The notes under the pieces were generated by a model, which was given only the letters and a program-made list of their open reading frames with translations, made no database searches and was not told the DNA's origin. Positions 1 to 64,000 of a stretch of DNA of 64,000 nucleotides are shown piece after piece (positions within the stretch are counted from its first letter, which is position 1; every line of letters starts with the position of its first letter). A program made the translations under genes and the position numbers. The stretch is from the IMG/VR virus record IMGVR_UViG_3300021255_004486, one strand, 5' to 3'. Source of the DNA: an uncultured virus (IMG/VR IMGVR_UViG_3300021255_004486). Its lineage: Duplodnaviria; Heunggongvirae; Uroviricota; Caudoviricetes.

Positions 1-82
1 AACATAGCTTATTTGCGAGGTATCTATGTGATTTGATAATGCACCACCGGGCAGATTATAACTGCTTACTACATAATAGAAA
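1..82 (-). other. Cassette 0 (truncated by window edge): FYYVVSSYNLPGGALSNHIDTSQISYV...
   Basis: Variant site TTTCTATTATGT on minus at 71-82; frame open to position 1. Confidence 0.7.
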
Positions 83-186
83 CTATTTTTATAGCTGAAC
101 GTGACTTTTACCGCCGTTTTTTAATGCGAAAAAAGTATAGATGTGTCGCAAAAGCATACATTTTGTTACTTTTTCTATTTAATATC

Positions 187-399
187 TTTTATTATGTACT
201 TAACGAGAATAAAGCTCTTTCTCGTGGCCTCTCAGGGGGTTACTATGATGCTTTTACAATTCGCGCACAGTATACTAATCCATCCATTTCCTACGATCCA
301 TTCACGGGGAGATTGGAGATTACGGGAGCTCAATTCTTCTTACATGAAGGAGTAAATCAAGACGTATATATCGAGACCGACATATTCTTACTTAAGTAA
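187..399 (+). other. Silent cassette 1: FYYVLNENKALS...ETDIFLLK*
   Basis: CTTTTATTATGT at 186-197; open frame to TAA. Confidence 0.85.
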
Positions 400-618
400 G
401 TACAATGACGTCTCAAAATCGTATGTACTTAATGTATAATTAGTCTGACTTGTACTGTTATACCCAAATATCTGAACACTTGCCGGACTGATGGTCAGTC
501 GTCCCGTGGCGGGCTCATAATCTATTTGAGGCTCGTAAAATATTAGAGAAAGATAGTTGGGTGCTTGATTTCCGTATTTATTACCTGTGGAATAGTTATT
601 TGTCACGACATAATAAAA
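388..618 (-). other. Silent cassette 2: FYYVVTNNYSTG...TSLYLLK*
   Basis: Site on minus at 608-619; open frame. Confidence 0.85.
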
Positions 619-652
619 GGACTGTATGAGTTTTCGCTTTTACAGTCCTTTC

Positions 653-850
653 TTTTATTATGTTTTGGAAGCCGATGGGAGCGGCTATACAGGCTATACG
701 GGTTACTTTTCAGCCGTGCGTCCATCACTCTCATATAACGGCCCTACGGGCATTCTATCGGTGTTTCCTGCTTATACGTCGTCGTCATCCACAAATGGCA
801 ATGATAGCGGTACTCAGATGGTTCAGACATCCGTATATCTACTTAAGTAA
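653..850 (+). other. Silent cassette 3: FYYVLEADGSGY...TSVYLLK*
   Basis: Site at 652-663; open frame. Confidence 0.85.
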
Positions 851-1069
851 ATAGACTGAGCATGTTATTACGTCTGATGTTGACCAGTTGTATCCGCTAT
901 AGGAAGGGCACGAGCTTGATAAATATAGCGTTCCAGGCGATACAGTTAAAATTCCTGTTTCCGTATTAAAAGATAAAGAAGCGGGACTATAACTCGAAGA
1001 AATTCCGTATGTACCGGCATTATAATATGCTGATTTATTTGTATTTCTTCCCGATTCCACATAATAAAA
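839..1069 (-). other. Silent cassette 4: FYYVESGRNTNK...CSVYLLK*
   Basis: Site on minus at 1059-1070; open frame. Confidence 0.85.
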
Positions 1070-1093
1070 GGACTTTCTTCGAGGAAGAAGTCC

Positions 1094-1306
1094 TTTTATT
1101 ATGTAGTTCCGTCCTATAATGGCTCGTCCACAGTTGTAGACAATGGCGCGAGTTTCTGCGCAAGGGGGAAGTTCACAACCGCAACAATAACCTTTGATTC
1201 AGAGGCAGGAACGCTAAAAGTGACACCCGCAAACCTATTTATAAATCCTGGTGGAGGAGTAACGCTTAACCAAAACATATCTACTACTGTTTATTTGATT
1301 AAATAG
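1094..1306 (+). other. Silent cassette 5: FYYVVPSYNGSS...TTVYLIK* (absent from ORF track)
   Basis: Manual translation, 71 codons, site at 1093-1104. Confidence 0.85.
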
Positions 1307-1527
1307 ATCATTGTGTCAAGTACCTTTGAAGAAGGGACGCTCAAACCTGCACATGAACCCGAGGCAGTAAGCTTTGCCGCTGTTATAGAGAGTTGCCCCG
1401 TGGATGATGTATAGGAAATACTTGGTGTCGTAAATGTGCCTGTTCCAGAGATCGAATGAGCGTATCCTGTATCTTTCGAATATGTATTTGAAGCGGAACA
1501 CGATCCATTCACAAGTTCATAATAAAA
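1291..1527 (-). other. Silent cassette 6: FYYELVNGSCSA...TMIYLIK*
   Basis: Site on minus at 1518-1528; open frame. Confidence 0.85.
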
Positions 1528-1539
1528 GGACAAAGTGAC

Positions 1540-1758
1540 TTTTATTATGCCTATCAGAGTAGTGCAACAGGCATAAAAACCGGTGGAGCAAGCGCATATC
1601 AAATATGGGTTTCTCCTGCAAGTCCTTCATATAATTCAAGTAACGGCACCCTAACAGTCAACCTGCCATATTATAAAATCCACTACTACTTAGGATCGGA
1701 CGGAACCGATAGAGAGTACACATATCAAATCCCCGTTGCCGTTTATTTGATTAAATAG
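1540..1758 (+). other. Silent cassette 7: FYYAYQSSATGI...VAVYLIK* (absent from ORF track)
   Basis: Manual translation, 73 codons. Confidence 0.85.
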
Positions 1759-1979
1759 ACTGCGGTAGGCATACTTTTTGATCCGCTTGAAGCATAATTA
1801 TTAAATCCACCTGACGCAGAGATGCTCGCCGGAGTTACAGTTAAATTACCTGTTGATGTATTAAAATCAATCCCTGGAACGTAAAAATATGCGTACCCGA
1901 ATGCTGTCCCGGAGTACGGCTGAGCTACAGTCGTAGTAACTCCTTTAGTGAAACTATCGTTGGACAATACATAATAAAA
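1743..1979 (-). other. Silent cassette 8: FYYVLSNDSFTK...TAVYLIK*
   Basis: Site on minus at 1969-1980; open frame. Confidence 0.85.
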
Positions 1980-2012
1980 GGACTACGTGAAATTAAATCG
2001 TGTAGTCCTTTC

Positions 2013-2222
2013 TTTTATTATGTATTAAGCTCGAATAGTGGTACAAGTAGCAACTCCTCACAAGGGACAGGGACAGTTACCGCAAGCTTTACTCCGCCCT
2101 CATTATCATACAACCAGACAACAGGCATCTTGAACGTCTCTCCCGGTTATGTTTACGCCTATTTGGGGAGCAAAGCAAACGTCTATGTGTATCCGCCTCT
2201 AAGCGTATATCTACTTAAGTAG
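2013..2222 (+). other. Silent cassette 9: FYYVLSSNSGTS...LSVYLLK* (absent from ORF track)
   Basis: Manual translation, 70 codons. Confidence 0.85.
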
Positions 2223-2435
2223 GTATATATCACAACGCACATTGCTTTTTGAGGTGTTAGGATCATAACCCTGTCTTGTAGTTGATGAATACATATAACC
2301 AGGAACAATTGTTAGTTCGCCAGACGTATTATCAAAGGAGATCGAAGGCCGATAGGCAGTTACGGAGACGGACACCGTACCTCCGGCAGCATAAGAACTA
2401 CCGCCTCCACTCCCCGTAGATTCCACATAATAAAA
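2211..2435 (-). other. Silent cassette 10: FYYVESTGSGGG...CDIYLLK*
   Basis: Site on minus at 2425-2436; open frame. Confidence 0.85.
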
Positions 2436-2447
2436 GGACAAAGTGAC

Positions 2448-2729
2448 TTTTATTATACAGTTTTACCTAATACAGTAGGTGGAACAGCCCTTGTAACACC
2501 AGTTGCAAGTGGTTCTGGCCCCTTTAATATAGAGTACGGATACTATGACGAAAGGATTTCTTATACCCCTGCCTCAATTTCTTACAATAATAACAATGGT
2601 GAATTAAGTGTTACCCTGCCTATTATAGGAGCCGTGGTTGCATGGAGTGATGTAGGAGGTGCTGCAAAAGGATATATGGGGCCGGAAAAGTATCAATCTT
2701 TCCCTATACATTTGTATTTACTTAAGTAA
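2448..2729 (+). other. Silent cassette 11: FYYTVLPNTVGG...IHLYLLK* (absent from ORF track)
   Basis: Manual translation, 94 codons. Confidence 0.85.
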
Positions 2730-2939
2730 ATAGACGACTGTGCTGATCCCGGATGTGGTTGGATAATGCGCGGAACCGGATGTGATCCCTCCATAGATTG
2801 TAGCGGGGGATACAGTTAAAGTTCCTGCTGTGTTATCAAAGGATAGTGTTGGCGCAGAGTATCGAGCCTCCCCCGCAGTCCAATTATCACATCCAGCCGC
2901 ACGAAAAGTAATTGATTGGGATGATACGACATAATAAAA
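2718..2939 (-). other. Silent cassette 12: FYYVVSSQSITF...TVVYLLK* (absent from ORF track)
   Basis: Manual translation, 74 codons. Confidence 0.85.
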
Positions 2940-2973
2940 GGACTACAAAGCCATAGAGTAATGTAGTCCTTTC

Positions 2974-3165
2974 TTTTATTATGTCCCTACTTGGCAAATT
3001 GTTGATGTTTCAAACCCTTTGAGCGGGTTTAAGGCACCCATAATAACCTACGATTCAACTACGGGAGATTTGACCGCATGCTCTTTTTACCACTACAGAA
3101 GAACTGACTCAACCGGACAGCCTCAAGAGAATTGGTGGCCAATAAAGGTTTACTTGATCAAATAA
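2974..3165 (+). other. Silent cassette 13: FYYVPTWQIVDV...IKVYLIK* (absent from ORF track)
   Basis: Manual translation, 64 codons. Confidence 0.85.
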
Positions 3166-3497
3166 ACATTTATAGGAGATATGTAATCACGATGTTCCCC
3201 TGTAAGTGCTTGTCCATTTGAAACCCATGCTGATACATAAGCAGGGGCGACTGATAAATAGCCGTTTGCGGGATTGTAACTATAACCACCTTTGTTGAAA
3301 CTCACATGTGCTATTATTCCGCCCCCATACGACTGCCCCACGTCTGATACAACATAATAAAAGTTATCGTTGGTCAGATTTTTGTATCCAGGTAGGTAAG
3401 AAAGGCTTATTGTCGTGCTTGACGAGAATGTTCCTACATACGCTTTTCCGTGGAAATTATTCCAATCTGATATATCTCCTATGCTCTGACCACTCAT
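3150..3497 (-). CDS. Putative expressed shufflon protein: 45-aa constant N-terminus fused at FYYV to cassette 14 (3150-3362); probable small adhesin or receptor-binding domain
   Basis: Cassette with a coding-like in-frame N-terminal extension (MSGQ...GYKNLTNDN|FYYV); function inferred from S/T/G/Y-rich beta-like composition. Confidence 0.7.
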   Translation of the reverse strand: MSGQSIGDISDWNNFHGKAYVGTFSSSTTISLSYLPGYKNLTNDNFYYVVSDVGQSYGGGIIAHVSFNKGGYSYNPANGYLSVAPAYVSAWVSNGQALTGEHRDYISPINVYLIK

Positions 3498-3621
3498 GTC
3501 GGGATTGGCGTTTGCTTTGCCTTCTTCATAATAGTGATTTTGAATATATTCTGATTTTCCATAAATGCCGAAAAATCATATTATTATACAGATATTTTCA
3601 TGACAAAAAGGAGGAAGAACT

Positions 3622-4476
3622 ATGAAGATGAGAAACAGTTTTAGAGAGTTTAAGGTGGAAGATTACGACAAGGAGATTGCCTGGTTCAGAAAGCGGATAC
3701 AACTCGATGGTTTGTCTGACTGTACGCTTGAATCATACTGTTGGACGCTCGGAAGTTTACTCAGAACCTATAACGGCGTACTAAACCCCGACAATATCCT
3801 CGATTACAAAGTAAAGCTGATTGACTCTGTCGCCCCGGCCACTGTTAACGCCCGTATTCATGGAGTAAACAAGTATATGTGGGAGAAAGGTCTTAATTTC
3901 CACTTAAAGACTGTAAAGGTAGAACCGAGACAATATTTAGAGAATGTCATCTCAAAGACTGATTATAAGCACTTAAAACGTATGCTTAAGCGTGATCATA
4001 GGATGTATTACTATCTTGTGACCGGGATAGCAACGACAGGTGCGAGGATCAGCGAGATACTTACGCTCCGTGTAGAACACGTCTACGAGGGTATGTTTTC
4101 GGTGTATGGCAAGGGAGCGAAGCACAGGACGCTCTTTATAACCAATGTATTCCAAAAGGAATGTATGTCGTGGTTATCTCAGACAGGGCAAAAGGAAGGA
4201 TACATATATTCCCTTGACGGAGGCATAACTCCACTTAAGCCGTCACAAGTAAGAGATGCATTCCAGAGATTTGCTAAATGGTATCACATAGACACAGCGG
4301 TGATGCATCCGCACGGATTTAGGCATTTCTTTGGGAAGATGTATATGCAAAACGGTGGAGACATAGTTACACTTGCATCTATTATGGGGCATTCAAGCAT
4401 TGAGACCACCAAGAGATACTTACTCGTCAGCCTTGAAGAAGCAAAGGCACAGTATAATAGGATAGTGACGTGGTGA
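3622..4476 (+). CDS. Tyrosine recombinase (XerC/D-like), likely shufflon invertase
   Basis: TGARISE, GKGAK, HGFRH, MGHSSIETTKRY catalytic motifs; AGGAGG RBS; adjacent to array. Confidence 0.93.
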   Translation: MKMRNSFREFKVEDYDKEIAWFRKRIQLDGLSDCTLESYCWTLGSLLRTYNGVLNPDNILDYKVKLIDSVAPATVNARIHGVNKYMWEKGLNFHLKTVKVEPRQYLENVISKTDYKHLKRMLKRDHRMYYYLVTGIATTGARISEILTLRVEHVYEGMFSVYGKGAKHRTLFITNVFQKECMSWLSQTGQKEGYIYSLDGGITPLKPSQVRDAFQRFAKWYHIDTAVMHPHGFRHFFGKMYMQNGGDIVTLASIMGHSSIETTKRYLLVSLEEAKAQYNRIVTW

Positions 4477-4611
4477 TTTCTGTACAGCCATTTATCTTTC
4501 AGTTCATCTTTCATTCTTAATTTAACTGTTAATTAAGTAAAGGTGAATGATAGATGTTTTCACCTTTACGATTATCGGAATACTTATTGTTCCGGGAAAG
4601 AAAGGTGAATT

Positions 4612-5043
4612 ATGACAACATTCGAAAAAGAACTCAAGGCTGCAACAACCATAATCGACGTACAGGCAATGAGAGACTTCCTCTATCAGTATGCAAATGA
4701 GGAGATCGGGGTAGATAGAAGCGGCAACGCAACTACCCTCCGCGTAGAGGTTGCAAAGGTTATTGAACTGGTGACTCGTGCATGCGTAGACGATGGTAGC
4801 ATCAATTACTACCGTTCGTACCAGGCTCGTAACACCGTCGAGATGACCGAAGAGGAAAGAAAAGCCCGTGCAGATAGGAATTACATCATCGCTTGCAGAA
4901 AGCTGATGTGGTTAAACCTTATGGGTAACAAGTACACAGGTCGTTACTTCGTATTGCAGGGGATCAACCGTGAATCTGTTACAGATGCAAGAATGGTCTG
5001 TGACGCGTTCGAGTTCATCGTAAGAAATTACAATAACATCTAA
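4612..5043 (+). CDS. Hypothetical protein
   Basis: 143-aa ORF with AAGGTG RBS. Confidence 0.7.
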   Translation: MTTFEKELKAATTIIDVQAMRDFLYQYANEEIGVDRSGNATTLRVEVAKVIELVTRACVDDGSINYYRSYQARNTVEMTEEERKARADRNYIIACRKLMWLNLMGNKYTGRYFVLQGINRESVTDARMVCDAFEFIVRNYNNI

Positions 5044-5122
5044 AAGAATTAGTGCTCCGTTAATCCGGGGCACTTTTCTATGGTATAATAGATCCATCTC
5101 ACGATTCTATATTTCACAAAAA

Positions 5123-5170
5123 TTCGTGTACAGAAAATGCACGAAGAGTTCCAATCTTCCATACTTATAT
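5123..5170 (+). promoter_or_regulatory. Element-specific bipartite promoter motif TTCGTGTACAGAAAA-N22-CATACTTA (representative copy)
   Basis: Upstream box recurs about 17 times in intergenic regions, usually with fixed spacing to CATAC. Confidence 0.75.
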
Positions 5171-5212
5171 TAGAAAACAAAACATTCGCTTTACCAGAAG
5201 GAGGTAACAACC

Positions 5213-5356
5213 ATGAGTGACATTTGCAACAACATCAACTTTGACAGCGTCGCAGCAATGCTTTGCGGAGAAGAGCTCACCGATGAGCAGAAGAAGGATG
5301 TGGAGCAGTTCAACCAGGCATACGACGAGCATATCGCCAAGTCTGAGGAAGAATAA
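5213..5356 (+). CDS. Small acidic hypothetical protein (47 aa, MSDICNNINFDS...)
   Basis: GGAGGT RBS, manual translation. Confidence 0.6.
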   Translation: MSDICNNINFDSVAAMLCGEELTDEQKKDVEQFNQAYDEHIAKSEEE

Positions 5357-5363
5357 TCCCATA

Positions 5364-5618
5364 ATGACAAAAAGATTCAGAGTATATGACAAAATAGATA
5401 TAGATTTGCCGGCAAACGTGGTAAATGAGTACAACATGTATTGTGGTACTTTAAGCGATAAGCTTGTCCAAGGATACGCAACCGCCTCAGATTGCACTCA
5501 CAACTTTTCCAAGAAAGAAATAGAAGAAAGAGTAACGGAGGCGTTATTGGGGGAAATCGACATCTATAAACATCCGAAACATCTCTTGGAAGACATGCTT
5601 AGTGAGGGAATACTGTGA
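5364..5618 (+). CDS. Hypothetical protein, paralog of 55685-55939
   Basis: Shared P-N-VNEYN--CGTL-DK-V-GYA pattern; start reassigned to ATG 5364. Confidence 0.7.
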   Translation: MTKRFRVYDKIDIDLPANVVNEYNMYCGTLSDKLVQGYATASDCTHNFSKKEIEERVTEALLGEIDIYKHPKHLLEDMLSEGIL

Positions 5619-5710
5619 CATTCCTCTATCACAAACCAATCGGTATTTAAGGTAACCCCTTAAAATATAAAACGAACAAAAGCGAATAGAATCGAACAAA
5701 GGAGAAAAGT

Positions 5711-6613
5711 ATGGAAGAAAAGAAGACTACCTACAGAGAAGTTTCTTACGTTGAAGAGGCCATGAGAGATAATTCTCTCTTTTCGGCGCACACCGGCAAA
5801 TGGAATCTGTTTGTCCGCCCCTGGTACAACATGGATAAGTTAAGATTCTGCTTTGTCGAGAAGGGTAAGGCAGGTAAGGGTAACTCCTTCACTGTATGCG
5901 TAGATGTTACCAAGCACGGCGCTCCCTGCTTTGAGAAGTGGGCCAACGACATCTTAAGTCCCATCGGGCGCTTTGAGAAGATGATGGCGCTTGAGAAAGA
6001 TAAGGAAGAGCCTGTGACTTATAAGTTCACTACCGGCGTAACCGGTGAGAAGACTGTCGGAATACAGAACTCAAGCAAAGGACATGGATTCTACTGTATA
6101 AAGGGTTCTTCATTTGTGAATGACAAGCCTGTCACAGCAATGATTCCGGTTGACTTTGGGGATCTATATATCCTCGCCGAGGCATTCAAGTTCTCATACG
6201 AGAACAGAAGACGCGCACTTGAAGATATAAGAGTCAACGCAGAGAATGTGAACAGCTCCTATTATAAGAAGGAATCCAAAGAGGATATGGCAGAGGAAGC
6301 AGCAACTTCCGAACCGACACAGGAGCAGGACACAGAACTGCCCGATATATGCCCCAACCCTATCGATAAGATGGTTCCGACATCGATCAGAGTAAGCATC
6401 GGAAGCCCGGTTAAGGGAGAAGGCGGATTCATCTTCGAAGGAACCGAGGTAAACTCCAATGAGCCGGTCAATCTGTTCGTGTCAAACGAAACCCTTAAGG
6501 GTGAGCAGGCAGAGACCTGGAAAAAGCTCTCTGATGCACTTAAGGAGACCAAGAGAACCGTCACATTCATTATTGAGGACGGCGAGCAGAAAGTGATCAA
6601 AGCAATCGCATAA
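5711..6613 (+). CDS. Hypothetical protein
   Basis: 300-aa ORF, AAGGAG RBS. Confidence 0.75.
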   Translation: MEEKKTTYREVSYVEEAMRDNSLFSAHTGKWNLFVRPWYNMDKLRFCFVEKGKAGKGNSFTVCVDVTKHGAPCFEKWANDILSPIGRFEKMMALEKDKEEPVTYKFTTGVTGEKTVGIQNSSKGHGFYCIKGSSFVNDKPVTAMIPVDFGDLYILAEAFKFSYENRRRALEDIRVNAENVNSSYYKKESKEDMAEEAATSEPTQEQDTELPDICPNPIDKMVPTSIRVSIGSPVKGEGGFIFEGTEVNSNEPVNLFVSNETLKGEQAETWKKLSDALKETKRTVTFIIEDGEQKVIKAIA

Positions 6614-6645
6614 ACCCTCCCAAATTCATCACATATCCCCACAAG

Positions 6646-6673
6646 GAGACCGTCTGTAAAAGGCGGTCTTTTT
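6646..6673 (+). terminator. Rho-independent terminator
   Basis: GAGACCGTCT-loop-AGGCGGTCTT followed by T run. Confidence 0.65.
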
Positions 6674-6777
6674 GCATGTCCGACGAACTTCTGTACACGA
6701 AAATCAGTTATAATCTCAAATCTTCCATACTTAATATAGAAGCACATAGACCATGTGTAATAGGCGCAACTGCCATA

Positions 6778-6900
6778 GCTTCATATCGCGCCAAAGGGAT
6801 GTTCTGTTTTTACCCCGCATAAGAGATATGAAGGCTCAGTAAATGCAACATCTTCTGTGGAGTGCGGCCTTGTAGAAGTGAGAGATTGCAGCAGGGCCCC
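6778..6900 (+). ncRNA. Candidate structured leader RNA, copy A
   Basis: Shares GGCTC..TAAATGCAACATC..GTGA.AGATTGCAGC with 7650-7759, with compensatory stem changes. Confidence 0.5.
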
Positions 6901-6925
6901 TTTTCGTTCATTAAAGGAGAACGAT

Positions 6926-7132
6926 ATGATACGCGTCGTCAGCCTTTTTGTAATAACAATGGCATTTTCATTACTCATAGGCGCATCCGCCACGGCGGGC
7001 GGGATATTTATATTCCATAAAGGGAGAAAGGCAAGCAATTCAGCAAATATCCTTACAGGCTTGTCTCTCCTTATAATAGGCATAATCTCTCTTGCATACC
7101 TATTCTATGCATTCTTTATACCGGTTCTATAA
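6926..7132 (+). CDS. Small two-TM membrane protein
   Basis: AAGGAG RBS, two hydrophobic segments. Confidence 0.65.
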   Translation: MIRVVSLFVITMAFSLLIGASATAGGIFIFHKGRKASNSANILTGLSLLIIGIISLAYLFYAFFIPVL

Positions 7133-7649
7133 CCCCATATATCTTCCATATTTTAGATAACTATAAACGGTTGTAAAGGAGGTTATATGAATACTTATCT
7201 TTACGAGCAGACATGCGATGTGTGCAGGCAAAAATTCTGTACAGCGTGCAAAAATGGGAAAGACATACCCATAGAAGAAAAAGAGACAGAAGAGGAGGAA
7301 TCGGAAGATGACGAATGAAGAACTGGAATTGGCAATTCGTACAATCATTGGCGCATAAGCCAGGAGGAGAATGAATATGAGAGCTTCGGAAGTAGCAGAG
7401 TTGATCATGCAGGATAACGAAATAAGCGTTGAACAGTTAATGGAAAACGCATCCTGTAATCTCACATCAGTAATCAGTTGTATTGTATCGATGCGACTGG
7501 TAAACACCGATGAAGACAGTAGTATTCAGCAAAGGGCCCTATTAAATTAGGGCTCTTTTTCGTATACAGAAAACAGTTTTTATTTCCCTATCTTACATAC
7601 TTATTACATAGAGGCTTCGGCGCTCTACATGACATAGCGCAGCCGCCTT

Positions 7650-7759
7650 GCCCTCGCAATGCGCACGGGATGACCGAATTTTATGCGAGGGGCTCGATAA
7701 ATGCAACATCTCCTGGTGAGCGCACCTTCGTAGGAGTGAAAGATTGCAGCGGAGGTTCC
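7650..7759 (+). ncRNA. Candidate structured leader RNA, copy B
   Basis: See copy A. Confidence 0.5.
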
Positions 7760-7807
7760 AATCTAAAACTATTGTCTGTGTATTTCTTTTAAGGGAAGGG
7801 AAAACAA

Positions 7808-8989
7808 ATGAAAAACATCAAGTACGACACCACTAAACTCTTAGCTATGATCAAGAAAAAATACTCCAGTAAGAAAGCTTTTTGTATGGCTGTTACGGAG
7901 AAAACCGGGAAGAACTGGCTCACCGTCAGAGATCACATTGATGGATTATGCGTTCCGACGACAGATGAGATAGCAGCATTTGCAAGTCTTCTTGGTACTA
8001 CGGTTAAAGAGATCGCTGAACAGTACGATGTAAGACTGCCTAAGAAGACGGAAAAGAAGGTTCCTGCTCCGGCTGAAGATTCTGCGAAGGATTGCGTTCG
8101 TCTTAATTATGATGCGCTTATAAAGGCTACGCAAAATGCCGGACTGACCGGAAAGAGAGTAGCAGATATCTTGGGTATCTCACCAAGTTCTTATCATAAC
8201 TGGAGCAGATCATTTCATCCTCGTACAGAGACGCTTAAGCGCGTGGCTATGCTGTTAGGAGTAAAGTACACGGATCTTATTATCGAGGAGGAGGAAACCA
8301 AAGCTGTCCCGGCAACAAACAAGGCTGATAAGGCTACTGCCCCGAGTACGGTTGTTTCCAGTGCTTCCTATAAAGAGATAGGTGATACGCAGAATATCCA
8401 CGAGATATTTGCCATCCTCAACGAGAACATCATCACCCTGGGGAATACACTCAACGCTTTTATGGCGAAGCAGGATGCCGTTAATTCAGACATCACGTTG
8501 GAGCTCTCAAGGCTCAAGTTAAGACTCAGTGAGGCAAATCTCGCAGATAAGAACAAAGAGCCTGCGGAAGACTCAAACGCACCCGAGCCTGCTCATGTCG
8601 AACCTCAGATAAATGTCAGTGTAACTCCGCCGATCAAAAAGCCGGTCGCAACGCCGATAAGGACTGATGAAGTAAAGTCTCTATACAGCGGGTTTAGCGA
8701 CAAGGACTCTTATGACATATACCGCATGAAGGTAAACCGCATGGTACACTTTATAGCGATCCGCAAGAAGTGTACACATAAACAGATGCTTCATAAGTAT
8801 TATAAGGAAATGACCAATACTTATGGATGCGTATATGATCAGCTTAAGAAAGATTACTATGCGAAGTATCAGCACCGCGACAGCGGGTCTATGGAGCTCA
8901 TTTATGAGGAGCCGATCTTTAGAGAAATCTACTATAATATGATCGCAGCCGACTTAAAGCAGGAGTTCCTGGTTACAGAAAAGGCATAA
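7808..8989 (+). CDS. XRE-type HTH transcriptional regulator (two HTH-like regions)
   Basis: GLTGKRVADILGISPSSYHNW...PRTETLKRVAMLLGV. Confidence 0.75.
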   Translation: MKNIKYDTTKLLAMIKKKYSSKKAFCMAVTEKTGKNWLTVRDHIDGLCVPTTDEIAAFASLLGTTVKEIAEQYDVRLPKKTEKKVPAPAEDSAKDCVRLNYDALIKATQNAGLTGKRVADILGISPSSYHNWSRSFHPRTETLKRVAMLLGVKYTDLIIEEEETKAVPATNKADKATAPSTVVSSASYKEIGDTQNIHEIFAILNENIITLGNTLNAFMAKQDAVNSDITLELSRLKLRLSEANLADKNKEPAEDSNAPEPAHVEPQINVSVTPPIKKPVATPIRTDEVKSLYSGFSDKDSYDIYRMKVNRMVHFIAIRKKCTHKQMLHKYYKEMTNTYGCVYDQLKKDYYAKYQHRDSGSMELIYEEPIFREIYYNMIAADLKQEFLVTEKA

Positions 8990-9098
8990 GCATAAGTGCA
9001 GCACGGCAGTCTCGGGATCTTCCCGGGGCTGCTTTTTCGTGTACAGAAAGACCAGTAAAACCAGGAATCTTCCATATTTATATAAAGGGAGGTCACAA

Positions 9099-9302
9099 AT
9101 GACGGAAAGCGAGAGAGGTATGAATCCAACAGATAAGCAGATCAAATACGCAGAATATCTTGCGAGGAGAATGTGTGTGGAACTGCCAAAGGAATGCACG
9201 AAACAAGCATATTCAGACTTTATATCAAAATGGAAACCCGCAGTACAGCACGAAGATGAAGGCATGAATGAACCGGATGCTTGGCAGATGCAGTATATGT
9301 AA
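9099..9302 (+). CDS. Hypothetical protein
   Basis: GGAGG RBS downstream of motif promoter. Confidence 0.65.
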   Translation: MTESERGMNPTDKQIKYAEYLARRMCVELPKECTKQAYSDFISKWKPAVQHEDEGMNEPDAWQMQYM

Positions 9303-9397
9303 CTCATTTTACCCCGGATTTTTATAAATTGCGGTAATTCTCCCATACTTATTCAAATACTGATGAAATGTTTCTACCTTATAAGGAGGGCGTGAAC

Positions 9398-10999
9398 ATG
9401 AAAATTGAACTGATTACCGATAAACAGTTATCGAACAGTTCACTTGATACACTGTTCCATATTGATGACTCGGGATGGGAAAACCCCGAAGAGACGTATG
9501 GGGCACTAAGAGAACTGTTTGACAGACTTGATGGCGACGGGCCATTTGATCTGGTAAACCTTGGAAGCAGGAATACCCCGGAGCTTATGCTCTTACAGAC
9601 AAACCCCGCTGTGGGACGCGATGTCATAATCAAGATCTCACCCGAAGGAAATGTGCAGATCGATGATCCAAACATCGAAAAAGGCGTAATGGAACTGGCA
9701 AGCGAGTTAAATGAAGAGATGCAGGCTCAAACACCGCACATGTTTGATGAACTTGAAGTGCCCAAAGATGAGAGAGTCTCTGTACAGGATTTTCTTAAGG
9801 ATACATTCTCCGGTCTTGAAGATAAGATGGATAACTCGGCATTTTCAACACTGAAGAAGGAATTCAATGAGAACAGGTCTAACAAGGAACTACGCAAAGA
9901 GCTCAAGGATGACTTAGCTTCTGTAAAGGAAGAGATCAAGAAGTTATCTGATGAGATCAAGCAGGAACTTGGCATGGCGCGGGTAAATGGCCTTAATAAA
10001 GAAGAGGCTGACAGGATAGAGCAGAAGGTGTACCAGGTTGCAGGCTTAACAGAACGTGCGGCAGAATTAAAAGAAAATCTCGCATCGACCAAGGTCAGCA
10101 TAATGGATACGCTCAAGGAAGCCGGAATGGTGGCGAGAGCCTGGGCAAAGAACACATTTAAGAAGATCGAAATGGGGTTCGATGCAAAGATAAAGTCGGG
10201 ACGTGACTTTATGGGCAAAGTTAAGGAATCGATACACTTGGCCAATGAGCGTGCACTTACGCGTTCAGCCTCCGCGTTTACAAGCTTGGGCGTTGATATC
10301 AATAATCTATTCCGGCAGGAAGTACAAAGAGAGTATCTCTTTGATAAAGCTATTGAAAGTAAACTCGTCAGCCTTCACGTAGGACTTGAAGCCATTTACA
10401 CAAGAGAGAATAACATCAAGCAGGCATTCAAGAATCTTGGTAATGCATTCGTAGGTAAAGAGCAGGATAACAGCGTAAGAGAGTATTCTGAGGCACAGAA
10501 AGCATCTCTCAGCTTTGTCGATGGAATGTTAAGCTCTGTTCAGCACGAAATGCAATACTTAAAAGATGGATATGAGAAGACGCAAGAGTACGACAGAGAG
10601 AAGATCGCAGTTTTACAGCAGGATAGAGCTGAACTGGGACTCGAATCATCAAAAGGACTTGAGAGGTCTCTTGAAGGTCTTAAGGATATCGATGACCATC
10701 GCTCATTTAAGGACATGATCAAGGATGCGATAAAGAACATCAAGGAAAAACCGGAGAGTAACAGCTTTCATCAAGATATGGATACGATATCCGAGAGATA
10801 TGAATATACAAACGCTATCAGTAAGGCAGATAACTCACCGGCAATAGAGAGCGGATCGGGAGAAAAAGAATTCTCCGAGGTTGTTAAGGAAATCAAAGAA
10901 GCACGCGAGCAGCGCAAAACAGAAAAAGTGCCGGATCGCCAGGAGAAGGCAAAGACCGAACCGGTTAAAGATGATGGGCCCGATGACAGGGTAAGATAA
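9398..10999 (+). CDS. Coiled-coil-rich hypothetical protein
   Basis: AAGGAGG RBS; long ORF. Confidence 0.75.
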   Translation: MKIELITDKQLSNSSLDTLFHIDDSGWENPEETYGALRELFDRLDGDGPFDLVNLGSRNTPELMLLQTNPAVGRDVIIKISPEGNVQIDDPNIEKGVMELASELNEEMQAQTPHMFDELEVPKDERVSVQDFLKDTFSGLEDKMDNSAFSTLKKEFNENRSNKELRKELKDDLASVKEEIKKLSDEIKQELGMARVNGLNKEEADRIEQKVYQVAGLTERAAELKENLASTKVSIMDTLKEAGMVARAWAKNTFKKIEMGFDAKIKSGRDFMGKVKESIHLANERALTRSASAFTSLGVDINNLFRQEVQREYLFDKAIESKLVSLHVGLEAIYTRENNIKQAFKNLGNAFVGKEQDNSVREYSEAQKASLSFVDGMLSSVQHEMQYLKDGYEKTQEYDREKIAVLQQDRAELGLESSKGLERSLEGLKDIDDHRSFKDMIKDAIKNIKEKPESNSFHQDMDTISERYEYTNAISKADNSPAIESGSGEKEFSEVVKEIKEAREQRKTEKVPDRQEKAKTEPVKDDGPDDRVR

Positions 11000-11190
11000 T
11001 AACAGCAACAAGGATGGGGCGCAGATGCGCTCCATTTTTGTATGCTATAATCAAACTGTATGGATGGATTTTTAATAATTTTTCGTGTACAGAAAACCAA
11101 CGTAAATCTCAAATCTTCCATACTATATATAGAAAGGTAAAAATCGTGTATAGAAAATGATATACACAAGCGCAACAACAGGTACAAGAT

Positions 11191-11967
11191 ATGGGTATTT
11201 TCAAAGCAAGCGACTTAAAACTGTATAAGAAGGGTAAGATCACCTTAGAAGAATATATAGATAGGCAGGCACAGGTATTCATCTCGTTCTGCGTTGGGTT
11301 CTTTGATGACACAGTATCGACGAACATGGAGATACGAAGAGCTTTTAACTACGAAGAGATGGATTTTATAAAAAAGGATATTGAAACCGCGAAAACAGAT
11401 CCAGAGTCTTTAAGTGAAATAAGCAAGTCTACTCTTTATGACTGTGCATACGGGGATATAAAGATACTCAAAACATATATCAAATGGAGAAACGACGTTC
11501 ATCTTTCTGGTGCGGCGGTTATACTTAGCGGCACAAATAATGTTGCGGCAAAAGCGGGCAAGCCTCTTTCCAAGGAAATATTTGTAAAGGCATGCTTAAA
11601 GCCGGAGAATATAGCGGCGGCAAAGGAAAAGTATCCGGCAGCAATGAAAGAGCTGATCGACATGCCTGTTAAGACAGGAGGAGAAGGTATAGACTGGACG
11701 AAGAGGCAGAACTACGGACTGTCACTCCTCAAAGAGCACACTTTTTCCAAGTTCTACGACTTCTGTATACGATTTTTGGAGTGCTCAAACACCGGGATAA
11801 ACTGCTTTAATGAGAATGGATTCATCATTGGCGCAGATGGCGAGCTGATGGAGAATGACTTCATCGCTACAGAGTATAAGCACCCCGAGGGGATATTTGA
11901 GATCCCGGGAATTGACGGGTTCAAAGAAATGAGCGTTTCAGACATGATGAAAAGCATAAAGAAATAA
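11191..11967 (+). CDS. Hypothetical protein
   Basis: 258-aa ORF after motif promoter. Confidence 0.7.
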   Translation: MGIFKASDLKLYKKGKITLEEYIDRQAQVFISFCVGFFDDTVSTNMEIRRAFNYEEMDFIKKDIETAKTDPESLSEISKSTLYDCAYGDIKILKTYIKWRNDVHLSGAAVILSGTNNVAAKAGKPLSKEIFVKACLKPENIAAAKEKYPAAMKELIDMPVKTGGEGIDWTKRQNYGLSLLKEHTFSKFYDFCIRFLECSNTGINCFNENGFIIGADGELMENDFIATEYKHPEGIFEIPGIDGFKEMSVSDMMKSIKK

Positions 11968-12034
11968 TTCGTATACAGAAAACACGTCTTGCGATATTTT
12001 TGATTTGCTCATCTTCCATATTTATATTAGAGAA

Positions 12035-12770
12035 CCAAATATGGAAGAAAGTTCGGCCCTGACTAAGCCGGACGAAACATAATCGCCTAAATGCTTCAAT
12101 AAATATCGTAAGATGCGTAGTGACATCAGAATGTTACTGCTTTGGGAATAGTCACCCCAAATTAAGGCAGTTTCAGATATATAAGTCATTAACGGTACAT
12201 CTAAATGGGGCATCTTACGAGACGCGAAAACGTTTGAAGCAACCCAGGCGAGGATGTGCCGTTTTTGTTTTGAACAAATCGGTGGTGTTGAGAGGCAAAT
12301 CACCAGTAAAACAACCTTTGCTACAGAAGACAGAAGTTAATCGTTCTTTAATCTATGCAGGAATCGCCGTTAAAGGGTGTGGGGGTATCCCTGTTCTTAT
12401 CCGGTGATGCTTGGTCAACTGTTCGTTCACGACTAAAAACTGTACTACCCGGATGTAAAACAATGTAAATAAGAACCCTTAAAGGGACACCGTCCTGTGA
12501 GTGGGGAATATGAGGCGATTGATAATCGAGCGCGTTTGATGGCAGACCTTGGCGCTGAACGCCTTTGCAGGCGCAAAACTCGTAGCCTCTGGTAACAGAG
12601 GCGGATAATACGGATACCGACCGTCATTCGACGGAAAGTGTGTGTGTTATTCTTCCTTTCGTAGATATGTATGTAAGTGACGCTTTGGAAGTGTGCATAT
12701 CTGCGAGGGGGAGGGATGAAGCCGTGTTCCGCCGTTTTCTCTGGAAAGGGTGGGTGAGCAGCTCATATAA
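12035..12770 (+). ncRNA. Candidate large structured ncRNA (about 700 nt)
   Basis: No credible ORF; many nested helices; motif promoter directly upstream. Confidence 0.55.
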
Positions 12771-12875
12771 AGTAAATCTTTCTGTATACGAAAAACAGGC
12801 GAAATCCTTGTTATATTTCCGTTGTTATTCCACTTTTACTGTGTAACTGATAACTGCATAGTAAAGGAGGTTCAC

Positions 12876-13028
12876 ATGCCGGAAATCAAGTATAGCTATA
12901 TTTCCAAGGGTAGCGACGGATACTACCGTGTTACAGCAGGAAGTGACATCAGTATTACTTGTGATGTCGGCGAACTCGATGAGACTATCGAGGAGATCCG
13001 TTCTATGATGACGGAACTGGTTGCATAG
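12876..13028 (+). CDS. Small hypothetical protein (50 aa)
   Basis: AAGGAGG RBS. Confidence 0.6.
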   Translation: MPEIKYSYISKGSDGYYRVTAGSDISITCDVGELDETIEEIRSMMTELVA

Positions 13029-13211
13029 TCCATCAATTAAACATTTGCAATGTCAAAGAAGAGCCCGTACATTCGGGCTTTTCTGTTCTTATTTTTTCTT
13101 ACTTCACCCACATTTACAGTGTAACTGTTATGAGTAATGGAGGTAATAATCGAATACCTCCTTTATTTATGCTTAATTTTATCGTTGCGCTAAGTGCAAG
13201 GAGGAATCAGA

Positions 13212-14186
13212 ATGAAGAAACATACAAAATGGAACGAGGTTCTCATCAACGAGTTAAGAGAACTGGGTAAATCACATACCGCAGCAGAAATGCTTGTATT
13301 ATCGGGCTGTGATAAGACTATGACTCTTGCGTCTTTTAAGAGCAAACTCAGTAATTTCAAAATTCCCTATATCCCCACCGATAACAGCAATGTCATAGCT
13401 CAGTCTGCAACTGTATCTGATGATATAGTTATAGATAACTATAACAATGAAGTTAAGACGGAGAGGAAGACCACTACAAGGAAAAACTGGGAAAGAAAGA
13501 GTTTTGAGGAGCACCTGTCTGAATACATCGAGTTTAAGGCTAAGTATGGTAGAAATCCCAAATCTGGAATACCGGAAGAAAAGTCTCTTTATAACTGGAT
13601 GTTCAATCAGACTGCCAGGATCAAAGCAGGGAAGTTATCTTCTGACAAAATCGCTCTTTTAGAGAAGGCCGGCGTTGATATCCCTAATAGAGGAAATCAA
13701 GCGGAATACCTCAAAGAAAAGGGTATTGTCACGGAAGAGGACTATTGCTTTGGTGCAGGAGATAATATCTCCGCCCGTATGCAGAACTATTTGGCAAAGG
13801 TTGAATCGGCACGGAATAATTTCCCCGAGCGTGGAACATACTTTTACAAATGGATCAGCATACAGTTTGCCCACAACGGGGCAGCCTTAAAAGACTGGCA
13901 GAGGGATGCCTGGATCGCGGCAGGATTTAAGATTAAGGCATTTTCCTGTGGACGAGATAAGAGTGGTTATACGCTCACAGAGGGCCGTAAAAAGGCCTGG
14001 GTTGAGAAGTACACTCAGTATGCATCGTTCATTAAAGAGACCGGACGCATCCCGAGAAACAACAAGGAATGCAAGGAAGAGGCTGCATTGTACTACTGGA
14101 AGCATGCTGAAATCAAAGCCATACTTAAGAACACTCGCACAGACGAGCAGATATCATATCTTAAAAAAGTAGGTATCGCAGCATAA
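13212..14186 (+). CDS. Protein with helicase-associated (HA)-like repeats
   Basis: Two repeats of type W/FEE...F...GR-P...E..LY.W...Q...L...G. Confidence 0.65.
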   Translation: MKKHTKWNEVLINELRELGKSHTAAEMLVLSGCDKTMTLASFKSKLSNFKIPYIPTDNSNVIAQSATVSDDIVIDNYNNEVKTERKTTTRKNWERKSFEEHLSEYIEFKAKYGRNPKSGIPEEKSLYNWMFNQTARIKAGKLSSDKIALLEKAGVDIPNRGNQAEYLKEKGIVTEEDYCFGAGDNISARMQNYLAKVESARNNFPERGTYFYKWISIQFAHNGAALKDWQRDAWIAAGFKIKAFSCGRDKSGYTLTEGRKKAWVEKYTQYASFIKETGRIPRNNKECKEEAALYYWKHAEIKAILKNTRTDEQISYLKKVGIAA

Positions 14187-17100
14187 TAAGGAATTCGATT
14201 AAAGCCATCCAATTTTGGGTGGCTTTTCCTTATTTTCGGCATCATAACTCATTCTTAATATATCCAATAAACCCCATAGTGGAGAATAAAACATAAGGAG
14301 GAAAAAAATATGGGTACAAGCGTTGAATTTGACGCTATTTTGCACAGCAATCTCAAACTGATGAATGAGATGTTTATCAAGTTCATCACGGGACAGGGCA
14401 CGATAGCGGTCAGAAACGAGCGGGATTTTCGCCATTTCATTGAGCTTCTGGAATACCATAATGTGTTATTCATAATGAATAACCCCGGTAAATACAGAAA
14501 CTACGATGAGTGGGTTCATCTCGCAATAGCCAATAACAAGAAGCACGATGTATTCTGCTTCGAGTATCAACCTGGTAAAGGGTTATCATGGTACGACAAC
14601 GTAGAAGAGCCTACCAAATGGTATGGTGAAGCTCCGATGGTTATACCGGAACCCGAGATGCCTTGGTAAAGGAGGAGGAATAAAAAATGCAGAAATTCGC
14701 AAAACAGTGGAACGGTAAGACAATCGAGGACTGGGGAGGATACCAGTCTATCGAGTGGAAGTCGTTCTGTAAGTGCTTCAAAGGTGCTATTAAGCGTAAC
14801 ACCTATGGCTACGAGATCAAGGGCGAGAAATCTTTTAGCCCCGGTCATTATTGTCTGTCAGGCTTTGTCGCAAAGGGAGATGCTCATTATTACATCTCTT
14901 TTGACTATGACCGTGGACTTCCTGTTAATCTTTCCAAGAAATCCTGGGCAGGCCCGATTCTTTGGAGAAGAGCCAAGGACACCAAGGATTATCACGGAGG
15001 TATCAATCACTTCTCAACGGCTGAAAACCTTTTTGACGAGATCGAGGCCGACTTTGAAGCAAGATGCAGGGAGGTAGCATAATGAGAGGCATTCCAAGAT
15101 CATGTATCCTTGTCTGTAATACGAAATGGGGATACATAATGGCTCCGATCGAATGCAAATCTATTGCCGAGGCTAAGAGAATAGGTGATAGCATGGATAT
15201 GGCATACCGAGTTCTTGACACTAAGGGCAATTTGATTTGCCGAGGTTAACTTTTTATCCCGCGTGAGGGGATTGTTTAATTGCAACCCCGTCTCACGCGC
15301 GGGGTAGGAGAAAACAATAATGACAAAAGAAGAGTTTGAGGCAAAATGCTATGAAGCATACCAATTAGACTGGATGATATCTCATGGCTGTTCAATAAAA
15401 GATATAAAAACTGCTTTGTTGGACGGTCTCAGAGAATGCGTGGGCTATGACCCGATTACAGATGAAAATAAACTGAGGGTTGCCTGGGAAGACGCGGAAG
15501 ATCTATTTGAAAATCACCAGGGCTTCGGCTCGGGAAGCATCTATGTATGTAAAGAGGAATTCCTTGGAGCAGAGTTTGAGGACGATGCTTACATGGAACA
15601 CCTTATCTCGCTTATGCCAAATTCTAAAGAGATGGAAAGGTTTTGGCGTACAAAGTATAAGCGATGCACTTATCAGCCGAAAGCCGAAGTCGCAACATCT
15701 GCGGGAGTTATTAAAGCATACGAAGACACCAATCCCGATCAACCGGGCATTTCAGTCGTTCTTCAGCCTGCGGGTATGGATTGTGAGATAGATCTTTCGT
15801 ATATCTCTGTATACGAAAATTCAAATCTCGCCACCCGTGGTCAGCGTCCTGTTGACGTAGTCATTGCTACATTCGCAGACGCATACAGTGAAGATTACAC
15901 ATCGTATGACATTATCCGCAGAGAAGATGTCGTAGAAGCACTGAAGGAGGAATAAAGATGAATCTTACAGGAATGAGCTTCACCCTTAAGATGGATCGCC
16001 CGATCAAAAGAGAGCAGCACTACATTTCTCCCGGCGGGTACATCTTAAATGGCAAAGAGTTTGATTTTTGCCGTTCCCAGGGTTGTATTGATGATAGAGA
16101 CAAGTCAAAAGTCCACTTCTATGTGGACGATATCGACGAATCCTATTCAGAAGATATCACTCCCGAGGATGTTTCAGGCGAGTTTTCGGAATTCTTCGTG
16201 TATACCGGAGAATACGATGAACCCGAGATCAACGCCGTAAGAGTTGAGGGGCTTAAGTTCTACTTCGGCAATGACCTTGTCGAGTGCCCGAGGCAGGCTC
16301 TTGAGTCGGCAAACGAATGCTTAATAGCATAGGAGGAAGCAGGATGAAGATGATAAGACTTACCAGAAGCATCACACGAGCCGAGAGTGAACCCGTTTAC
16401 ATCAATGTAGACGCTATTTCTTCGATTGAGAAGGATCAGCAGACTGCTCTTACCAAAATCTGCCTTACAAACGGAGGTGTATATTCCGATATATGGGAGA
16501 ACGTAGACGAGGTTATAACCAGGCTCCGCGAGGCAGGGCTTAATATCATATAAGGAGGAATACAATGGTAATCAAGGACTTCGTAAAAGACGTTACCGCT
16601 TTTGCGAACGATGATGTTGAAGCAATCAAGGCTATCGCTCTTTATAATAAGGGCGCAGCTCCTTTCGAGGATACGCTTAAGTATATCATCGCTCTGTATG
16701 AGAAAAAGAAAAACTGAATATGTTTACAAGGAAAAGAGTCTTCGGGCTCTTTTCTTTATTTTTGCTCATATATTCCACATTTATTGTACATTCGTAGCTT
16801 AAAACGGAGCAAATACAATATAAGGAGGAATAAATATGGATTATTTGAAAGCTCAGATTTATGAGCCCGACCTTAAGCTAAATGGGACGCTTCCCGAGCT
16901 TATAGATCAGGCAAATCGTTATCCATCAGATTATTCTGATGAAGCGCTTGAGCGTATTTCAGAGTTGGCCAAAGATTATGGAATGGATGAGCAGTATGTT
17001 CAGATCCCACTTCTTATCAAGGCTGAAAGAAAACGCACAGGCGTTCCTTATGAGAGGATGAAGATAGACTGGTATCTTTCCAACCAGATAAGCTATTCTG

Positions 17101-20100
17101 AGTCCAATTTTGAGGGAAATGAAGGCGTAGAACTTGAGATAAGAAACGAGGACGACCGAGTTTTGATATCTCTCACAGGAATCGATGATGATGGTGAATG
17201 GAATGCAGCCGGTTTCTACTGTATCGACGAATTTATGTCGGGAGAAGATAACTGGTTGGATGCAGCCATCGGAAACATCCTGTACTACAGCAAGATGTAC
17301 GAGGAGGAATAAGAATGAAAGTAGCAACAGGACATTACTTTAATCTCTTTTCAGAGGCCGGATACGACAATTATGGTTTGAAGGTCAACTTCGACATAAT
17401 GATCATATTCCCGGAGTGGACAGAACTTAATAAAGACATGATTGACACTCTTGAACTGATGCTTGAAGGGAGGCTCAGAGGTTTAGGCCTTGAGGATCCC
17501 TTTGCAAAGAAACAGAAGGTCAAGGATACCGTCAAAACGGTTCTTGAAGCCCTGGATTATGAGTATGAGAGAATCATTGTTGAAATCAGGCCGGGAATCT
17601 TTTAATAGTCTAAAGGAGAAAAAGTGATGGAAAACACCCGTGTAGAGTATCTTTATAGAGATGCGTCAAACTACAAAAAGCACAACGAAGTGGTAGTCTC
17701 TGGTGCATGCAGCAAGGAAGACATCGATTATGTAATGGGAGAAGTTACAGACTTTATTCCCGAACAGCTCGGACTTCCGCTGTTAAGGCCCGATGACAAT
17801 ATCACCGAGGATGATCATTGTTACGCAGAACTTATCTCAATCGAAGAGACAGATGAGCCCGCAACAATATCTATGACGTGGGAAGAATTGCTGTCAGCCT
17901 TTAAGGAGGCTATTGACGGCGGTTGGGATGATGTCACATACGCAGTATAGGAGGAAAACTAATGCAGTTCATAAATCTGATGGACGCAAACCCGCAGTGG
18001 TCTCTCGAAAGTGTAATCGAGATTACCACAAAAATCTTTGAGTATTGCAAAGCTCATAACATCAAAGATGCAAGTCTCACCCGTGTAGAAGATAACACAT
18101 GGGCAGATGAGCTTAACGAGCGCTATGACATCGAGATTGCGTATACGAATGAAGCAGGATGTGAAACGCGTCAGATTTTGCTTTATCTGTGCGGTCAGAT
18201 CGTAGACGGAGAAGAATTTCACAAGAGATACAAGGAATTCTATCCAGACCGGTATGACAGGAGGCATATAGCGTGAGTAAAGAGCAATACAAGAAGAAAC
18301 TGATCAAGATGGGATATCGGATCGAAGGTGACACTACATATCTCGACACACCATACGGTGTATGGATAGAGAAGATTGTAGAATCACCCCTCGGGTTTGG
18401 GCTTATAACCATCAAAAATCCACTCAAGGAGGCAGAAAAATGAAAGACAAAATCTGTGAAATAGGCATATCAGTGTTAATGTGCCTGTGGATATACGGAC
18501 TTTCACTTATCTGAAGGAGGAATACAGATGAAGATTTATGGTCTCACAATAGTACACTCTGATGGTGGTATCATCTCAGAGGACTTAAATGGCAAAGAAG
18601 AATATAGAGAGTCAATAACAAAGCTCTTTACATCCAGGGAGGATGTTACAAGCTACGCGCTTTCCGCAGCCGAGAAATACTTTGACTTAGACGACGAGTT
18701 TTCCGAGTCTATGGACGGAGAACCCGAGGCATCGGATGATAACGGATGCACCCTTGCAGACATCAAAGAAAGACTTGCAAAGGGCGAGGATGACGTTATC
18801 CAGTACAGCTCGTACCATATTGAGTTTAACTTCTTCAGCCAGGAGGTAGAGATATGATAGCAGTAAGGAAAGTAAACGAAAATGCTGTCGCAGTATCTTT
18901 TGATCCTCGCGAAATCCTCATCAGAAAGCCCGGACGCAGCGAATATGGCAACGAACAGGTACTTGTATCCATCAAGGATAACAAGATCCAGATCAATAAA
19001 GATGTTGCCAAGCAGTTCGGAATCTCGATCGAATAATTTCATATTGTATTAACAGAAAGGGGCGTTACGCCTCTTTCTTTTTGTCTTATTTTTCGCTATA
19101 AATATCACTTTTATCTATATGTAACCAATAGTGGAGCATAAATACAATAAGGAGGAAAACGAATGAGTTATTATGCAAGCGGTGACGGATACGTCGCCAT
19201 CAAAGAAGGAATGGGAGAGAAACTCAAAGCATTCCTGGAGAAAAACAGAAAAGATATCGACAGCGATATCGACTGGGATATCTTCCCGGAGAGAAACTAC
19301 GCCGATATATGGGAGTCAGACTCATCTTATCATGAGGAAGACACGACAGAGTTCCTTGATAAGCTGTCTCCGTATATCATAAGCGGAAGTATTCGCTATT
19401 CCGGTGAGGGTGGCGACAACTGGCGGTTTGTATTTAATGAAAAAACCGGCAAGTGGAGCGAAGAGGCAGGAGCCGTGGTATACGGTGAACCTTATCTCTT
19501 TGAGGAAGATGGCCACAAGAAAGACCCCTACAAGGTAAATCAAATCGATAAACATCTGGAGGCCTCATCCTCAGATGAATACTACAATCCACAGCTTACC
19601 GGTGCAGGGGCCAAACCGATCAACCTTGATGATAATGCTCTTAAGATACTTAAGGCATATTATTCGGGAAGAGAAATCTATGTAGCATAAACAGTCAACC
19701 CCAAATGGGGACAGGGCGTAGGAGCGTCCTTTCCCCAGGGATGGGGATAAAGTAACTGTTAATGAGTAAGTATGATGAGGCAATCTCAGTATTGTCGATA
19801 ATCGGCGGCATTCTTGCCGTAATCTGTGCGCTTCTTTTGGAGGAACATCCAATCCCCGCCTTGATAGGCATGTGCATTGCGCTGACTCTTGTTGTTATCG
19901 ACAGAGTCTATTTCTCATTGCTTGAGATAGAGCACCTTGCACGGATGGATAAGATTCACAGAAGAATCAGACGTATCGATGAGATCGCATGAGGAGGAAT
20001 CAAAAATGGAAATTAACAGGATATTTGAATGGTCACCCAATCGATTCATAGTAGCTTATAACGGATGGGATTACATCTTCCGCACTCGTGAAGAGGCTGA

Positions 20101-20130
20101 GAAGTTTCTTGAGAAGAAGGAGGGCGGAAA

Positions 20131-20742
20131 ATGAGTCACGTTGTAAAATACTTTGACTATCCCGAAAACTGCAATCGAAAGTCAGTACAGGCTGAGTGCG
20201 ACCATCTCGCAGCCATGGATGACTGGGAAGAAGGCTGCTCTGGCCTCAATGCAGACATCCGTTGGTTAGAGCGTGAGCCTATCTGTAACTCGTACGAGGA
20301 AGCAGAAGAGCGCATCGGTCAGCTTGACAAGGGTTGGTATGATCAGCTTGCTGTACGCTACTATGAGGCCAAAGACGGCGTTAGAAAGCAGTCCAAAGCC
20401 TACGAGAATGCAGTTCAGATGCTTACAAATGCAAACCAGGCGCAGCAGGATTTGAAAGTAAAGATACGCGAAGCGTTCTTTAACCGGAAGTCCGAGTTTT
20501 GTGGATGCAAAGAGTGTGGAAGCAAACTGTCAATGAAACACCTTAAGGGAACCAACTGTCCCTTATGCGGACGGAATCTCCTGTCTGAAACCGATACTGA
20601 CAGGCTTATGAAGGCTGATCAGAGAAGGATTGAGGCACAGAAGAGAGTAGCAGAAGAGGAAAAGAAGGACAGTTTGAGAATAGCAAAGCAAGCCAAAAAC
20701 CGCCAGGTTAGATGGCTTGTCAAGATCGAGTATCACGTATAG
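20131..20742 (+). CDS. Zinc-ribbon-containing hypothetical protein
   Basis: CKECGS...CPLCG. Confidence 0.7.
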   Translation: MSHVVKYFDYPENCNRKSVQAECDHLAAMDDWEEGCSGLNADIRWLEREPICNSYEEAEERIGQLDKGWYDQLAVRYYEAKDGVRKQSKAYENAVQMLTNANQAQQDLKVKIREAFFNRKSEFCGCKECGSKLSMKHLKGTNCPLCGRNLLSETDTDRLMKADQRRIEAQKRVAEEEKKDSLRIAKQAKNRQVRWLVKIEYHV

Positions 20743-20751
20743 TTAGGAGGA

Positions 20752-21369
20752 ATGAACATGCCAAACTGGTGTTATACAAGCTACCGCATTACCCGCTCAA
20801 AAGAAAACGGAGTTACAGACCTTTATAACAAGCTCCAAGCCTGGATAAAGGAAGGCACAAAGATCGAAAACTCATGGAAAAATGAGTGGCTTGGTCTGTT
20901 CGTAGAGAAGGCCCTGGGAGATGATCCGGTAAAGGGTAAATACGAATGCCGAGGATGCTATGGAGACATAGCACTCAGCGCTGATGGGACGGAGATCACG
21001 TTTTGGACGGAGACTGCATGGTCACCAATGGTATCTATGTGGATAGACATCGTAGATAAGTATTGTCCGGACGCTCAGTTGTATTTTACAGCCGAAGAGT
21101 GCGGCAATGAGATCTATATGTCTAACGATCCCGAGATGCTCAATAAGTGGATCATAGACTCTTACGGAGATTGGGATATGGAGACGGTTTGTGATGCATC
21201 TGTTGATGATGTCAGAGATGTGATCCGCGAACTGTTCCCGCAGCGTAAGCGTATTCCCAAGAGAGACGATCTCATTGAGAAGTTTCTCAACAAGAATTGG
21301 GAGGTGTTCCATGAGGCAGAACTTTCCATTCACAGATGGGACGAGGTCTCTCTTGATGATGTAGCGTAA
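20752..21369 (+). CDS. DUF1281/YubB-like protein
   Basis: MPNWC N-terminus and F-TETAWSP motif. Confidence 0.55.
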   Translation: MNMPNWCYTSYRITRSKENGVTDLYNKLQAWIKEGTKIENSWKNEWLGLFVEKALGDDPVKGKYECRGCYGDIALSADGTEITFWTETAWSPMVSMWIDIVDKYCPDAQLYFTAEECGNEIYMSNDPEMLNKWIIDSYGDWDMETVCDASVDDVRDVIRELFPQRKRIPKRDDLIEKFLNKNWEVFHEAELSIHRWDEVSLDDVA

Positions 21370-21453
21370 TTTCATATTGTATTAAAGAGAGCTGTGGGGA
21401 AACTCACAGCTTTTCTATTGCCAGGATGACCAAGTAAATTCGACAAAAATATG

Positions 21454-21482
21454 TTGACACAAGTATATTGATTTGATATAGT
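21454..21482 (+). promoter_or_regulatory. SigA-type promoter upstream of tRNA array
   Basis: TTGACA-17bp-TATAGT with TG extension. Confidence 0.65.
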
Positions 21483-21864
21483 TAATATATCGAAAGTGCC
21501 TGTTCGATTATTTTTGGTATCAAGAATAATTGTTCGAGGCATTTTTTTTTGTGTACAGAAAACCGATTTGGCAGACCAATCTTCCATACTTAATATAAAA
21601 GGCAGATAGAGGTATAAAGATGCAAAGACAACAGTGGACAAAGCGAATATTGAACGCGAGAGCATATTCACAGAGTATGCTTATTACACTGTGCGCAAAT
21701 ACCGATGTCTTTGCTGATACATTAGGATCACTCTATGCGCCCGAACACGAAGATAATAAAGGGATAAATGGACGATTGCGATGTTAAGGAATAGTAGATA
21801 ACCCTGACAAATATGCAAGAACCGCAATCGTCTGTAAGGTAAAACCAAGCAGGCGATTTTTTAT

Positions 21865-21936
21865 TCCCCCATAGTGTAGAGGTAACACGACTGACTGTTA
21901 ATCAGTTATCCCATGGTTCGAGCCCAGGTGGGGGAG
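21865..21936 (+). tRNA. tRNA-Asn(GTT)
   Basis: Cloverleaf, CTGTTAA loop. Confidence 0.9.
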
Positions 21937-22064
21937 CTCATAGAGATAGACGGAACAGGCACCCGGAAGTCTCACAATTAACCAAAAGTAAACAATCAAC
22001 AAGGTGAGTTAATCATCAAAAGAAAGGAAATAAAATGAAAGTTCGATTTAGAACCGTCTGACAT

Positions 22065-22137
22065 GGACGGTTAGCTTAAAAGGTGAGAGCGCCGGGTTGA
22101 AGCCCCGGAGAGACAGGTTCGATACCTGTACCGCCCA
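22065..22137 (+). tRNA. tRNA-Phe(GAA)
   Basis: CCGGG-TTGAAGC-CCCGG arm. Confidence 0.85.
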
Positions 22138-22219
22138 CTGAAAAATTCGTGTACAGAAAACGGATGCAATACAGTTTTCTTCCATACTTAATATAAACCT
22201 TGAAAATTAAATCATTATC

Positions 22220-22293
22220 GGCTCTGTAGTGGAGATGGCCAACACGCCTGCCTGTCACGCAGGAGATCGCGGGTTCGAGCCCCGTCAGAGTCG
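22220..22293 (+). tRNA. tRNA-Asp(GTC)
   Basis: Cloverleaf, CTGTCAC loop. Confidence 0.9.
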
Positions 22294-22298
22294 CTTAA

Positions 22299-22406
22299 GC
22301 ATACGGTGGTGGAATAGGTAAACACATTGATAGTAGCAAGACCGAATGGAAGTCAAACACAGAGGTCATGTAAGGTGACAGAAATTCAAATCCTTACCCG
22401 TATGCG
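22299..22406 (+). ncRNA. Atypical tRNA-like element
   Basis: GCATACGG/CCGTATGC acceptor, Leu-like D arm, T arm with 9-nt insertion, no canonical anticodon arm. Confidence 0.5.
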
Positions 22407-22675
22407 AAAATTTGGGGATAACAAAAGGCAGCATATTTCTCTCCCACGAAAGCAGGAATTTGCCTTTTGCCCCGTGTATGTGTAAAACCGGATAGGGAAT
22501 TCGTGGCCCCCTGGTACACCATACACAAATTGGGTAAGCAAATTAAGATGGGATGCGAGTGGTTTCCTGCGGTGCCCTCTTACCAAAACGGCGAGGAGAT
22601 GGTTGGGTTTCCTGTACCTAATAACTTAGCGGTATTGTCGCGGCAGGCCACTCCGGCAATATGAAACAGGAACAT

Positions 22676-22748
22676 GGGTCAGAGGTCGCAATGGGGTGAC
22701 GCGAGTTTTGCAAACTTGAGATGGCGGGTTCGATTCCCGTGTGATCCA
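22676..22748 (+). tRNA. tRNA-Ala(TGC)
   Basis: CGAGT-TTTGCAA-ACTTG arm; G3:U70 pair. Confidence 0.75.
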
Positions 22749-22749
22749 C

Positions 22750-22820
22750 TCGGGATTAGTTTAATAGGAGAACGGCTGTCTTACAAACAGCAGGCGGTGG
22801 AGCGTAACCATCATTCCGAA
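22750..22820 (+). tRNA. tRNA-Val(TAC), atypical T loop
   Basis: GCTGT-CTTACAA-ACAGC arm. Confidence 0.75.
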
Positions 22821-22824
22821 CTAT

Positions 22825-22895
22825 CGAGTATGTGGTGTAATGGGAGCACGCGCGCATAGGGAGCACGAGGCGACGTTCGAATCGTACATATTCGA
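22825..22895 (+). tRNA. tRNA-Pro(AGG)
   Basis: CGCGC-ATAGGGA-GCACG arm; C1-G72, A73; imperfect stems. Confidence 0.65.
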
Positions 22896-22898
22896 TTT

Positions 22899-22970
22899 CG
22901 AGAACGAAGTGTAAAGGTTTGCACACTGACTTCGGGAGTCAGTAGAGTGGTTCGAGTCCAACGTTTTCGA
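22899..22970 (+). tRNA. tRNA-Pro(CGG)
   Basis: CTGAC-TTCGGGA-GTCAG arm. Confidence 0.8.
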
Positions 22971-23106
22971 CTTGTAGCAGAAGCCACCGCTATGTCACCT
23001 TGCTACGGCTTGGAAGTGTTGCAGCACAGTGGATTTGGATGCAATTTGCCTTGGATGCATCAGAAGTATAAATGAGTAGCGCTGTTAGTTTATGCTTTGG
23101 CAATAC

Positions 23107-23179
23107 TGCGGATTAGAGGAGATGGCAGCCTTGCAAGGTTCATACCCTTGAGACACCGGTTCGAGTCCGGTATCCGCGA
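23107..23179 (+). tRNA. tRNA-Met(CAT), initiator-like
   Basis: CAAGG-TTCATAC-CCTTG arm; non-Watson-Crick 1:72. Confidence 0.8.
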
Positions 23180-23210
23180 TTTGACTCCTCAAATTTGAGG
23201 AGTCGGACAA

Positions 23211-23283
23211 GCCCGATTCGTCTATCGGCGAGGATACGTGGTTCTCAGCCACGAGAGGTTGGGTTCAACTCCCACATCGGGTA
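23211..23283 (+). tRNA. tRNA-Glu(CTC)
   Basis: CGTGG-TTCTCAG-CCACG arm. Confidence 0.85.
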
Positions 23284-23289
23284 CTATAT

Positions 23290-23363
23290 GGCTCCATCGT
23301 CTAACCGGAATAGGACGTTGCCCTTTCAAGGCAGAAACGGGAGTTCGAGCCTCCTTGGAGCTA
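23290..23363 (+). tRNA. tRNA-Glu(TTC)
   Basis: CTTTCAA loop. Confidence 0.9.
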
Positions 23364-23365
23364 CT

Positions 23366-23437
23366 GTGACTATGGTATAACGGCTATTACATCGGGTTGT
23401 GATCCCGAGGATTCGAGTTCGATTCTCGATAGTCACC
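23366..23437 (+). tRNA. tRNA-His(GTG)
   Basis: TCGGG-TTGTGAT-CCCGA arm. Confidence 0.9.
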
Positions 23438-23510
23438 GCAGGAGAAATCCTTGCAGTACCTTAATAACAATATAGGGATGTCGGAAACAGGCACTTTCGA
23501 TGTCCCACAT

Positions 23511-23581
23511 GTGGGTGTGGTGTAATGGTAGCACACAACCTTGCCAAGGTTGCGGTACGGGTTCAAATCCCGTTATTCACT
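23511..23581 (+). tRNA. tRNA-Gly(GCC)
   Basis: TTGCCAA loop. Confidence 0.9.
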
Positions 23582-23646
23582 CTTGGTGAATCTTCGCAGA
23601 AGCGATACTAACACCGATTTGTGTGGGTGAAGTCACCCACCAATTC

Positions 23647-23719
23647 GTCCGTGTGGTGTAATGGATTAGCACGACTGCCTTCCAAGCAGTAAATCTCGGT
23701 TCGATTCCGAGTACGGGCT
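23647..23719 (+). tRNA. tRNA-Gly(TCC)
   Basis: CTTCCAA loop. Confidence 0.9.
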
Positions 23720-23720
23720 C

Positions 23721-23792
23721 TGGGCGTTCGTACAATGGTTAGTGCCTTCGTCTTATACGCGAATGATAACAGTTCGATTCTGTTACGCCCTA
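23721..23792 (+). tRNA. tRNA-Ile(TAT)
   Basis: TTCGT-CTTATAC-GCGAA arm. Confidence 0.8.
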
Positions 23793-23877
23793 CTCGGCTG
23801 TAAGTAAAGAAAACGGCCAAAAATTTTAATAAGAACTTGGAATGGGATTCTTATTAAAGCAGATTTATATTAAAAAT

Positions 23878-23949
23878 GCCGTCATGGCGCAATGGTAGCG
23901 CAAGTGCCTTGTAAGCACTGGGTTGTGGGTTCAAGTCCTACTGGCGGCC
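23878..23949 (+). tRNA. tRNA-Thr(TGT)
   Basis: AGTGC-CTTGTAA-GCACT arm. Confidence 0.9.
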
Positions 23950-24025
23950 CTTTAAGGAGAAAATAAAGATGTTGCGATTACGATTGCTCCGACTGTGGAG
24001 TCTACAAATGAATAGTTCTTAATAC

Positions 24026-24102
24026 GTGCACGTAGCCCAATTCGGCAGGAGGCAGGGGATTTAAGCTCCTCACAGTGATCGGTTCGAGTCCGTCCGTGCA
24101 CA
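24026..24102 (+). tRNA. tRNA-Leu(TAA), short variable region
   Basis: TTTAAGC loop. Confidence 0.8.
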
Positions 24103-24106
24103 TTGA

Positions 24107-24180
24107 GTGCCCGTGACGGAATTGGAATACGTACTGGAATAAGAATCCAGGTTTTGAGAGTTCAAATCTCTCCGGGCATA
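24107..24180 (+). tRNA. tRNA-Leu(AAG), short variable region
   Basis: CTGGA-ATAAGAA-TCCAG arm. Confidence 0.8.
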
Positions 24181-24185
24181 CTTAA

Positions 24186-24259
24186 GGCCGACTACCCCAA
24201 CCGGAAGAGGGAATACGTTCAGAGCGTATCAAGTCTCGGTTCAAATCCGAGGTCGGCTA
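24186..24259 (+). tRNA. tRNA-Leu(CAG), short variable region
   Basis: ATACG-TTCAGAG-CGTAT arm. Confidence 0.8.
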
Positions 24260-24260
24260 C

Positions 24261-24336
24261 GCAGGCGTATCCCAACTGGCAGAGGAGGCAAGCTCAAACC
24301 TTGTTAATCGTGTGAGTTCAAATCTCACCGCCTGTA
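24261..24336 (+). tRNA. tRNA-Leu(CAA), short variable region
   Basis: GCAAG-CTCAAAC-CTTGT arm. Confidence 0.8.
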
Positions 24337-24357
24337 CTTAATAACAAAGGAGTAGAT

Positions 24358-24582
24358 ATGTCAGAAGAAGCTCTCGAATGGGGAATACACATCCTTGTTC
24401 CACAAATAGCGGGTGACGAATGTAAGCACTACTTTACGTGTCCCGTATGCGGATTCCATTATACGGATTATATCGGGAGTCCTGCAAAGGAAAGCTGCCC
24501 AAAGTGCAACACGGTGCTCGTAATCGGAAAGTTCTATACGGGCTCAAGAAATAAGATTTTGAAGGGAAGTGGTTCATTATGA
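24358..24582 (+). CDS. Small zinc-ribbon protein inside tRNA array
   Basis: CPVCG...CPKCN; AAGGAG RBS. Confidence 0.65.
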   Translation: MSEEALEWGIHILVPQIAGDECKHYFTCPVCGFHYTDYIGSPAKESCPKCNTVLVIGKFYTGSRNKILKGSGSL

Positions 24583-24610
24583 TTGATTATTATTATAAGG
24601 ACAACATTAA

Positions 24611-24694
24611 GGGCAAGTAAGCATAGCGGCGATTGCGGCGGACTGTAAATCCGTTACACCAGAAACACCGTAGGTTCGAGTCCTACCTTGCCCA
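24611..24694 (+). tRNA. tRNA-Tyr(GTA)
   Basis: CTGTAAA loop, long variable region. Confidence 0.9.
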
Positions 24695-24765
24695 CTCAAA
24701 ATAATACAAAGGAGAAGATTTATGAAACGAAAACAGAAACAAAAGCACAAAATTCATAAAGACAT

Positions 24766-24837
24766 GCGTCTGTAGCCAAGTGGTATGGCAGCCGGCTTTT
24801 AACCGGCATATCGGGAGTTCGAGCCTCTCCAGGCGCA
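24766..24837 (+). tRNA. tRNA-Lys(TTT)
   Basis: GCCGG-CTTTTAA-CCGGC arm. Confidence 0.9.
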
Positions 24838-24880
24838 TTAGGGATAGAAATATCCGCTATGGCAAGATTCGCCGTAGTGC

Positions 24881-24953
24881 GCCTGTGTAACTTAACTGGC
24901 AGAGTAGCGGTCTCTTAAACCGAAGGTTGCAGGTTCGATTCCTGTCACAGGCA
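24881..24953 (+). tRNA. tRNA-Lys(CTT)
   Basis: CTCTTAA loop. Confidence 0.85.
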
Positions 24954-25177
24954 TTAAGGCATTGACTTAAACAGTCGATATATAAACTATAGGAGATATT
25001 TACAATGAATACAATGGTAGTAATGATTCAAATTTCATCAAGACGCTCACAGTCCAGGATTCAAAACTGGATTAGTTGTCGTGGAAAGGATGTATATGGA
25101 TAATACGCGAATCTTACTCAATATCCGATAAAGTGGGGATCATTGCAAGGATTTGCGGTGGTCTCCATTTTTTATAT

Positions 25178-25261
25178 GCCGTAGTCGCTCAGTTGGTGGA
25201 GCCCCTGTCTTGAAAACAGGTAGCCCGAAAGGGTATGTAGGTTCAAATCCTATCTACGGCG
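25178..25261 (+). tRNA. tRNA-Ser(TGA)
   Basis: CTTGAAA loop, long variable arm. Confidence 0.9.
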
Positions 25262-25266
25262 CTCAT

Positions 25267-25353
25267 GGCGGTGTACTCTAACTGGAAAGAGACTTGTCCC
25301 GAAAACAAGCGTAGCGAGAAATCGCGATGAGGGTTCGACTCCCTCCGCCGTCG
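25267..25353 (+). tRNA. tRNA-Ser(CGA)
   Basis: CTTGT-CCCGAAA-ACAAG arm. Confidence 0.85.
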
Positions 25354-25356
25354 TAT

Positions 25357-25453
25357 GGTCACGTAACCCTAACTGGTAAGGGACATGTTTGCTAAACATG
25401 CAGTAATCGGGCAACCGGTGTCCGGTGTCGGAGTTCAAATCTCCGCGTGACCG
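25357..25453 (+). tRNA. tRNA-Ser(GCT)
   Basis: TTGCTAA loop, long variable arm. Confidence 0.85.
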
Positions 25454-25457
25454 CTAA

Positions 25458-25528
25458 ATATCCTTGGTGTAATGGTAGCACGGCGAGCTCCAACCTCGCA
25501 GACGTGGGTTCGATTCCTACAGGATGTG
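25458..25528 (+). tRNA. tRNA-Trp(CCA)
   Basis: GCGAG-CTCCAAC-CTCGC arm. Confidence 0.85.
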
Positions 25529-25531
25529 TAC

Positions 25532-25603
25532 ATCCCCGTAGTCTAACAGATAGAATACTTGGCTACGAACCAGGTGATGAGGGTGCGACTCCTTCCGGGG
25601 ATG
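25532..25603 (+). tRNA. tRNA-Arg(ACG)
   Basis: CTACGAA loop. Confidence 0.85.
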
Positions 25604-25607
25604 CTGA

Positions 25608-25680
25608 TGCCGCATAGTTCAGATGGTAGAACGCTTGATTCTGACTCAAGAGGTCGCAGGTTCGATCCCTGCTGCGGTAG
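25608..25680 (+). tRNA. tRNA-Gln(CTG)
   Basis: CTTGA-TTCTGAC-TCAAG arm. Confidence 0.85.
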
Positions 25681-25684
25681 CTAT

Positions 25685-25758
25685 GGCAACGTACTCAAGA
25701 GGCTTAAGAGGCAAGTCTGCAAAACTTGTATTTGGGGGTTCGAATCCCTCCGTTGTCT
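25685..25758 (+). tRNA. tRNA-Cys(GCA)
   Basis: CAAGT-CTGCAAA-ACTTG arm. Confidence 0.9.
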
Positions 25759-25762
25759 TTGA

Positions 25763-25833
25763 AGGGGATTAGCCTAACGGTAGGGCATCGGATTTTGGTT
25801 CCGAGTGTGAGAGTTCGATTCTCTCATCCCTTG
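25763..25833 (+). tRNA. tRNA-Gln(TTG)
   Basis: TCGGA-TTTTGGT-TCCGA arm. Confidence 0.9.
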
Positions 25834-25837
25834 CTTT

Positions 25838-25910
25838 GCGGGCGTAGCTCAGTTGGTAGAGCACTCGTCTGATACGCGAGAAGTCGCAAGTCCGATTCTT
25901 GCCGTCCGCA
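25838..25910 (+). tRNA. tRNA-Ile(GAT)
   Basis: CTCGT-CTGATAC-GCGAG arm. Confidence 0.85.
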
Positions 25911-25914
25911 TTTG

Positions 25915-25986
25915 GTCTCGTTAGTTTAATGGATAGAACAGGGGACTTCTAATCCTCCGATGCGGGTTCAACTCCTGCACGAGACA
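25915..25986 (+). tRNA. tRNA-Arg(TCT)
   Basis: CTTCTAA loop. Confidence 0.9.
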
Positions 25987-26044
25987 TTTCTACCGGTGCA
26001 TACTCTTGTGCCGGATTCACCATACTTGGCAGCTTTGTCAATCT

Positions 26045-26080
26045 CATACAGTCGCATGTTGTCGCATACAGTCGCATGTT
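26045..26080. repeat. 16-bp direct repeat CATACAGTCGCATGTT x2
   Basis: Copies at 26045-26060 and 26065-26080. Confidence 0.8.
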
Positions 26081-26417
26081 TTATAAAATAACAAATTTTC
26101 GTGTACAGAGATGATTCCGACTCTGATTCGCCTTATTTTTGCCCACATATTCCACTTTTATCATATCAATCGATAACAGAAATGGCGCAAATTCAATATC
26201 AATAAAGGAGGAATCAATATGGAAGAACTTGCCAATGAGTTATACGAAACAATAAGGGATTATGATCCCTATGAGGCGGCAGACAATGATTGGAGCGTGG
26301 AAAAAGCATCCGAGATGCTTGCAAACGATCCGGTAACCGTAATCTCTGCTCTTTGCCGTATGATAAACGGCTTAAGAGAGTGTCTCGAAGAATCAGCAGC
26401 GTAAGGAGGAGCGACAA

Positions 26418-27281
26418 ATGACTAAAGGCGATCAGTACCATTTATCAATGTTACAGCGTATCCTCCAGGATGGGTTCATAGACGAGAATCCGCGTCCGCG
26501 ATACTCAGACGGAACTCCGGCACACACGATCTCCATAAATCATGCTATGCAACAGTATGATTTGTCAAAAGGAGAGTGCCCGATAGAAACGCTTCGTCCT
26601 ATCGCATGGAAAGCTGCTGTAAAGGAGATCCTTTGGATCTACCAGATGCAGTCTAATAAGCTGTCCGACCTCCATGACCTCGGTATCAAATACTGGGATG
26701 AGTGGGATATCGGAGATGGAACCATCGGGTGTCGTTACGGAGCAACCGTTAAGAGGCACAACCTCATCGGAAAACTCCTTGATGGACTCAAGAAAGATCC
26801 GTTCGGCCGCAGGCACATCATGTGTATGTGGCAGGAAGACGACTTTTCGGATGAGACAGGTGGCACAACAAAGGGGCTTAATCCCTGCTGTTATGAAACT
26901 ATCTGGAACGTCCGTAAGGGAAGAGATGGAGAGATGTATTTAGACATGCTGATGAATCAGCGTTCTTCAGACTATGAAGTAAGCTGTGCAATCAACGAGC
27001 TTCAGTACATCGCTCTGTTGATGATGGTTGCAAGAGAATGCGGATTTGAGCCGGGCGTATTCACTCATGTGCTTGAGAACGTTCAAATATACGATCGGCA
27101 CATTGAGCAGGCAAACACGATACTCAACCGAACACCGGTTGAATGCGCGCCAATGCTTGTTCTTAAAGACAATGGACATAGGTGGGGAGAGTTCACTATT
27201 GATGATTTCGAGCTTGTGGACTATCCACTCGATGTGATCAAGGAGAATAATCCTCAACTTAAATTCGATTTAGGAATCTAA
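26418..27281 (+). CDS. thyA: Thymidylate synthase
   Basis: LNPCC, NQRSSD, NVQIYDRH, RRHI motifs. Confidence 0.93.
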   Translation: MTKGDQYHLSMLQRILQDGFIDENPRPRYSDGTPAHTISINHAMQQYDLSKGECPIETLRPIAWKAAVKEILWIYQMQSNKLSDLHDLGIKYWDEWDIGDGTIGCRYGATVKRHNLIGKLLDGLKKDPFGRRHIMCMWQEDDFSDETGGTTKGLNPCCYETIWNVRKGRDGEMYLDMLMNQRSSDYEVSCAINELQYIALLMMVARECGFEPGVFTHVLENVQIYDRHIEQANTILNRTPVECAPMLVLKDNGHRWGEFTIDDFELVDYPLDVIKENNPQLKFDLGI

Positions 27282-27293
27282 GGAGGAATCAAA

Positions 27294-27533
27294 ATGGATG
27301 TCTTTTACCTTTCCCGTGACGATAAATACGTGATGCTTGTAAAGAAGTATGACAACGTATATTCGTACAAGGTGTTTGACGCAGACTATAATGACCTGGA
27401 AGAAGGCATTGTAGAAGCCAATAATGTGAACGAGGCGTTCACAATGGCGCTTAACGAAGTTCTGTGTGTGTTTAAGGCTAAAGCCGAGACCGTACTTAGC
27501 AGATACTTCAAGAAGAAGAAAATTGCATATTGA
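27294..27533 (+). CDS. Hypothetical protein
   Basis: AAGGAGG RBS. Confidence 0.6.
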   Translation: MDVFYLSRDDKYVMLVKKYDNVYSYKVFDADYNDLEEGIVEANNVNEAFTMALNEVLCVFKAKAETVLSRYFKKKKIAY

Positions 27534-27545
27534 AAAAGAAGGGTG

Positions 27546-28568
27546 TCATTCGACACCCTTTTCTTGTGATTCTATATCATCTATTGAAGATTTTATAAGA
27601 TGAATCGATTTTTCAACGATCTCATCCGGCGCAACAAGCTCAAGTAGCTTAACAAACCGTTCAAATCTTTCCTCAAGTCTGACGTATAACTCCATATTCT
27701 CTACTTTTTCGCGATGGAAGTGATTTATAAACTCGGCAGCCTTTCTGTACACGAGTTCTGCGTCAAGTTCATTATAATACTTCGCTTTCTCAATCAGATC
27801 CTTACGTATCTTGATGGTTGGCTGTTTATGCCATTCATCAAACTTAGTTAAGCGCATCCAGGATTCCGAATTGAGTCTAAACCCGAGAGCGGAGATGGCA
27901 GCCTCCGGGAATGTATACACGGTATAATCACTACTTCCTTCAGCCCAGTCGATATCAAAGATGTCTGATATCTTAAAGGAATCCTTGAAAGTCTTATAGT
28001 CTGTCACCAAGACGAGCTTTCTGTCTTCCATAGAGAATGCCAGGTACTTAACGGCATCAATGTTCTTGCAGAGGATGAGTGGCTTTTTCTTGCACTTTAA
28101 GCCTTCTATCCTTGCATTGGCAACCTGTTCCTTAAGGACATCGCATCGCAGCTTAATATCCTGCACGAACTCATACTTTGACTTGTATGTATCGTGCATA
28201 TATGTGGCATCCATCACGAAATACTTGCTCTTAAACAAGAGCTCATACCTGGATATGGCACTTATCCCATCATCAGTCTCAATGCACACCGAAGGCATCA
28301 TCAGTTCGCGGATGTAGGCCATAATGTTGCGTTCTTCCTCAGAAAGACTCTCATATACGCGGTCAATCTCTTCATCACACTGCCATACAGCCTTGTATGT
28401 GTCATTCTTTACTTCATACAATATCCAATACTTATCACTCGGCGTTTCCGCACGCTTATATTCCTTGCCTTCACCAAGGTTTGCAACAAGGTTATCTATA
28501 TACTTCTTATATTCGTTAAATCCATCGTATACAGAGGATATACCGATATATCTGCCTTTTATGATCAT
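27546..28568 (-). CDS. Hypothetical protein
   Basis: 340-aa ORF, AAGGAG RBS. Confidence 0.75.
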   Translation of the reverse strand: MIIKGRYIGISSVYDGFNEYKKYIDNLVANLGEGKEYKRAETPSDKYWILYEVKNDTYKAVWQCDEEIDRVYESLSEEERNIMAYIRELMMPSVCIETDDGISAISRYELLFKSKYFVMDATYMHDTYKSKYEFVQDIKLRCDVLKEQVANARIEGLKCKKKPLILCKNIDAVKYLAFSMEDRKLVLVTDYKTFKDSFKISDIFDIDWAEGSSDYTVYTFPEAAISALGFRLNSESWMRLTKFDEWHKQPTIKIRKDLIEKAKYYNELDAELVYRKAAEFINHFHREKVENMELYVRLEERFERFVKLLELVAPDEIVEKSIHLIKSSIDDIESQEKGVE

Positions 28569-28595
28569 ATAATCTCCTTTATAAGAAGGGACACC

Positions 28596-29822
28596 TTATT
28601 CAGGCATCCCTTTTCTGAGTATCTGTCTCTTTTTGTTTGGTATGATAGAAAAGTCTGAGTTGTACTTCTTCTCACAAAACCTGGTAAAGAGTGCGGGATT
28701 TATCGTCTTTGATATGACATGTCGCTGTGAAATGTCATTCATGTCGTACTCAATCCTTTTGATCACGACACCGCCTTCCTCACAGGTAAACAAGAATCCG
28801 ATAGCGAGATAGTCAAAGCTCTTATCACTCGGGATATAGGACTTAAATACCACGCGAACGTTGCCTTTATTAAGAAGACAATACTTCGCAACCTCGCTAC
28901 ACACATCATCAAACCTAAATTCTGAAAGCAGCGCCTCGATCTTTTCCTCAAAGAGAGCGTCATTATATGCGGTCTCCAAGGTGTTCTCTTTACGTCTCAT
29001 CTCAATGATGACCGGTGATGTAGCCATCCAGAGAAAGAAGAGTGCGATCTGATCCTCGTTATACACTTCTCCATCTTCACCAGTCCACTTAATAACACCG
29101 CCCATACGGGGTTTTTGTGCGTTTATGGCGATAGGCCCCAAATCAATACGCATAGAAGCACCTTTATCAAGGCTGTCAGCGAAGCTCTTGACGAGAACCC
29201 GCGTATTGTTTATGGAAGAAACGCGTGCTGACACCGAGTCAGTCTTCACGTTCTTCACCTTGAAGTAAAGGTTTTGAAGCGTCTTATACGAGAAATCTAT
29301 TAAAAAAGGCTTTGTTGGTCTTAATGTGGATGTAAGCGGAACACCCTTGGTGATATCCCCGCAAATCTTCTGTACAGTAATTGTTCCCCGGTCATTTTCT
29401 GTACACCAAAAAGACCATCCATTACTAAAGGTAACTATCTCCCCGGGACGGAGACTCTTAAGTTTATTCTTCATTGTGTCGGGATATGGATACCCAATAC
29501 CGAATTTGCTGAGCCCGATGTGGCTTCCATATTTCTTGAGAGCAACATAGTTGGCTTTCTCAAACTGGGGAAAATCAAGAAGAGTGGATTTCTTCATATC
29601 TGAATCGTACAGCCTTACCGCCATGCGCTTATCCTTAAATTCGACTTCAAGAATATCGCCATTCTCGGTGGGAGTAACGTATGTATGGTTATTACAGTCA
29701 TCCCAATCATCGAGCAGAGCTTTATTTAAGTCGGCGATCCAGAGATTGAGTGAATTCTTTTTCTCGGCTGAATAATAATGACGTGTTATCATATCAACCT
29801 TTTTAAGCCATGTGTTGTCCAT
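28596..29822 (-). CDS. Hypothetical protein
   Basis: 408-aa ORF, AAGGAGG RBS. Confidence 0.75.
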   Translation of the reverse strand: MDNTWLKKVDMITRHYYSAEKKNSLNLWIADLNKALLDDWDDCNNHTYVTPTENGDILEVEFKDKRMAVRLYDSDMKKSTLLDFPQFEKANYVALKKYGSHIGLSKFGIGYPYPDTMKNKLKSLRPGEIVTFSNGWSFWCTENDRGTITVQKICGDITKGVPLTSTLRPTKPFLIDFSYKTLQNLYFKVKNVKTDSVSARVSSINNTRVLVKSFADSLDKGASMRIDLGPIAINAQKPRMGGVIKWTGEDGEVYNEDQIALFFLWMATSPVIIEMRRKENTLETAYNDALFEEKIEALLSEFRFDDVCSEVAKYCLLNKGNVRVVFKSYIPSDKSFDYLAIGFLFTCEEGGVVIKRIEYDMNDISQRHVISKTINPALFTRFCEKKYNSDFSIIPNKKRQILRKGMPE

Positions 29823-29969
29823 GATTCCTCCTTAAATATCTTTCTATATTAAGTATGTATGTTCGGAGTGGCAAAACATAACGGTAACTATCTTTATTAT
29901 CTCTTCGCTGTTCTTTCATATTTAATATACGAAAACACTTACAAACAGGAGTAAATAAGGAGGTTAAAC

Positions 29970-30494
29970 ATGATAAAAGTCTTAATTGGTAAGTCCGCAG
30001 CGGGTAAAGACACCATGCTGCAAAAAGAGGTCGCAAACGGTGCGCGTCCGATCGTGTCATATACTGACCGGCCGATGCGTGTCGGCGAGGTTAACGGAAG
30101 AGAGTACCACTTTGTTACACAATCAAAGCTATTCTCAATGTACGTAAACCTTGAGTTCTGCGATTTTCGCAGTTACAAGACTAATGTAAACGGCAAACCT
30201 GCCACATGGAGCTATGCTTCACCCTGGGTAGATGCCAAAGAGGACTGGATATGCATTCTCGACTGCAATGGTGCCGAGAATTTTATCCGCAAGTACGGCA
30301 AGGAGAACGTAAATGTCATCTATCTTGATGTAGATGACAAGACACGCGAAGAGAGAGCACGTAAGCGCGGCTCTTTTGACGAGACAGAATGGAAGAGAAG
30401 GCTCATAGCTGATACGGAAGACTTTTCCGAGAAGAAACTGTCCAGACTGTCCAGACTTCTTGACCGTCCGATCGAAGTAATCAAAAATTACTGA
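29970..30494 (+). CDS. gmk: Guanylate kinase-like protein
   Basis: GKSAAGKDT P-loop; SYTDRPMRVGEVNGREYHFV. Confidence 0.85.
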   Translation: MIKVLIGKSAAGKDTMLQKEVANGARPIVSYTDRPMRVGEVNGREYHFVTQSKLFSMYVNLEFCDFRSYKTNVNGKPATWSYASPWVDAKEDWICILDCNGAENFIRKYGKENVNVIYLDVDDKTREERARKRGSFDETEWKRRLIADTEDFSEKKLSRLSRLLDRPIEVIKNY

Positions 30495-30603
30495 TATCTC
30501 CTTTCACAGTTAAAGTCGGCTAATGCCGGCTTTTTCTGTTTTTACGTATACAGAAAACGGTTATGGAACACGAATATACCATACTTATATTAGGAGGAAA
30601 CAA

Positions 30604-31296
30604 ATGAAGTGCAGTTGTAATTCAATCGGTTCAGTTGTTCATATCAACAGGAAAGATTCCCCGCGTGTCAGCAATATCATCGACGATATCACGCAAAACG
30701 TGGACTCCCAGGATAAGATATTGGCGCTTATTTACAGCCTTTCAGACTTTGGGATATGCCCATATCCCGAGGAAGTGGGCCACATGTCTCCATATATAGA
30801 GAAGAAAGACAATGACTACAGGCTTGTAATAGCAGAGAACAGATACGTCTCCCAAATGGGCATCAAAAAAGCATCCAAAGCGTGTCTTTCCTATGTTAAT
30901 GAGGAAAACTACACGATCAATATCGATGAAGATGTGTTTATCGAAAACTACAACGAATATCTCGAATCTTTGATGGAGTATTCAAGCGAAGAGGACATAG
31001 AAGAGGATGACTGCGAGATAGAGTTGGCAGACGAAAGCACGATAGATGATTACGACGACTTATTCGAGAGTTTCCTTGAGTCCATCTATAACGGTCAAAA
31101 AGAAGCGCCCATAGAGGCTCCTTCTTATATATATAAGGTCAGCGGTTCAGAGATAGTTGATTACATAGAGTACGCGGATGCGATCTATGAATACTGCGAT
31201 AATCTCTATCTCAAATCGCATTATTGCCTTGATGATTTTCTGTGTCCCGGCGATAAAGATGCCGTGAATGGAAAGAAACTTAATTTAGCAGTCTAA
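30604..31296 (+). CDS. Acidic hypothetical protein
   Basis: AGGAGG RBS after motif promoter. Confidence 0.7.
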   Translation: MKCSCNSIGSVVHINRKDSPRVSNIIDDITQNVDSQDKILALIYSLSDFGICPYPEEVGHMSPYIEKKDNDYRLVIAENRYVSQMGIKKASKACLSYVNEENYTINIDEDVFIENYNEYLESLMEYSSEEDIEEDDCEIELADESTIDDYDDLFESFLESIYNGQKEAPIEAPSYIYKVSGSEIVDYIEYADAIYEYCDNLYLKSHYCLDDFLCPGDKDAVNGKKLNLAV

Positions 31297-31307
31297 AGGA
31301 GAAGTAT

Positions 31308-32693
31308 ATGGTAAAAACGTACATCCTTGACACCAATGTCCTTATGTCTACGCAGGGCAAAGTTCTTCACGGATTTGATGACAATACAGTCATCATCACC
31401 CATACCACTCTTGAAGAATTGGATAAGTTTAAGATGGCTCCGGGAGAGAGAGGTTTCCAGGCCCGTGAGGCAATACGTGCGATCAAAGAGGTTATAGAGA
31501 ATAAAAAGGCTGACGAAGAGATCGCTTCCGGCATAACCCTTGATAATAAGGGAACATTTAGGATCACAACCAACAATCTATCTGCACAGATGCCTAAAGG
31601 ATGGGACTTAAATAATCCCGACAACTGTATTCTTTGTACATGTAAAACCTTGACCGAAGAGGAGCGTACAAAGAAGACAAAGAACCCGGTAATCTTGATC
31701 ACCAACGATGTCAGCCTTGCGATCAAGGCAGAAACCCTTGGACTTACTGTACAGGAGTATAAGAACGATATCGCCATCAGCGATGAGGAAGAATATACCG
31801 GACGTACCGAGATCGCCATATCCGATACATCAATGAATAAGCTCTATAAGGATAAGGTTGTATCAAAGCTAAACAAGCGTGAAAGTGCAGGAATAAACCT
31901 TCACGAGCGCCAGTATGCAGTAGTAAAGAGCACGAGTGGTTCATCAGCTCTTATATATAACCACGACGGCGGACTTCACTTGGTTGAGAACCCCGACAAG
32001 GAGATATATGGGATAAAACCCAAGAATGTCGGCCAGAAGTTTGCTCTCCAGGCACTCCTTGCTCCACCCGAAGAGATCCCTCTCGTAATACTTAAGGGAG
32101 CTGCCGGCACCGGCAAGACTCTGCTTTCATTAGCGGCAGGCCTTGAAAAGACCTATGAGTGGAACAAGGAAGACGCATCATATAACAGCATCGTCATCAC
32201 AAGATCAAACACCTTGTCAGATGAAGATATAGGATTTCTCCCGGGAAGCCTTGAGGATAAAATGGGCCCGCTCGTTAGTCCTTTTATGGACAATCTCAAG
32301 TTCCTCTTAAGCAGAAGTGCAAAAGGAGAAGAGCGCAGGGAAGTAAATATGCAGATAGAAGATATGCTTGAGACCGGCATTATCGAGATCATATCTTTGG
32401 CATATATCCGCGGACGAAGCCTTAACAATACGTTCTTAATCGTGGACGAGTTTCAGAATGCCACAAGACTGCAAGCGCTCTCTATCGTCACTCGAATGGG
32501 AATCGGCTCAAAACTGGTCGTACTGGGAGATCCAAACCAGGTTGATAACCCGAAACTCGACAGGAAAAATAACGGACTTGTGTATCTTTCCGAGAAATTC
32601 AAGGATTCTCCGCTTTGTGCAGAGGTTACCTTTGATGATTCAGAGTCCGTAAGAAGCCCGCTTGCAAAAGAAGCGATATATAGGTTGAATTAA
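31308..32693 (+). CDS. PIN-domain PhoH-family ATPase (PhoH2/YlaK-like)
   Basis: ILDTNVL PIN start; GAAGTGKT; IGFLPG; YIRGRSL; DEFQN. Confidence 0.9.
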   Translation: MVKTYILDTNVLMSTQGKVLHGFDDNTVIITHTTLEELDKFKMAPGERGFQAREAIRAIKEVIENKKADEEIASGITLDNKGTFRITTNNLSAQMPKGWDLNNPDNCILCTCKTLTEEERTKKTKNPVILITNDVSLAIKAETLGLTVQEYKNDIAISDEEEYTGRTEIAISDTSMNKLYKDKVVSKLNKRESAGINLHERQYAVVKSTSGSSALIYNHDGGLHLVENPDKEIYGIKPKNVGQKFALQALLAPPEEIPLVILKGAAGTGKTLLSLAAGLEKTYEWNKEDASYNSIVITRSNTLSDEDIGFLPGSLEDKMGPLVSPFMDNLKFLLSRSAKGEERREVNMQIEDMLETGIIEIISLAYIRGRSLNNTFLIVDEFQNATRLQALSIVTRMGIGSKLVVLGDPNQVDNPKLDRKNNGLVYLSEKFKDSPLCAEVTFDDSESVRSPLAKEAIYRLN

Positions 32694-32785
32694 AATCGGT
32701 TGACCAAATCGGTCAATATATCCGATCTGACAAAAAGAGGTATAGCCTTAAAGCGGGTTACGACACAGATATAACAAGCGATTCA

Positions 32786-33247
32786 ATGAAGAAGACTCCA
32801 CTCAAGAGAAAAACGCCATTAAAGGCGCATACGACGCTCAAGTCAAATTCTACACTTAAAGCAAAGACGGCGCTTAAAGCAAAGTCTACTCTTAAGACCA
32901 AGTCTACGCTTAAGTGCAAGCAGAAGACCGCGCGCAAACTAAGCACGCCGTATAAAAGCATCTTTTCTGACAGCCTTGATAGGTGTTATATAACCGGAGC
33001 GACCACAAATATCCATCCTCATCACATTTTCGGGGCATCAAAGAAGGCATTATCTGAAAAATACGGATTCATACTTCCTCTCAGAGCAGATTGGCACGAA
33101 GGTACAACGTATTCAATACACCAGGATAGAGCACTTGATCTTAAATATAAGTGCTTATGCGAGAAGTATTACATCACAACGCTCAATAAGACCAAGGAGG
33201 AATGGATCGAAGAGTTCGGGATGTGGTGGGAAGAAGAATCCGCTTAA
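32786..33247 (+). CDS. Basic LK-repeat protein with HNH-like C-terminus
   Basis: Six-residue LKxKxx repeats then CYITG...HPHHIFG...H. Confidence 0.6.
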   Translation: MKKTPLKRKTPLKAHTTLKSNSTLKAKTALKAKSTLKTKSTLKCKQKTARKLSTPYKSIFSDSLDRCYITGATTNIHPHHIFGASKKALSEKYGFILPLRADWHEGTTYSIHQDRALDLKYKCLCEKYYITTLNKTKEEWIEEFGMWWEEESA

Positions 33248-33648
33248 GGAGCAGTAATGATAGATATAACGATATACTCAAGCAAAGATAAATATCGGGG
33301 GCTCTTACGGCATCTGATTGATTTATACGGAATAACAGAAGTTAAATACGAAGACACCAAAGACTTAGCACACATAACCGGCATCAGCGAAAGCTGCGGA
33401 GAATGCAATATAAGGATCAAGAAAAGTGAAAACTCCGCCAAAAAGAAATGAAGAAGAGAGCAACAGTCCGTTAAAGGCAATTATCATATTTTTGGTAGTT
33501 GCCATTAGTCTCGGTGTGCTCGGACGCATATCGCTTTACATTATCGATCCGACGTTGCTTAAGAACAACGAGGTAACTGAAGTAAGCGACGAGCAGTTTT
33601 ATGAGGGACTAAGCGGAATCATTGGTTTTGTATTGGATGGTTTTGAAA

Positions 33649-33999
33649 ATGACAGACAGACGAGCGAGTCTACGACTCAAGAAGCACCTTGAATGCGCCA
33701 TTTATACCGGCGGGAATGAATATAAGGCCACGATCATAGATATATCCGAAAATGGAATAGCGTTTGAGACAGATATGGATGCGGACATCGGATTGCTTGA
33801 TACCGTCTATATCACAATGTCTGATAACTACCTTGATGTATGCAGGGATGAACACGAATACACGCATACAGTAAGTGGCTACATAAAGAATATAACAGCC
33901 ACATCTGATGGCTATAAGCGCTGCGGATGTTATATAAATGACCTAAGTTACAACCGGTATGTGCAGGAGCAGTACATTGCACACGCCTGCGGAAGATAA
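33649..33999 (+). CDS. PilZ-domain protein (putative c-di-GMP receptor)
   Basis: RRASLR and DISENG match RxxxR / DxSxxG. Confidence 0.75.
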
Positions 34000-34004
34000 T
34001 AATA

Positions 34005-36035
34005 ATGAACACACTGAAAGAAAAACTCAAACCCGTATATACAGTTCAAACCGTTTTTCATGTAGTTTTACTTACTTTTATCATATTTGTTGGGCTCGCC
34101 ATATATGGCAGATGGTGTATTCACGCCTCACTCCAAAAGACTGTAACAGAACACGTAACTACACAGGTTCAACTGATAGCATCTGATGTTAAGATAATAA
34201 ACTCAGACAGCGTCCGCATTGGGATAAAACCGTCTGAATATCTTTTGCGGATAAAAAGATACGACACGGACGAAATCGCGTATACTACAAATTCTGTATA
34301 CGAAATAATGGACAATGAAGATGTAAAGACCTACATCAAGTCCGCAGAAGCAGGCTTATACACATACAATCTGAATCAGACATGCAGTGCCGAAGTATTC
34401 AGATCCGGAATCAATTATGTCGTATACGTGGCAAAGATAGATGGCGGGGAATTCTTCATTGAAGGTGCCGTACCTTATAAAACGCTCAGTCAAGGAATGG
34501 CTCCGATAGTTACCGTATACAGTATCTTTGTCTTCATCTTTATATCCATCTATTTCGCACTCGTAATCTTATTCTGGCGATACGTCAAGTCATACTCAAA
34601 ACTGGAAGAAGAAAAACATATTGCAGAGGAAGCAGAGCGCTCAAACCAGGCAAAATCAGAGTTTTTGGCCAATATGAGCCACGAAATAAGAACTCCCATT
34701 AACTCTATCCTTGGAATGAATGAGATGATCTTGCGAGAGACCATCCAGGATGAGATTGCCGAGTATTCGGATGATATAAAGAGTGCCGGCGACAGTTTGC
34801 TTTCACTTATAAACGATATTCTTGATTATTCAAAGATAGAAGCGGGTAGACTTGAGCTTTATAAATCAGATTATGAAGTCGCGACACTTATTAACGACCT
34901 AAACAATATGATCAAGCTCAGAGCAAACGGTAAAGGACTCGCATTTACTCTAAACATAGACTCGCGTACACCCAAGACACTGCACGGCGACAAAGTTCGT
35001 GTACAGCAGATAATAATGAATCTGCTTACAAATGCAGTTAAATACACGGATAAAGGCTCCGTAATCTTGCGAATGTCCTGGGACAACGACATCGAAGCCT
35101 TGCGAGTTAACGTCCAAGATACCGGAAAAGGCATCAAAGACTCCGATATAGAGGTGCTTACGAGCAAATTCACGCGAGTAGACCTTGAGAACAATAATAA
35201 CATCGAAGGAACCGGCCTGGGACTATCCATAACCAAAATGCTCCTTGATGAGATGGGTGGCAGCCTTCATATCAAGTCAAAGTATGGTGAAGGCTCTATA
35301 TTTACCGTTATTATCCCCCAGGGACTCGTATCAAAGGAGCTGATGGGAGAGTATAAGCCGCCTATAAGGGAACGTAAACAATATATCCGCAAATTCACGG
35401 CAAAAGAAGCGAATGTCTTGGTTGTGGATGATACACACATGAACCTCATGGTCATAAAAAGGCTGCTTAAGGATACGGAGATGAATATAGACCTTGCCCA
35501 CGACGGAAAGGAATGTATAGAGCTCGTAAAGCACAATTTATACGACATCATCTTAATGGATATAAGAATGCCATATATGGGCGGGGAAGAGGTACTAAAT
35601 ATCCTAAAACAGCGCAGGCTTATAGATGATACCCCGGTAATAGCGCTTACCGCAGACGCATTACCCGAATCAAGGGATAAATATATATCAGAAGGATTTG
35701 CAGACTATCTCTCAAAGCCTGTAAAGGCAGAAGACCTTGAGGATATGATCATCCAATTCTTACCCAAAGACAAGATAGTTATGGAGTCACACAAGAGGCA
35801 GGAAGTGATAATAGCCGAGGATAAGTTAAGCGGACTATTTAGACATCTGCTTGAATACGTAAAAGAGCGTAACGAAGAGGCTATAAACGGAATGACCAAC
35901 AGCCTTGGAAACTACAGATTCCCGGAAAATTATCAGACGACGTTTAATGCTGTACGTTCAGAGTTCCGTCTTCATCACTTTGAAGAGATGGAAGATATAT
36001 TGGAAGAGGCAATAGCAAAGCTCAATGGAGTATAA
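34005..36035 (+). CDS. Membrane hybrid sensor histidine kinase / receiver
   Basis: [47 protein letters not shown]. Confidence 0.93.
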
Positions 36036-36046
36036 AGGAGAAAAAT

Positions 36047-37021
36047 ATGCCACATTCAAGCGGAGGCGGGAGCCATAGTAGCGGTTCACACTCGGGCGGA
36101 GGCAGTAGCTCGTCATCATCTTCATCCGGTGGCAGCAGTATAAGATACCACACATCTTCAACATACTTTCCGGGTGCAAGGCGATATGTGAGGTATAAAA
36201 AGGGCCAACCCGAGTATATCTATAGCGACGATATACATCTAAATGAAAAGCCCAGTCCGCTCAGATTCTTACTCCTCATCATATATGTGCCGTTTATAAT
36301 CGCGGTCATATCGATGTTTTTGGGATCTATCAATATTCCGCATCAGATAACCGAGAAATATCCAAATCCCGTAACGATAGAGGACAATCTCGATGTATTT
36401 AATGAAAATACAGCGCTCGCGGATGCGCTATATCAATTCTATAAGACAACCGGTATCCCGGTCACGATTATAACCGAGAACAATGATTGGATGGAGCATT
36501 ATGATGCTCTTGATGTTTATGCATACGATTTGTATGTGGACAGATACATAGATGAAGACCATTGGGTGATCGTATATACGACAGACTTTGATGAGACGTT
36601 TGAAGACTGGCATTTTGAAGGAATGCAGGGATATAACACGGATAGCATTCTCACAACATCCGTAACCGACAAATTTAACGTCAATCTTACACGATACTTA
36701 ATGAATAGCGGGTATTCAAAAGCCGAGGCATTCACCCAGGCGTTCAAGGATATAACACCGGGAATAATGACAGTTGCCATAAATAAAAGCCAATTAGGCT
36801 TTGCACTCGTGTTCTGCGTATTTGTGACAGTCCACATGACAATGATGATAAGAGGACTTTCTAACCGCAAATACAAAAACTACGTCAAATGTCCCGATGA
36901 TAACATCGCAGATCCGCACGAGAGAGAAGCAAGATGCGAATACTGTGGCGGAATATACTATATCGGCACAGTTACGAGCTGTCCACACTGCGGAGCTCCA
37001 CTTTCGCATAATATCTCTTAA
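36047..37021 (+). CDS. Membrane protein with TPM-like domain and C-terminal zinc ribbon
   Basis: G/S-rich N-terminus, two TM segments, CEYCG...CPHCG. Confidence 0.65.
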   Translation: MPHSSGGGSHSSGSHSGGGSSSSSSSSGGSSIRYHTSSTYFPGARRYVRYKKGQPEYIYSDDIHLNEKPSPLRFLLLIIYVPFIIAVISMFLGSINIPHQITEKYPNPVTIEDNLDVFNENTALADALYQFYKTTGIPVTIITENNDWMEHYDALDVYAYDLYVDRYIDEDHWVIVYTTDFDETFEDWHFEGMQGYNTDSILTTSVTDKFNVNLTRYLMNSGYSKAEAFTQAFKDITPGIMTVAINKSQLGFALVFCVFVTVHMTMMIRGLSNRKYKNYVKCPDDNIADPHEREARCEYCGGIYYIGTVTSCPHCGAPLSHNIS

Positions 37022-37089
37022 GGATAACCGCGCTATCTCTTCCTCCAAATTACACACTTACTTAAAACACCTAAAAAGGAGGAAGCAAT

Positions 37090-38226
37090 ATGCGAAAATT
37101 CAAAGCAATAGCCAAGATACTCATATTTCTGGCTATCATTTGGGTTCTGTGTGTAAAAGGCATCAACGGAGTTACGTTGGGAAGTCTTATCTCAAAGCCT
37201 ATAAGCGGGGTTATCAATAATGTCGCAGATACAGGCGAGGAGTTTTTGTCAGAGCATACGGATGAATACGGAGAGTTCGTATTCCCCGAGGATACGCCCT
37301 CAATAGAGGATGCAGAGATAAAGACTGAAGAGAAGACTGAAGACGTAATTACTGATGCGCAGCAGTTCCTTAATGATGCAAGAGAAGCTCTTGGAACGGA
37401 TGTCACCACGTCTGATTCTAATCTGGCCAATGTCTATGTCGAATTTATCGATGTAGGGCAGGGCGATTCCACACTTATCGTGGATAATGGTCAGGCAATG
37501 CTGATCGATACAGGATTGTATGAGGCGTATGACAATGTCAAAGACGCACTCCGCGAATACGGAGTAAGCACCATCGACACACTCATACTCACACACCCCG
37601 ACGCAGATCATATCCAGGCAGCACCGGCAATCATAGAAGACTATGATGTAAAAACGTGCTATATGCCAGTTGTCACAAATGATACGGCGGCCTACGAGCG
37701 TGCGATAAACTCTCTGTACACGAACAATGTAGAGGTTATCAATCCCACAGCGGGCGATCTTATCGATTTTGGTACAGCAAGGTACGAAGTGCTTGGCCCT
37801 GTATATGATGTTGAAGGCGCGTATGATGATACAAATTCATACTCGATCATCGTAAAGATGACAAACGGTGCAGATTCATTCTTATTTACAGGAGATGCGA
37901 CCGGAGACGAGACAGAAGATGTGTTATCGGCAGGGATGGATGTATCGGCAGATGTGTACAAGGCTGCCCATCATGGCTCAGCGAACGACGGATGCAACAG
38001 TGAAGCATTTATCCGGGCAGTGTCACCCGAGACAATGGTAGTTTCCTGCGGTTATCACAATGATCACGGACATCCGCACAGAGAGACCATGAGCCTCGCA
38101 ACAGAGTATGGACTCACACTTTACCGTACAGACTTGCAGGGTTCAGTCGGAGCATTAAGCACCGGCAATGGAATCAAGTGGGGCGTAGAGCCCACGACCG
38201 TTTACACAAACGGCAATAATCTTTGA
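37090..38226 (+). CDS. ComEC/Rec2-type metallo-beta-lactamase-fold hydrolase (membrane-anchored)
   Basis: DVGQGDS, LIDTG, THPDADH, FTGD, HHGS, GHPH. Confidence 0.88.
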   Translation: MRKFKAIAKILIFLAIIWVLCVKGINGVTLGSLISKPISGVINNVADTGEEFLSEHTDEYGEFVFPEDTPSIEDAEIKTEEKTEDVITDAQQFLNDAREALGTDVTTSDSNLANVYVEFIDVGQGDSTLIVDNGQAMLIDTGLYEAYDNVKDALREYGVSTIDTLILTHPDADHIQAAPAIIEDYDVKTCYMPVVTNDTAAYERAINSLYTNNVEVINPTAGDLIDFGTARYEVLGPVYDVEGAYDDTNSYSIIVKMTNGADSFLFTGDATGDETEDVLSAGMDVSADVYKAAHHGSANDGCNSEAFIRAVSPETMVVSCGYHNDHGHPHRETMSLATEYGLTLYRTDLQGSVGALSTGNGIKWGVEPTTVYTNGNNL

Positions 38227-38357
38227 ATTAAACGTAAAAAGAGGTAGGAAAACCTATCTCTTTTTTCGTATACAGAAAACGCTGCAAAATCGCCAATCTT
38301 CCATACTTTATATAGATTCCCAAAGGGGCCACACACAAGATAAGGAGGTAAATAACA

Positions 38358-38858
38358 ATGTGTGACATACAAGACATCAACAAAGGAGAGAAGAGGATAA
38401 CAATAACTCTTAAGAACGGACTGAAGTTCGTTTCACAGTGGTTCACAGACGACAATGGCGACAAGGCGCTCAACAATGTAACAAGCAAGGAGGACGAGGT
38501 ACTTAAAGAACTCATTAAAATTCACAATATCGCCGAAGAGGACATCGAAGAATGGTTCATCTCAAGGAGAAGAGAACCTGGAACTCTTTATATATCTGAT
38601 CACGCCATGAGCAGGCTCAAGGAGAGAAACGGATGGAATAAAAAGACTGCCATGCGTATGATCCCGAAAATCTATGACGAAGGCGTAAATGCCAAGGATG
38701 TAAAGGGATACTTAAGGCCCTGGGCAGAGAATAAAGAAGCAAAAAAGAATCCCGGAGAAGAGTATCTGCTCTACGGCACGAACATGTACGTATTCTCACA
38801 TAAGACTCTCTTAACGGTAATCCCGGTGCCCAAGAAGGGAAAACACTTAAGTAAGTAA
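38358..38858 (+). CDS. Hypothetical protein
   Basis: AAGGAGG RBS after motif promoter. Confidence 0.7.
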   Translation: MCDIQDINKGEKRITITLKNGLKFVSQWFTDDNGDKALNNVTSKEDEVLKELIKIHNIAEEDIEEWFISRRREPGTLYISDHAMSRLKERNGWNKKTAMRMIPKIYDEGVNAKDVKGYLRPWAENKEAKKNPGEEYLLYGTNMYVFSHKTLLTVIPVPKKGKHLSK

Positions 38859-38927
38859 GCAAAGTAACGATAACAAACGTTTTCTATTGTCATTCTCTCA
38901 TATTTAATATAGAGGGATGTTTAAGGA

Positions 38928-39308
38928 GTGTTTATGATAAACAATCAATTATTAACTCTTACCCCAATGGAGCTGCTTGATTATTTCACGAAGAACTTCA
39001 CGGACGAACTCCCCAGTGAGGTCAAATCTGTAGAGGATATGAATCACGCAGCAGAGTTGTTGCTTAAACTCACCGAAGAGTATTCCTATATATGCTCACT
39101 TCTTTCTCTGGCAAAGATAATGACTCGCGATGCGAAAAGACATCTTTCAAAGGAAGAATATGAGGATATGGTGGACAGGAAAGAGATCATTCAGAATATG
39201 GCGGATGTCATAAAGCAAAAATATGCCGCCATAAGCAGGGCAGTCACGATAAAGCTTGAGAACAATGCTGAACTGCGAATGACCGGTAATGGGTATATCA
39301 ACAGGTAA
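38928..39308 (+). CDS. Hypothetical helical protein
   Basis: AAGGAG RBS. Confidence 0.65.
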   Translation: MFMINNQLLTLTPMELLDYFTKNFTDELPSEVKSVEDMNHAAELLLKLTEEYSYICSLLSLAKIMTRDAKRHLSKEEYEDMVDRKEIIQNMADVIKQKYAAISRAVTIKLENNAELRMTGNGYINR

Positions 39309-39904
39309 TGTATATCGATATTGCTGTATTCTGTTCTGACAGCGCAAAGCGATACCACAAATGGCCCTTACGAAGATTAGGGCTTGTAAGCAATGAAAAC
39401 GGATTCTTGGGGCGGGTTTCGCAATCAAAATATGAGAGGATCCGGCAATACTGTGAAGCTCACCACTTAAAATACCGGATCAACAATCCGAAGTGGGAGA
39501 GAAGCACAGATTATAGACACACATTCTTTTCCAATAATAAGCCGTATATCAAAGATTTATATTTCTGCGCATACTGCGGAAGACTCAGATCCCGGAGATA
39601 CATCACGGTAGACCATATATACCCGATAAGCGTTGCCCAAAAGAGCATCAGTCTTCAACAAAAGCTAAAACGCCAGGGCATAAAGAGCATCAATGATAAG
39701 AACAACCTTGTAGCAGCATGCAGGAGATGTAATTCCCGCAAAAGCGCAAAGATGGGACTATGGATCATCAGAGGCAAAATCGGGAAACATGCATGGATAT
39801 GGGAGCTTAAACATGCATTCCGTATCAGCCTTTTGATAAGCATTATCTGGCAACTGACGCAAGATGGATACACACAGCAATTCCTAAAGGCATTTACAGG
39901 ATGA
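39308..39904 (+). CDS. HNH endonuclease
   Basis: CAYCG...TVDHIYP...NLVAACRRCNSRK. Confidence 0.85.
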   Translation: MYIDIAVFCSDSAKRYHKWPLRRLGLVSNENGFLGRVSQSKYERIRQYCEAHHLKYRINNPKWERSTDYRHTFFSNNKPYIKDLYFCAYCGRLRSRRYITVDHIYPISVAQKSISLQQKLKRQGIKSINDKNNLVAACRRCNSRKSAKMGLWIIRGKIGKHAWIWELKHAFRISLLISIIWQLTQDGYTQQFLKAFTG

Positions 39905-40094
39905 TGGAAGTAAAAACCACCGCCTTTGCCATATTTTTAATCATACTGTTTGCTTGGCGAAGACGTGCACTGAATAAACTACAGAATAACGAAGATAAGT
40001 CCGATTTAAGGCTCCTTTACGAGAGAGCCTTAAAACCACATATAGACTTCTATAGAACACTTCCCGAGCGGATAAGGAGATATAGAGCGAAGAA

Positions 40095-40568
40095 ATGAGC
40101 AAATACAGGATGCTTTCCCTTGATACATCATCCACGATATCGGGATGGGCGTACTGGGAGAACGCAAAGCTCATAAAAAGCGGTGTTATAGCACCGAAGA
40201 GCAAGGATAAGGAAGAGAGGCTTGACAGCATGTGTCTATCATTACTTGACACATTAAACACGTATAAGCCACAGACAGTCGTCATAGAAATGACAGTAGT
40301 AGAGAGAAACGCTCAGACACAAAGGCTATTATCAGAGATCGTAGGCGTAGTCAGAGGATGGGCGATACTTAATAATTCCGAGTTCGTCTCCTTCAGACCT
40401 AATGATTGGAGAAAACTTGTTTGTAGAGACGAGAAAATACCAAAAAAGAGAGAGGAATGTAAGACCTGGTCGATTGAGAAGGTTCTACAATCTTACAAGA
40501 TAAAGGCTGATGATAATGAATCCGATGCGATTCTTATAGGAGAGGCCCGGATCAACCAGTTCTTATAA
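40095..40568 (+). CDS. RuvC-like Holliday junction resolvase
   Basis: LSLDTSSTISGWA, VVIE, DNESDAILIG. Confidence 0.8.
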   Translation: MSKYRMLSLDTSSTISGWAYWENAKLIKSGVIAPKSKDKEERLDSMCLSLLDTLNTYKPQTVVIEMTVVERNAQTQRLLSEIVGVVRGWAILNNSEFVSFRPNDWRKLVCRDEKIPKKREECKTWSIEKVLQSYKIKADDNESDAILIGEARINQFL

Positions 40569-41001
40569 AAAAACTATGAAATACCAGGCATTATTAGAGT
40601 TTGAAAGCAATAATTTCGTAAGCGCTCTTAAAACGATGAGAGACATACAGGTAATGGATAGGTTCAAGGATAACGACATCCACGTCGCCTATTGCTACGA
40701 AAAGACCGCTGAAAACAGCGAAAATGTCATTCAATTCCCCATAGAGATTAGAAAGAAAAATTAAATGTACTATGTCTATTATACGGAGAATTCCGTTAAG
40801 GTGACTAACAAGCAGGATAAGATGCTGCTACCGATAAGGAAGTCACCTGTTAAAAAAGACGCTATAAATAGCGCCAAGATATTTGCCAAAGAAGTAAACG
40901 CTGAGAAGGTTATCATTTGCGAATGATAGCCATTATTTTACTGTATATCTATCACTTTTCTTGTGTAACTATTGTTTACCTAAAAGGAGGAAAGTGAAGA
41001 T

Positions 41002-41814
41002 ATGATTAGCTTTGAAAGTTTTGCAGAAGAAGTAAGAAGTGCAGTGTCAGAGCGTCTTGGTGTGAAAGTCGAGAGCATGGATGTTCCCAAGTCAAATGGG
41101 GTAACGAAGAAAGCCATCGTCATTCACCAAGGCACATGTATGCCTACGGTATATCTCGAAGGTGCATACGAGAAGTATACAGGCGGAGAGATGACCGTAG
41201 AACAGTGTACTGAGGAACTGATCAGTGCAATCGGTTCAACCCCGGCCGCAGAGTTTGATTTAAGTATCCTTGATTCTTTTGACACCGCAAAAGACTTTAT
41301 CCGCTGTCGCCTGCTTAACTTTAAGATGAATGAGCAGATGGCACAGGATTGTCCTTACAGGCTTTTCGGAGAGGATCTGGCAGTATTTTACTCCTGCGTT
41401 GTAGCAGATGGAGCAAGTGCACTCATACACAACCACTTCTTAAGTAAGTGGGGTGTAAGCGAGGAAGACCTCTACAATGCTGCTGAGCAGAACATCTTGA
41501 TGGATGCAGTGCTCGAAGGTATTGGTGGACTGAATGTACTTACCAATACCACCCGTGTTTATGGTGCCTCATCAATCCTTTCTGATGTTGTCAGAGAGAA
41601 TTTGTATGAGGAGTTTGGGAAATACTTCATCATCCCGTCTTCTGTACACGAAGTTATCATACTTCCCGATAACGGAAGCATCGATGCTGAGTACGTAAAC
41701 GAGATGATCGAGTCTATCAACGCAGAATGCGTTGCGGAGGAAGAAGTTCTGTCCAACCACGTATATTACTACGATGGAACAGAGGTGTCCGTTCTCCGGG
41801 AAAGCGCTGCTTAA
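41002..41814 (+). CDS. DUF5688-like protein
   Basis: LTNTTRVYGAS, FIIPSSVHEVIILP, LSNHVYYYD. Confidence 0.7.
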   Translation: MISFESFAEEVRSAVSERLGVKVESMDVPKSNGVTKKAIVIHQGTCMPTVYLEGAYEKYTGGEMTVEQCTEELISAIGSTPAAEFDLSILDSFDTAKDFIRCRLLNFKMNEQMAQDCPYRLFGEDLAVFYSCVVADGASALIHNHFLSKWGVSEEDLYNAAEQNILMDAVLEGIGGLNVLTNTTRVYGASSILSDVVRENLYEEFGKYFIIPSSVHEVIILPDNGSIDAEYVNEMIESINAECVAEEEVLSNHVYYYDGTEVSVLRESAA

Positions 41815-42006
41815 TTCGTTCTTCACAAAGATTTACCCCAGGTCATTTGGCTTGGGGTTTTTCTTTGCTCTTATTTTTGGCTAAAACTCCCATATTTTTA
41901 GTGAATTCTTATTACCGTAACGGAGCGAATGTTAAGGATTCAGAAATCAGTAAGGCGGTAACGCCCCTCGCAAAAGCGAGAATAATGCAGAAAAGGAGAA
42001 ATCACA

Positions 42007-42459
42007 ATGAAGAAGTTCGCAAAGGCAATGTTGTTTGCGATAGCATTTTCTATGCTTATCGCTATCGTCCCCATGAAGGCAGAGGCAGCAGACCTCAAGG
42101 CTAACGCTATTGAACTGCGCATCCTTGACCAGGTTAATGCACAGAGAATAGCAGCAGGACTTTCAGCTCTTACCTACAACAAATCAATGCAGGCAGGAGC
42201 AGAGACAAGGGCCGTAGAGGCTGACCAGAAATGGTCACACACCCGCCCCAATGGGCAGGACTATTGGACAGTAGATGAGGACATCTATGGAGAGAACCTC
42301 TCCAAGGATTATTCATCCGTTGATTCGATGGTTACTGGTTGGATGAACAGCCCTGCACACCGCTCGAATATCCTCTTTGGAGATTTTCAGACGGCAGCAG
42401 TAGGAGTTGTTCAGAAGGCTGACGGAACATACGTCGTTGCCTTCGAGTTCGGTTATTAA
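42007..42459 (+). CDS. Secreted CAP/SCP-domain protein
   Basis: Signal peptide; VNAQR, SHTRPNG, GENL, WMNSPAHRSNIL. Confidence 0.88.
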   Translation: MKKFAKAMLFAIAFSMLIAIVPMKAEAADLKANAIELRILDQVNAQRIAAGLSALTYNKSMQAGAETRAVEADQKWSHTRPNGQDYWTVDEDIYGENLSKDYSSVDSMVTGWMNSPAHRSNILFGDFQTAAVGVVQKADGTYVVAFEFGY

Positions 42460-42632
42460 GGAGGAATTCTTAACCCAATCAAAATTCTTAACTTGAGAAA
42501 GAGCGCTGCATTATGTGGCGCTCTTTTACTTTGCCTTAAACCTTTGATTTTACTGGGATTGTCGAAACACAGGTACGACAGCAAATCCCAAAAAGTACGA
42601 CGGCATGATGTCGTTGAAAAGTGTGGTATAAT

Positions 42633-42806
42633 ATAGTTGTAGGTAAGCCCGACATGCGTCGCCGATAAGTACGCATATATGATGCGAGGACGTATGAGCC
42701 TCAACTTTGGAAATGGCAGGGAAACCTACAGCTATACAGAGCCTCGTTGATAATGGTGAGGTCAACGTGTACACAAAAGAGAGTCGAGCAATCGGCTCTC
42801 TTTTTC
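42633..42806 (+). ncRNA. Candidate small RNA with own promoter and terminator
   Basis: TGGTATAAT upstream; ATAGTTGTAGGT/ACCTACAGCTAT stem; AGAGAGTCGA..TCGGCTCTCTTTTT terminator. Confidence 0.45.
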
Positions 42807-43345
42807 TATCCAGTTTCCTCTGTATGCGATTTTCAGACCGTGAAACATGGTTTTCCACTCGCAGATCTCCTGCAAAATCCTCACCGAGAACGTCCAACGT
42901 CCTCCGTGTTCGTATTTGATATGATAATAGATAACGAACTTATAAAAGCCGATTTTTCGTTATACCCTCAATTAAAAACCGACAATTACATCAAAACTTA
43001 AATACCCCAAAAAGTAGTACAGCAGAGTACATAAAAAGCGGTATTGTAAGCAATGCTACAGTCTGCTACAATACCATTACACATAGTCTAAGGACACATA
43101 GATGCCGTGTGCCGATTCCGGGATTTATCTGTCTATGACTTCGCCATATAGTGTATAAGGGCTCCCGCAAAAACTGCGAGAGCCTTTATTATGGGAGATT
43201 ATATGAACAGCGAGTTAATCACACTTTCATATTTGGTACAAATAGTATAAAATGTATTTAAGTCGAGGCGACACACTGACGGATGTTAGAGTGCCCAGCC
43301 TCTTCTTTTTTTTTGTTAAGAGTGAACTCGATTCGAGTATATATC

Positions 43346-43729
43346 TTATATGTCTCCGACATCCACGATGCCCATAACCAACGATTCCTCGTTGTCATTC
43401 GGGGCATTCTGAATATAATCCATCGCACCGCCGGAAATAAGGTTGTCATCAAACTCTTCAAGTCCGGCTACAGGAGTAAGATCAAATCCGTTAAGCGCCA
43501 TCAGATAGTTCTCAAAATGGTCATCATAGAGGTTTATCCCATTTGATCCGGTCAGATTGGCCTCGCTCTTATACTCAGTCTTACCATTTGCATTCTTAAG
43601 TGCTGCAACAAACGCAAAGGGCAGCTTATTTACCCGGCAGAGCTTCTTTATCTCAATAACCTTCGGTTCTATCTCTGTCTTATAAAAATGCGTAAGGTCA
43701 TATTCTGTGTAGTTGATGTCTTCTTTCAT
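43346..43729 (-). CDS. Hypothetical protein
   Basis: AAGGAG RBS; in operon with par-like genes. Confidence 0.7.
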   Translation of the reverse strand: MKEDINYTEYDLTHFYKTEIEPKVIEIKKLCRVNKLPFAFVAALKNANGKTEYKSEANLTGSNGINLYDDHFENYLMALNGFDLTPVAGLEEFDDNLISGGAMDYIQNAPNDNEESLVMGIVDVGDI

Positions 43730-43741
43730 ATAAATATCTCC

Positions 43742-44614
43742 TTATAAATTATTAAACATCTTCATCAGTTCAGCATTGCCGGCTAACCCGATCTCGACAT
43801 TATCATCAGCAGTCTGCTCCACAATTTCTTCCTTAATAGGCTCTGTAGTTGCTTCTTTTACTGTTTTATCCGGTGTCGGGATAACAGAAGGCGCAACAGG
43901 CTGTGGAACAGGAGTGGGTATCGGCTCAGTAATAGGTATAGGCTCTACATTCGCTACCGGCTGAGACTGAACAGGTGCAACTGGTGCAGACATTGCAGGC
44001 TGTGGCTGTATCTGCGCAGGCATTGGATACGGATACGCTTGAGGGTATCCACCATAGTACGGCATTTGTGGCATAGGATTTCCTTGAGGAGCAGTAAAGG
44101 GACTCAGTATCGTCTGTCGATTCTTCTGTACACGAGGTTTTTTAGAGCCCGCGTCCACATTGACTGTCTGCCCCGCAAAGGTTATTTGTTTAGCATCAGC
44201 CTTAAACACCGAGCAAGGAACAAGATTAGTATAAGCCTGGAATGGCTTTGTTGCCATATTCTCATTTTGCAACTGAGCCAGATTTATGTCCGCAAAGAAA
44301 CACGCGAGACTCTGCTGAATAAGAGCATTACGCAGTACAGACTTAAAGAACATATTCCTGCACCGAAACTTAATGTTCTTGATCATGTAGCAAGTCTTTT
44401 CGTCGGAATCGGGTATCACGAATCTTTGGTGAACCGTCTTTGCCACGTTCATGTCAAGATCGAGCGCAGGCCCGTCTATATAGAAGTGTAGTGGTTGACC
44501 GTTGGCATACGCTATAAGCGCAGCCTTCATCATTCGTGATACCGAATATCCCGCATCAACAAGAGCAATAAGGTCTGCATCAAACTTTTTGTAAAGTCTG
44601 AATTCAACGTTCAT
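43742..44614 (-). CDS. Putative ParR-like adaptor with Pro/Gln-rich tail
   Basis: Start overlaps ParM-like stop; function inferred from position. Confidence 0.5.
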   Translation of the reverse strand: MNVEFRLYKKFDADLIALVDAGYSVSRMMKAALIAYANGQPLHFYIDGPALDLDMNVAKTVHQRFVIPDSDEKTCYMIKNIKFRCRNMFFKSVLRNALIQQSLACFFADINLAQLQNENMATKPFQAYTNLVPCSVFKADAKQITFAGQTVNVDAGSKKPRVQKNRQTILSPFTAPQGNPMPQMPYYGGYPQAYPYPMPAQIQPQPAMSAPVAPVQSQPVANVEPIPITEPIPTPVPQPVAPSVIPTPDKTVKEATTEPIKEEIVEQTADDNVEIGLAGNAELMKMFNNL

Positions 44615-45780
44615 TATACAGCTCCTTCCATACCAAGCATGTTGTATCTGTACAGGTAGTATCCTCTGACATTGGAGTAGATCATATCGAGGTTGTCATT
44701 CTGATTACCATAAAGGAGCTTGATGTCTTCATCATCACCAAATCTCTCCTTTAAGATATCGAGCCAAGCAGCGCCGGTGCCACCGGTGATAACGAGGTAG
44801 TTATAATCGCTCATATTGATAACGTTAACCATACGCTCGATTGCTTCCTCGCATACAGCCTTGGATGCCTTTTCAAGGATAGCAGATATGTCGTGCTTCA
44901 CATTCTTGAAGGTCTTTTTATCGAACTGCTTAACTACGCCGGTCGCAAGATACTTCTGCATCGCAGGAACCGGAATCTCAATCCCGAACTCCTTGCGGAT
45001 CTGCTTGGATGTCTCCTGTAAAACTCTCTTCATACCAAGGTCAGAGAAAGTCTCGCCCGGACGAACAGCACCCGATACGATCGGGAATAAGTCGAATGTA
45101 CCAAACCCAGGATCGAATACCAGGACGGAAGAGCTAAGATAATCGGATGTCTCCGGTCTGAACTTACCATCCTTACCGATACATACAGAGAAGAGTGTGC
45201 CTTTAGGCTGACTCATAACGTAGATATCGGGTTCATCGATCTCAAAATCGAACTTCTGCCAAGGCTCGGAGCCCAACTTGATAGCAAAGTGATGTCTTCC
45301 GGCGATCACGTCCTTAAGATCTTTCTCGTCACTCATATATCTCTCGGGCAGACCTGTCTGAACCACGATCTTATCATTTCCGGGTGAACCGTACTTATTG
45401 GTTCTCATTCCAAGACCAAGGCCAACCTCGGTGTAGACCTTGAACATGGGACTCATATAGCGGTCTCTGCCATAGAGAGAAGCCTCTGAATCGGAAGTAT
45501 CACCGGCATCCATGATATTCTGAGCCAGTTCTCCGACGAGCCACTCCTCACCGGTATCAAAGTTCTTGTAAACGATCGACTCCTCGGGTGCCTTGGCGAT
45601 AAACTGAAAATCCTCGTCTACGCGCTTTGCGTATGAAGGGAAAACGCCAACGCTGTTGGAAGAGAAGAGCTTAACTGCCGAATAGCCTGCATCAAGAGCA
45701 ATTTCTCTGATCCCGGGAATCTGCCCATTGTTACGTTCGATATTAAGCTCTGTTCTTGTGCGATACTGCTTTGTATCCAT
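44614..45780 (-). CDS. ParM/StbA-family actin-like ATPase
   Basis: ALDAGYSAVK, QTGLP, SQPKG, FDPGFGTFD, ITGGTG. Confidence 0.85.
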   Translation of the reverse strand: MDTKQYRTRTELNIERNNGQIPGIREIALDAGYSAVKLFSSNSVGVFPSYAKRVDEDFQFIAKAPEESIVYKNFDTGEEWLVGELAQNIMDAGDTSDSEASLYGRDRYMSPMFKVYTEVGLGLGMRTNKYGSPGNDKIVVQTGLPERYMSDEKDLKDVIAGRHHFAIKLGSEPWQKFDFEIDEPDIYVMSQPKGTLFSVCIGKDGKFRPETSDYLSSSVLVFDPGFGTFDLFPIVSGAVRPGETFSDLGMKRVLQETSKQIRKEFGIEIPVPAMQKYLATGVVKQFDKKTFKNVKHDISAILEKASKAVCEEAIERMVNVINMSDYNYLVITGGTGAAWLDILKERFGDDEDIKLLYGNQNDNLDMIYSNVRGYYLYRYNMLGMEGAV

Positions 45781-45797
45781 TTATCTGCTCCTTTCGA

Positions 45798-46280
45798 TTA
45801 AAACTGTAACACTTTAGTTACTTTGTACTTAATGTTATTTATAGATACAGGCCCATTTTGCCTGCTATCTGTGCTGTTATTGCGGTTATCTCCTATATAG
45901 AAGTATTCATCTTCGCTAAGAGTGTACGGTTCTTTGATCATCCCCGCATCTTCTATAGCCTCGTAATTGTATGGAGATAACTCGCCATTTACATAAAGAA
46001 ACCCATCATCGGCTACCTCTATGGTGTCGCCCGGAAGAGCAACGATACGTTTGATAACCTTATAGAACGGATTCTTTGTTACAACCACGACATCGCCGGC
46101 CTCAACATCCTCGTGGACAGCCTCAGTCAACACAATCTGTCCGTTTGTATACGTTGGCTCCATTGATATCCCATCTACTATATAAGGATGAAACAAAGCC
46201 TGGAAGGAGACGGCAATGGCAATTCCTATGGTTATTGCTATCAGCGTATCTGTGATTAACTTACTTGCTTTGTGATTCAT
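45798..46280 (-). CDS. Signal peptidase I
   Basis: GISMEPT, IKRIVALPGD, GDNRNNSTDSR. Confidence 0.9.
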   Translation of the reverse strand: MNHKASKLITDTLIAITIGIAIAVSFQALFHPYIVDGISMEPTYTNGQIVLTEAVHEDVEAGDVVVVTKNPFYKVIKRIVALPGDTIEVADDGFLYVNGELSPYNYEAIEDAGMIKEPYTLSEDEYFYIGDNRNNSTDSRQNGPVSINNIKYKVTKVLQF

Positions 46281-46651
46281 AGTCCCAACACCGTCATATT
46301 GAGGATTCCGAGACGGATCTCCTTGTCGTCATACCGAAGAACCTTAACGGAAATCTTCTGCCTGGTGCCTTTATAAGTGAAAGAGTAGTTAAGGAAATTC
46401 GTTGTCGGCTCTTCTTTGGAGATGATATCCAAGAACTTGAACACCAATCCCTGATAGTCGTCCAAATTAAGCCTGTTGGGACAAGGCAAATGCTCTTCAT
46501 CCTGGTTTTCGGGGAAATATTGCTCACAGGCATAGAATGGTGTCTTTATAAGCTCCGTGTTCTTTGCTATGAGCATTCTTACCGGTTTATCGTGATTCAT
46601 ACAATAAACCGTGATCTTATTCCATATTCCCTCTATCTTCTCAGAGCCCAT
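46277..46651 (-). CDS. Hypothetical protein
   Basis: ORF coupled to signal peptidase gene. Confidence 0.65.
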   Translation of the reverse strand: MGSEKIEGIWNKITVYCMNHDKPVRMLIAKNTELIKTPFYACEQYFPENQDEEHLPCPNRLNLDDYQGLVFKFLDIISKEEPTTNFLNYSFTYKGTRQKISVKVLRYDDKEIRLGILNMTVLGL

Positions 46652-46922
46652 ATAATATCCTTCCTTCGTGTCAATATAGCGACTTATAATCGTGGCTTCT
46701 ACAATGCCTATTCATTCGCTTACAAGATAAGTATGTAAGATTCGATTTTGAAATCATTTTTCTGTACACGAAAAATTTGGAATTTTACACTTTCAGCCAC
46801 ACATAGGCGATACCAAGAGCCGATACGAGCCACTACACCCGATTCCCTGCGTTTCAGATTTTTGACCGTTACTTATTCCACACTTAATTAAAGAAGCAAA
46901 ATTATCATACGGAGGAATCAAA

Positions 46923-47498
46923 ATGGATAATACAAGCAACAGAGTGGAAGTAAGCGGTCGTATTATTTCTATTAAATCTAACAACAATGGATCTAACTAC
47001 ATCACCATACTCACAAGAAACGGAAGAGATGCATTCTTAAGATTCTTTTGTCCAAAGAGCGTTCCGGTTGATGGTTATAAGCTCCGGGCAAGAGTATCTG
47101 TTACAGGAAGAGTAGCATCAACACATAGGAAAGACAGCAGAACCGGCAAGTGGGTTACAGACCAGTTCTTTGTCGCAGACGACATCCGCAATACCCCCAC
47201 ACTTACCGAGACAGCCTTTGGAGTTAAAGGCAAATTCTTCCCCGATATGGACGCGAAAATTTATATTCACGGAACCATTGAGAATATCAAGGATGATTCT
47301 GAATGGATCAGATATATCGTTAAAGTCGATGATAAAACCACCGTCAGACTTAACATGAAGCGCTTAGACCGTCAGCCCAACATAAAGGTTGGCGATGAGA
47401 TATATACCGTTTGTTCAGTATCTACACCAAAGAAGAACTTAAACGGCAGAGATGTGTATTTCGAGGATATCATCATATCCGACATAGCAACAATGTGA
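46923..47498 (+). CDS. Putative OB-fold / SSB-like protein
   Basis: NRVEVSGRI start, VSVTGRV; two OB-like halves. Confidence 0.55.
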   Translation: MDNTSNRVEVSGRIISIKSNNNGSNYITILTRNGRDAFLRFFCPKSVPVDGYKLRARVSVTGRVASTHRKDSRTGKWVTDQFFVADDIRNTPTLTETAFGVKGKFFPDMDAKIYIHGTIENIKDDSEWIRYIVKVDDKTTVRLNMKRLDRQPNIKVGDEIYTVCSVSTPKKNLNGRDVYFEDIIISDIATM

Positions 47499-47507
47499 GG
47501 TAGCAAA

Positions 47508-48077
47508 ATGTTAAAAGACAAAGACGGCTCAAGGACACTTGAGTTAGACAGAAAAGAGAACTCTGTAATCGGGATGTATGAACTGAATAACCCGACATCA
47601 GTAGAAGGCATAAGAAAGCTGACACTCAGCGAATCCTTTAAGAAGTGTACCGGGCTTAACAGCATAGATGAATATATAGCCAAATACGAGACAACAGCCG
47701 AAAGATATCCCGACGGACTGTTGTTTTATGCCCTTGTTTACGGCAAGGTTGAGGCTCTTATGATGTACACCCCGATCAAAAAGGAACTGTACAGAGCTCT
47801 TGAAGACCATGTCGTTATAAATATGAAGAGCATCAATTACGAGATGTTTACGGAAGACCATTTTAACGGCAACTACGGACTGATCCTGGGGCCGCTTACA
47901 TCACAAAGAGACATTCCCGACTCCGTAAAGGAGAGCCTTATCAACTTCTGTATCAAGAGAGAGAATAAGCGCAGGCACTATATCGCGATAATCGAAAGCG
48001 AGAACGACAGCATCTTTTACAGCAACAAGTTCTGCTTTATCGGCGATATCAAGAATAAATACCTCGTCATAAGGTAG
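47508..48077 (+). CDS. Hypothetical protein
   Basis: GAGGT RBS. Confidence 0.65.
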   Translation: MLKDKDGSRTLELDRKENSVIGMYELNNPTSVEGIRKLTLSESFKKCTGLNSIDEYIAKYETTAERYPDGLLFYALVYGKVEALMMYTPIKKELYRALEDHVVINMKSINYEMFTEDHFNGNYGLILGPLTSQRDIPDSVKESLINFCIKRENKRRHYIAIIESENDSIFYSNKFCFIGDIKNKYLVIR

Positions 48078-48209
48078 CACTGCTACTTTGTTCATAATTC
48101 ATTTACCTTTCATACTGAGGAATCCTCGCATAAGCGGGGATTTTCTCGTGTACAGAAAACAGGACTTAACTATGAATCTTCCATACTTATCGTACAAAGG
48201 AGCGTACTT

Positions 48210-50309
48210 ATGCAACTGATCGGCTATTTTAATAGGAAATACAGAAGAAACGAAAAGAGTGGATTATCGAGATTTACTCTTAAGACTGCGGATGGACGCA
48301 CCATTACATGTGAAGGCATCTGTATCAACTATCCCAAATACGCTCCGCTCATCATGGACGGTTCATATAAGGATGGCATATTCACCTTTGAGTCAGTCTA
48401 CTTATATGATAAGGATAAGACTTTATTTGAAAACTTCTTATCCGGCGGATACTTTACCGGTATAGGCAAAGCAGGCGCAAACAATCTAATATCAGTTCTG
48501 CCTGGTGATTTTCTTAAAATCATGCGCTCAACCCCCCTACAGGAATTCATATCTGAAAATGAGCTTAATTCATACGTGCATACACTCAGAAGAATAGCAG
48601 AGATTACCGCATTCGAGGATCTATACGATTACATAAAAGACCATGGCGGGAGCTTCTTTAACGCGCTTAAGATGTATGAAAAGTTTGCATCAGACTCACT
48701 TTCAGTCATAAAAAGGAATCCGTATACGCTCGTATATGCCGGCGCGAAATTCTCTGTATGCGAAAAAATCGCAAAAGAGCAGGGAATAAGCGAATGTGAC
48801 AAAAGGCGCATCGACATGGTTTTGTATTGTTCTATGGAGAATATCCGCAACAATGGCAATACAAAGGTGTCATTCCACGACTTATGCCAAGCTGTAAGAT
48901 ATGTTGAGCGTGACTCAGAGTACACAACAAGCCCGCTATTTATAGCAGAATCGCTCATCAAGGGCGAATACGTGCTTGAAAATACCAAGGATAACACATT
49001 CATCTCCACCAAGGAAGACTATGACGCAGAAAGCGGGATCGCGTTCAACCTAAAGAGGCTCGCACGGACAAAAAGACCGCTTAATAACATCACGCCCACC
49101 AATGAAATCGAGATAGAGTGTGGAATAACATACTCTGATGAGCAAAAAGAGACATTTGACACACTAAACGAAACCGGCACATATATTATCACTGGTGGCC
49201 CGGGCACAGGCAAAACATCGGTGCTCAATGGAATCCTTAAAAAATATGAGAAGGATAACCCATATAACAAGATCGTTTTGTGCGCACCGACCGGATGCGC
49301 AGCGAGACGCATGCAGGAAACTACAGGCAGAGAAGCATCAACCATTCATAAATTACTCAACATTCAGCCTTTTTCCGGCGAATATACACGCACAAGTAAA
49401 CTCGACGCAAACTGTGTAGTGGTAGATGAATGCTCAATGATAGACACATTCATAATGAATAAACTGCTTGCGTCCATAAATGACGGAACACTCTTAATCC
49501 TACTTGGCGATTCCGACCAGTTACCCTCTGTCGGAGCGGGAAACATCTTATCAGACATGATTGAGAGCGGCGTTATCAAGGTTTACAGACTTACCAAGAT
49601 ATTCAGACAGAAGAACGGAAATCTGATCATCGACAACAGTAAGCGTGTGATAAATGGCGACAATAACCTTGAATGCGGAACTAATTTCATCATCAAGACT
49701 GTAGATAATGAGGATTCACTCATTTCGTCAGCCTTAAATATCTGCAAGAAAGTACGTATGAACGGCGATACAAAGCTGTACACGCCATCACGAGCGGTTC
49801 AGTTTAAGTCCGGCTCTATAAATATGAACAAAAGCATTCAGAATGCGCTTCATAAGGAAGATGAAGAATCCCTCGTATATGGATACTACACATTCTCGGT
49901 AGGAGACAGAGTGATTTTCAATAAGAATAACTATGAGCTCGGATATTATAACGGACAAGAGGGAGTCATTAAGAATATCCAGGTCATTCACGAAAAGTAC
50001 CACATCACGATAGATTCGGATGGAACAGCCATAAATCTGTCCGGTACGGATATCGATGATATCGATTTAGGCTACATCATAACCGCGCATAAATCCCAGG
50101 GCGGAGAGTGTAAGAACGCAGTAATCCTTGTGCCCAAACGCCCCGCATCACTCCTTAAGAGACAGCTCTTATATGTAGAGATAACAAGGGCAAAGGAAAA
50201 CGTGGTAATAATCGAGGAAAAGGGAGCATTAAACACCGCAATCAGCAGTATTTACGAGAACAAGCGCACTACCGGACTACTGGATAAGATCAGTTTGGCT
50301 TTTGCGTAA
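48210..50309 (+). CDS. RecD2/TraA-family helicase 1
   Basis: GGPGTGKT, APTG, DECSM, GDSDQLPSVGAG, HKSQGGE. Confidence 0.9.
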   Translation: MQLIGYFNRKYRRNEKSGLSRFTLKTADGRTITCEGICINYPKYAPLIMDGSYKDGIFTFESVYLYDKDKTLFENFLSGGYFTGIGKAGANNLISVLPGDFLKIMRSTPLQEFISENELNSYVHTLRRIAEITAFEDLYDYIKDHGGSFFNALKMYEKFASDSLSVIKRNPYTLVYAGAKFSVCEKIAKEQGISECDKRRIDMVLYCSMENIRNNGNTKVSFHDLCQAVRYVERDSEYTTSPLFIAESLIKGEYVLENTKDNTFISTKEDYDAESGIAFNLKRLARTKRPLNNITPTNEIEIECGITYSDEQKETFDTLNETGTYIITGGPGTGKTSVLNGILKKYEKDNPYNKIVLCAPTGCAARRMQETTGREASTIHKLLNIQPFSGEYTRTSKLDANCVVVDECSMIDTFIMNKLLASINDGTLLILLGDSDQLPSVGAGNILSDMIESGVIKVYRLTKIFRQKNGNLIIDNSKRVINGDNNLECGTNFIIKTVDNEDSLISSALNICKKVRMNGDTKLYTPSRAVQFKSGSINMNKSIQNALHKEDEESLVYGYYTFSVGDRVIFNKNNYELGYYNGQEGVIKNIQVIHEKYHITIDSDGTAINLSGTDIDDIDLGYIITAHKSQGGECKNAVILVPKRPASLLKRQLLYVEITRAKENVVIIEEKGALNTAISSIYENKRTTGLLDKISLAFA

Positions 50310-50385
50310 AAATTCGTGTACAGAAAACGAATATAAAACGCGATTCTTTCATACTTAATATAGAAGATTCAATGAAAGGATAACT

Positions 50386-52746
50386 ATGGTCACAGGAGAA
50401 GTCAAAAAGATACTTACACAAAAGGATAACGACTGGGGACGTTACGAGATTGCAAATGCCGGCAAGAAAACTCTTGTTGTCGGCATTATCCCGAATGTCT
50501 CCATTGGCATGATAGTGTCCTTAGATGTTGTCGAAGAGGTAAACAAGTACGGCAAGCAGTTAAAGATAATAAACGTGTTAACCTCTGAGGCTGATAAATA
50601 TGCCGGGGCAAGGAAATTCCTTGTAGATGGGTTCGTTAAGCATATCGGAGCCACAAAAGCCGCTGCTATGGTAAAAGCATACGGCGCAGAATGCCTTGAT
50701 ATGTTCGAAACACCCGAAGGCAGAGCGATGTTATCAAAAGTAAAAGGCGTTAGTGAAAAGATTCTCGATAAGGCTATGCCTTCATACTTGGAGAATAAGA
50801 AATACAAGGACATTGTTTTGTTCTTAAACGGCATCGGAACAAAGCATCAGATCGAGAAGATATATGACAAATACGGCGATGAAGCCGTAAAAGTGCTTAA
50901 GCAGAATCCTTACAGACTTCAAATGGATCTGGACGGGTTTGGGTTTAAGCGTGCAGATGCGATTGCCCAGGCAAGCGGAATAAAGCCCGATTCAGTATAC
51001 AGAGTATCCGCAGCCATCAAATATATCATAGAAGAGGCACAGAATACCGGTGGACATTGTTTCCTCACCATAAATGAGATCAAACAACAGACCGCACCAG
51101 TCCTTGTGCCTTTACCCAAGTTTAAGGACATATCGGAGATTGTGGCAAACAACGCTCTTAAAGAGTGGCCCGACTCCAAAGAAAAGCTTATCAAGGCTCA
51201 CGATCCGAGCGCAGAGACTTTGCAGAAACTCAGCGAGATAAGCGAAACCAGGGAACTCATCAACAACGTATTGGTAGAAGCCTTATCAAAAGCGATAGAA
51301 GATGGCGACTTCGTCAACGATGACGGTCGGATATATACAGTCTCTATGTATAAGAAAGAAACCGAGACTGCTCAGATGATAGCAAAGATGTGCAATCAGC
51401 ACCCGGTTTGCTATATGAAAAAGGAAGTCATCGAAGAGGCTATAAAAGAAGTAGAAGCCCGCAAAACCAAGGAGCTTAAAAAGCGTGGCTCATCCGCACC
51501 TTTCCTTATAACCCAGGAACAGCGCGATGCGGTATATCTTGCGCTTATGCACAGGATCTCGATTATCTCCGGTGGCCCCGGTCGTGGAAAGACCGCCATA
51601 AGCGAGATAGTAGCACAGGCATTCATAAAAGGAAGCGGTTCCCATAAGAAAAGCGACATTATAATGCTCGCGCCGACAGGTAGAGCAGCGCAAAGGATCA
51701 CCGAATCCACCGGTTATGATGCCATGACTGCGCACAGAGCCGTGCTTTCAATGAGAAACGGATATGATGTGCCGAGAAATAAACTCATTTTGTGCGATGA
51801 GACATCAATGGTAGACATATACCTTATGCATTCGATTATGGAGTATGCAAAATACTGTAACCTCATCTTCGTCGGAGATGTAGACCAGATAGCATCGGTT
51901 GGCCCTGGACGAGTATTAAGGGACATGATCGAATCAAAGGCTGTTCCCTGCATTCTTCTTAAGCAGGGACACAGAAACTCCGGCACGATAGCCCACAACT
52001 CCGAACTCATCAATGCAGGGCTTAAGATAGACAAATACTGCTACGACGAGCACTTTGTATACATTCCCGGAGACATCGACTTCATAAGCAATGCCATAGT
52101 CAACGACTACATCAAGAAAGTAGAACAGTATGGCATAAAGAATGTAATGCTTTGTGCAGCCATGAAAGAGAGAGGCCCTGTAGCAGTAAATAAGCTCAAT
52201 AAGATATTGCAGGAGCACTATACCAAAGGCAATAAGCAGGCATCTTACTCGGGAGATAGGATATTCAGAGTCGGCGACAGAGTAATGCAGACAAAGAATG
52301 ACTACAGTTTCGTCAAGAGACACAACGGAAAAGAGATAGAAGGCGTGTTTAATGGCGAAAAGGGCACGGTAGTAAGCGTCACTTACGATGAGGAAGAAGA
52401 ATCTTACAATCTTATAGTAGAGTTTGATGATGGCAGTTTCGGTGGATATACAAGGAATACCGTTGTCAATCTCACCCTTGCTTATGCAACAACACTTCAT
52501 AAGTGCCAGGGTTCAGAAGCCGCTTGTATGATGATGGCTTATACATACGGAGACTATATGCTCCTTAACCGCTCGCTGTTCTACACAGGGGAGACAAGAG
52601 CAAAGAAGGAGTTTAGATTCTACGGAGAAGAGAAGTATAAGTACGGAACAATGCTTTCAGCGTTTGATATAGCGGTTTCAAAGACCGATGACGCAAAACG
52701 GAATACTGCATTGGCAGAACGAATAGTAAAGGAGATAAACGAGTAA
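50386..52746 (+). CDS. RecD2/TraA-family helicase 2
   Basis: GGPGRGKT, APTGRAA, DETSM, GDVDQ, HKCQGSE. Confidence 0.9.
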   Translation: MVTGEVKKILTQKDNDWGRYEIANAGKKTLVVGIIPNVSIGMIVSLDVVEEVNKYGKQLKIINVLTSEADKYAGARKFLVDGFVKHIGATKAAAMVKAYGAECLDMFETPEGRAMLSKVKGVSEKILDKAMPSYLENKKYKDIVLFLNGIGTKHQIEKIYDKYGDEAVKVLKQNPYRLQMDLDGFGFKRADAIAQASGIKPDSVYRVSAAIKYIIEEAQNTGGHCFLTINEIKQQTAPVLVPLPKFKDISEIVANNALKEWPDSKEKLIKAHDPSAETLQKLSEISETRELINNVLVEALSKAIEDGDFVNDDGRIYTVSMYKKETETAQMIAKMCNQHPVCYMKKEVIEEAIKEVEARKTKELKKRGSSAPFLITQEQRDAVYLALMHRISIISGGPGRGKTAISEIVAQAFIKGSGSHKKSDIIMLAPTGRAAQRITESTGYDAMTAHRAVLSMRNGYDVPRNKLILCDETSMVDIYLMHSIMEYAKYCNLIFVGDVDQIASVGPGRVLRDMIESKAVPCILLKQGHRNSGTIAHNSELINAGLKIDKYCYDEHFVYIPGDIDFISNAIVNDYIKKVEQYGIKNVMLCAAMKERGPVAVNKLNKILQEHYTKGNKQASYSGDRIFRVGDRVMQTKNDYSFVKRHNGKEIEGVFNGEKGTVVSVTYDEEEESYNLIVEFDDGSFGGYTRNTVVNLTLAYATTLHKCQGSEAACMMMAYTYGDYMLLNRSLFYTGETRAKKEFRFYGEEKYKYGTMLSAFDIAVSKTDDAKRNTALAERIVKEINE

Positions 52747-52759
52747 AGGAGATAAACGA

Positions 52760-53040
52760 GTCAATAACCCACGGCTCAAGAACCGGTGGGCTTGAGTAAA
52801 AGGATTTACGATTTACTCAACGTCCACATATTGACCAGCCTAAGTGCTTTACGCACTACGTTAGGAGAGAATATATAGGCACCGTAGGATATTAAGCCCA
52901 GTCCTACGCTCTGCGGCCGGTGATTAAACAGTCCTGTTGGGTAGGGACAGTGTTATCGGCACATAAACCTCTCATTAACATTGGCGAGGGCTAACCAACG
53001 GTACGATGCACACCGGCTTATAGCATAAAGTGTATCAATA
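52760..53040 (+). ncRNA. omegaRNA (HEARO-like) scaffold
   Basis: TTGACCAGCCTAAG, CTACGTT, CTCTGCGG, ACATTGGCGAGGG elements upstream of iscB. Confidence 0.8.
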
Positions 53041-53060
53041 AAGGGAAGGAGTGCCTTCAA

Positions 53061-54299
53061 GTGGTATATGTGTTAAATAAAACCGGACATTCGCTTATGC
53101 CTACTGAAAGGCACGGTAAAGTCAGACGGATGTTAAAGTCCGGCGAAGCAATAGTTGTAAAGAAATGTCCGTTTACGATACAGCTCACATATCACACTAC
53201 AGGAAGAGTACAACCTATATCTTTGGGTATAGATGCAGGAAGCAAGACTATCGGAGTGTCCGCCACCATAGAAAGTAAGGTGCTTTACGAAGCGGAAGTT
53301 ACTTTAAGAAACGACATCGTGGATTTACTTTCAACCCGTAGAGAATGTCGCAAGACAAGACGAAACTGTAAAACACGCTACCGCAAGCCAAGATTCGATA
53401 ATCGTACCCGTAAAAATGGTTGGCTTACCCCAAGTATACAAAACAAGGTAGATACACACCTTAAAGTGGTTGAAAACGTATGCAGAATACTTCCTGTAAG
53501 CAAGATAGTAGTTGAGGTTGCCGCATTTGATATACAAAAGATAAAGAATCCCGGTATAGAGGGCGAACAATACCAACAGGGCGACCAACTCGGCTTTTGG
53601 AATGTCCGTGAGTATGTACTTTTCAGAGACGGGCATACATGCCAATGCTGTAAGGGTAAGTCAAAGGACAAAATCCTTAACGTCCACCACATAGAGAGTC
53701 GTAAAACAGGTGGAGACGCACCAAATAATTTGATCACTTTATGTGAAACCTGTCATAAAGGTTATCATGCCGGTACGGTCAAACTGCCAAAGATCATTAA
53801 ACGAGGCATGACATTTAAGGATGCAACTTTTATGGGGATCATGCGGTGGGCTTTCTATAACAGACTAAAGGAAATGTATCCAAATGTAAGCTTCACCTAC
53901 GGATATATAACAAAGAACACGCGCATACAGAACGACTTACCAAAAGAACACCATATCGACGCAAGGTGTATATCCGGCAATTCAACAGCAAAAACCGCAG
54001 GAGAAGTTTTCTATCAAAAGAAAATAAGATGCCACAACAGACAACTGTACAAGAGTACCATTCTAAGAGGCGGACGCAGGAAGCTTAACCAGGCAGGTAA
54101 ATATGTAAAGGGATACAAGCTGTTCGATGTTGTTAAATTTAACAATAATACATATACAATCTTCGGAAGAAGAGATAGCGGCTTCTTTGACATAAGAACA
54201 CTATCTGGAGAGAAGATCAACAACGGTAGTATTAGTTGCAAAAAACTTAAGTTTATATCACACCAACAAAGTTTTATAACAGAAAGGAGGACTGCCTAA
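53061..54299 (+). CDS. iscB: RNA-guided endonuclease IscB
   Basis: SLMP (PLMP-like), LGIDAG RuvC-I, Arg-rich helix, CQCC..HH..NLITLCETCH HNH, HHIDA RuvC-III. Confidence 0.93.
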   Translation: MVYVLNKTGHSLMPTERHGKVRRMLKSGEAIVVKKCPFTIQLTYHTTGRVQPISLGIDAGSKTIGVSATIESKVLYEAEVTLRNDIVDLLSTRRECRKTRRNCKTRYRKPRFDNRTRKNGWLTPSIQNKVDTHLKVVENVCRILPVSKIVVEVAAFDIQKIKNPGIEGEQYQQGDQLGFWNVREYVLFRDGHTCQCCKGKSKDKILNVHHIESRKTGGDAPNNLITLCETCHKGYHAGTVKLPKIIKRGMTFKDATFMGIMRWAFYNRLKEMYPNVSFTYGYITKNTRIQNDLPKEHHIDARCISGNSTAKTAGEVFYQKKIRCHNRQLYKSTILRGGRRKLNQAGKYVKGYKLFDVVKFNNNTYTIFGRRDSGFFDIRTLSGEKINNGSISCKKLKFISHQQSFITERRTA

Positions 54300-54360
54300 C
54301 GGCAGAGGTTGCTCTTTCCATCACCTGAAGGCAATGGGTTTCCGCAACCTTAAACTATTT

Positions 54361-55497
54361 ATGAAAAGAAAAGTCGCTTTAGTTTTATCGCTGATTCTGT
54401 GTTTATCAAGCATCCTTACCGGATGCGGAAAGAAGCAGGCTGCTCCCGTCAGTGATGTCGCCACAGAAGAGCCCGCGCAGGCATCTGCGGAAGAGGAGTT
54501 CGTATTAGAGGATCAGATAGTCATATATGACAATCTAAGATTCCTAACGACAATCCTCGAAGGCGAAGATAAGTATACTATGACCGAGGAAATCATCGGC
54601 GACAACCTGTATTACAAGAAGGCACACGAGTTTAACAGCATCAATGTCTTATGTTTTAATGGCTCGACATACATTAAATTCGTGATCGGTGATGATTCAG
54701 CGAAGTTTAAGATAGCAGATACAGACAATTTTGTATATGAAGACGTGATCAAGGAATACAATACCATCGTATCGCTTATACAGAACAGCCAGTACGCAGG
54801 AGATGACAAAGATTACTGGGTATTTTACGCAAACAACAGCGAAGACACCGAGAATCTTGCAACCGGCATCTATTCGATAATCATACCAAAGGGCGCAGAT
54901 CCGTTTACCCCCACATCTATTCTGTACACGGAAAACGATGTGACGACAAAAGTAATCGATATAGAGTTTGCAGAAGCATTCTCAGCGGATAAACTGGATC
55001 TTATCGATTGTGTAGAGATAAGCAAAGAAGATTTTAACGCAGCTTACCACGCATTCACTTCACAGTCTTCACTTGTCAATTCAAAAGAGGATGCCACAAA
55101 GTTCCATGCATACCTTGAGAAGAAGTTTGGAGAAAATGCCGAATCAGAAGAGGTTGCAGAGGATGAAGATGGTGAAGCCGAAGATGCTGACACCAAAGAA
55201 GAGACCAAGGCTGACGAAGACAAGAAAGAGGATGCCAAGGCTGACGAGGATGCAGAGACAGAAGATGGCGAAGGCGATGAAGAAGCAGTAGAAGAGCCTG
55301 CAACCCCGCCGGTCAATGAATCACTTCTTACAAAGCTATTCATGCAAGTCATAAATGCTGACAGAGAAGTCCGCAAGGCTCAGATGATGGAAGAGCTTGA
55401 GAAGATGAATGAGCAGGAAGCCTTAGACGGCGAAGAGACAGAAGAAGCCGTTGCCGAGGAAGAGCCAAAAAAGGCAGACACAAAAGCCAAGGAATAA
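54361..55497 (+). CDS. Acidic lipoprotein
   Basis: MKRK + hydrophobic stretch + LTGC lipobox; start reassigned to 54361. Confidence 0.8.
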   Translation: MKRKVALVLSLILCLSSILTGCGKKQAAPVSDVATEEPAQASAEEEFVLEDQIVIYDNLRFLTTILEGEDKYTMTEEIIGDNLYYKKAHEFNSINVLCFNGSTYIKFVIGDDSAKFKIADTDNFVYEDVIKEYNTIVSLIQNSQYAGDDKDYWVFYANNSEDTENLATGIYSIIIPKGADPFTPTSILYTENDVTTKVIDIEFAEAFSADKLDLIDCVEISKEDFNAAYHAFTSQSSLVNSKEDATKFHAYLEKKFGENAESEEVAEDEDGEAEDADTKEETKADEDKKEDAKADEDAETEDGEGDEEAVEEPATPPVNESLLTKLFMQVINADREVRKAQMMEELEKMNEQEALDGEETEEAVAEEEPKKADTKAKE

Positions 55498-55684
55498 CCG
55501 GTTACACTTAATATTGATACACCCCGAGCTTTCTTGAATTCAAGAGTAGTTTGGGGTGTTTTACTGTCCGTTCAAGGTATAAAAAATTTCGTGTACAGAA
55601 AAGTGGCTTAGTCACTAAATCTTCCATACTTATAGTAAAATAGCAGTATGTACATAGTATATATAAATAGAGGAGAAGCCCAAT

Positions 55685-55939
55685 ATGACATACAAATCTT
55701 TTAATGTGTTTAACAAAAAAATATACATTCCTACGAACATAGTAAATGAATACAACTCACTGTGTGGAACCTTAGATGATAAGATCGTAGCCGGGTATGC
55801 CGACCTGGACGATCTAAATGAGAACAACACCAAAGAGGAAATAGAATCGGCAATAATCAATGCGTTAACAGAAGAAATTGCTATATACAAAAACCCCGAT
55901 TCTATAATCAATGCACTGTCACAAGAGGGCTATCTATGA
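55685..55939 (+). CDS. Hypothetical protein, paralog of 5364-5618
   Basis: Similarity seen by eye. Confidence 0.7.
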   Translation: MTYKSFNVFNKKIYIPTNIVNEYNSLCGTLDDKIVAGYADLDDLNENNTKEEIESAIINALTEEIAIYKNPDSIINALSQEGYL

Positions 55940-56400
55940 GCGATTACCAAGAGCGCGAGTTAGCTATATTGTTTCAGCATTTTACTATAAGAGCAGAATC
56001 CCATGAAGATTTACTTCGTAATAAAGATTCGATCAATAAAGCTGCTGAAAATCTGATTGATATGTTATCCATAATTCATAGTGATAACATAGATAATGCG
56101 CAAATAGGCATCATCAGACTTCCAAACAGACATTTCGCCATTATTGAGACATATAAAAATACACCTAATTCGCCACATTTATTGATATATGACTTAAATA
56201 CCAACTCATTCCTCCCTTTAACAGAAAAAGAATTATACAAGTTCAATGGAGCGGCGGGCGAGATTCTCAAACAAAAGTGTATCAACATCAATAAGGGATT
56301 ATGCCTTGAAGTCCAAAACAGAGAAGTAGTAAATAAGCTGAAAGCCAGTATTGATGAAAGAAATAAGGCATTAAGGGCAACCAGTTACTACTTGCGATAA
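55936..56400 (+). CDS. Hypothetical protein
   Basis: ATGA-coupled ORF. Confidence 0.65.
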   Translation: MSDYQERELAILFQHFTIRAESHEDLLRNKDSINKAAENLIDMLSIIHSDNIDNAQIGIIRLPNRHFAIIETYKNTPNSPHLLIYDLNTNSFLPLTEKELYKFNGAAGEILKQKCININKGLCLEVQNREVVNKLKASIDERNKALRATSYYLR

Positions 56401-56513
56401 TTTCTACTCCATATACAGTTCTACAGATGCCTCACCTTCGGGTGGGGCATTTATAATGCCCGCAAACTTCCATACTTTAATTATCAATAAATCTGTATAA
56501 AGGAGGATATCAA

Positions 56514-58328
56514 ATGAAGATTTTGAAACTTGAAACTGTTAATTTTATGGGACTTAAGGGTAGATTTGAATTTACCCCTGCCCATATCACCGCTCTTTGC
56601 GGTAAAAACGGCATTGGCAAGACAACCCTGCTTAACGCAGTACGTTTTGGCCTTACCGGAGCAGAGCCCGAAGGCGACGTGATCAACGCATCTTCTGATG
56701 AAATGAAGGTGTCTATCACTCTCAACGACACTGTTGGTGGAGAGGATGTTGAGTTTACCAGATACAAGCACAGGACAAAGCCGTCCAAGTGCATGATAAA
56801 TGGTAAGGCTACAACAATGAAGTCTATGAACGACAAGATCGAGTCGGTAATAGGCATAGACCTCGACAAGATCAAGGTTTTGTCATCATCAGAAGTCGTT
56901 GCAGCTATGAAGCCCCAGGAGTTTGCAGCCTTTATTCTTGACTACATCCCGGAAAAGATCAAGCTGTCACAGATTCTTGACCACATGCCCGATGCATCAA
57001 TGGGTATGGTTGAGATCCTTTCAGCCAATCTCCCCGAGGAGGACATCGAGATGTCTGACATCGATGAGTTTGCTGAGATAATCAAGGCAAACAGAAAAGA
57101 TGTTAAGGCACAGCTCGCATCCAAGAAACTCCTTCTTTCCGAGAAGCCCACTGAGGAGCCCGAGAAGAAGAGAGAAGATGTAGAAAGAGAGCTCAAAGAA
57201 CTCGATAATATCGAAGCGCAGGCAGAGATTTATCGGGTAAAGAAGGCAGCATACGACAAGGCAGTAGAAAGCGCCAACAAGCAGAAGGAGCTGATCGCAT
57301 CTCTTGAGAGCGAGGCAGAAGCAATAAAATGCGAACGCCCCAATCCTGTAGAGGTAGAGAATGCCAAGAAGTCCGTTGCAGACTTGGAGGTTTCTATAAG
57401 GAATCAGCAGACCGCTATAAACGGCGTAAATTCAGCTCTCACACAGCTTCGCATTACCCGTGAAGCTCTTGAGAAGCCCATCTGCCCGATATCTCCGTTA
57501 ATCACTTGTCACCAGGATAAAACCGTGGCAAAGGAGGAGATCCAGGAATCTATCGAGTCCTCTGAAGCGGGGCTTGTATCTCTTAATGAAGAGCTTGAGA
57601 AGACCACTCGTTCTTATGAGGTGGCAAAAGAGGCAGTAGCCAATCTTAACGCCCTCTCTGTAAAGTACGAGAAATACATCTCACTTCGTAAGCAGATAAA
57701 GACTTTGGAAGATTCCAAGGTTGAGATTCCTGCAATGCCGGAAGCTCCCGACACAGCCGATGTATCGGAGCGCAAAGAGACACTTAAGAGAGCTCTTAAG
57801 GGGATCGAAGAGTATGAGGAAGGCTTAAGGCTCGCAGAGCAGATCAAGGTACTTGAAGAGAACGTATCCGACCTTGAGAGGCTTGTAAAAGCCTTCGCCG
57901 ACAAGGGCCCGGTTAGAATCGGTATCATCCAGTCGTACCTGGGAGTATTTACCGATATCTGTAATGAACGTAGTGCACATTGCAGACCGGAGATACAGTT
58001 CGACTTCCGCTCAGAAGACGGAGTAAAGGTTTATATGTCGAATGACAAGGGCGAGTTCCTTGCATACGAGAACCTCTCTGGCGGAGAAAAGGCATACATG
58101 TTGTTCATCATTATTGATATGCTCAACTCCCTTTGCGGAACAAGACTGCTGTTCTTGGACGAACTTTCGGTTCTCGATACCGGATGCTTTGATTCTCTCT
58201 TGGGAATCATCCAGGCATACTCTGCTGATTATGACCACATCTTTGTGGCAGCAGTAGATCACCCGGACACCGTGGCAAGTTTTGCAGATAAGGAGATTCC
58301 TATCTTCACGCCTGTAGCGGTAGCCTAA
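56514..58328 (+). CDS. SbcC/Rad50-like ATPase
   Basis: GKNGIGKT, coiled coil with CPI...C hook-like motif, LSGGE, FLDE. Confidence 0.85.
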   Translation: MKILKLETVNFMGLKGRFEFTPAHITALCGKNGIGKTTLLNAVRFGLTGAEPEGDVINASSDEMKVSITLNDTVGGEDVEFTRYKHRTKPSKCMINGKATTMKSMNDKIESVIGIDLDKIKVLSSSEVVAAMKPQEFAAFILDYIPEKIKLSQILDHMPDASMGMVEILSANLPEEDIEMSDIDEFAEIIKANRKDVKAQLASKKLLLSEKPTEEPEKKREDVERELKELDNIEAQAEIYRVKKAAYDKAVESANKQKELIASLESEAEAIKCERPNPVEVENAKKSVADLEVSIRNQQTAINGVNSALTQLRITREALEKPICPISPLITCHQDKTVAKEEIQESIESSEAGLVSLNEELEKTTRSYEVAKEAVANLNALSVKYEKYISLRKQIKTLEDSKVEIPAMPEAPDTADVSERKETLKRALKGIEEYEEGLRLAEQIKVLEENVSDLERLVKAFADKGPVRIGIIQSYLGVFTDICNERSAHCRPEIQFDFRSEDGVKVYMSNDKGEFLAYENLSGGEKAYMLFIIIDMLNSLCGTRLLFLDELSVLDTGCFDSLLGIIQAYSADYDHIFVAAVDHPDTVASFADKEIPIFTPVAVA

Positions 58329-58426
58329 ATCTTCATAAAAGAAGCGTCGGAATTTGAGTTTATCACTCATTTTCCGGCGTTTTTCTTTGGAAATATATAA
58401 ATGCCTAAACTTTTATCGTAACACTA

Positions 58427-58455
58427 TTGACTCTTCTTTGTAAAATTGCTATGTT
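58427..58455 (+). promoter_or_regulatory. SigA-type promoter for sigma-factor operon
   Basis: TTGACT-17bp-TATGTT with TG extension. Confidence 0.55.
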
Positions 58456-58750
58456 AGAAGTAGTTCGTGAACGCAAACAATTCATACATTTGGAATCAGC
58501 ATTATAGCTCTATTATTCTCCGCTTTTTCTAACATCTTTAACGTATGAACGTTAACAGATGAAAAGGAGGATAATATGAAGAGTCTCAAAAATCTTGAAA
58601 TCAATACCTCTTCTTCGTCCGTGGAGATATTCAACTCATTGGAAGATGAAACACCAACATCTTTTGATGAGGCACTTCGCACGATAGAAGCGATTGAATG
58701 TGTCCGAAACAATGTCCCTATCATTGAGCGCATTAGAGAGGAGGTATCTT

Positions 58751-59632
58751 ATGACGAAAGCACAGCTCAAAAAGAACTCAAAAGAGATTGAGATTGAGAT
58801 GTATGAACGCTATAAGGCGGGTAAAATAAGCAAAGACGAGTACACAATGTGGATGCTTGACCTGCTTTCGAATTACATCAAATCAAGGATCTCAAACATG
58901 CCACACAAGTATTATGAAGACTTATATGTGGCAGGGCAGTCAGCGATTATCGCGCAGATCGATAAGTATGACCCGCATGCAGCTCGTCCGACATCGTATT
59001 TCACATCTTATATAGATGAATATACGCATACGGAGCTTCGTGATCAGACAGGGTTGACGACTCAGCATTATGAGACGAACAGACAGCGTCTTAAAAAGGC
59101 TGCAAGAGAGTATGGGTATGAGGGGCTTAATGATCCCAACCTTACTCCGGAAACACTGCACATTATAAGCGGTGTTGCCTTAAAGACTGTTTGCGAGTGC
59201 CTCATAATTGACGGCGTGATTGTCGATTCACTTGAGGCTTGTTCGGAAAACCAGGATTATATGGGAACATATAAGACACCCGAACAGGCGGTAATGGAGA
59301 AGCAGTCAAGTGATTTCCTTGAGTCACAGCTTAAGAAGTGTACGCCACTTGAGCGTTTCTTGCTTGAAGAGCGTGTTATGAGTGATGAACCGGAGTCGTT
59401 CAGATCACTTGTAATAATGCTTAAGCAGCCCGAATGGAGAGAGTTCTTTAAGAACGAGCTTCCAAACGGCGTTGACCAGGTGACACTTGAGCAGAAGCTC
59501 AACCATGCACTCAGACGCATTCAGCAGAACACGTCAACAAAGAAGTTCGCCTATGTAAACGGCGTTGATAACTTCACCGAACAGATATCTGCCTATGATA
59601 TCGACGAGGCTTTTGCTGAAGGTGTAATCTAA
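58751..59632 (+). CDS. Sigma-70 family RNA polymerase sigma factor (divergent)
   Basis: Region-2-like EDLYVAGQSAIIAQIDKYDP...TSYFTSYI; region 3/4-like segments; GAGGAGG RBS. Confidence 0.75.
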   Translation: MTKAQLKKNSKEIEIEMYERYKAGKISKDEYTMWMLDLLSNYIKSRISNMPHKYYEDLYVAGQSAIIAQIDKYDPHAARPTSYFTSYIDEYTHTELRDQTGLTTQHYETNRQRLKKAAREYGYEGLNDPNLTPETLHIISGVALKTVCECLIIDGVIVDSLEACSENQDYMGTYKTPEQAVMEKQSSDFLESQLKKCTPLERFLLEERVMSDEPESFRSLVIMLKQPEWREFFKNELPNGVDQVTLEQKLNHALRRIQQNTSTKKFAYVNGVDNFTEQISAYDIDEAFAEGVI

Positions 59633-59785
59633 GAACTTCATATTAAAGACAAAGCTCGGGTTATCCCGGGCTTTTTCTTGTTTAACCCAAATCCTGCATT
59701 ATTATATTTTTTCGTGTACAGAAAATTGACATAAATCCCCATTCTTACATACTATATATAGAAGGGTTAATACTTGGAGGTATAT

Positions 59786-60481
59786 ATGTTAAAGGTAATA
59801 CTGATAATCTTCATAATCTGCTTTTTGATCGGTGTATTCATAGCACTGTTTACAGATCCAGATAAGAAGGCGGAAAAAGAAAAGAAGAAGGCAGGCGACA
59901 GATACGAAAAGCTTGTTGCCGGCAAATTTGAAGACGTATTTAAGCACCGCCCGATAAGAAATGTGTTGCTTGATACTGAAAATGGTGATACGGAAGTGGA
60001 TATGATCGTCGTTGATAGAAAAGGCATATTCAGTATTGAGTGTAAGCACATCAACGATATGGTATTCGGAAGCCTTACAGATTCTATGTGGAAGAAAGCC
60101 GGCGTTGACAAGGAACCGCTGCACAACCCAATAATGCAGAATAAGGGGCATATAAAGAGTATCGAGGAATACTTAGGCGTAAAAGACGTAATGAATGTAG
60201 TGGTTACCTCCGCAGAGTTCGTATTCTCATATTTTGGAAATGAAATACATACACATAATGGCGACAACATAGCTTATATCCCAGGTGAGCATGCAGCGCT
60301 TATAAAGCAGGAAGATTACGGCAAGAACAATATCAAGCTCCTCAAGAAGATGCTTAAGGATGCTCCCGATGTATATACCGAAGAAGAAGTAAAGGAATTC
60401 ATATCGAAGTTATCAGCAAAAGTCGGCACAAAAGAGCAGCTTAAAGAACACGCCGAACGCATCAAAAGTACATATCAGTAA
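59786..60481 (+). CDS. Membrane-anchored NERD-domain nuclease-like protein
   Basis: TEVDMIVV..GIFSIECK, NPIMQNKGH; N-terminal TM segment. Confidence 0.8.
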   Translation: MLKVILIIFIICFLIGVFIALFTDPDKKAEKEKKKAGDRYEKLVAGKFEDVFKHRPIRNVLLDTENGDTEVDMIVVDRKGIFSIECKHINDMVFGSLTDSMWKKAGVDKEPLHNPIMQNKGHIKSIEEYLGVKDVMNVVVTSAEFVFSYFGNEIHTHNGDNIAYIPGEHAALIKQEDYGKNNIKLLKKMLKDAPDVYTEEEVKEFISKLSAKVGTKEQLKEHAERIKSTYQ

Positions 60482-60597
60482 ATCAGATCATCACCGGGGC
60501 TTTATCCGAATTCGGGTAGAGCCCTTATTTTTTATCTATTTTTCTGCATTTCTTTCACTTTTTATGTATCAAATAACACCTGGAAGGAGGAAATGAT

Positions 60598-61812
60598 ATG
60601 GATACATTCACAATCGCTGACGTGGCGCACATACATGGTATAGCACCACTTAAGCAAAACGGCGGAGAAGTCTTCGCTGTATGTCCTTTCTGCGGAGACG
60701 CACGAGGCAAATTCTCTTATGTAATAGAAAAGGGTAGTAAGAGAAATATCTACAACTGCTTCGTATGCGGAGCTCACGGAGATTCTATCGACCTACATAT
60801 CAACCTCTCAACAGGTGATTATGCAGGTTCAGATGGCAGGAAGAGAGCAGCCCGCGATATATTTCACGAGATAAACGGTGACAACAGCCTTGCAGATTTT
60901 CATAGAGCAATGGCAGAAAGCATCAAGATCGTGAACGAAGTAGAGAGATCTTCTGATGAAGCATGCTCTAAAGTATATTACGCGCTACTGCGTAAACTCG
61001 TCTTAAATCATTCCCACAAGGAAGATTTACTGAGGCGAGGACTTACAGAAGAGCAGATAAAGAGATTTCTCTTTAAGTCGGTGCCCACAAGGGAAGAGAA
61101 GTACCGCATTTGCAAAGAGCTTACAAATGAAGGATACTCACTCTTTGGTGTTCCCGGTTTTTATACTAACAAGTATGGAAAATGGGATATCAAGTTCCCC
61201 GGGGACGGATACCTTTGCCCGGTATATGACGGAGAAAGAAATCTGATACTTGGATTTCAAGTACGGATGGACAATCCCAAGAACGGAACAAAGTATCTGT
61301 GGCTGTCTTCATCGGGCCGTGAAAATGGCGTAGGGAGCGGTTCTCCCTCGACATATCTTCCCGGAAGGGACGATAAAACCGTGGTCGTGACCGAAGGAAT
61401 CCTTAAGGCAACAGTGGTTTACTGTTTGCTTAACGGAGAAGTCTCCGTGATAGGAGTTCCCGGGGTAAACTCAATCTCTGGATGTAAAGATTATCTTCAT
61501 CGCTTTGGTGGAGATGCATTCATTCTTGAGTGTTACGACATGGATCGCCTTGCAGATCCCGGCGATGATGCTGAAAAGGCATTCAAGATCGAGAAGTTAA
61601 ACCAGGCCTGGGAAAATCTCTGTACACTGATTTCTGAATATAACCTCCCTTATCACAATATGAAATGGGATGTTACGGAAGATAAGTGGAACGGAGAGTA
61701 CAAAGGGCTTGATGATTTTCTCTTTGATTACCCTTATCGAGAGAAATTCCTTGCTTATATCCAGAATATGAGCAAAAAAGAACTGGGGTTAAGACATTTC
61801 CTCAGTGAATAA
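60598..61812 (+). CDS. DNA primase (Zn-finger + Toprim)
   Basis: CPFCGD...CFVCG, VTEGILKA, YDMD, KGLDD. Confidence 0.82.
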   Translation: MDTFTIADVAHIHGIAPLKQNGGEVFAVCPFCGDARGKFSYVIEKGSKRNIYNCFVCGAHGDSIDLHINLSTGDYAGSDGRKRAARDIFHEINGDNSLADFHRAMAESIKIVNEVERSSDEACSKVYYALLRKLVLNHSHKEDLLRRGLTEEQIKRFLFKSVPTREEKYRICKELTNEGYSLFGVPGFYTNKYGKWDIKFPGDGYLCPVYDGERNLILGFQVRMDNPKNGTKYLWLSSSGRENGVGSGSPSTYLPGRDDKTVVVTEGILKATVVYCLLNGEVSVIGVPGVNSISGCKDYLHRFGGDAFILECYDMDRLADPGDDAEKAFKIEKLNQAWENLCTLISEYNLPYHNMKWDVTEDKWNGEYKGLDDFLFDYPYREKFLAYIQNMSKKELGLRHFLSE

Positions 61813-61939
61813 TTATCCAATCAGACACAGGCTCCGGGCGCGCTTACCATTCGCACGTTCGGGGTTTGTTTTTGCCTATATTTTAGATAAACTAACATAC
61901 TTATATTACCAAAAATACTGTTAAGGAGGATAAATAAAC

Positions 61940-63238
61940 ATGGAGAGATTCACAACATCACTACATACCCACGTGCGTTCGCTTTACGATGCTGACATAG
62001 ATGCCCAGGCACTATGCAGTCGCATAAAGGAACTGGGTGGGAAAGGATGCGCCATTACGGATCACGGCGTATTGTCCTCTATCGAAGACTATCGACGAGT
62101 GTTCGAGGCGAATGAGTTAAAACTCATTCCCGGAGTCGAGCTTTATGTAGACGGTGGAATACTTGGCAGACTGCATCTTGTAGTTTTAGCTAAGAACGAC
62201 CACGGCTATAAAGGCATCTCAAAGATGGTCACAGAGTCAAACAAGACTCTCGATGGAGAATTCCCTGTAATCTCACAGGACACACTCTTTTCCATTATGA
62301 AAGAGTACAAAGGCGATGTATTCGCGCTCTCTGCATGTATGCAGGGCGTTATATCGGCAATCTTTTTGCTTAATAACGTTGTACAGAAGAAGATGGATAA
62401 GATAAGGGATAAGCAAAGTAAATACATTGCTCCCATGTCTGAACGTGAGATGGAAGGGGAGGCCGAGTTTGAAAAAGCCGGTCTTGAGCTTGACAGACTT
62501 ACCCTCTTAAGGGATGAGACCAAGGCTAAAGCCGAGGCCAAGTTCGTACAAAGAGAAAAGGCTGTAGAGAAGCTCGAAAAAGCGTGCGATCCGTCCGCAG
62601 CAGATGCTCGTGCAGAACTTGAATCTGACAAGATAGCATCAGAAGAGGCAAAAGCCAATCTTGATGGTATTAAGAAAGAGGTAGAGGCTGCAAAGAAGAG
62701 GCTTTCAAAGGCCAAATCTGAGCTTAAGGACATCAACGAGTCTATAGAGAAGTATGTAGCCTTGGATGATGAGATGGCCGAGCTTAAGAAAGAGCTTAAA
62801 TCAGACGAAGAGCTGATGGCGCTCGCAAGAAAGACCGCGGAGGCTTACGTATCCGCATTTGGCAAGCAGCATTTCCTTGCCGAGATTCAGTATCATGGCA
62901 TACCCGAAGAAGCCGTGTGCTTCCCGAAGGTTGTCGAAGTCGCAAAGGAAATGGGATTACCGATCGTAGCAACCAACGATGTTCACATCTTGAACAATAC
63001 ACCCGAAGAACGCTTAAAGAGACAGCTTTTGCGCTCACTGCGATTCGGCGAGACGTTTGAAGAAGAAAACGTTGGTGATGGGGAATTATATCTTAAAGAC
63101 AACTACGAGCTGAAAGATGCTTTAGTCAAGATACTCCCCGAAGATTTGGTAGAAAACGCTATTAAGAATATCGATGTCGTTTTCAATGCTTGCAATGTGG
63201 AATTTGTCACCGGCAAGCATTATCCCAAGTTCAAATAA
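61940..63238 (+). CDS. dnaE: DnaE N-terminal part (PHP domain with coiled-coil insertion)
   Basis: LHTH...SLYD, AITDHG, GVE, HLVVLAKN, LSAC, ATNDVH. Confidence 0.85.
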   Translation: MERFTTSLHTHVRSLYDADIDAQALCSRIKELGGKGCAITDHGVLSSIEDYRRVFEANELKLIPGVELYVDGGILGRLHLVVLAKNDHGYKGISKMVTESNKTLDGEFPVISQDTLFSIMKEYKGDVFALSACMQGVISAIFLLNNVVQKKMDKIRDKQSKYIAPMSEREMEGEAEFEKAGLELDRLTLLRDETKAKAEAKFVQREKAVEKLEKACDPSAADARAELESDKIASEEAKANLDGIKKEVEAAKKRLSKAKSELKDINESIEKYVALDDEMAELKKELKSDEELMALARKTAEAYVSAFGKQHFLAEIQYHGIPEEAVCFPKVVEVAKEMGLPIVATNDVHILNNTPEERLKRQLLRSLRFGETFEEENVGDGELYLKDNYELKDALVKILPEDLVENAIKNIDVVFNACNVEFVTGKHYPKFK

Positions 63239-63253
63239 CTTGGAGGAATAAAA

Positions 63254-64000
63254 ATGGATAGCAACACAATTTTTGACCAGGCAATCGCGCGCGGAATATC
63301 TGAAAGATTTCCCGAAGGAATGCCGGAAGGTTACAAAGAAAGGCTTGATTATGAAGTAAATATAATCAAGTCTATGGGATACGTAGACTACCACCTGGTA
63401 GTAAAAGACTTCCTTGAGTATGGAAGACTTTTGGGATACGTTCCCAAAGACAAAATGGCAGAAGCCCCGCTTACCATCAAAGACCTTGAGGAATACATCA
63501 AGGTAAACGGATGGGAGAACGGTGGTATGCGTATCGGCCCCGGAAGAGGCTCCGCAGTTGGTTCACTTGCTTGCTACCTTCTTGGTATAACGGCACTTGA
63601 TCCAATCAAGTACAATCTGCTGTTTGAGAGGTTCTTGAACCCCGAACGTATATCGATGCCCGATATCGATTCCGATATGTCAGCTACAACTCGTGGCAAG
63701 GTGATCGAATACGTGAAGAATAAGTACGGCGAAGGTGCCGTATGTGGAATAATGACACTGACGACACAGGCTCCCAAAGGTGCTGTTCAGATGTGTGCAA
63801 AGTTCTACGGTTTAAGGACGTATAAAGAGCCCATGACAAGCCTCGGTGCAACGATATCTAAGGATATCCCCGCAGCTCCCGGTACATCTTTTGCAACAAA
63901 GATCGATAAGGAGTCGGGAAAGATCGATGCAGAGAGCGATCTTACGCTTTATGATTATCTTCTTAACAAGTATGCATCCAACAAAGATGCTGTTGAGATA
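63254..64000 (+). CDS. dnaE: DnaE polymerase-core part (runs off window)
   Basis: Manual translation MDSNTIFDQ...ERLDYE...GPGRGSAVGSL...GITALDP...LLFERFLNPERISMPDIDSD; own GGAGG RBS. Confidence 0.9.
   Translation, partial: MDSNTIFDQAIARGISERFPEGMPEGYKERLDYEVNIIKSMGYVDYHLVVKDFLEYGRLLGYVPKDKMAEAPLTIKDLEEYIKVNGWENGGMRIGPGRGSAVGSLACYLLGITALDPIKYNLLFERFLNPERISMPDIDSDMSATTRGKVIEYVKNKYGEGAVCGIMTLTTQAPKGAVQMCAKFYGLRTYKEPMTSLGATISKDIPAAPGTSFATKIDKESGKIDAESDLTLYDYLLNKYASNKDAVEI

Follow-up and report, generated by a model that had tools for sequence, protein, structure and literature searches.

A probable phage-encoded shufflon with at least 15 alternative C-termini for a putative receptor-binding tip

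Introduction

What is the role of a row of small, divergent coding cassettes that alternate in strand beside a tyrosine recombinase in a phage genome? This arrangement occupies the left end of a 64-kb stretch of DNA, the whole of which we call the window. A sequence-only reading had proposed a multi-site shufflon with at least 15 alternative C-termini, built like that of R64 from two-ended segments between inverted sites, and the analyses presented here support that proposal. Of particular interest are the sites at which the cassettes may be joined to a constant part, the signs that such joining occurs, and the nature of the varied product.

Results

Core sites and layout of the array

An exact search of the 64-kb window for the core CTTTTATTAT gave 14 matches, all in 186-3363, and none in the other 60.6 kb. 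The copies alternate strictly in strand (+ - + -), beginning on the plus strand, at 186, 610, 652, 1061, 1093, 1519, 1539, 1971, 2012, 2427, 2447, 2931, 2973 and 3354. With one mismatch allowed there were 27 matches against 9.45 +/- 3.02 expected, and in none of 100 shuffles did the count rise to 27.

The cores delimit seven segments of 391-494 bp, each with two convergent stop-free cassettes. Segment 1 (186-619) extends from the core at 186 (+) through cassettes 187-399 (+) and 388-618 (-), whose ends share 12 nt, to the core at 610 (-). Segment 2 (652-1070) holds cassettes 653-850 (+) and 839-1069 (-), segment 3 (1093-1528) cassettes 1094-1306 (+) and 1291-1527 (-), segment 4 (1539-1980) cassettes 1540-1758 (+) and 1743-1979 (-), and segment 5 (2012-2436) cassettes 2013-2222 (+) and 2211-2435 (-). 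The longest cassette, 2448-2729 (+, 93 aa), faces 2718-2939 (-) in segment 6 (2447-2940). In segment 7 (2973-3363) the silent cassette 2974-3165 (+) is paired with 3150-3362 (-), which is currently at the expression site. Six spacers lie between the back-to-back cores (620-651, 1071-1092, 1529-1538, 1981-2011, 2437-2446 and 2941-2972). The four long ones contain a GGAC...GTCC palindrome, and their junctions have predicted folding energies between -20.6 and -28.5 kcal/mol (z between -5.5 and -7.9). Positions 1518-1548 and 2426-2456 form an exact 31-nt repeat.

A unique left flank (85-185) precedes the array, and beyond it is a fifteenth cassette (1-81, minus strand; 27 codons, FYYVVSSYNLPGG...) that is cut by the window start and has two mismatches in its core (73-82). 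This truncated cassette, already recognized in the earlier reading, is real: read from 81 to 1, it occurs at full length in the database proteins P0099 and P0193. In P0102/P0193, the expressed gene of a relative, it is joined to the constant region of that relative.

The locus shows three of the features by which a shufflon is recognized, namely at least three short sites clustered together in both orientations, a reading frame common to these sites that would allow different cassettes to be attached to a single constant part, and a dedicated site-specific recombinase adjoining the array.

The cassettes

When translated in the frame C TTT TAT TAT, all 14 complete cassettes are free of stops, open with F-Y-Y and end in [YF]L[LI]K and a stop codon, so the description of complete, strand-alternating cassettes sharing one core and one frame is borne out in 14 of 14 cases. 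Their lengths, in order, are 70, 76, 65, 76, 70, 78, 72, 78, 69, 74, 93, 73, 63 and 70 aa; the 64-94 codons reported earlier include the stop and correspond to 63-93 without it. In the alignment of the 14, protein identity to the first cassette is 24-37%, although the DNA core is identical in all. The invariant residues are F1, Y2, Y3, one G, two L and the K at the end, and PSISYNxxTGxLTVxP is the consensus core, in keeping with the high divergence around a common core and common end that had been noticed.

For nine of the 13 silent cassettes the stretch from the upstream stop to F-Y-Y contains no in-frame start, and one silent cassette has no start codon at all. Five cassettes (1094, 1540, 2013, 2448 and 2718) contain no ORF of at least 40 aa beginning with ATG, GTG or TTG, and that at 2974 enters the ORF list only from an internal TTG. 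The earlier count of six cassettes missing from the ORF track was thus essentially right, and ordinary ORF calling does miss many cassettes, as had been expected of standard annotation.

The expression site and its constant part

The constant 5' part of the varied gene spans 3364-3562 (-). The cassette at 3150-3362, for which a coding-like N-terminus had been claimed, continues upstream into the expressed ORF 3150-3497 (-), which encodes 115 aa; its ATG at 3497 places 45 constant residues before the cassette. Upstream of 3497 about 15 further codons remain open in this frame and show homology to P0102, and the varied protein would have about 141 aa if this frame were read, versus 115 aa as called. 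The start of the relative, MENQNIFK, is encoded at 3562-3539 in a different frame, so that a one-base frame break lies near 3538-3541. There is no indel at this position in a relative from run X2 (see below), so the break is shared. A search ahead of ATG 3497 found no Shine-Dalgarno-like motif. Because of the frame break relative to P0102 and an ATG without such a motif, expression of the varied gene is uncertain. The divergent intergenic region (3563-3621) contains the ribosome-binding site of the recombinase and promoter-like hexamers for the minus-strand gene, the latter being consensus matches only.

The recombinase

Divergent to the expression site (3150-3497) is an Xer-like tyrosine recombinase of 284 aa (3622-4476, +), presumed to be an invertase, which matches PF00589 at 2.7e-20. 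Residues R142, K167, H231, R234, H257 and Y266 are invariant across the 26 sequences of the recombinase alignment. We take R, K, HxxR, H and Y to be the catalytic set, and by these residues the enzyme is catalytically complete, consistent with the intact divergent tyrosine recombinase described before. Xer models match it, every score being under the model cut-off.

Relatives that share 28-42% identity with the enzyme operate inversion systems. Genes of the HsdS-like type are present in 91 of the 238 loci around them, and the nearest relatives found (37-40% identity) come from hsdS inversion loci (e.g., L001, Ruminococcus albus pRUMAL02). Locus L026 has a tail-fibre shufflon downstream of baseplate genes. 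The cassette domain was found in none of the 238 loci. Among the plasmid matches listed for the recombinase none is annotated as Rci, and H20, the only low-identity enterobacterial match whose context was inspected, is on an IncC plasmid and not in an IncI1 shufflon locus.

Evidence for recombination at the core

Run X1, the probable source, and runs X2 and X4, from two other studies, were compared as assembled contigs. In X1, contigs end at the cores and, at the left edge, break at 70-82. One X1 contig follows the left flank to 197 and then continues with 17 letters identical to window positions 664-680, which belong to a different cassette. A single deletion between the cores at 186 and 652, which are direct repeats, would give this join of the left flank to cassette 653 equally well; a deletion or two inversions could yield such a junction.

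The relatives in X2 and X4 are 88-99% alike to the window and can be summarized as 90-95% relatives. Cassettes 1094-1306, 1291-1527 and 1743-1979 are found in both runs beside other partners and 10-nt spacers, and in X2 the cassette 1743-1979 adjoins a different partner and spacer. Read by hand, the expression-site core is followed by FYYDMCAAT in X2 and by FYYVENAHY in X4. Comparison of cassette order among related assemblies, proposed in the sequence-only reading, yields both other neighbours and other expressed cassettes. P0133, the sole database protein with the constant region of the window, has 48 of 48 constant residues identical, followed by a cassette that the window lacks. It is encoded on a 1904-nt contig, and a 99% identical recombinase is likewise on a 1904-nt contig. 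Both P0133 and P0102 are chimeras of a constant part and a cassette, with the switch exactly at the core.

Taken together, these sequence comparisons support recombination at the core. The differences seen in X2, X4 and P0133, which represent relatives or unknown samples, could reflect fixed repertoires and not ongoing switching. Of the earlier claim that inversion swaps the tips, recombination at the core is supported by the alternative junctions and P0133, but no unambiguous inverted junction was seen among the contigs examined (all but 16 loose ends and 32 pieces). We suspect that the alternative junctions arise by inversion and that the adjoining recombinase makes them.

The comparison with the X2/X4 relatives also bears on the silent cassettes. 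For the two cassettes of segment 3 (1094-1306 and 1291-1527), third codon positions account for 24 of the 29 differences listed (binomial p 6e-8). Because of this bias the silent cassettes appear to be kept as coding sequence, and on this pattern they are under purifying selection.

Domain and structure of the varied protein

An AF2 model of the constant part plus cassette is all-beta, with strands from both parts and a mean pLDDT of 88.3. The fusion, whose modelling had been suggested earlier, is predicted to form one beta-sandwich domain with the crossover inside it; a cassette by itself would be without the three strands that the model places at the N-terminus. The whole domain forms the end of P0174, P0141 and P0101. 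P0141 matches a tail-fibre PHROG at 3.6e-14 and P0174 matches virion structural and baseplate PHROGs. Four family members (P0142, P0171, P0178 and P0189) have a hydrophobic, membrane-anchor-like N-terminus.

Searches of Pfam (E <= 0.01), PHROG and NCBIfam gave no family for the tip protein, and a Foldseek search of the PDB gave nothing at E <= 1e-3. The best VIA structure match is weak (Z 4.7), and the Z scores of 3.9-4.1 to the H-type lectin structures 2ccv, 3wmp and 2w94 are under the tool's reliable level, as are the Atlas feature scores of 0.85-0.88 to clusters in which 10-26% of members carry the H-type lectin or gp53-like C-terminal tip-domain families (PF09458 or PF21882). The nearest Atlas and BFVD neighbours are viral.

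The element

The element carries 29 tRNAs and phage replication genes, and an identical recombinase is found on a 162-kb contig. The earlier label of a (Firmicutes) giant element was too generic in its second half and gives way to that of a large gut phage, at least 64 kb and probably 162 kb in size, whose host may be of the Firmicutes/Clostridia type. The window contains replication and tRNA modules, and apart from a single protein that matches a tail PHROG (37090-38226), no recognizable structural genes were found in it. The varied gene is small and lies by itself next to regulators and replication genes, outside any recognizable tail operon.

Discussion

We consider it likely that the locus is a phage-encoded shufflon with recombinase-driven swapping of receptor-binding tips among at least 15 cassettes. 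In this scenario, one small gene with a constant 5' part would be read leftwards from about 3562 or 3497, and within it the 12-base core CTTTTATTATG(T) would be read in frame as F-Y-Y. The neighbouring tyrosine recombinase would join the expression-site core with the 13 other cores in 186-2982. Given that seven of these are oppositely oriented, a single inversion could move any of seven cassettes to the expression site, whereas the segment of each of the remaining six would have to flip first. Each event would swap the C-terminal 63-93 residues, with the conserved strands FYYV, SYNxxTGxLTV and VYL[LI]K serving as the frame and the variable stretches as loops. Since virion and tail-fibre-like proteins in other phages terminate in this domain too, we take the product to be, most likely, a receptor-binding tip that stands alone and is perhaps lectin-like, and that would re-target the phage among at least 15 receptors. 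We suspect that it is carried on the virion and binds the host.

An extension of this reading, which we put forward tentatively, is that the product is a free-standing, non-covalently docked adhesin, as is gp38 of T2-type phages, and that palindromic two-tip modules, bounded by cores and separated by spacers, are traded among related phages, with a pan-repertoire well above 15 tips. In other data sets at least three further tips are present at these sites or close to them (one in P0133/X2 and two in X4), and the protein library contains eight more FYY-opening cassettes with spacer-like flanks. If true, this would be the largest receptor-switching repertoire known for a phage.

The shufflon could also be real and its product a small secreted or surface lectin-like protein of infection or lysogeny, involved in decoration, exclusion or non-receptor adhesion. 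We regard this as unlikely, even though the solitary small gene beside regulators and replication genes, the lack of a match to any annotated family and the membrane-anchor-like N-termini of the four family members would suit it. In favour of a virion role, proteins that match tail-fibre and virion-structural PHROGs end in the same domain and the nearest neighbours in Atlas and BFVD are viral, and a tail module could lie in the DNA left of the window. In addition, the published phage shufflons, in the parts of their accounts available, all act on a tail or receptor-binding protein (RBP) gene (PMC6109161, PMC13596623).

Whether the system still operates is a separate matter. The frame break relative to P0102, shared with X2, the degenerate core of the fifteenth cassette and contigs in which an inverted junction is not directly seen would fit a frozen or decaying relic, one that in this phage has stopped switching or has ceased to give a product. 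Such decay seems improbable, given 14 of 14 identical cores, 14 of 14 intact cassettes, the third-position bias of the silent ones, an alternative junction inside the probable source run, intact catalytic residues and a product from ATG 3497 that still folds confidently in the AF2 model. Least credible by far is that nothing recombines and that small paralogous genes, placed head-to-head and tail-to-tail, are each translated separately. Four silent cassettes do have an in-frame ATG or TTG upstream, and such ORFs are called in public data (e.g., P0089, P0099 and P0108), but an upstream start is missing for the other nine, a lone cassette would lack three strands of its domain, the DNA core is invariant despite the protein divergence, and the P0133 and P0102 chimeras break exactly at the core.

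Recombinase-driven tip swapping has well-studied counterparts. The shufflon of R64 (IncI1), in which Rci acts on pilV, varies a plasmid conjugative-pilus adhesin by means of four segments, seven sfx sites and seven C-termini. Both systems have a multiple-inversion tyrosine recombinase, segments in which two alternative 3' ends converge, a single expression site at one end and crossover in a short conserved in-frame site. However, here the varied protein is that of a phage, the segments number seven, the cores 14 and the C-termini at least 15, and back-to-back core pairs with 10-32-bp spacers replace the single sites between segments. The hsdS inversion loci of Clostridia likewise use dedicated inverting tyrosine recombinases and short inverted repeats within coding sequence, but their target is the HsdS specificity subunit and the recombinase lies between hsdS copies. 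Min (p15B), Cin (P1) and Gin (Mu) are tail-fibre inversion systems of phages and plasmid-prophages. As described in the accessible part of PMC6109161, they switch tail-fibre C-termini by site-specific inversion, and Min has several segments, but these are serine invertases that differ from the present tyrosine recombinase in family and mechanism.

Closer still are the tyrosine-recombinase RBP shufflons of phages, for which the available parts of three accounts describe Rin in 2018 (PMC6109161), an Eggerthella system in 2022 (PMC8778435) and BV01-like phages in 2026 (PMC13596623); since these are already published, the present system is not the first of its kind. The Rin shufflon is known from Bifidobacterium breve and B. 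longum prophages (Mavrich et al. 2018, PMC6109161), and a Rin-type system also from Eggerthella lenta prophages (PMC8778435). As described in PMC6109161, Rin resembles our system in being phage-encoded, in its tyrosine-family invertase, in a constant 5' RBP part with divergent C-terminal cassettes, in a short asymmetric repeat before each cassette (the 11-bp rix, here a 10-12-bp core), and in assemblies that differ through rearrangement at the sites. It differs in having five Rv alleles (here 14 complete and at least one more), the order Rc - Rv array - rin (here array - constant part - divergent recombinase), an RBP akin to the one in lactococcal phage 1358 (here a 115-141 aa protein whose domain family is unnamed) and actinobacterial hosts (here a large phage with 29 tRNAs) (PMC6109161). 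In BV01-like Phocaeicola vulgatus phages, as far as the accessible text of the 2026 preprint goes, a recombinase also flanks the tail-fibre array, the cassettes are set apart by a 10-bp directional motif, the array overlaps the tail-fibre gene at its distal end and all configurations occur in read data, but there are three cassettes and six isoforms, a Bacteroidota host and a normal-size carbohydrate-binding tail fibre (PMC13596623). The system described here is a new, very large phage shufflon, and its mechanism is not new.

What a phage can infect is limited mainly by its host range. A set of at least 15 selectable tips, made in advance and carried by one phage, three times the five Rin alleles and twice the R64 repertoire, would show how far site-specific recombination can reach in host range without mutagenesis. 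Assemblies break at arrays of this kind, and most of the cassettes are missed by gene callers or given a wrong start. A further outcome is the definition of a tip-domain family that lacks annotation but has a confident model and offers, on a single scaffold, a natural library of loop variants, which may be useful for studies of receptor recognition in uncultured Clostridia-type phages.

Structure of the cassette array

Fourteen exact copies of the core 10-mer CTTTTATTAT were found in the window. They are confined to 186-3363, with strict alternation of strand from one copy to the next, and the remaining 60.6 kb hold no exact copy. Between them the cores delimit seven segments, each 391-494 bp long (186-619, 652-1070, 1093-1528, 1539-1980, 2012-2436, 2447-2940 and 2973-3363), and the spacers between back-to-back core pairs measure, in order, 32, 22, 10, 31, 10 and 32 bp. 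Read in the frame C-TTT-TAT-TAT, every core begins a cassette of 63-93 codons with no internal stop, which closes with [YF]L[LI]K and a stop codon. Each segment contains two convergent cassettes whose ends overlap by 12-16 nt (388-399, 839-850, 1291-1306, 1743-1758, 2211-2222, 2718-2729 and 3150-3165); each overlap is a palindrome or near-palindrome, such as TTACTTAAGTAA, that encodes the shared C-terminus L-K-stop (L-[LI]-K-stop) on both strands. A 15th cassette follows a core with two mismatches and runs from 81 to 1 on the minus strand, where the window start truncates it; it is found at full length in the database proteins P0099 and P0193. The array proposed in the sequence-only reading, with 14 strand-alternating cores, 14 complete cassettes opening at F-Y-Y and a truncated 15th, is confirmed.

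The 14 cassettes are homologous, with just 24-37% identity to the first cassette in the alignment, and share the frame FYYV...PSISYNxxTGxLTVxP...VYL[LI]K; their alignment is too variable to seed a search for loci. In two of the silent cassettes, 24 of the 29 listed differences to relatives fall at third codon positions, and 176 further differences lie outside that list. The silent cassettes are maintained as coding sequence. They are not stand-alone genes: nine of the 13 lack an in-frame start upstream of F-Y-Y, and one is without any start codon.

Four long junctions between segments are strong palindromes (folding energies of -20.6 to -28.5 kcal/mol, z -5.5 to -7.9), and one carries a terminator-like flag; these junctions might conceivably act as bidirectional terminators. 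An exact 31-nt direct repeat, comprising two cores and a 10-nt spacer, is present at 1518-1548 and 2426-2456, which suggests recent copying or exchange of a junction module.

Expression site and constant gene

The minus-strand cassette at 3150-3362 runs upstream into an ORF at 3150-3497 that encodes 115 aa, 45 of them constant residues. The frame stays open for 26 codons further upstream, about 15 of which align with P0102, a relative's protein of 144 aa that starts with MENQNIFK. This start is present in the window at 3562-3539 (minus strand), but in another frame than the constant gene, which places a one-base frame break relative to P0102 near 3538-3541. A relative in X2, a sequencing run from another study, has no indel there, so that the break may be genuine and not an error of assembly. 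Programmed frameshifting at this position was set aside, as no classical slippery heptamer could be seen by eye.

A second expression site was considered at the left flank, where an ORF at 124-399 begins with a hydrophobic leader (MRKKYRC...). We think this unlikely because a lone cassette lacks the three strands that the constant part supplies to the modelled domain. A 1353-nt contig from X1, the run that is the probable source of the window, extends 1271 nt past the window start. At window positions 70-86, an X1 contig follows the degenerate core of the 15th cassette and goes on with 13 letters close to, but not identical with, the beginning of the constant part (3368-3380; 11 of 13 alike by eye). 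These letters hint at another constant region, now decayed, or at another locus beyond the left end of the window. An exact 40-mer of the window start had no match in the viral or metagenome contig collections, and Rfam returned no family for 1-5000.

Evidence for cassette exchange

The expression-site core (3354, minus strand) faces seven plus-strand cores, so that one inversion could install any of seven cassettes in frame, and the remaining six would be reached by two inversions.

Contigs from X1 end at cores, evidence that is not independent given the origin of the window. Two of these breaks are explained by the exact 31-nt repeat; the others occur where the overlap is 12-14 nt, less than the 31-letter words reportedly used to build these contigs. 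In one X1 contig the left flank extends to 197, and the next 17 letters equal 664-680 of the window; thus, the left flank is joined to a cassette of segment 2. Two inversions could have made this junction, as could a single deletion between the directly oriented cores at 186 and 652.

Runs X2 and X4 belong to two further studies, one of a bovine gut sample, and their relatives are 88-99% alike over the compared pieces. The cassettes at 1094-1306, 1291-1527 and 1743-1979 lie there beside novel partner cassettes and 10-nt spacers, and the sequence switches at the core, with joints from 663 to 1742 and from 1299 to 608 and loose ends at 1528, 1980 and 661. Past the expression-site core we read by hand FYYDMCAAT in X2 and FYYVENAHY in X4, where the window has FYYVVSDVG. 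In these related assemblies, whose cassette order had been named as a check on the array, partners, spacers and expressed cassettes differ from those of the window.

Database proteins point the same way. P0133, the single match to the constant region in a search of 5.8 billion clusters, shares 48 of 48 residues with the window protein as far as F-Y-Y, after which it carries the DMCAAT cassette, one that the window lacks. Its contig is 1904 nt long, as is the contig of a recombinase 99% identical to that of the window. P0102 and P0193 fuse a relative's constant part to the 15th cassette of the window. The geometry allows the swapping of cassettes that had been proposed from the sequence, and alternative junctions support recombination at the core; no unambiguous inverted junction was seen among the assembled contigs compared.

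The recombinase and its relatives

A tyrosine recombinase of 284 aa is encoded at 3622-4476, divergently from the constant gene. It matches PF00589 at 2.7e-20, its matches to Xer-type NCBIfam models all fall under the cut-offs, and R142, K167, H231, R234, H257 and Y266 are invariant in an alignment of 26 sequences. We infer that this adjoining recombinase performs the switching.

Relatives at 28-42% identity comprise 84 proteins and occur on 244 viral contigs, at least 563 metagenome contigs and 112 genome contigs, the last mostly from Lachnospiraceae and other Clostridia. As single queries, the window recombinase and P0102 found no match in viral contigs, and blastn of 1-6000 against GenBank phages found none. 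The one low-identity match inspected on an enterobacterial plasmid is an IncC recombinase rather than Rci.

The cassette domain of the window was found in none of the 238 fetched loci of the recombinase family, whose recombinases are at most 42% identical to it. HsdS-like genes are present in 91 of these loci, and in locus L001 and in Ruminococcus albus pRUMAL02 the recombinase lies between hsdS genes. We observed that many hsdS loci share a 10-mer, CTTCTCATAA/TTATGAGAAG, on both sides of the recombinase, so that the recombinase gene itself lies between inverted sites; it flanks the gene in L001, L095, L115, L123, L140, L143, L148, L149 and L153, and recurs as the reverse complement or offset by one base in L094, L128, L137 and L145. 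Another locus, L026 on an IMG/VR contig, holds a three-segment tail-fibre shufflon (8323-9933) just upstream of a recombinase 35% identical to that of the window. Downstream of baseplate J and Mu gp48-like genes, a 470-aa ORF leads there into six cores of the ATAATTATGA type in alternating orientation, which overlap pairwise to form palindromes.

The varied protein

The 115-aa protein belongs to no Pfam, PHROG or NCBIfam family and had no tblastn match in phages. A profile of the 14 cassettes searched against 1.84 billion representatives found 108 proteins, among which giant repeat proteins match the central TGxLTV-type motif only, and small and mid-sized proteins carry the whole cassette at the C-terminus. 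In the latter the constant part is conserved as well (...LGT.G.SF.I....Y..LT.DNF...), which places the crossover within a single domain of about 100 residues. From their family matches, some proteins with this domain look like virion proteins: P0141 matches a tail-fibre PHROG (3.6e-14), and P0174 matches 'head protein' and virion structural PHROGs (1.3e-69) and a baseplate PHROG (2.2e-5).

For the fusion of constant part and cassette envisaged from the sequence, AlphaFold2 with a 20-row alignment gave an all-beta model (mean pLDDT 88.3, pTM 0.78), to which the constant part contributes three strands and the cassette six. Foldseek against the PDB found no match at E <= 1e-3, its highest-ranked rows, SecB among them, having TM < 0.4, and a wide VIA search gave no row at Z >= 5. 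Its best match, a weak one, was the receptor-binding domain of a cyanophage tailspike (Z 4.7), followed by similarly weak matches to the LKA1 tailspike C-terminus and H-type lectins (Z of about 4) and the R2 pyocin fibre tip (Z 3.8). Two BFVD matches at E <= 1e-3 are both uncharacterised phage proteins. Most neighbours by Atlas features are viral clusters, and in some clusters 10-26% of the members carry H_lectin or gp53-like_C; the tool treats their scores of 0.85-0.88 as no more than a lead. A homotrimer prediction for the 115-aa protein scored 0.01 against a mark of 0.42 and favours neither state. Taking domain bearers, model and fold comparisons together, the best reading is that the product is probably a receptor-binding, possibly carbohydrate-binding, tip.

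The phage

The window is part of a large phage. A recombinase identical to that of the window lies on a contig of 162,233 nt, and the phage probably has a size of about 162 kb. A cluster of 29 tRNA genes on the plus strand (21865-25986) covers most amino acids and includes two tRNA-Leu(taa) and one tRNA-Ile(tat). Other genes in the window encode thymidylate synthase, PhoH, a RuvC-like resolvase, Dda/exonuclease V-like helicases, SbcC, primase and DNA polymerase; recognisable structural genes are absent from it except for a tail-PHROG match at 37090-38226. The PhoH-like protein is closest to those of the Bacillus jumbo phages PBS1 and AR9 (36% identity), and one protein matches a 'sporulation protein' PHROG. 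A Firmicutes host seems plausible.

The DNA polymerase is divided between two neighbouring ORFs: 61940-63238 matches positions 46-330 of PHROG 405, and 63254-64000 matches positions 335-498. Genes for HNH endonucleases are found at 39308-39904 and 53061-54299, and exonuclease V/Dda-like helicase genes stand in tandem at 48210-50309 and 50386-52746.

Comparison with published shufflons

Phage shufflons with tyrosine recombinases have already been published, and the system in the window belongs to that known kind. One report describes the Rin shufflon of Bifidobacterium prophages, with five Rv alleles and an 11-bp rix site, and terms Rin the first phage-encoded tyrosine invertase (PMC6109161); another places Rin also in Eggerthella lenta prophages (PMC8778435). 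For BV01-like Phocaeicola phages, a tail-fibre shufflon with three cassettes and six isoforms is described in a third (PMC13596623). Among the listings of a full-text literature search, we found no publication that ties shufflons to jumbo or mega phages, and none on a shufflon with so many cassettes.

Compared with these published phage shufflons, the system in the window is larger, with 14 complete cassettes and at least one more. Its target is a small stand-alone protein of an unnamed domain family, its modules are palindromic and two-tipped, each with its own core pair, and it sits in a tRNA-rich phage of the probable size given here. The sequence-only reading overrated the novelty of the system and was otherwise largely right: the mechanism is very likely that of a shufflon, and its function is probably the switching of a receptor tip.

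Follow-up and report, generated by a model that had tools for sequence, protein, structure and literature searches.

The 64,000-nt stretch of DNA analyzed here (the window) contains, between a 258-aa gene (11191-11967) and a 330-aa helicase-associated-domain gene (start near 13194-13214), a gap in which an earlier note, made from the letters alone, had proposed a single highly structured non-coding RNA of about 700 nt at positions 12035-12770 (hereafter the stretch). The question is whether such an RNA is what the gap holds. The window is part of a large, tRNA-rich, phage-like genome, with genes for an integrase, a PhoH-like protein, thymidylate synthase, helicases, a primase, a DNA polymerase and an IscB-type HNH protein. 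A 162,233-nt contig on record carries 50-aa and 258-aa proteins identical to those of this locus, and the phage is therefore at least 162 kb in size. Its tRNA genes, 29 according to ARAGORN and 30 according to Rfam, lie at 21865-25986, all on the plus strand and without a suppressor, and their anticodons include the unusual Pro-AGG, Leu-AAG and Ile-TAT. The feature itself is real: it is non-coding, promoter-proximal and partly structured. The elements discussed below are collected in Table 1.

Table 1. Sequence elements in and around the stretch, in window coordinates
Feature	Position	Strand	Details
Upstream box TTCGTATACAGAAA of the phage class-1 promoter motif	11968-11981	+	25 matches in the window
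Core promoter P1	12000-12029	+	Sigma-70-like TTGATT (12000-05), 17 nt, TATATT (12023-28)
Perfect 12-bp inverted repeat TCTTCCATATTT / AAATATGGAAGA	12012-12048		Spans the -10 region and the predicted start site
5' module	12051-12257	+	7-bp hairpin (12051-73); long bulged arm (12077-12257) with small hairpins inside
Middle segment	12263-12524	+	262 nt without significant structure
3' module, run of hairpins	12529-12754	+	Pair probabilities 0.78-1.0
13-codon mini-ORF (putative)	12716-12757	+	Read from the sequence; directly after SD-like GAGGGGGAGGG (12706-15)
Inverted copy of the upstream box	12779-12792	-	Perfect 14-bp complement of 11968-81
Second promoter-like motif ATTCCACTTTTA	12827-12838	+	Precedes the 50-codon gene; also at 16772 and 26149
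Direct repeat TTTACTGTGTAACTGATA	12835-12852; second copy 13113-13130	+	
50-codon gene (probable) with SD AAGGAGG	12876-13028	+	Positive codon log-odds; four variants in the protein collection
First plus-strand intrinsic terminator after P1	13057-13084	+	11-bp stem, T tail

The coding gap described in the earlier note proved to be genuine, with ORF, recoding, codon and family tests all negative, and the stretch is non-coding. The longest ORFs within it encode 95 aa (plus strand) and 93 aa (minus strand), with others of 68 and 60 aa. No long frame opened across the stretch when TAG was read as Gln, when TGA was read as a sense codon (table 4) or when TAA was read as Gln; a recoded gene was rejected on this ground, together with the lack of a suppressor among the 29 tRNAs. 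With 25 long ORFs from the window as the training set, codon log-odds were positive in no frame over 11950-12775, as against +17 to +40 for the flanking genes. Of 10 stop-to-stop frame translations of the stretch, none matched Pfam and the best PHROG match had an E value of 0.007, which is not a significant family match. The 95-aa ORF had no relative among 5.8 billion protein clusters, and none of 10 ORF translations was present among the called-gene records, a look-up in which GTG and TTG starts were perhaps read differently.

The promoter that had been claimed ahead of the gap is real as a recurrent motif, with counts far above expectation. Its upstream box matched 25 times in the window at two mismatches or fewer (0.71 expected), and its second element, TCTTCCATATTTATATTA, matched six times (0.19 expected). 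Both elements occur together in 13 plus-strand copies, P1 included, and in one minus-strand copy (46772). The box and TCTTCCATACTTATAT are spaced by 18 nt in 12 of the plus-strand copies and in the copy at 46772, whereas the spacer in front of P1 measures 30 nt and contains a sigma-70-like -35 hexamer; here TCTTCCATATTTATATTA, at 12012-29, overlaps the sigma-70-like TTGATT-17-TATATT. In general form the bipartite phage promoter reads TTCGTGTACAGAAA, 18 nt, TCTTCCATACTTATAT; it was noted at 25 sites (e.g. 5123, 9036, 22146, 48145 and 59711) and precedes most plus-strand genes as well as the tRNA array. Because this bipartite motif comes without a sigma-70 -35 element, its sequence suggests a phage-encoded or phage-modified transcription factor.

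An SD and a start codon follow within 48 nt at 9 of the 13 plus-strand two-element copies. The four exceptions are the P1 copy (11968-12029), the copy preceding the tRNA array, the copy at 7559, which has a 200-nt leader, and the copy at 11082, where the SD filter missed the start at 11191, ~60 nt downstream. After P1, no credible start codon is found for about 850 nt. From the sequence we infer that the stretch is transcribed, as well as where its transcript starts and ends and any regulatory role; the start would fall at ~12034-12037, ~7 nt past the promoter motif, in agreement with the earlier reader.

No intrinsic terminator was found on the plus strand between P1 and 13057, and the first one to appear sits 3' of the 50-codon gene. 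The 3' boundary originally given at 12770 was wrong, as folding extends to about 13090 and so, probably, does the transcript. The 50-codon gene is probably a real gene: the four natural variants of its product in the protein collection differ by conservative replacements only. The product is acidic, conserved and of no known family. A 13-bp hairpin at 12830-12865 covers part of the SD of this gene. Two further repeated elements were noted. One is a second promoter-like motif, ATATTCCAC(T/A)TTTA, which precedes three genes (12827-12838, 16772-16783 and 26149-26160), and the other is a local direct repeat, TTTACWGTGTAACTGWTA, found in front of both the 50-aa gene and the 330-aa gene. With respect to sequence, the attributes of a structured leader or transcribed spacer are all present: a promoter upstream, no coding signal and no terminator before the next gene.

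The proposal that the stretch folds better than shuffled sequence held for the stretch as a whole and for its 5' and 3' modules, but not for the middle segment. The plus strand of 12035-12770 had an MFE of -247.4, compared with -209.6 +/- 6.5 for shuffles (z -5.84), and none of 20 shuffles folded as well; the minus strand gave z -5.18. The 5' portion (12036-12262) showed no strand preference, with z -5.15 on the plus strand and z -6.01 on the minus strand. For 12263-12524 on the plus strand, z was only -0.64, with 52 of 200 shuffles folding equally well, and 200-nt sliding windows starting between 12150 and 12400 ranged from z +1.0 to -1.2, so that "highly structured" does not apply to the middle third. 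The 3' portion (12525-12770) scored z -5.40 (-102.7 kcal/mol) on the plus strand and z -2.89 (-67.0 kcal/mol) on the minus strand, a bias that stems from the many G-U pairs of this segment. The 200-nt sliding scan gave the same modular picture and placed more structure at 12750-13250; a window of 12535-13270 reached z -11.2, and -15.8 in a separate dinucleotide-shuffle calibration.

In that calibration, 33 other 736-nt windows were folded of 42 planned. The median z was -2.05, and two of the 33 windows scored better than -5.84, these being 12535-13270 and 42535-43270 (-8.46). With z values of -5 to -6, the stretch equals the windows of the tRNA array, which hold true structured RNAs (-3.35, -4.25 and -5.6), and two coding controls gave z -1.02 and -0.91. 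In a regression of MFE on base composition the stretch ranked 47th of 211, a control confounded by the fact that the G-rich windows hold the tRNAs and the stretch itself. A special RNA cannot be recognized from the z-score alone, because 42440-43360 scores better (z -8.62). That region is also hairpin-rich, and spacers dense in hairpins are thus a trait of this phage genome.

Other non-coding or strongly folding regions were noted elsewhere in the window. A second stretch of ~0.9 kb without a credible gene, 42460-43345, lies between convergent genes and contains strong hairpins, several of them followed by U-runs; Rfam at E <= 1 returned nothing beyond noise for 42440-43360. The region 61535-62270 (z -8.85) covers the 3' end of the primase gene, an intergenic terminator and promoter, and the 5' end of the DNA polymerase gene. 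Two other long regions, 400-1290 and 1603-3149, likewise contain no ORF of at least 80 aa, and windows at 535-1270 and 2035-2770 gave z -3.59 and -1.56, respectively.

Every complementary pair listed in the earlier note is present at about the place given for it. All of these pairs belong to the MFE structure, each with a mean pair probability of 0.97-1.0, except for two. The long-range pair GGAAGAA (12043-12049) with TTCTTCC (12650-12656) is not used by the MFE, and ACTGCTTT and AAGGCAGT are given alternative partners. A single nested architecture of 700 nt is not borne out, as its outer 7-bp pair is the one left unused and the alternative closing pair has a probability of 0.23. In the 5' module, TCGCCT (12083-88) pairs with AGGCGA (12246-51), GCTTCAA with TTGAAGC, and TCGTAAGATGC (12106-16) with GCATCTTACGA (12210-20) as a perfect 11-mer. 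The helices of the arm at 12077-12257 are ACAU/AUGU, UCGCCU/AGGCGA, UGCUUCA/UGAAGCA and the 11-bp UCGUAAGAUGC/GCAUCUUACGA, with probabilities of 0.97-0.99, and the 5' helices contain no G-U pairs. The 3' module is a series of hairpins at 12529-56, 12560-73, 12585-12602 (7 bp, GCCTCTG/CAGAGGC, with a GUAA loop), 12604-51, which includes CCGTC/GACGG (12621-34), 12652-12713 and 12728-54. The pair beginning TCGTAGATATG and ending CATATCTGCGA belongs to the hairpin at 12652-12713, which has 19 bp, 6 of them G-U, and in which an SD-like run, GAGGGGGAG, is buried.

A likeness to GOLLD and ROOL RNAs, suggested in the earlier note, found no support from covariance models. In cmscan over 11900-12950, six matches were returned at E <= 10, all of them noise (best mir-2068, with 20.3 bits where the gathering score is 99), and GOLLD, ROOL, OLE, RNase P, group I and II introns and HEARO were absent among the six; at the gathering score, no Rfam family was found in the stretch. 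The Rfam search works, because the same library found HEARO at 52760-52999 with 140 bits, besides 30 tRNAs elsewhere in the window. This HEARO (omega) RNA is directly followed by a 412-aa HNH/IscB-like gene, and 52760-54299 is an IscB-type element within the phage. No tRNA or tmRNA was detected in 11900-13200, and a tRNA-like or tmRNA identity was rejected; the nearest tRNA, at 21865, is 9.1 kb away. The portions of the literature on GOLLD, ROOL and large phage RNAs that were available describe no such element.

Homologues of the stretch were sought by several routes. Distant-mode blastn against phages and plasmids returned none, and an exact 24-mer of the stretch had no match in viral_contigs. 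Degenerate translated probes were made for the two longest plus-strand ORFs of the gap; the one for 12120-12407 found no relative in viral, genome, metagenome or protein collections, and the one for 12640-12846 found none in genome and viral collections. The neighboring proteins, searched in viral_contigs and by tblastn against phages, gave no route to homologous DNA. A 543-aa neighbor had 50 distant relatives at E <= 0.001 (best 36% identical), in whose alignment no block was conserved enough to serve as a query, and the closest of them had no kin in viral_contigs. In 401 genomes from the family of a Lachnospiraceae MAG, reached via the PhoH-like gene, only seven matches of 21-31 nt were found, and the two inspected both lie in apparent histidine-kinase coding sequence. 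Within the window itself, the search for an internal paralogue returned promoter-motif matches only.

The promoter pattern had no matches in the viral collection or in genome_contigs and five in metagenome contigs (L001-L005). Three of these (L002, L003 and L005) are short contigs that match other parts of the window at 100% identity, and L001 did not match the window. The remaining one, L004, is a 68-kb relative that has only the promoter in common with the window when 300-nt flanks are compared. At 343-560 of L004, ~210 nt with no obvious gene and no Rfam or tRNA match come after the promoter motif, and the start of the ORF beyond this gap resembles the 699-aa helicase of the window. The 258-aa neighbor of the stretch had one relative in the protein collection (95% identity), encoded on a contig of 12.5 kb on which a variant of the 50-aa gene is found as well. 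Because this contig carries both flanking genes, the stretch is probably present in that related strain too, between the 258-aa and 50-aa genes. The lineage is rare; further related strains are represented by contigs of 729 and 1130 nt.

Taken together, we tentatively prefer, at somewhat less than even confidence, to read the stretch as a transcribed, non-coding structured leader or spacer whose hairpins act locally, rather than as one global, ornate RNA. P1 would fire at ~12035 into roughly 840 nt that encode nothing, and the RNA would fold into two independent hairpin clusters, the 5' and 3' modules, joined by an unstructured linker of ~270 nt. Because there is no terminator in between, the transcript would pass the second promoter-like motif and the 50-codon gene and end at the terminator at 13057-13084. 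The hairpins may serve as sites of processing or stability or may mask translation, the candidates for masking being the 19-bp G-U-rich hairpin over the SD-like run and the 13-bp hairpin over part of the SD of the 50-codon gene. Against a leader, the minus strand of the 5' module folds at least as well as the plus strand, which makes this module equally compatible with a palindrome at the DNA level. The 50-codon gene needs no 840-nt leader, because it has its own promoter-like motif in front. In a compact phage genome, such a length is also a great deal to spend on a leader and is more in keeping with a free-standing RNA. The z values of -5 to -6, which equal those of the true structured RNAs in the tRNA array, count against a leader as well.

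We consider it unlikely that the stretch is such a free-standing RNA, that is, a large structured non-coding RNA of a new class, either made from P1 or cut from a read-through transcript and closed by pairing of 11968-81 with 12779-92, and in both cases acting in trans during infection. Trans action in infection is suspected for GOLLD and ROOL. The 840 nt free of ORFs behind a promoter of their own in a gene-dense phage point in this direction, as do the strand-specific 3' module and the use of the same promoter class by the tRNA array, and with no Rfam match the RNA, if real, would be new. The overall z of -5.84 argues for it as well, but folding of the middle third is at chance level, a second gap in this phage reaches a comparable or better z, and the closing helix available from the inferred start is unstable at a probability of 0.23. 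The 14-bp stem between the two boxes appears in both the MFE and the centroid of 11960-12800 and improves z to -7.38. For the inverted box to close the fold, transcription would have to begin upstream of P1; entry from upstream is possible, because the 258-aa gene has no terminator after its end. Nevertheless, the stem is no more than the pairing of two copies of the promoter box, which is frequent in this genome (25 matches). Neither a terminator nor a defined 3' end was found for such an RNA, and no homologue was found in the phage, plasmid, viral, genome and metagenome collections searched. More doubtful still is the boldest version, in which 11968-12792 would represent a new class of two-domain, trans-acting RNA of 0.75-0.83 kb, driven by the promoter class of the tRNA array, and a third kind of giant phage RNA beside GOLLD and ROOL; this putative RNA would so far be confined to one rare lineage of ~160-kb phages.

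That the locus is instead a regulatory or replication element acting at the level of DNA, with inverted repeats as protein-binding sites and an incidental RNA fold, is likewise improbable. The repeats in question include the 12-bp palindrome that overlaps the promoter and the long imperfect palindrome at 12077-12257. Folding of the minus strand about as well as the plus strand, both in the 5' module and over the whole stretch, is consistent with such an element, as are the perfect palindrome across the -10 region and start site, the inverted promoter boxes at both ends and the 5' helices without G-U pairs. The arms of the 5' palindrome are, however, interrupted by asymmetric loops, unlike a typical operator, and the 3' module, which relies on G-U pairing, is 36 kcal/mol less stable when the opposite strand is folded. 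Nor is the 11-mer GCATCTTACGA enriched (18 matches compared with 18.2 expected), for which reason it was rejected as a repeated operator.

A decayed gene or unrecognized small-protein genes, for which the four short ORFs and the 13-codon mini-ORF behind its strong SD-like run might be taken, are very improbable given the absence of codon signal in any frame and of family matches, the lack of relatives of the 95-aa ORF and the absence of all 10 ORF translations from the called genes. A diverged member of GOLLD, ROOL, OLE, RNase P, the group I or II introns or HEARO, an idea that drew only on the size and phage context pointed out by the earlier reader, is close to refuted by the cmscan results and by the absence of tRNA and tmRNA.

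Should the stretch prove to be a true large structured RNA, the very few families of giant phage RNA on record would gain another, with its promoter already defined and a tRNA-rich phage at hand for its study. As it stands, the phage keeps several kilobase-sized, hairpin-dense non-coding spacers, and the stretch offers a caution for scans of this kind, as two local hairpin clusters can yield a strong 700-nt shuffle z-score.

Among known systems, the nearest by size and setting are GOLLD and ROOL, which are as a rule found beside tRNAs and are reported to form multimeric cages (10.1101/2024.12.08.627333). Like these, the stretch is several hundred nucleotides long, non-coding and phage-borne, in a genome with many tRNAs and a Firmicutes-like host, and has no known partner protein; unlike them, it has no model match, is not adjacent to tRNAs, is unstructured over one third of its length and belongs to no known family of homologues. 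Within the same phage, the gap at 42460-43345 is similar in being ~0.9 kb without a credible gene, with many strong hairpins, z -8.62 and no Rfam match. It differs from the stretch in its position between convergent genes and in having several hairpins that look terminator-like, with U-runs behind them, and no sequence is common to 42460-43345 and 11968-12795. RNase III hairpins occur between the early genes of phage T7, and the preferred leader or spacer reading finds its closest counterpart in structured spacers and leaders of this type. At 840 nt the present case is far longer, and its processing is only proposed, but like the T7-type spacers it combines long, near-perfect hairpins of ~20 bp in non-coding RNA between genes, a predicted promoter-driven transcript, hairpins that are followed by no U-tract and SD-like sequence buried in stems.
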